The position numbers were made by a program, and so were the translations under genes. DNA of 32,000 nt, taken from NCBI GenBank assembly GCA_047651235.1, contig CP178758.1:2790001-2822000 (forward strand), written 5' to 3'. Of this stretch, positions 1 to 32,000 are shown piece after piece. This DNA comes from Candidatus Electrothrix yaqonensis. Its GTDB lineage: Bacteria; Desulfobacterota; Desulfobulbia; Desulfobulbales; Desulfobulbaceae. Numbering within the stretch: the stretch's first letter is position 1; the number at the start of each line of letters is the position of its first letter. Below the pieces are notes generated by a model that made no database searches, had not been told where the DNA came from, and saw only the letters and a program-made list of their open reading frames with translations.

Positions 1-702
1 CCAGTAATTAGTTCCATTATCCAGCATATCAGCACTGTAAGGAATATTCGTCTCACAATAGTCTCCAGTTATTGTGCCAGCTATGGGATTTGAAGCATTG
101 CTGTCTGTTCCGTAATGTATGGTGCAGCTTTCTGTATCAGCACTGACCACAACCTGTAGCAGTTGTTTCCCAGACGGATCCGGTGATACAGTTGCACCGT
201 CTGCCGGATCAGGGTCTGAAATTTCAGGGCCGTTGTCATCGTCATTCCATATAAGATCGTATTCTGTTCCTATATCAGGTTCCCCATTTACTTTTATATA
301 ATACGTCGCCCCGCCCTCAGCGTCTTCAGCTATAACTTCGAAACCGTCTGCTTCGCCTTCAGTATCTGCTATATAGACAGGAGGGTTCGGGGCTGAATCC
401 TTGTAAAGGAACAAATCTATACCTTTACCCGGTTCATGAGTATATGTCAAAGCGACAGTAACCTGTGTGCTGTTCATTCCTACCGTGATTTTATACCAAT
501 CTCCATCATTATAATACCCGGGGCCATTCAGCACGCTTAAATCTTCGCCTTCATGAGAGGTCAGATCAAAGGCTGTTGTGTAGTCATCATTCTCTTCGTA
601 ATTATCTTCCAAGGCAATGGCGACTGACGGCATTATCAGAAAAAGGAGAACAGCTAAGACTTCATATCCGAGTCGTATAGTCTTCACATTTATCCTGTAC
701 AT
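1..702 (-). CDS. Secreted protein with pre-peptidase C-terminal (PPC)-like domain; 3' end cut by the window edge; absent from the supplied ORF track
   Basis: The reverse complement of 700-702 is ATG, preceded by GGAGAAACATA (SD). Hand translation gives MYRINVKTIRLGYEVLAVLLFLIMPSVAIA (signal peptide). It continues LEDNYEENDDYTTAFDL...GDWYKITV...DLFLYKD...GGATYYIKVNG...YDLIW, which matches the PPC-domain pattern (E-x-N-D ... D-x-D-W/Y-Y-K ... Y-Y-I/V-x-V). The frame stays open for all 234 codons down to position 1. Confidence 0.6.
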   Translation of the reverse strand, partial: MYRINVKTIRLGYEVLAVLLFLIMPSVAIALEDNYEENDDYTTAFDLTSHEGEDLSVLNGPGYYNDGDWYKITVGMNSTQVTVALTYTHEPGKGIDLFLYKDSAPNPPVYIADTEGEADGFEVIAEDAEGGATYYIKVNGEPDIGTEYDLIWNDDDNGPEISDPDPADGATVSPDPSGKQLLQVVVSADTESCTIHYGTDSNASNPIAGTITGDYCETNIPYSADMLDNGTNYW

Positions 703-784
703 TATGTTTCTCCGTCAACAAAATGATATTAAAATTTTCCTCAGAAGAAGATCCTTCTGTCCGCTAACCGCAATACCTTGGAGT

Positions 785-820
785 AAAAAACAACAAAAGC
801 ATCCTCCGAACAGAGGATGC
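785..820 (-). terminator. Rho-independent terminator after the 973-1407 gene
   Basis: Perfect 8-bp stem gcatcctc (799-806) / gaggatgc (813-820) with a 6-nt loop. On the minus strand it is followed by TTTTGTTGTTTTTT (798-785). Confidence 0.65.
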
Positions 821-972
821 TGAGCTGCAGGTACTGCTGCTTTCCTTTTATCCTCCAGCCTGCAGAACACAGTACCGGCTCCGTCAGGCTTCCGATAAGA
901 TTGGCAGCAGTCTGCTGAATTGAACAGCTGCTTCGGAAGCAGACGAAACCGGTTCAGGAATGAGCAAAAGAG

Positions 973-1407
973 TCAATTCTTCCAGACACCGTTTTTAAGC
1001 TTGATTTCCTGATTCGGTTTTTTTTCAGGTCTCTCAGAAGAAGGACTGTTCTGCCGGGTGTTTTTCATGAGGCTTACCGATACGATCCGCTGTTCACCGG
1101 AGACCTCATCCTCGACCGAGGTGACAAGAACTTGATCACCGGCTTCAAACGAACTCAGTTCTGTTCTTTTACCGTATTGATCATACAGAAGGACAGAGCT
1201 GTTCACCGGAACGAAAGAATCACTGATAATAACAGCATTATTCTGAACAGAATCCACCGTGCCTGTTTCTTCTGCTGTCGCAACTTCGGTCTCTGGTTCC
1301 TCAGCAGTACTTCTTCCGGGGAGCACGACCATGACAGCTCCGAAAAGCAGCAGGGGCGATATGACTGCGGCTGTCTTTTGTAAAAAAAGTATTCTCAAGT
1401 TGTTCAT
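973..1407 (-). CDS. Small secreted hypothetical protein (144 aa), last gene of pilus module 1
   Basis: The track ORF 973-1500 is trimmed to the internal ATG at 1407, which is preceded by CCGGAGGCAACATA (GGAGG SD). MNNLRILFLQKTAAVISPLLLFGAVMVVLPG looks like a signal peptide or anchor. I recognise no family. It is followed by the terminator at 785-820. Confidence 0.55.
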   Translation of the reverse strand: MNNLRILFLQKTAAVISPLLLFGAVMVVLPGRSTAEEPETEVATAEETGTVDSVQNNAVIISDSFVPVNSSVLLYDQYGKRTELSSFEAGDQVLVTSVEDEVSGEQRIVSVSLMKNTRQNSPSSERPEKKPNQEIKLKNGVWKN

Positions 1408-1566
1408 TATGTTGCCTCCGGATTTTCTGGGGCCCGGAATCAGCAGGTCGTTATACTGCCTACCGGACTGTCTTCTCCGCAAATACCTGCGCATATACAT
1501 TGAGCAGACCGGGCCGCCCTCTGTTCAGGGGCGGCTCCTGCCTGAATCTTCGGAAAAGAAACCTGT

Positions 1567-4500
1567 TCAGTACTCTTTCCAGTAGTAAAAGCCTTTCTTT
1601 TCCTCCTTCGTCCATAATCCCTCGGTAACTCCGGCAGAACTGCTGAAGATATTCAATTCCCGGTCTGTCAGTTTATCGGGGTCATCGACCACAACAGGCG
1701 CATGAAGGATACCGTCGTAGAGTATTCCGCTTGCTGGATAAGACTTGCCATCTATATCCACCATATCCTTCTCATCAATCTTGCCGTCATGATTGATATC
1801 TATAATAATTTCATCTTGGCGACCGCCACGACAGAAGTCAAGTGCATGCACAATAGATTTTCCGCCGCCGTCACAGGGAGAGTCTCCGGGGATCAGGCTG
1901 ATGACAATGGCATTGCCGGATCGGATCATAACATCCTTGACCACCCGTTCTCCTGCCAAGGTTGCATCCTCGTCATCTTCGTCAATCTCACCGTCACCGT
2001 CGTTATCCCGTCCGTCTCGTCCGAGATCATAGGGCAGATCAAAAAACCAGCCGACATTTCCTTCACCGGAATCAGGATCATACCATTGCGGTTCGCTATT
2101 GGTCATTATCCGTATACCGTATCCCAGGCTCGTATCCCAGGCAATCTCTGTCTGCTCAAGCAGGGTCGGCTTCGGATCCTTTCCGAGCCCCGATCCGATA
2201 TCGGTCAGAACGTACTCCTTCTGAGCATCATCCCAGGCCCAGTCGCCGAGATAATCTTCCGGCTCGTCACCGAAATCCCAGATGCCGAAGAGCCCCTGCT
2301 GACTGTTGTCCCCGACATCATTTGCGCCAAGGAATTTTCCTGTACCGAAAACCACGATGTACCCCTCTTTTTCACAGTGAAAGGCGACATCAGGGGCCGA
2401 GGTGATCGGGCGCCCGACCTTAATCAGCGGTTTCGGGAGATCATGCTCTTCTGCGGAATTAACATCATTATAGTCAATCCGCCCATCATCGGAGTTATCT
2501 TTCCCGTAAAAGACGCCCCAGTTATCCGGGTTCGGGTTCCGAAGATCAAACTTCCACATATTGCCGTTCAGATCTCCGGCATAGACAAAGTCAACCCGAT
2601 CATCATTATCCACATCAACCAGGGTCGGAGAAGACAGACCGTTGTTCCCACCGGCACCTGTAGAAATTTTTCGGATCAGCTTGCCGGTCAACGCATCCAC
2701 AACATACAGCACTGCCACGCCATTTTTGCTCTGATATCCGTTGGCAAAAACGACAATCCAAGGGTGATCATCCTCCTTATACGTTTCGTTTCTGCTTTTA
2801 TAGGAGCGGGCGATAAAGGCATCCCCGTAGGTATATCCCATATCATCATCAGGCATGATCGTTTTACCGGACACAATGTTGGCCAGCACCATCTCTCCCG
2901 CTTCATCAATGATGCCGTCTCCATCATTATCAAAACCGTCGCTGTAGTTTTCATTGTCTCCGTTGTCATTTTCCTTGGGATCATCGTCTATATAGCCGTC
3001 TCCATCATTGTCAACTCCGTCATTCCGCTGATCTCCGGAAAAGGCGTACTCAATCCCGTCCGTCCCGACTGGAGGGTATTCCCACATCACCATCTTCTTT
3101 GCTGTGTCGGCTTCCCCGGAATCAGCAAATGTGGACTCAGCCGTGCTGACGTCCAAGGCGTAGATACCGCGTCCTCCCTTGTTCAGGGTGCCGACCAGCA
3201 GGGTAATGGTTTTGTATTCACCGGATTCATCAGTTTCGCCGTCTCCGTCATTATCTTCCTTGTCGGAATAGTCTTCATTGTCTCCGTTATCGGCTTCACT
3301 CACACCTGCAGGACATTCTTCTCCGTCCGTACAGCCGTCCCCGTCATTGTCTATCCCGTCTTCTGTCTGGTTACCAGCAAGAAATTTCAGCCGTTCAAAG
3401 CTCTGCCTGCCGTCAACATAGTACCTGTGCTCATAGTCAGGTTCAGCCAGTGCATCAAGATAGTCAAAAGAACGGAGCGGGACATAAGCAAAACGCTCCG
3501 TACCGGTTTCGGCATTAAAGGCATGGAGCATACCATCATTTCCGCCGACAAACAGTGTGCCGCCTGTTTCCTGCGGCTCCTCCTCATCAATTATCCCGTC
3601 ACCGTCATCATCAATACCGTTGTGCTTCTCATCATCCTCATCAATCAACTCGTTACCATCTGCATCCTTGTCATTGTCATTGTTTATCCCGTCGGAGAGA
3701 TAAGCATAATTCATGATTTCACCCTCATCAACAAGACCATCTTCATCATTATCAATGCCGTCGCTTTCCGGATTGGCCGTACTGACCAGAAGCGGCGCCG
3801 AGTGGACCAAGTCACCGAGTATTTTTTCTCTCTCCCGGAAACCGGTCACCTTTTTCCCGCGCAGATAGTCAACCAGATCGGATGCCTCCCCGGTGCTGCT
3901 TTCCATAATCTCCTGCTGGGCAGAGGACAACAGGTTCTTGTAGCGGAACGGAACGCCCTGAATTTCCTTTGTCATGTCATTGACTGTCAGGGTAAAAATA
4001 TTCCGTCCCGTGTCCCAATCCTGCATCTCCACTTTATCCTGTGCCTCCCACTTGCTGTGCTCCCGGTCAATCACGCCACTGCTCGGATCAATGGGATAGG
4101 CTGCAACATCGCCTGTCCAGTCGCCGGACGTATAGCTGGACTGATAGAGGATCAGGCCTGTGCTGAGTTCATCACCGTTCACCGATACGGAGGCGCCGGA
4201 TGCCTTGCGGCTGACAATGTCGGCAAACGTATCTTTTAAGGCGCTGACCAGGCTGTCCGGATCCTTGGCAGAGAAAAACCTTCCTCGTCCGTTGACCGAG
4301 GCATGCAGGAGATCATCTATTGTAGATGGCTCGTTCTGCTCAGGTTCAGGCCAGCCAGGAAGCAATTTTTTAGTTTCATCCTCCAGGAAATACGGATCAT
4401 CATCATATCCTATATCCGCCAGACTGATGGTGCCGTCCAGCCCGAAGGAAACACTGAAGGTCACCATGTGCTGCCGCTTGTTCTTGTCATAGTTGTTGGT

Positions 4501-6540
4501 GGGCATTTCATCAAGCAGGCTTGCCGCCAGATCGGTGTCGTAATAACGCATTGCCACGTCGGCCAATGTATTCGAGTAGTCATCAGCATAAGGAAGTATA
4601 CCAGAATAAAGAGATTTTTCTCCGTCCGCATTACCGACCTTCGGAGAACCGCCGTTCCAGAAGCCGTCGGTCATGGCAATGGCATAGGCATGCTGACAGG
4701 CGCCGCCTTGGTCTGCGGGCAGGTAGGGACAGTCTCCTATCCCTCCGTCGTCCTTGTCATCCATATGATAGTATTGGCCGACATCCTGCAGAGCTCGGCG
4801 CAGAGGGGTGTCGCCATCAGAATGAACCCGGTACAGGACATCAAGCAGCTCATTGGTCAGGTCAAACTTGCCCGAATCTACTCTTCCCTTCATTCTGAAC
4901 CGGACAGCATCGGCAACAGTGCTTGCTCCTGTACTGCGCCTGTGGCGGGTGATCTGTACAAAGTTGGTGCTTCCCCGCCCCAGATAATACGTACCGAGAT
5001 CCACCCAGTACCCGCAGCAGCCGGAACCTTCCGGATCGGTACAGTCGTCGCTTTCGGTTACAGTGCCCGATACTGCTGCTCTCTGGTTGTATTCTTCTAT
5101 TTCTTTCCCCAACCCGTGCTTAATAGTGATTCTTGCCTTCTGATCCCGGTCATCGGAACAGTTCCACCAGGCGGCAATCTCGTACAATCCCTTTTCATCT
5201 ATCTGCGGAGTAAACTTGGCCCATTGTATCTGGTCTGTAGATATTGAGCTGCCTTTCCATTCCGGTGTTTCACTGTCCTCCTCCCATTTCGCCTTCACAT
5301 GAGGGTTAAAGTGCTCAGAACCTGCATCCTGGTTGTCAATAATAATATCACCGCTTTCCTGTTGTATATTGACCGGCAGAACAGCCTGTTTCGCTCCTCC
5401 TCCCGTGCGGTTCTCATCTTCGTCCCTTCCTTTGTTGCGGACAGTGTTGCTGATATTCCGCCACAGCGTATTGAAGCCCACATACGCATTATCCATATCA
5501 ACTAAGGTGCGGGCAACAGCAGCCTTGGCTGTCAGTTCACGACGGCGGTAAAAAGAAAACCAGTTGGCAAAGTTTTGCAGATCAGCAATGTCGCTGACAA
5601 ACCCATCCGGGTTTCCGTCATTGTCATAGGTTCTGGGCTGAATGGCATCAGGCACGTCATCGCTGCCCGGATCATCCGGATCGTATTTTACTTCCGTCAG
5701 TGCAGTTACGTCTTCATGATTTTTGCTGTCATCGTTATACGAGACAAGATAATAATGACGGGTCACCTCATTCTTGTCGATGTGAATAACCCTGTCACTG
5801 TCCGTCCAGACAAGATGATCATTCCCGTTACTGTCCGTCCAGACAAAGTTGACAAGGTATACCTCATCATCGCGCTGGACTGTTCCGTCATCGTTCTGAA
5901 GTCTTCCGTCACCGTTTTTGTCATGGACCATATAATAATGGGCATTCCTGACCTCCACCGTTTTCTTCTTACCTGCCGGAAGATCAGCATACTTGGCATG
6001 CAGATTCAGGGTGGGCGTTCTCAGAATCGGATTTGAACGAGGGGTCTCCAAATCCGCATTAAAAGGAGGATAATCTCCGCCGTCTATGATTTTTTTCCCG
6101 TCAGGTCCTTCTGTATTGTCGGCCTTGTTCCAGCGCGGCCATGGTTCATACGATACAACAGGATTGTAATATATTCTGTTGTATACGGACCACTGCCCCT
6201 GCCACTCTTCGGGTTTACTTATATCACCGTTCACCTCGCCACGTTTATAAGCGTTATCCTGGAGCTCCCAGAGGTAGGAGGCACCAGCAAATTGACCATT
6301 ATTCTCCGGCACCATGAACGACCAGTCCATACTGCCCGAATTGTCCAGGACAAACATAATGTTCGGCGGCGGAGAAGCTATTCTGGTCTCCATCGTATCA
6401 TTGGTAAAATTTTCATCGTCGGCACAGACCTGACCGGCAGCTGCCGCAATGACGAACAAAGGTATCAGAAGCCGACACGCCAGCCAGCTGGCAGCGCGGC
6501 TTATCCTGTCCGCACAACATTCCGTAGTGATAGTTTTCAT
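1567..6540 (-). CDS. pilY1: Giant PilY1-like type IV pilus tip adhesin (1657 aa): split vWA domain, inserted beta-sandwich module, DNDGDG calcium-loop cassettes, C-terminal PilY1 propeller
   Basis: ATG at 6540 with SD AAAGGGGGA about 6 nt upstream. The N-terminal segment is hydrophobic. MIDAS motif IMFVLDNSGSMDW, with DTPLRRAL and AMTDG much later. NFANWFSFYRRRE resembles the PilY1 N-region motif. Propeller-type motifs GGNDGMLHAFN and VDVDNDDRVDFVYAGDLNGNMWKFDL (PilY1 calcium-site-like). It sits directly after the pilX-like gene. Confidence 0.85.
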   Translation of the reverse strand: MKTITTECCADRISRAASWLACRLLIPLFVIAAAAGQVCADDENFTNDTMETRIASPPPNIMFVLDNSGSMDWSFMVPENNGQFAGASYLWELQDNAYKRGEVNGDISKPEEWQGQWSVYNRIYYNPVVSYEPWPRWNKADNTEGPDGKKIIDGGDYPPFNADLETPRSNPILRTPTLNLHAKYADLPAGKKKTVEVRNAHYYMVHDKNGDGRLQNDDGTVQRDDEVYLVNFVWTDSNGNDHLVWTDSDRVIHIDKNEVTRHYYLVSYNDDSKNHEDVTALTEVKYDPDDPGSDDVPDAIQPRTYDNDGNPDGFVSDIADLQNFANWFSFYRRRELTAKAAVARTLVDMDNAYVGFNTLWRNISNTVRNKGRDEDENRTGGGAKQAVLPVNIQQESGDIIIDNQDAGSEHFNPHVKAKWEEDSETPEWKGSSISTDQIQWAKFTPQIDEKGLYEIAAWWNCSDDRDQKARITIKHGLGKEIEEYNQRAAVSGTVTESDDCTDPEGSGCCGYWVDLGTYYLGRGSTNFVQITRHRRSTGASTVADAVRFRMKGRVDSGKFDLTNELLDVLYRVHSDGDTPLRRALQDVGQYYHMDDKDDGGIGDCPYLPADQGGACQHAYAIAMTDGFWNGGSPKVGNADGEKSLYSGILPYADDYSNTLADVAMRYYDTDLAASLLDEMPTNNYDKNKRQHMVTFSVSFGLDGTISLADIGYDDDPYFLEDETKKLLPGWPEPEQNEPSTIDDLLHASVNGRGRFFSAKDPDSLVSALKDTFADIVSRKASGASVSVNGDELSTGLILYQSSYTSGDWTGDVAAYPIDPSSGVIDREHSKWEAQDKVEMQDWDTGRNIFTLTVNDMTKEIQGVPFRYKNLLSSAQQEIMESSTGEASDLVDYLRGKKVTGFREREKILGDLVHSAPLLVSTANPESDGIDNDEDGLVDEGEIMNYAYLSDGINNDNDKDADGNELIDEDDEKHNGIDDDGDGIIDEEEPQETGGTLFVGGNDGMLHAFNAETGTERFAYVPLRSFDYLDALAEPDYEHRYYVDGRQSFERLKFLAGNQTEDGIDNDGDGCTDGEECPAGVSEADNGDNEDYSDKEDNDGDGETDESGEYKTITLLVGTLNKGGRGIYALDVSTAESTFADSGEADTAKKMVMWEYPPVGTDGIEYAFSGDQRNDGVDNDGDGYIDDDPKENDNGDNENYSDGFDNDGDGIIDEAGEMVLANIVSGKTIMPDDDMGYTYGDAFIARSYKSRNETYKEDDHPWIVVFANGYQSKNGVAVLYVVDALTGKLIRKISTGAGGNNGLSSPTLVDVDNDDRVDFVYAGDLNGNMWKFDLRNPNPDNWGVFYGKDNSDDGRIDYNDVNSAEEHDLPKPLIKVGRPITSAPDVAFHCEKEGYIVVFGTGKFLGANDVGDNSQQGLFGIWDFGDEPEDYLGDWAWDDAQKEYVLTDIGSGLGKDPKPTLLEQTEIAWDTSLGYGIRIMTNSEPQWYDPDSGEGNVGWFFDLPYDLGRDGRDNDGDGEIDEDDEDATLAGERVVKDVMIRSGNAIVISLIPGDSPCDGGGKSIVHALDFCRGGRQDEIIIDINHDGKIDEKDMVDIDGKSYPASGILYDGILHAPVVVDDPDKLTDRELNIFSSSAGVTEGLWTKEEKKGFYYWKEY

Positions 6541-6556
6541 GCCCGTTCCCCCTTTA

Positions 6557-7165
6557 TCAGTAGCGCTTTCTATAGCCCGTTTCTATCATTTTGCTGATCG
6601 TTCTGCCTGTCATCGGGTCGTCATAATCGGCTTTCCCAATGAGCTTGAAAAAATAAAGATTCCCGGCTTTTCCCATTCCTAAGGATGAAGCCTCGTCACC
6701 TTTGACCACACCGTAGTCCAGTGCAGCCATCTCAACATCGTCTATTATTTCTGATTCTCTTCCTTTCCATATTTCTGATTCTCTTCCTTTCCATACATCT
6801 TCGTCACGCTCCATGAGTTTCTCCATAATATCAGGCTCAGATAACCATTTGGGAGCCATCGGACGTTTGGCTTTCAGCTTCTCCGGATCTTTTTCATTTT
6901 CCAGGCGCTGGCCTGACTCATTGACTGCCGCCTCGGCCTTATAAAAAAGCATTTTGGCTATGTTATCGTTACGGGCAATCTGCAGTTCGGTAACTGAAGT
7001 GCGGTTTGCGGATATACCGAGCAGGGTCAGCACGACCAGCACCATCATGCTGAGAGCAAGGACAAATCCTTCCTCATTCTCTATAAAACCGCTGCCCGAT
7101 GCATCAGGTGCGGTATGCTCAGGTTCTTCCCGAATAATTGTTTGTTCAAGTCTTTCCGGCTTCAT
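6557..7165 (-). CDS. pilX: PilX-like minor pilin / pilus assembly protein (PilX N-terminal type)
   Basis: GFVLALSMMVLVVLTLLGISANRTSVTELQIARN matches the PilX_N hydrophobic segment. The ATG overlaps the stop of the upstream pilV-like gene (ATGA, 7162-7165). It has an unusual 31-residue acidic N-terminal extension. Confidence 0.7.
   Translation of the reverse strand: MKPERLEQTIIREEPEHTAPDASGSGFIENEEGFVLALSMMVLVVLTLLGISANRTSVTELQIARNDNIAKMLFYKAEAAVNESGQRLENEKDPEKLKAKRPMAPKWLSEPDIMEKLMERDEDVWKGRESEIWKGRESEIIDDVEMAALDYGVVKGDEASSLGMGKAGNLYFFKLIGKADYDDPMTGRTISKMIETGYRKRY
6747..6794. repeat. Perfect 24-bp tandem duplication inside the pilX-like CDS
   Basis: atttctgattctcttcctttccat occurs at 6747-6770 and again at 6771-6794, identical and in frame. 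It encodes WKGRESEI twice. Confidence 0.95.
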
Positions 7166-7626
7166 ATCATTTTAACCCTCAAAAAACTGAGATTCACCTG
7201 TCGCTCACGGGCACCATACTCAACAGTAACGTCAACCTGTTTCATGCCGTCATCCACTTGATTCACTGTCCATTGAACTGATTTAATCAGGCCGTCCGGA
7301 CCGGGAGGATGAGCAAATTGTAATCTGTCAGCAAATTCCTTTAGTTTTGAATCATCGTAATTATGACACTTGTCTTTATCTTTGTGGCAATCTTCAGGTT
7401 TTGTCGCTTCCGTAACACTCAACGGCGTATCGGAATAATCTGTCTGCATCAGCTGTTCAATCACTTGGTTGGCGACCGTAACAGCATTCGTCTGCTGGTT
7501 CGCCCTGGTATTCCACCGCGCCGAATTGAACTGCATGCCATACAGTCCGAGAGAGCCGATGGCGAAAATAGCCATGGCTATTATGACCTCAATGAGAGAA
7601 AATCCGCTGTTTTTCTGATCTTTCAT
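7162..7626 (-). CDS. pilV: PilV-like minor pilin
   Basis: Prepilin N-terminus MKDQKNSG/FSLIEVIIAMAIFAIGSLGLYGMQ (class III signal, G-F-S-L-I-E). I prefer the ATG at 7626, with GAGGA 8 nt upstream. The track start at 7641 is a GTG overlapping the pilW stop and remains possible. Confidence 0.8.
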   Translation of the reverse strand: MKDQKNSGFSLIEVIIAMAIFAIGSLGLYGMQFNSARWNTRANQQTNAVTVANQVIEQLMQTDYSDTPLSVTEATKPEDCHKDKDKCHNYDDSKLKEFADRLQFAHPPGPDGLIKSVQWTVNQVDDGMKQVDVTVEYGARERQVNLSFLRVKMI

Positions 7627-7637
7627 GCTTTTCATCC

Positions 7638-8336
7638 TCACATGTTTCTGCAGTCAACCTTTATTATCTGTAGCCGGCGCCGGACGCTATCATTAAATGG
7701 TCCCGGATTCCACCAAGTTGTTTCGTCCTTCGGAGACGGATCCCAATATGTTTCTCTCAAAGTTTCATCCGAGTAGGAGGCCGGAAAATATGAATCTGTA
7801 TTAGTGTAATTGAGACTGATCCCTGATGACCTGACAAGGACTGAAATCGTCACTGAACGGATATCGCTTAACTGGCTGGAACTCGGCTCAACGGTTAACG
7901 TCCCATCCTTCAGAGTATACAAGAATTCTATATTCTCCACATTCTCAATCAGAACTCTCTTGTTGGAGGAATTTACCTCTCTGCCGAGATCATTCTGTCC
8001 GTCACTGTAACCATCATACAAATCATAATGAATTGTTTCCAATGCACCGGTTGCCTCGTTAATAACCCGGGTAAACTCAACTTCCTTCTCATTTGCCACA
8101 GTGAATCCAGCACCTGCGGTGGTATCCGGATCATACCCGGCCATTCTGAGTTCCCTGGCCATCATATCCAGCCCGGCCCGAAGATTCTGCTGCATTTCCA
8201 CGATCTGGTCCTGGGCCTGATTGATCCGCTGCTGACTGGTATACGCCGCATATATACCTGCTACAATAATACTGCTTATCGCCAGAGCGACCATTAACTC
8301 AACAAGGGTGAATCCGTGTCTGTCTGATAATCTCAT
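7638..8336 (-). CDS. pilW: PilW-like minor pilin
   Basis: Track ORF 7638-8414 trimmed to the ATG at 8336, 5 nt after the upstream stop. MRLSDRHG/FTLVELMVALAISSIIVAGIYAAYTSQQR and later LRAGLDMMARELRMAGYD are typical of PilW. The C-terminus ends in RNM, as in its paralog at 17669-18337. Confidence 0.8.
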   Translation of the reverse strand: MRLSDRHGFTLVELMVALAISSIIVAGIYAAYTSQQRINQAQDQIVEMQQNLRAGLDMMARELRMAGYDPDTTAGAGFTVANEKEVEFTRVINEATGALETIHYDLYDGYSDGQNDLGREVNSSNKRVLIENVENIEFLYTLKDGTLTVEPSSSQLSDIRSVTISVLVRSSGISLNYTNTDSYFPASYSDETLRETYWDPSPKDETTWWNPGPFNDSVRRRLQIIKVDCRNM

Positions 8337-8340
8337 GACC

Positions 8341-17166: not shown

Positions 17167-17661
17167 TCAGTCATTCTTCGTATTTTGTTTTATATAATCA
17201 TACACGGCTATATCCTCCTCTGTGCCTGTCCCCTGTGCAGGGCACTCTTTACTGCTCTTGGTGACGATCACTTTAATATATTTCGGTTTCTGATCCTCCG
17301 GTACATTTTCCAGGAGACAATCGTTGGCAATAGCCCAATAAACCGTATAGCAAGGAACCATCCCCACTCCGTTATTTTCAGAAGTATCATAGGGAAATGA
17401 CAGGTCTTCATATGACTTAGGGAGGTCTGCGCAGGTATGGGTTTCATTAAGCGTTTCGTACTCTAATCCGAGCAGGCGTTCTACTCTGTCAGCAGCCCAT
17501 ATGGACCCCGAAGTGATTGCGTTGGCTGAAAGGTTTTCCTTGATCGCAGCGGACTGCATACCGAAAAGTCCGAGAATACCGACTGTAAAAATCGCCATTG
17601 CCATCATGGTCTCAAGAAGGGTGAAACCGCTCTGTCCGGTTATTTTTTTCTGTGCTTTCAT
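17167..17661 (-). CDS. pilV: PilV-like minor pilin (module 2)
   Basis: Track ORF 17167-17859 trimmed to the ATG at 17661 (AGGA SD; 7 nt after the upstream stop). MKAQKKITGQSG/FTLLETMMAMAIFTVGILGLFGMQ. Confidence 0.8.
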   Translation of the reverse strand: MKAQKKITGQSGFTLLETMMAMAIFTVGILGLFGMQSAAIKENLSANAITSGSIWAADRVERLLGLEYETLNETHTCADLPKSYEDLSFPYDTSENNGVGMVPCYTVYWAIANDCLLENVPEDQKPKYIKVIVTKSSKECPAQGTGTEEDIAVYDYIKQNTKND

Positions 17662-17668
17662 ATCCTGC

Positions 17669-18337
17669 TCACATATTACGTAGTTGAACTGATGTGATAA
17701 AAAGCCGACGATGGAAGTGGTCATTGTACGCACCCCATAATAAGGGACCATCTTCCGGTGGCAATCCCGATCCAGGTTTATAGGTAACCGAATCAGTATA
17801 TTTTGGATCAGGGTATGTTGACCGGACAAGCATGGAAATCCGAACGGTCTGAATATCATCTGGATCTGCCGGATCAGTACTCAGCGAGTTCCCGTCCTCG
17901 TCAAAATATAAAAATTCAAAACCGTCCACACCTTCGAGGAGTAATTCTTCGGTTTCTTCGGGAGCTACTCCATCGTCCTCCAGCCAAAAAAGATTAGTAC
18001 CATCCAAGCTATACGTCACGGTAACTTTTTTCCCTCCTGTATTACAGGTTTCAAAGGCAAATTCCGTCGGATTTGCGGTTGTTATCACTCCGCTGGTGCA
18101 GTTATTGTCCGCATCGTCAAAGCCCGCCATCCTGATGTCCCGTGCCATAAAATCCAAAGCGGAACGCCCTTTCTGCTGCAGTTCGCTGACCTGCTCCTGA
18201 ACAGTATAACTCCTCTGCTGAATCGTATATACTCCAATTATCCCGGCAATGACCAGACCTGATATCACCATGGCAACCATAAGTTCAACAAGCGTGAACC
18301 CGCCGTTATAATCTTTCTGCAGCGTTTTCTTTATCAT
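17669..18337 (-). CDS. pilW: PilW-like minor pilin (module 2)
   Basis: Track ORF trimmed to the ATG at 18337. MIKKTLQKDYNGG/FTLVELMVAMVISGLVIAGIIGVYTIQQRS and later GRSALDFMARDIRMAGFD. The C-terminus ends in LRNM, like the module 1 paralog. Confidence 0.8.
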   Translation of the reverse strand: MIKKTLQKDYNGGFTLVELMVAMVISGLVIAGIIGVYTIQQRSYTVQEQVSELQQKGRSALDFMARDIRMAGFDDADNNCTSGVITTANPTEFAFETCNTGGKKVTVTYSLDGTNLFWLEDDGVAPEETEELLLEGVDGFEFLYFDEDGNSLSTDPADPDDIQTVRISMLVRSTYPDPKYTDSVTYKPGSGLPPEDGPLLWGAYNDHFHRRLFITSVQLRNM

Positions 18338-18365
18338 AATGTTTAACCTTGCTCTATTCCCTGTA

Positions 18366-18881
18366 TCACTTTTCCCAAGCTGCACCGGCATATCTTCTTA
18401 TTTTGACAGTACCAATCTTGTTTACGGTTACAGCATAGCATACATCCTGCTTATTTTGGCTCTGCAGATATACAGTGCCTTTACTGGCATCTCCCCTGGG
18501 CTCGAAGGTGAGATCACCGTCCACGCCCGATCCAGGTATAGCGTCACCTTTCCAGTCTGTTGCCGTGGCGTTGCATCCATATCCAACAGCTCCGTAATCC
18601 GTTAACGCTACGATAGTATCGTTATCTCCATTGGGATATGAATACCTTTTTTCATCTGTATTAAAAGTAACCGTGACATCCTTGTTACTCTTCACCGCCA
18701 GCAGTCTCGCCTTCTGCAGGTCCGCATACAGATTTCGGGCAGCATTCTTCAGCCGTTTTTCCGGCAGACTGCGCAGATAATTCGGAACAGCTATGGCACT
18801 GAGGATACCGACCAGAGCAATCACCACCATAAGTTCAGCAAAAGAAAAGCCAGCTGTCTTGTTTAATTTTATTCGTTTCAT
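18366..18881 (-). CDS. GspH/FimT/FimU-family pseudopilin, first gene of module 2
   Basis: MKRIKLNKTAG/FSFAELMVVIALVGILSAIAVPNYLRSLPEKRLKNAARNLYADLQKARLLAVKSN. It has a prepilin N-terminus plus the GspH-type helix motif. ATG at 18881, with a weak SD. Confidence 0.75.
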   Translation of the reverse strand: MKRIKLNKTAGFSFAELMVVIALVGILSAIAVPNYLRSLPEKRLKNAARNLYADLQKARLLAVKSNKDVTVTFNTDEKRYSYPNGDNDTIVALTDYGAVGYGCNATATDWKGDAIPGSGVDGDLTFEPRGDASKGTVYLQSQNKQDVCYAVTVNKIGTVKIRRYAGAAWEK

Positions 18882-18926
18882 TGTTATGTCATTGTGTATG
18901 CGTCAGGTAGCTTTTTTGATTATACA

Positions 18927-18942
18927 TGCAAGGGGCATTCCA
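18927..18942 (-). promoter_or_regulatory. Candidate sigma-54 (-24/-12) promoter of pilus module 2
   Basis: The minus strand reads TGGAATGCCCCTTGCA against TGGCACG-N4-TTGCW. GG and GC have exact spacing and 10 of 12 defined positions match. The predicted leader is ~35 nt to the ATG at 18881. A TATAAT hexamer (minus strand, 18924-18919) sits just downstream, so a sigma-70 -10 reading is an alternative. Confidence 0.5.
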
Positions 18943-19218
18943 GAGGCAGATAAAAAAAGAGATGGAAATTAATTAACGGTTTACCTGTATGAAATAATGA
19001 GGGATTCATTTTGTCTGAAGGCATATTTTACCGGACTTGCTAATTTTCTTAAAAAATGGATTATACATTCCTTAGTGCAACATACTGTTTGTTATGAAGT
19101 AATATCCTCTTCTGCGTTTCCGTATCCAGCTGGCAATATAAAATTTTTTCCTGGAAGATGCCCCTATTGTAATTTTTTTTTACACTTCTTTCTCATCTGT
19201 TTTCAGTGAATTATATTT

Positions 19219-20625
19219 TCATTTAGACTCCGCTTCCACACCGTACTGTTTAATCTTGCTGAGCAAAGAAGGATAGCTTACTTCAAGTATCTCTGCAGCC
19301 TTGCTTTTGTTTCCCTGGGTTGCGGTAAGAGCTTGGCGGATAAGGCGTTCCTCTACTCTTCGGCGTCCTTCTTTGATTGAGGATACTCCAGCCAGGATAT
19401 CAAAAGAAGCTTCGTCATGGCTTCCGCTGATGTTTGCAGGCAGGTTTTCCGGCTGAATATAAGGCTCCTCAGTCAGAATAACTGCCCGCTCTATAGCGTT
19501 TTCCAGTTCTCGGACATTGCCGGGCCAGGAATAGGTGAGCAGAAGCTGCATGGCAGCCTGGGAAACCCCTTCAATCTCCGGCCTGTTCATACTGGAGGCA
19601 AGTTTCCCGACAAAATATTCGCACAGAAACGGTATATCCGTCTTGCGGTCCCGAAGCGGCGGTATCTGTATATTGATCACATTGAGCCGATAATATAAAT
19701 CCTCCCGGAAACGCCCTTCCTGCGCCTCTTGGGCAAGATCTCTGGCTGTGGCGGCCAGGATACGGACATCGACTTTTCTTCTCCCGGTTGTACCGAGCCG
19801 CATGATCTCCTGCTCCTGCAGAACCCGCAGCAGCTTGACCTGCATAGCAAGGGGCAGTTCACCGATTTCATCAAGAAAAAGTGTTCCTTTGTCCGCCTCT
19901 TCAAAAAGTCCTTTTTTATCCCGGTCCGCCCCGGTAAAGGCTCCTCGGGCATAGCCGAAGAATTCGCTTTCCAGTAGATTTTCCGGTATACTGCCGCAAT
20001 TGACCGCGATAAACGGCTTGTCAGCCCTGTCGCTTCTGTGGTGGATGCCCCAGGCAACCAGCTCTTTGCCTGTGCCTGATTCGCCGGTAATCAGAACCGT
20101 TGTCGGGTGCTTTGCCACCTTGTCGGCAAGCTGAAAAACACTCCGCATAGCTCTGCTGCTGCCGATCATATTCCCGAATCCCTGTTTCTGTTCAAGATCG
20201 GCGAGTTTCTTTTTCAGCCGGACATTTTCCCGCCGCAGCCGCTCCCGCTCTTCCGCCTTTTTCAGAACCAGGACCACTTCATCATTTTTGAAGGGTTTGG
20301 AGATAAAATCATATGCTCCCAGTTTCATGGCCTCAATAGCTGTGTCAATAGTGCCGTAGGCTGACATCATGATCACGGTGGCGGTATGATCAATCGATTC
20401 GGCTGCTTTGAGAAAGGCCAGTCCGTCCATATTCGGCATTCTGATATCGCAGAGGACAAAATCAAAGGATTTTTTCTCCAGCAGAGCGAGCGCCTCTGCA
20501 CCGTCGGCAGCAGTTTCCGCCTGATATCCTTCTTTACTCAGCAGCACGGACAGCATATGGCGCATATTATCCTCGTCATCTATCACAAGGATATTGCAGG
20601 GGATATTTTTTTTGGGGTCACTCAT
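19219..20625 (-). CDS. Sigma-54-dependent response regulator (NtrC family; PilR-like by context)
   Basis: REC domain (ILVIDDEDNMRHML ... DFVLCDIRMPNMDG). AAA+ domain with Walker A VLITGESGTGKE, intact GAFTGA, LFLDEIGE and WPGNVRELEN. C-terminal Fis-type HTH (GNKSKAAEILEVSYPSLLSKIKQYG). I prefer the ATG at 20625 (AGGA 6 nt upstream, 8-nt overlap with the kinase stop). The track start at 20646 is a TTG. Confidence 0.9.
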   Translation of the reverse strand: MSDPKKNIPCNILVIDDEDNMRHMLSVLLSKEGYQAETAADGAEALALLEKKSFDFVLCDIRMPNMDGLAFLKAAESIDHTATVIMMSAYGTIDTAIEAMKLGAYDFISKPFKNDEVVLVLKKAEERERLRRENVRLKKKLADLEQKQGFGNMIGSSRAMRSVFQLADKVAKHPTTVLITGESGTGKELVAWGIHHRSDRADKPFIAVNCGSIPENLLESEFFGYARGAFTGADRDKKGLFEEADKGTLFLDEIGELPLAMQVKLLRVLQEQEIMRLGTTGRRKVDVRILAATARDLAQEAQEGRFREDLYYRLNVINIQIPPLRDRKTDIPFLCEYFVGKLASSMNRPEIEGVSQAAMQLLLTYSWPGNVRELENAIERAVILTEEPYIQPENLPANISGSHDEASFDILAGVSSIKEGRRRVEERLIRQALTATQGNKSKAAEILEVSYPSLLSKIKQYGVEAESK

Positions 20626-22207
20626 CAGCATTCCTGTGCATAGCAAGGGGCAGGAAGATGAACAGCTCGCTCCCCTGTCCCGCCCTGCTTTTCATGTCTA
20701 TACAGCCTCCAGCGGTTTCAATGATGGAACGGGATACGGAGAGGCCCAGCCCTGTTCCTTTTCCCGGCTCTTTAGTTGTGTAAAAAGGATCAAAAACCAC
20801 GGGCAGCTGATCTTCTGCAATACCGGTTCCGTTATCCGAAATACGGATACAGAGAAAATGCAATGATTCCAGATCTCTCCCTTCCGAGTATTCAGTCGGC
20901 ATTTCATGCAGTTTTTCGGTCAGCACTGTTATCCTGCCCTCCTCTCCGGCAGGGCGGTTCGCTGTGTTCACTGCATCCGCACTGTTGAGGAGACAGTTGA
21001 CAAAAACCTGGTGCAGCTGGTCCCGGTCTGCGCAGACCGTATCATGCCCTGCTGTAAATTTGGTTGTCAAAGCAATTTTTTTAAAAGCGGCCTGTACCCG
21101 GACCATATTGACAGTTGACTGCAGCAGCTCATGCAGGGAAAATTCTTCAGTCCTGGCTGCTGCTGTTCTGGAAAAGTCCAGAAGCTGCCGGATCAGGTTA
21201 TTTACCCGCTGCAGCTCATCTTCAGAACGGCGGATAAAATCCCTGTTTTCTTCGTTCTGCTCCCCGGATCCGGCAAGCATACCAAGATATCCCTGCACAG
21301 CCCCGATCGGGTTGCCTATTTCATGGGCCAGTCCGGCTGCCATCCTGCCGACCGAGGCCAGCTTTTCCGCCCGGATCATTTCCCGCTGCTGTTTTTTCAG
21401 AGTAGTATTGGCCTGCTCAAGGGCGGCAACCGTCTCCCGTAGCGACCGGCGGTCGTACTCTATCCTTGTCAGCATCCTGTTCAGGCTGCCGGATAACTTG
21501 CCGAATGCATTGGAACTCTCCGCAGCGAACAAAAAAGGATCATAACTGCTGTACTGATCAGCAAGCTGCACCAACTGTTCAACCGGTCGGAAGACCAACT
21601 TTGCCGTTCTGAAAAAACTGACAGCGGTCAGGACCATTAAGTTCAGGAGCAGATAAACAGAAATCGTTTTTCCGGCTTCCCGCAGGGGGCGCAGAGCCGG
21701 TTCAAGCGGGCGGACAACAGCGACAGCACCGATAATCTGCCCCTGCCGGATAAACGGGCGCGCACTGACAAGAAGATTTTTACACGGCAGCCAAGGGGAA
21801 ACAGTACCAGCTGTACGGCTGACCAATTTCCCTGTCTCGGCATCGGCAATTGCTGAAGCCAGCAGGGCTGCTCTCTCTTTGTCGATGCCGGAATACGTCC
21901 CGATATCCAATATCCTTTTCTTCTTCTGTTTACGCTCACCATCTGTACCCGGAGAAGACAAAAATAAAATATCTCCCTCTTCTCCGCCGGTATAAAAATC
22001 GGAAAAAACAAATTTGTTTTCCGCAGAATTGTGCTGTGCTGCTGCATCCGTCTGCAGCAGGGTCAGAATGTGAGCAAGCACAGCTTGGTCGCGCTTTGCC
22101 TCACGTTGCAGGATATCATGCTTCCAGAAAGTAATCAGAACAAAATATACCAGCAGCATCCCGATCAGCAATAAGCTGCCTATAGTCAACGTCAGCCTTG
22201 TCTTCAC
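20618..22207 (-). CDS. Sensor histidine kinase with periplasmic sensor domain
   Basis: GTG start at 22207 with a weak SD. Two hydrophobic segments (residues ~7-27 and ~185-205) flank a ~155-aa loop. H-box LAHEIGNPIGAV, N-box VNCLLNSADAV, G1 ISDNGTGI, G2 GTGLGLSVS. It is translationally coupled to the regulator. Confidence 0.85.
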   Translation of the reverse strand: MKTRLTLTIGSLLLIGMLLVYFVLITFWKHDILQREAKRDQAVLAHILTLLQTDAAAQHNSAENKFVFSDFYTGGEEGDILFLSSPGTDGERKQKKKRILDIGTYSGIDKERAALLASAIADAETGKLVSRTAGTVSPWLPCKNLLVSARPFIRQGQIIGAVAVVRPLEPALRPLREAGKTISVYLLLNLMVLTAVSFFRTAKLVFRPVEQLVQLADQYSSYDPFLFAAESSNAFGKLSGSLNRMLTRIEYDRRSLRETVAALEQANTTLKKQQREMIRAEKLASVGRMAAGLAHEIGNPIGAVQGYLGMLAGSGEQNEENRDFIRRSEDELQRVNNLIRQLLDFSRTAAARTEEFSLHELLQSTVNMVRVQAAFKKIALTTKFTAGHDTVCADRDQLHQVFVNCLLNSADAVNTANRPAGEEGRITVLTEKLHEMPTEYSEGRDLESLHFLCIRISDNGTGIAEDQLPVVFDPFYTTKEPGKGTGLGLSVSRSIIETAGGCIDMKSRAGQGSELFIFLPLAMHRNADE

Positions 22208-22275
22208 ATTTTCTGTTGTCTGCTGCGTAACTTCTCGGGATATCGGAGTTGGTTCCTGAATTTTATCTTTGTTTA

Positions 22276-22304
22276 TTTGTAGTTAAAAAAAACAGCTTTG
22301 TCAA
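22276..22304 (-). promoter_or_regulatory. Candidate sigma-70 promoter of the kinase/regulator operon
   Basis: The minus strand reads TTGACA (22304-22299), a 17-nt spacer, then TACAAA (22281-22276). It lies ~70 nt upstream of the GTG at 22207. Confidence 0.4.
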
Positions 22305-22384
22305 ACGAGATTGTGCTGTTCACAAAAGGAAAAAGGCGCGGATGAAATTTTATTTTAGAGAGGGGGGCGGCAGAGGGAGTTGAA

Positions 22385-22412
22385 TGAAAAAACGGGAACC
22401 GAAGCTCCCGTT
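22385..22412 (-). terminator. Hairpin with flanking A/T runs (likely minus-strand terminator, possibly bidirectional)
   Basis: acggga(a)c cgaa g(c)tcccgt stem at 22392-22411 with one mismatch. A6 lies upstream and T4 downstream on the plus strand, so the minus strand has a T6 tail. It sits between the 22659-23075 gene and the kinase promoter. Confidence 0.45.
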
Positions 22413-22658
22413 TTCGTTCTATGAGGCGATAGACGAATAACTTTTAGTCTGCAGATGCTTGTTCCGGTGCCGGTTTATATACCTTCCGTTGCGGATGTAC
22501 CGACTCCTGCCACTCTGCAGCGTGATGGTATAGCTGGAGCAACATAATTTGAATATGCCCACAAGAGGCATAAGTTTTGCCTTCACGCCTTTCAGATAGC
22601 TGATCCTGTATTCAGTTTATACTGCTCCAGCTATAAGTACCATTGTTCACGCCAAGGG

Positions 22659-23075
22659 TCAGCTGGACAGAAACTCCATTGTGGAGCGGCAGCTCATGAA
22701 GCGCAGGGTATTTCCGCCTTTAGCTTGGGCTGCTCCTGAAAACTCATAAACTGTTTTGTCACGTGTCCCTATGCAGCCGTAATGATACGTAGAGTCAGGG
22801 ATAATAGTCGCAATACTGAAGCTCAGACTGACAGGATTTCCTGTTGCTACAGCATCGCCGAGACCGGCCAAACCTGTCATTTTGAATCTGGCATGATCCC
22901 GATCTCCATGTCCAGGAGTTGTATCGATCATAATCTGGCCGTACTGAAGGTCTGCACACGCGCCAAACTCCGGTATTCCAACTTCAGCCTCAGGTGCATC
23001 CTGAGCTGTTACCATTCCAGGAATGGTCAGGCATAATGCCAATACCGCACTTCCGACAAGCTGTTTCGTTTTCAT
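22659..23075 (-). CDS. Small secreted hypothetical protein (138 aa, 4 Cys)
   Basis: ATG at 23075 with AAGGAGG 8 nt upstream. Signal peptide MKTKQLVGSAVLALCLTIPGMVTAQD. I recognise no family. Confidence 0.6.
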   Translation of the reverse strand: MKTKQLVGSAVLALCLTIPGMVTAQDAPEAEVGIPEFGACADLQYGQIMIDTTPGHGDRDHARFKMTGLAGLGDAVATGNPVSLSFSIATIIPDSTYHYGCIGTRDKTVYEFSGAAQAKGGNTLRFMSCRSTMEFLSS

Positions 23076-23265
23076 TTGAGTTGCCTCCTTTCTTTTTGAG
23101 TTTAATATAAAAAAATAAGTTCATAAGTGATTGAAAACGAGTTGCATTGCAAGAGAAAAAGTATTTTTTACGATGGCATATTTTCAGCGCACATATGCAG
23201 CTCCGGAAGATCAGGTTTCAAGGTGCTCCCGATATGTTGATAACAGAATTCTAACAGTTTTCCTC

Positions 23266-23294
23266 TTGACGCTGCCTGCTGAACGGGCTAAATA
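23266..23294 (+). promoter_or_regulatory. Candidate sigma-70 promoter of ppaC
   Basis: TTGACG (23266-23271), a 17-nt spacer, then TAAATA (23289-23294). It would give a ~130-nt leader. Confidence 0.3.
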
Positions 23295-23431
23295 TCACAG
23301 ACGTCGTGCAGGCGGGTTACGCGGCTGCTCTATATGATGTATGTATGATATCGAGGGGAATCTCCGAGGAACAACGCTTATTCTGCTCTTTTTTTATATT
23401 TCTACTTCTAACTTTCCAGGAGGAAAACAGA

Positions 23432-24355
23432 ATGACAGTATATGTTACAGGTCACAAAAATCCCGATACCGACTCAGTTACTGCTGCAATTGCCTATGCT
23501 GAACTGCTGAAAGCAGGCGGGCAGGATGCTGTTGCGGCCATGCAGGGGGACATGAACCCGGAGACGGAAACTGTTCTGAAGAAATTCGGTATTGCTGCTC
23601 CGGAAATCATGACAGATGCTGCCGGAAAGACAGTAGCTCTGGTTGACCACAGCGACCTGAATCAGGCACCGGACAATCTCAGCGCGGACAGCGTTGTCGC
23701 CATCGTAGATCATCACAAGATCGGTGATGTGACCACAAACAGCCCTATCTTCTGCTGTGTAAAGCCGGTCGGCTGCACCGGAACGGTGCTGAAAGACCTA
23801 TACGACAGTGAGGGCGTTGCCATTGATCCCAAGGTTGCCGGGCTGATGCTGTCTGCCATCCTCAGCGATACCGTCAATTTTAAATCACCCACTTGTACCG
23901 ATGCGGACAAAAAAGCGGTGGAGCAGCTGAAAACGATTGCCTCTGTGGACAATACCGATGAACTGTTCATGGAAATGCTCAAGGCCAAAAGCTCCATCGA
24001 TGGGGTTGCAGCCAAAGATCTGCTCAACCGCGACTACAAGGATTTTGATATGAACGGCAACAAGGTGGGCTGCGGTCAGCTGGAGCTTGCCACCCTGGAT
24101 CAGGCTGCCGGTATTCGTGACGATCTCTACAATGCCATGAAAGAGCAGAAGGCGGCGGGCGGGCACCACACCATTCTGCTGATGCTGACCGATGTGGTCC
24201 AGGAAGGGACGGATCTGGTAGTGCTGTCGGATGATGCTTCTATTGTCGAAAAGGCGTTTGACTGCAAACTGGACGGCAACTCCATGTGGATTCCCGGCAT
24301 GATGAGCCGTAAAAAACAGACTGTTCCCAACATGCAGAAGGCCTTCGGCTGCTGA
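23432..24355 (+). CDS. ppaC: Family II (Mn-dependent) inorganic pyrophosphatase, DHH/DHHA2
   Basis: Track ORF trimmed to the ATG at 23432, preceded by CCAGGAGGAAAACAGA. MTVYVTGHKNPDTDSVTAAIAYAELLK, LVDHSD and IVDHHKIGD (DHH motif), and a DHHA2-like C-terminal half. The 307-aa length is typical of the family. Confidence 0.9.
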   Translation: MTVYVTGHKNPDTDSVTAAIAYAELLKAGGQDAVAAMQGDMNPETETVLKKFGIAAPEIMTDAAGKTVALVDHSDLNQAPDNLSADSVVAIVDHHKIGDVTTNSPIFCCVKPVGCTGTVLKDLYDSEGVAIDPKVAGLMLSAILSDTVNFKSPTCTDADKKAVEQLKTIASVDNTDELFMEMLKAKSSIDGVAAKDLLNRDYKDFDMNGNKVGCGQLELATLDQAAGIRDDLYNAMKEQKAAGGHHTILLMLTDVVQEGTDLVVLSDDASIVEKAFDCKLDGNSMWIPGMMSRKKQTVPNMQKAFGC

Positions 24356-24391
24356 AACAGTACAACTAATCTGTTGTGTCTATTATATAAA

Positions 24392-24424
24392 GGGTCGGCC
24401 TGTGCCGATCCTTTTTTTGTTTTC
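24392..24424 (+). terminator. Rho-independent terminator after ppaC
   Basis: gggtcggc / gccgatcc stem (8 bp with one G-U pair), loop ctgt, followed by TTTTTTTGTTTT. Confidence 0.7.
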
Positions 24425-24510
24425 AGCCGGAATTATATACAATTCTGTAGGGGAGAACCTCGTGTTCGCCCGCCTGCATTACGGAATAACCCAGAATAAA
24501 AAGAAAAAAG

Positions 24511-25599
24511 ATGACGGAAACAGTCGTAACAGTCGGGTTGGATGAGCGGAGCTATCCTATTCGGATCAGTGCCGGTCTGCTGGCGAAAATCGGCAGGGAT
24601 CTTCAGGAGAGAAAAGTCGGCACCAAGTACGGGGTCATTTCTGATGACACGGTTGCCGGGCTGTACGGCAAACAATGTCTGCAGTCCCTGACAGATGCGG
24701 GTATCCGGGCCGAGCTGCTCACCTTCCCCCATGGTGAGGCCAGCAAGAACCTGCAGACCATAGCCGATCTTTCCTCTACGTTGGCACAACGCGGCTTTGA
24801 CCGCAGCGACGCACTGATTGCCCTTGGCGGCGGGGTGACAGGGGATATAACCGGTTTTCTCGCTTCCATCTATATGCGCGGCATTCCCTTTGTCCAGGTG
24901 CCGACCACTCTGCTTGCTCAGGTTGACAGTTCTGTGGGCGGCAAAACCGGGGTGGATATCCCGGAAGGAAAAAATCTGGTCGGCACTTTTTATCAGCCCA
25001 AAGCCGTCTATATTGATACGGATGTCCTGCAGACTCTGCCGGTTGATGAGCTGCAGGGCGGGCTTGCCGAGGTGATCAAATACGGCGTGATCAGGGATGC
25101 AGATTTTTTTACCTTTCTTGCCCGATACCGCGATGCGGTTTTTGCTCTGGATCAGGAAGTGCTCACTCGGCTCATCGCCCGCTGCTGCGAGATCAAGGCC
25201 TGGGTTGTGGAGCAGGATGAGCGGGAAGGGGGGCTGCGCAGGATTCTCAATTACGGGCACACCATCGGTCACGCTGTGGAAGCAGCCTCGAATTTTCAGC
25301 TGATTCACGGCAAGGCTGTTGCCGTGGGCATGTGCGCTGCAGCCGAGCTTGCTGTCTGCACCGGCTGCATGTCTGCAGAGGATGCCTGTGCTGTCCGTAA
25401 CCTGATTGAGCTATACGATCTGCCTGTGTCGATTCCTGCTGAGCTGGACCCGGGGACAATTAAAAAATATCTGCTCAATGACAAAAAAACTGTTGGCGGG
25501 CGGGTGTTTTATGTCCTGCCTGAGACGATCGGCAAGGTACTCATTACTGATCAGGTAAGTGACCGGAATGTTGATGCCGCTCTTGGTCTTGCCGGATGA
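24511..25599 (+). CDS. aroB: 3-dehydroquinate synthase
   Basis: 362 aa. N-terminus ...LDERSYPIRISAGLL. Nucleotide-binding GGGVTGDITGF, VDSSVGGKTG, metal-binding LNYGHTIGHAVE. The length and motif order are typical of AroB. Confidence 0.9.
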   Translation: MTETVVTVGLDERSYPIRISAGLLAKIGRDLQERKVGTKYGVISDDTVAGLYGKQCLQSLTDAGIRAELLTFPHGEASKNLQTIADLSSTLAQRGFDRSDALIALGGGVTGDITGFLASIYMRGIPFVQVPTTLLAQVDSSVGGKTGVDIPEGKNLVGTFYQPKAVYIDTDVLQTLPVDELQGGLAEVIKYGVIRDADFFTFLARYRDAVFALDQEVLTRLIARCCEIKAWVVEQDEREGGLRRILNYGHTIGHAVEAASNFQLIHGKAVAVGMCAAAELAVCTGCMSAEDACAVRNLIELYDLPVSIPAELDPGTIKKYLLNDKKTVGGRVFYVLPETIGKVLITDQVSDRNVDAALGLAG

Positions 25600-25638
25600 G
25601 CCGGGATAATATAACCGGGTAATTTTGTCTGAAAAAAA

Positions 25639-25667
25639 TTGTATCGCTGGGCCCTGTCTGGTATAAT
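25639..25667 (+). promoter_or_regulatory. Candidate sigma-70 promoter of the DUF1566 gene
   Basis: TTGTAT (25639-25644), a 17-nt spacer, then TATAAT (25662-25667). It would give a ~145-nt leader containing two strong hairpins. Confidence 0.45.

Positions 25668-32000: not shown

What the first reader, a model, noticed from the sequence alone, without database searches (positions are those of the whole stretch)
1567..22207. Two tandem minor-pilin + giant PilY1 modules with a separating terminator, next to a sigma-54 two-component pair
Both modules show the same order: GspH/FimT-like, PilW-like, PilV-like, PilX-like, PilY1-like. W precedes V, unlike the P. aeruginosa fimU-pilVWXY1E order. A strong terminator (9889-9924) separates them, and each has its own -24/-12-like element. 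The PilY1 paralogs (1657 and 2132 aa) are much larger than the roughly 1100-1200 aa P. aeruginosa protein. They share only the split vWA and C-terminal propeller motifs; their inserted regions are unrelated. The window contains no major pilin and no PilBCMNOPQT. By analogy with Myxococcus xanthus, which has several minor-pilin/PilY1 clusters, these could be interchangeable tip or priming complexes. Such complexes would give one pilus machine two different adhesive specificities.
Basis: partly seen in the sequence, partly recalled or inferred. Interest (0 to 1): 0.65.

Follow-up and report, generated by a model that had tools for sequence, protein, structure and literature searches.

The report
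Two tandem pilus-tip adhesin gene modules
A bacterium related to cable bacteria carries, behind one sigma-54 regulator pair, two complete gene sets for the tip and priming complex of type IV pili, each with a different giant sugar-binding adhesin; this is a well-supported new example of an arrangement already known from Myxococcus.

Summary
On the minus strand lie a histidine kinase, an NtrC-type sigma-54 activator, and two minor-pilin/PilY1 modules. A strong terminator (9926..9896, -29.5 kcal/mol) separates the modules, and each is preceded by a GG-N10-GC sigma-54 element.

- Module B has two GspH/FimT genes, so there are 11 proteins, not 10. It also includes a conserved small secreted protein (1407..973).
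- The order H-W-V-X-Y1 is the norm in every related Desulfobulbales locus examined.
- The 2132-aa protein fails Pfam's PilY1 threshold alone. It is a PilY1 homologue by family profile (3HX6, E=1e-16) and by predicted fold (3HX6, E=1.5e-14).

The closest named relatives are cable bacteria (Ca. Electrothrix, Ca. Electronema). Type A PilY1 carries CBM5/12 chitin-binding-type repeats and 58 cysteines. Type B carries a Golvesin_C domain and eight DxDxDG calcium-type loops. Minor pilins group by module type across genomes.

Behind the same regulator pair, E. communis has only A and Electrothrix AX5 has B. AR4 probably has A then B, as here.

The "alternative tip complexes" reading is plausible and matches published M. 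xanthus work, but it is untested here. Verdict: a new member of a known kind, of moderate interest.

The parts
20618..22207 (-). Sensor histidine kinase: two predicted transmembrane segments (aa 3-30 and 180-202) flanking a periplasmic loop of about 150 aa, then HisKA and HATPase_c
   Evidence: Pfam HisKA E=4.9e-15 and HATPase_c E=2.7e-21. Hydropathy. Syntenic orthologues.
19219..20646 (-). NtrC-family sigma-54-dependent response regulator (receiver + AAA+ with GAFTGA + HTH_8)
   Evidence: Sigma54_activat E=2.2e-73, Response_reg E=1.4e-31, HTH_8. GAFTGA at aa 235 and Walker A GESGTGK. 76% identical to the Ca. Electrothrix communis orthologue.
19168..19184 (.). AT-rich palindrome TGTA-N9-TACA, a candidate activator-binding site about 230 nt upstream of the module A promoter
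   Evidence: The only exact occurrence in the window, against 0.19 expected. The same palindrome lies at the same place in E. communis and Electronema aureum, and upstream of the module B promoter in Electrothrix AR4. Its function is inferred.
18927..18942 (-). Sigma-54 -24/-12-like element of module A (TGGAATGCCCCTTGCA), 45 nt before the start codon
   Evidence: Equivalent GG-N10-GC elements lie upstream of the first minor pilin in L003, L004, L006 (both modules) and L008, and in L092.
18366..18881 (-). Module A GspH/FimT(FimU)-like minor pilin (171 aa)
   Evidence: Pfam GspH E=1.5e-10 and N_methyl. Prepilin site TAG|FSFAE.
17669..18391 (-). Module A PilW-like minor pilin
   Evidence: PF16074 PilW, 34.2 bits (cut-off 26), and N_methyl. 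Site NGG|FTLVE.
17167..17661 (-). Module A PilV-like minor pilin (164 aa from ATG 17661; the longer 230-aa ORF overlaps pilW)
   Evidence: TIGR02523 PilV is the best match, E=1.1e-8, below cut-off. Gene call of 164 aa in L001. Site QSG|FTLLE.
16425..17060 (-). Module A PilX-like minor pilin (no Glu5)
   Evidence: PilX_N, 31 bits (cut-off 25.5). Sequence EQG|FVMIA. Closest to the PilX of A-type modules in other genomes.
9955..16353 (-). Type A giant PilY1 homologue (2132-aa ORF, probably 2131 aa from the ATG at 16350). It has a signal peptide, a DxSxS motif, three CBM5/12-like repeats (aa ~139-291), a cysteine-rich insert (58 Cys in total) and a C-terminal PilY1 propeller.
   Evidence: CBM_5_12 E=2.7e-11. 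Family profile against 3HX6 E=9.8e-17 and against the CBMs of Vibrio chitin oligosaccharide deacetylase. AF2 C-terminal model pLDDT 77.5 / pTM 0.83, Foldseek 3HX6 E=1.5e-14. The N-terminal model hits only CBM5/12 folds. Cys count.
9886..9926 (-). Intrinsic terminator after module A
   Evidence: 14-bp stem, 9 G-C pairs, T-run. dG -29.5 kcal/mol, z -6.8. A homologous hairpin follows the A-type PilY1 gene of Electrothrix AR4.
9541..9556 (-). Sigma-54 -24/-12-like element of module B (CGGCACGAATACTGCT), 18 nt before ATG 9522
   Evidence: It aligns with the promoter and leader that lie directly downstream of the regulator gene in Electrothrix AX5.
8938..9522 (-). Module B GspH/FimT-like minor pilin 1 (194 aa)
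   Evidence: GspH E=8.6e-9 and N_methyl. Site EGG|FSLIE.
8341..8928 (-).
   Evidence: GspH E=3.1e-10 and N_methyl. 49% identical to paralogue 1. A 77-nt stretch is 90% identical in DNA. AX5 also has two.
7638..8336 (-). Module B PilW-like minor pilin (232 aa from ATG 8336)
   Evidence: N_methyl E=8.8e-10. PilW 19.9 bits, below cut-off. PpdB-type NF007848 E=2.4e-11. Best matches are the PilW of B-type modules.
7162..7641 (-). Module B PilV-like minor pilin
   Evidence: TIGR02523, 46.5 bits (cut-off 52.2) over 116 residues. 59% identical to AX5 B-type PilV, against about 37% to module A PilV.
6557..7165 (-). Module B PilX-like minor pilin (no Glu5)
   Evidence: PilX_N, 39 bits. Groups with the PilX of B-type modules.
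1567..6540 (-). Type B giant PilY1 (1657 aa). It has a DxSxS motif, a Golvesin_C domain (aa ~400-550), TDG and T MIDAS-type motifs, a PilY1 propeller with the canonical Ca site (DVDNDDRVD), and eight DxDxDGxxD loops.
   Evidence: PF05567 E=7.6e-40 and Golvesin_C E=2.4e-14. 3HX6 E=3e-39. Ca-site alignment. Loop count. NF040838 PilC E=6e-25.
973..1407 (-). Small secreted protein (144 aa, C-terminus NGVWKN), conserved directly downstream of B-type PilY1 genes
   Evidence: Homologues follow B-type PilY1 in L006, L007, L008, L090/L091 and L094. No Pfam or NCBIfam family.
798..821 (-). Second intrinsic terminator, the likely end of the module B transcription unit
   Evidence: 10-bp stem and T-run. 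dG -16 kcal/mol, z -4.2.

Best explanation
The region is a regulatory slot followed by two cognate cassettes for the type IVa pilus priming and tip complex.

Shown:
- A membrane histidine kinase with a periplasmic loop and an NtrC-type sigma-54 activator are followed by module A (GspH/FimT, PilW, PilV, PilX, a 2132-aa PilY1) and module B (two GspH/FimT, PilW, PilV, PilX, a 1657-aa PilY1, a small secreted protein).
- Each module has a GG-N10-GC promoter-like element, and a strong hairpin terminator lies between them.
- Both giants end in a PilY1-type propeller. They differ in what is inserted into the N-terminal vWA-like region: three CBM5/12 (chitin-binding-type) repeats and a cysteine-rich domain in A, a Golvesin_C domain and many calcium-type loops in B.
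- PilV, PilW and PilX group by module type across genomes.
- Relatives carry A, B or both behind the same regulator pair.

Inferred, by analogy with M. xanthus and P. aeruginosa:
- In each module the four minor pilins assemble with PilY1 into a complex. This complex primes pilus polymerisation in a type IVa machine encoded elsewhere and stays at the tip.
- The variable N-terminal part of PilY1 decides what the pilus sticks to.
- The adjacent two-component system activates the sigma-54 promoters.
- The two modules are transcribed separately, so the cell can change or mix tip adhesins with different glycan or calcium-dependent binding.
For: - Family assignments of all 11 proteins and the prepilin sites.
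- PilY1 homology of B5 and of A5.
- The A/B shared core with unrelated N-termini.
- CBM5/12 in A5. Golvesin_C and the Ca loops in B5.
- Terminator.
- Sigma-54 elements in the window, and conserved upstream of the first minor pilin in seven related promoter regions.
- The regulator has GAFTGA.
- Conserved synteny HK-RR-module-sat in E. communis, Electronema aureum, Desulfopila aestuarii, Desulfogranum marinum and several genomes assembled from metagenomes.
- Whole-module replacement in Electrothrix AX5: HK 84% and RR 89% identical to E. communis, but a B-type module follows.
- A probable A-then-B tandem in Electrothrix AR4, with the same terminator.
- Minor pilins cluster by module type.
- The module B promoter region is homologous to the regulator-proximal promoter of AX5.
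- Published function of such modules, and their control by an NtrC-like regulator: PMC7541494, PMC9109919, PMC13190605.
Against: - There are no expression data. The terminator may leak, and the sigma-54 elements are consensus matches; the loose pattern as a whole is not enriched in the window.
- The pilus machine and major pilin are not in the window, so 'one machine' cannot be checked.
- A5 alone is below Pfam's PilY1 threshold and lacks the canonical 9-residue Ca site.
- The vWA assignment is weak.
- Carbohydrate binding by the CBM5/12 and Golvesin_C regions is inferred from family names only.
- The candidate activator site TGTA-N9-TACA is perfect only upstream of module A. Module B has a TGTA-N7-TACA variant abutting the -24 element.
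Confidence: 0.7

Rival explanations
1. The two modules form one read-through operon and are always made together. The cell would then display a fixed mixture of tips, or one set would be only a structural helper, and the two would not be alternative complexes.
For: Both modules are on the same strand behind one regulator pair. Intrinsic terminators are often partial. The module B promoter sits only 18 nt from the annotated start codon.
Against: The terminator is very strong (-29.5 kcal/mol, 14 bp plus T-run), and a homologous hairpin follows the A-type PilY1 gene in AR4. Module B keeps a sigma-54 promoter and leader homologous to the one that drives a stand-alone B module in AX5. Relatives function with A alone or B alone.
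Confidence: 0.2
2. The two modules serve two different filament machines, for example a motility or adhesion type IVa pilus and a secretion-type pseudopilus, rather than one machine.
For: Cable bacteria are reported to encode two GspF/PilC-like platform proteins in all genomes (PMC10580974). The minor pilins also give weak hits to T2SS GspH/I/J/K models.
Against: Both modules end in a PilY1 propeller protein, the hallmark of type IVa pili. Both PilX-like proteins match PilX_N above threshold, while the GspK match is far below its cut-off (17.7 vs 130 bits). The modules replace each other in one genomic slot in close relatives.
Confidence: 0.08
3. One module is a redundant leftover of a duplication or transfer and is no longer functional.
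For: M. xanthus cluster_2 is not detectably expressed under laboratory conditions (PMC7541494).
Against: All 11 ORFs are intact with signal sequences. Both PilY1 types have full-length orthologues at 45-60% identity in other cable bacteria and across Desulfobulbales. The pilins of the two modules are only about 37-43% identical over local BLAST matches, so the duplication is old and both copies have been maintained.
Confidence: 0.02

Closest known systems
Myxococcus xanthus minor-pilin/PilY1 clusters 1-3 (PMC7541494, PMC13190605) and their control by the NtrC-like HsfBA phosphorelay (PMC9109919)
   Same: Several complete sets of four minor pilins plus a PilY1 in one genome. The C-terminal propeller is conserved and the N-terminal domains vary, including a vWA and a sugar-binding-type domain. 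An NtrC-family regulator sets which PilY1 is made. The proposed role is exchangeable priming and tip complexes on one pilus.
   Different: Here the two sets are adjacent on one strand directly behind the regulator genes. The gene order is H-W-V-X-Y1. The N-terminal inserts are CBM5/12 repeats or Golvesin_C, not DUF4114. PilY1 is larger (1657 and 2132 aa), with up to 58 cysteines. Nothing has been tested experimentally.
Pseudomonas aeruginosa fimU-pilVWXY1Y2E operon and PilY1 (structure 3HX6)
   Same: GspH-, PilV-, PilW- and PilX-type minor pilins are followed by PilY1. B5 aligns with 3HX6 including the calcium site, and the A5 model's best fold match is 3HX6. A small gene follows pilY1, as pilY2 does in P. 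aeruginosa (my own knowledge).
   Different: The P. aeruginosa order is U-V-W-X, and its operon is controlled by FimS-AlgR, not a sigma-54 activator (both my own knowledge). It has one module only. No pilE-like pilin was found here. The small downstream protein has no detectable family.
Neisseria and Kingella PilC1/PilC2 paralogues
   Same: Two PilY1-family adhesins with different binding properties serve one pilus (as summarised in PMC13190605). B5 hits the PilC model NF040838 at E=6e-25.
   Different: The Neisseria paralogues share one set of minor pilins and are unlinked. Here each PilY1 has its own cognate minor pilins.
Single HK-RR-minor pilin-PilY1-sat loci of Ca. Electrothrix communis, Ca. 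Electronema aureum, Desulfopila and Desulfogranum
   Same: Orthologous kinase and regulator (RR 58-76% identical), the same gene order, a sigma-54 element in the two Ca. loci (L003, L004; not tested in Desulfopila or Desulfogranum), and an A-type PilY1 with CBM5/12.
   Different: These carry only one module. The window has a B-type module inserted between the A module and sat.

Membership tests
Type IVa pilus minor-pilin/PilY1 priming-tip module | Four core minor pilins (FimU/T-GspH, PilV, PilW, PilX types) with class III signal peptides (Gly-1, Phe+1, Glu+5; PilX lacks Glu5) | tested here: met
   N_methyl/TIGR02532 hits in seven proteins. GspH, PilW and PilX_N are above their cut-offs in module A. 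GspH and PilX_N are above cut-off in module B, with PilW and PilV as best matches below cut-off. The motif scan finds exactly these genes.
Type IVa pilus minor-pilin/PilY1 priming-tip module | PilY1/PilC protein with a C-terminal beta-propeller (PF05567; fold of 3HX6) | tested here: met
   B5: 137.5 bits against a cut-off of 28.1, and 3HX6 E=3e-39. A5: only 16.8 bits alone, but the family profile gives 3HX6 E=9.8e-17 over four colinear stretches and Foldseek gives 3HX6 E=1.5e-14, TM 0.63 on the target.
Type IVa pilus minor-pilin/PilY1 priming-tip module | EF-hand-like calcium site in the propeller (DxDxDxxxD before the YAGDxxGxxW motif) | tested here: inconclusive
   B5 has DVDNDDRVD aligned to the P. 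aeruginosa site. In A5 the corresponding loop is expanded (VDYNID...x13...D) and is not canonical (sequence).
Type IVa pilus minor-pilin/PilY1 priming-tip module | Works with a PilBCMNOPQT machine and a major pilin | not testable with these tools
   None of these genes is in the window. Cable bacteria are reported to encode a type IVa system and a highly expressed PilA (PMC10580974).
von Willebrand factor A (vWA) domain with MIDAS | DxSxS...T...D motifs within a Rossmann-like vWA fold recognised by VWA models | tested here: inconclusive
   DNSGS, TPL and TDG (B5) or TEG (A5) motifs are present and invariant. No Pfam VWA hit on the native proteins. After the inserts were excised, 8 of 10 B-family constructs hit VWA_2 weakly (best E=0.004; cut-off not reached), and for the window's construct the match spans both junctions. 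No PDB profile hit. No vWA fold hit, but the model was cut inside the domain.
Carbohydrate-binding module family 5/12 | Match to PF02839 above threshold and a CBM5/12 fold | tested here: met
   43.7 bits against a cut-off of 26.2 at A5 aa 249-291. The profile matches the tandem CBMs of Vibrio chitin oligosaccharide deacetylases over about 100 residues. Foldseek hits 3WX7, 9JEO and 4NY2 at probability 1.0. Ligand binding was not tested.
Sigma-54-dependent transcription unit with a bacterial enhancer-binding protein | Activator with an AAA+ Sigma54_activat domain and the GAFTGA loop | tested here: met
   E=2.2e-73. GAFTGA at aa 235.
Sigma-54-dependent transcription unit with a bacterial enhancer-binding protein | -24 GG / -12 GC promoter upstream of the regulated genes | tested here: met
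   Both window sites match 10 of 12 specified positions. Equivalent sites (9-11 of 12) occur in seven related promoter regions. Use of these sites by sigma-54 was not tested.
Sigma-54-dependent transcription unit with a bacterial enhancer-binding protein | Upstream activator-binding sites recognised by the adjacent regulator | tested here: inconclusive
   TGTA-N9-TACA is unique in the window and recurs at the matching place in L003, L004 and L093. It is imperfect upstream of module B and absent in more distant relatives. Binding was not tested.
PilS-PilR pilin-sensing two-component system | PilS-type kinase with about six transmembrane helices that senses the major pilin (my own knowledge) | tested here: not met
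   The kinase has two hydrophobic segments and a periplasmic loop of about 150 aa. The regulator's best NCBIfam match is AtoC/NtrC-type, below the equivalog cut-offs. It is therefore filed as an NtrC-family pair, not as PilSR.

The most novel reading that the evidence does not exclude
In cable bacteria and their relatives, whole minor-pilin/PilY1 modules act as exchangeable cassettes in one sigma-54-controlled slot: A in E. communis, B in AX5, A plus B here and probably in AR4. On this reading, the single adjacent NtrC-type regulator chooses between a chitin-type (CBM5/12) tip and a calcium-loop/Golvesin_C tip, possibly reciprocally as HsfA does in M. xanthus. That would give these non-culturable filament formers a switchable way to attach to or glide on different substrates.
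Probability: 0.3. Interest if true: 0.6.

Novelty: new member of a known kind. Interest (0 to 1): 0.4.

Why it matters
The function of type IV pili in cable bacteria is an open question. PilA is their most abundant protein, yet its role is unclear (PMC10580974). No paper in the searchable library mentions PilY1 or minor pilins together with cable bacteria.

This locus gives concrete, testable candidates for what those pili bind. One is a conserved PilY1 with chitin-binding-type modules. The other is a PilY1 with a different putative glycan-binding domain and many calcium sites. The locus also offers a likely regulator.

The locus also shows that complete tip modules are gained, lost or swapped as units behind a conserved regulator pair. 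This extends the M. xanthus picture of tailored pilus tips to another phylum-level lineage. It does not reveal a new kind of system.

Tried and rejected
- Single-sequence searches of the 2132-aa protein against Pfam, NCBIfam and PDB gave no significant PilY1 hit. A family profile and a structure model were needed.
- Fold search of the A5 N-terminal 1000 residues found only the CBM5/12 repeats, no vWA and no match for the cysteine-rich insert.
- A profile of insert-excised vWA constructs found nothing in PDB.
Those loci had to be fetched by exact-protein look-ups.
- A search for long sequence motifs shared between the two promoter regions found only short AT-rich words.
- A T2SS pseudopilin interpretation was rejected: PilY1 propellers and PilX_N are present, and the GspK match is far below its cut-off.
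- Haem-binding CXXCH motifs in the cysteine-rich A5 were looked for by eye; none was seen.
- Rfam and tRNA scans of the window found nothing.
- Long antisense ORFs inside the giant genes have no family and were treated as artefacts.

Full report
**Layout.** Every gene of the finding is on the minus strand. In transcription order the region holds:
- a histidine kinase (22207..20618);
- an NtrC-type response regulator (20646..19219);
- a 337-nt intergenic region;
- module A (18881..9955);
- a 432-nt intergenic region that starts with a hairpin terminator;
- module B (9522..1567);
- a 144-aa ORF (1407..973);
- a second terminator (821..798).

A contig from the same organism extends past the left edge of the window. 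It shows a 300-aa protein and then ATP sulfurylase (sat).

**The small proteins.** Pfam and NCBIfam assign the small proteins as follows.
- Module A: GspH/FimT-like, PilW-like (PF16074, above cut-off), PilV-like (TIGR02523, best match but below cut-off), and PilX-like (PilX_N, above cut-off).
- Module B: two GspH/FimT-like proteins, then PilW-like, PilV-like and PilX-like.

There are therefore eleven proteins, not ten. Seven proteins have a G|F-x-x-x-E prepilin site. The two PilX-like proteins lack Glu5, as PilX and GspK do. A six-frame motif scan finds no further pilin in the window, so the statement 'no major pilin' holds. The other genes in the window are housekeeping or unrelated: a DHH phosphoesterase, dehydroquinate synthase, an Lcl_C protein, an SPFH protein and an acyltransferase.

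**The 1657-aa protein (B5).** B5 is a clear PilY1. It matches PF05567 at E=7.6e-40, the P. aeruginosa PilY1 C-domain structure 3HX6 at E=3e-39, and the Neisseria PilC model at E=6e-25. Its alignment with 3HX6 includes the calcium site (DVDNDDRVD followed by YAGDLNGNMWKFD). It also carries a Golvesin_C domain (E=2.4e-14) and eight DxDxDGxxD loops, seven of them DNDGDG. The literature describes the Golvesin/xanthan-lyase domain as a CBM6/35/36-like carbohydrate-binding domain (PMC9166713).

**The 2132-aa protein (A5).**
- Alone, it scores only 16.8 bits on PF05567 (cut-off 28.1) and finds no PilY1 in PDB.
- A profile of 28 family members hits 3HX6 at E=9.8e-17, in four colinear stretches that cover chain residues 39-502.
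- An AlphaFold model of residues 1000-2132 (pLDDT 77.5, pTM 0.83) has 3HX6 as its best fold match (E=1.5e-14, probability 1.0). The next hit is above 1e-3.
- Many homologues carry precomputed PF05567 hits and are named PilY1 by their sources.

The refutation therefore does not apply.

**N-terminal part of A5.** A5 has one CBM_5_12 match above threshold (aa 249-291). Two further repeats are detected by the family profile and by fold against the tandem CBMs of Vibrio chitin oligosaccharide deacetylases and against chitinase chitin-binding domains. It contains 58 cysteines. No known fold was found for the cysteine-rich insert.

**What the two giants share.** A profile-profile comparison aligns A5 aa 811-2126 with B5 aa 560-1655 (E=9e-44). 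This span covers the T and TDG/TEG MIDAS-type motifs, the SRxASGxSxSV motif, a linker and the propeller. Upstream of it, only the LDNSGSM motif is shared.

The vWA label itself is only weakly supported.
- Native sequences give no VWA hit.
- With both inserts excised, 8 of 10 B-family constructs hit VWA_2 (best E=0.004). For the window's construct the match spans the two junctions.
- PDB profile and fold searches gave nothing.

**Who has this.** The best named homologues of A5 are from cable bacteria (Ca. Electrothrix and Ca. Electronema, 45-59% identity). Other Desulfobulbaceae follow. B5 homologues occur in Electrothrix AR4 and AX5, in Desulfobulbaceae, and more widely in Desulfobacterota. 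Sat is 93% and the regulator 76% identical to Ca. E. communis. The source is thus a relative of cable bacteria. Its exact identity is not established.

**Synteny.** The unit HK - sigma-54 regulator - GspH(-GspH) - PilW - PilV - PilX - PilY1 - (0-2 genes) - sat is conserved. It is found in Ca. E. communis, Ca. Electronema aureum, Desulfopila aestuarii, Desulfogranum marinum and several genomes assembled from metagenomes. The order W before V is the same in all of them, so it is a lineage trait and not a feature of this locus. It also happens to be colinear with the modelled physical order FimU-PilW-PilV-PilX-PilY1 (PMC13190605).

The content of the slot varies:
- A-type only in E. communis and Electronema;
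- B-type in an ENA contig, L008;
- B-type in Ca. Electrothrix AX5, whose kinase and regulator are 84% and 89% identical to those of E. communis, yet all five of its minor pilins best match the window's module B;
- A and B adjacent but divergent in one assembled genome (L006), and two divergent minor-pilin sets in another (L065), where the second set's PilY1 type was not identified;
- A followed by B on one strand in the window, and probably in Electrothrix AR4.

In AR4, two contigs that seem to join within pilX give this order: A-type PilY1, a terminator homologous to 9926..9896, two Lcl_C genes, a sigma-54 promoter, PilW-V-X, and a B-type PilY1.

Among 80 related loci from species-representative genomes, five have a second module within 10 kb. 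Adjacency is thus uncommon but not unique.

**Cognate sets.** PilV and PilX of module A score two to four times higher against A-type modules of other genomes than against module B of the same genome. Module B's PilW, PilV and PilX behave the same way towards B-type modules. The duplication is old, and each PilY1 type travels with its own minor pilins. [quoted passage not shown]

B-type modules are also always followed by a small secreted protein ending in NGVW(K/R/V)N. Three of them (the window's, L007 and L091) are additionally followed by a repeat protein homologous to the 300-aa protein left of the window. These proteins have no family assignment.

**Regulation.**
- The regulator has a receiver domain, an AAA+ Sigma54_activat domain with GAFTGA, and HTH_8.
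- The kinase has two transmembrane segments around a periplasmic loop, so it is not PilS-like.
- The GG-N10-GC elements are at 18942..18927 and 9556..9541. Each matches 10 of 12 specified consensus positions, and they lie 45 and 18 nt upstream of the first gene of each module.
- The loose pattern is not enriched in the window as a whole. However, only five sites have two or fewer mismatches, and two of those are these sites.
- Equivalent elements occur upstream of the first minor pilin in seven related promoter regions.
- The module B promoter and leader align with the region directly downstream of the regulator gene in AX5, including a 15-nt identical block.
- The palindrome TGTA-N9-TACA occurs once in the window, at 19168-19184 between the regulator gene and the module A promoter (0.19 expected). 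It recurs at the matching position in E. communis and Electronema, and about 115 nt upstream of the B-module promoter in AR4. It is a candidate activator site.
- Upstream of the window's module B, only a TGTA-N7-TACA variant is present, abutting the -24 element.

All regulatory function is inferred.

**Terminators.** The hairpin 9926..9896 has a 14-bp stem with 9 G-C pairs and a T-run. It folds at -29.5 kcal/mol, and none of 200 shuffles folds as well. A weaker terminator at 821..798 follows the 144-aa ORF.

**Comparison with what is known.** M. xanthus has three minor-pilin/PilY1 clusters. Either of two suffices for pilus formation. The complex primes assembly and sits at the tip with the variable PilY1 N-terminus outermost, and the authors proposed tips with different properties (PMC7541494). 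The NtrC-like HsfA directly activates pilY1.1 and represses pilY1.3 (PMC9109919). A 2026 survey describes multiple PilY1 copies per genome as common. It also describes extended cysteine-rich variants, and only vWFA and DUF4114 as recognised N-terminal domains in studied proteins (PMC13190605).

The new elements here are:
- the lineage (relatives of cable bacteria, where minor pilins and PilY1 are not discussed in the searchable literature);
- the CBM5/12 and Golvesin_C inserts;
- the tandem placement behind a conserved sigma-54 pair;
- the cassette-like presence and absence of modules among close relatives.

**Verdict.** This is a new member of a known kind, of moderate interest.

Noticed in passing
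window 973-1407 (-), with homologues in L006 15325-15714, L007 6783-7253, L008 15278-15703, L091 8371-8814 and L094 5301-5744: A small secreted protein with a conserved C-terminus NGVW(K/R/V)N always follows B-type PilY1 genes. It has no Pfam or NCBIfam family. It may be an accessory factor, as PilY2 or TfcP are next to other pilY1 genes.
   Followed up: partly
L009 8111-9013 (just left of the window); L007 7416-9116; L091 9030-9953: A repeat protein, with a weak PPC-domain hint in L007, follows the small protein in three B-type loci (the window's, L007 and L091). The copy in the window's own genome ends with a duplicated KAMPWLMLLL motif.
   Followed up: partly
window 8786-8862 and 9383-9459: The two GspH/FimT paralogues of module B share a 77-nt stretch that is 90% identical. 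The independent metagenome contig L001 ends exactly there, which suggests an assembly break at the repeat.
   Followed up: yes
window 1702-4239 (+): An 845-aa open reading frame runs antisense inside the type B PilY1 gene, and other antisense ORFs of 190-314 aa lie inside both giant genes. None has a family match. They are probably by-products of the acidic-repeat codon usage.
   Followed up: partly
window 22200-29650 compared with L003 16768-26006: The block DHH/DHHA2 - dehydroquinate synthase - Lcl_C - SPFH/zinc-ribbon - acyltransferase lies downstream of PilY1 and sat in Ca. E. communis. In the window it lies upstream of the kinase, on the opposite strand. The pilus locus is therefore inverted relative to this block.
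   Followed up: partly
window 25818-27026 (+); L093 5675-7132; L003 22126-23365: Lcl_C-domain (adhesin-type) proteins recur near these pilus loci. In Electrothrix AR4, two of them sit between the A-type PilY1 and the B-type minor pilins.
   Followed up: no
L004 3095-3873 (Ca. Electronema aureum): A PilA-like pilin gene lies divergent from the kinase gene. It has a near-consensus sigma-54 promoter (TGGCACAGTTCTTGCT) and, upstream of that, two tandem copies of the palindrome TGACAATTTTTGTCA. This palindrome differs from the TGTA-N9-TACA site near the minor-pilin promoters.
   Followed up: partly
window 22659-23075 (-): A 138-aa protein with a signal peptide lies just upstream of the kinase gene. 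It has no family match, and it is not a pilin.
   Followed up: no
window 9532-9546 (approx.): A TGTA-N7-TACA variant of the candidate activator palindrome directly abuts the -24 element of the module B promoter. It is not conserved in Electrothrix AX5.
   Followed up: partly
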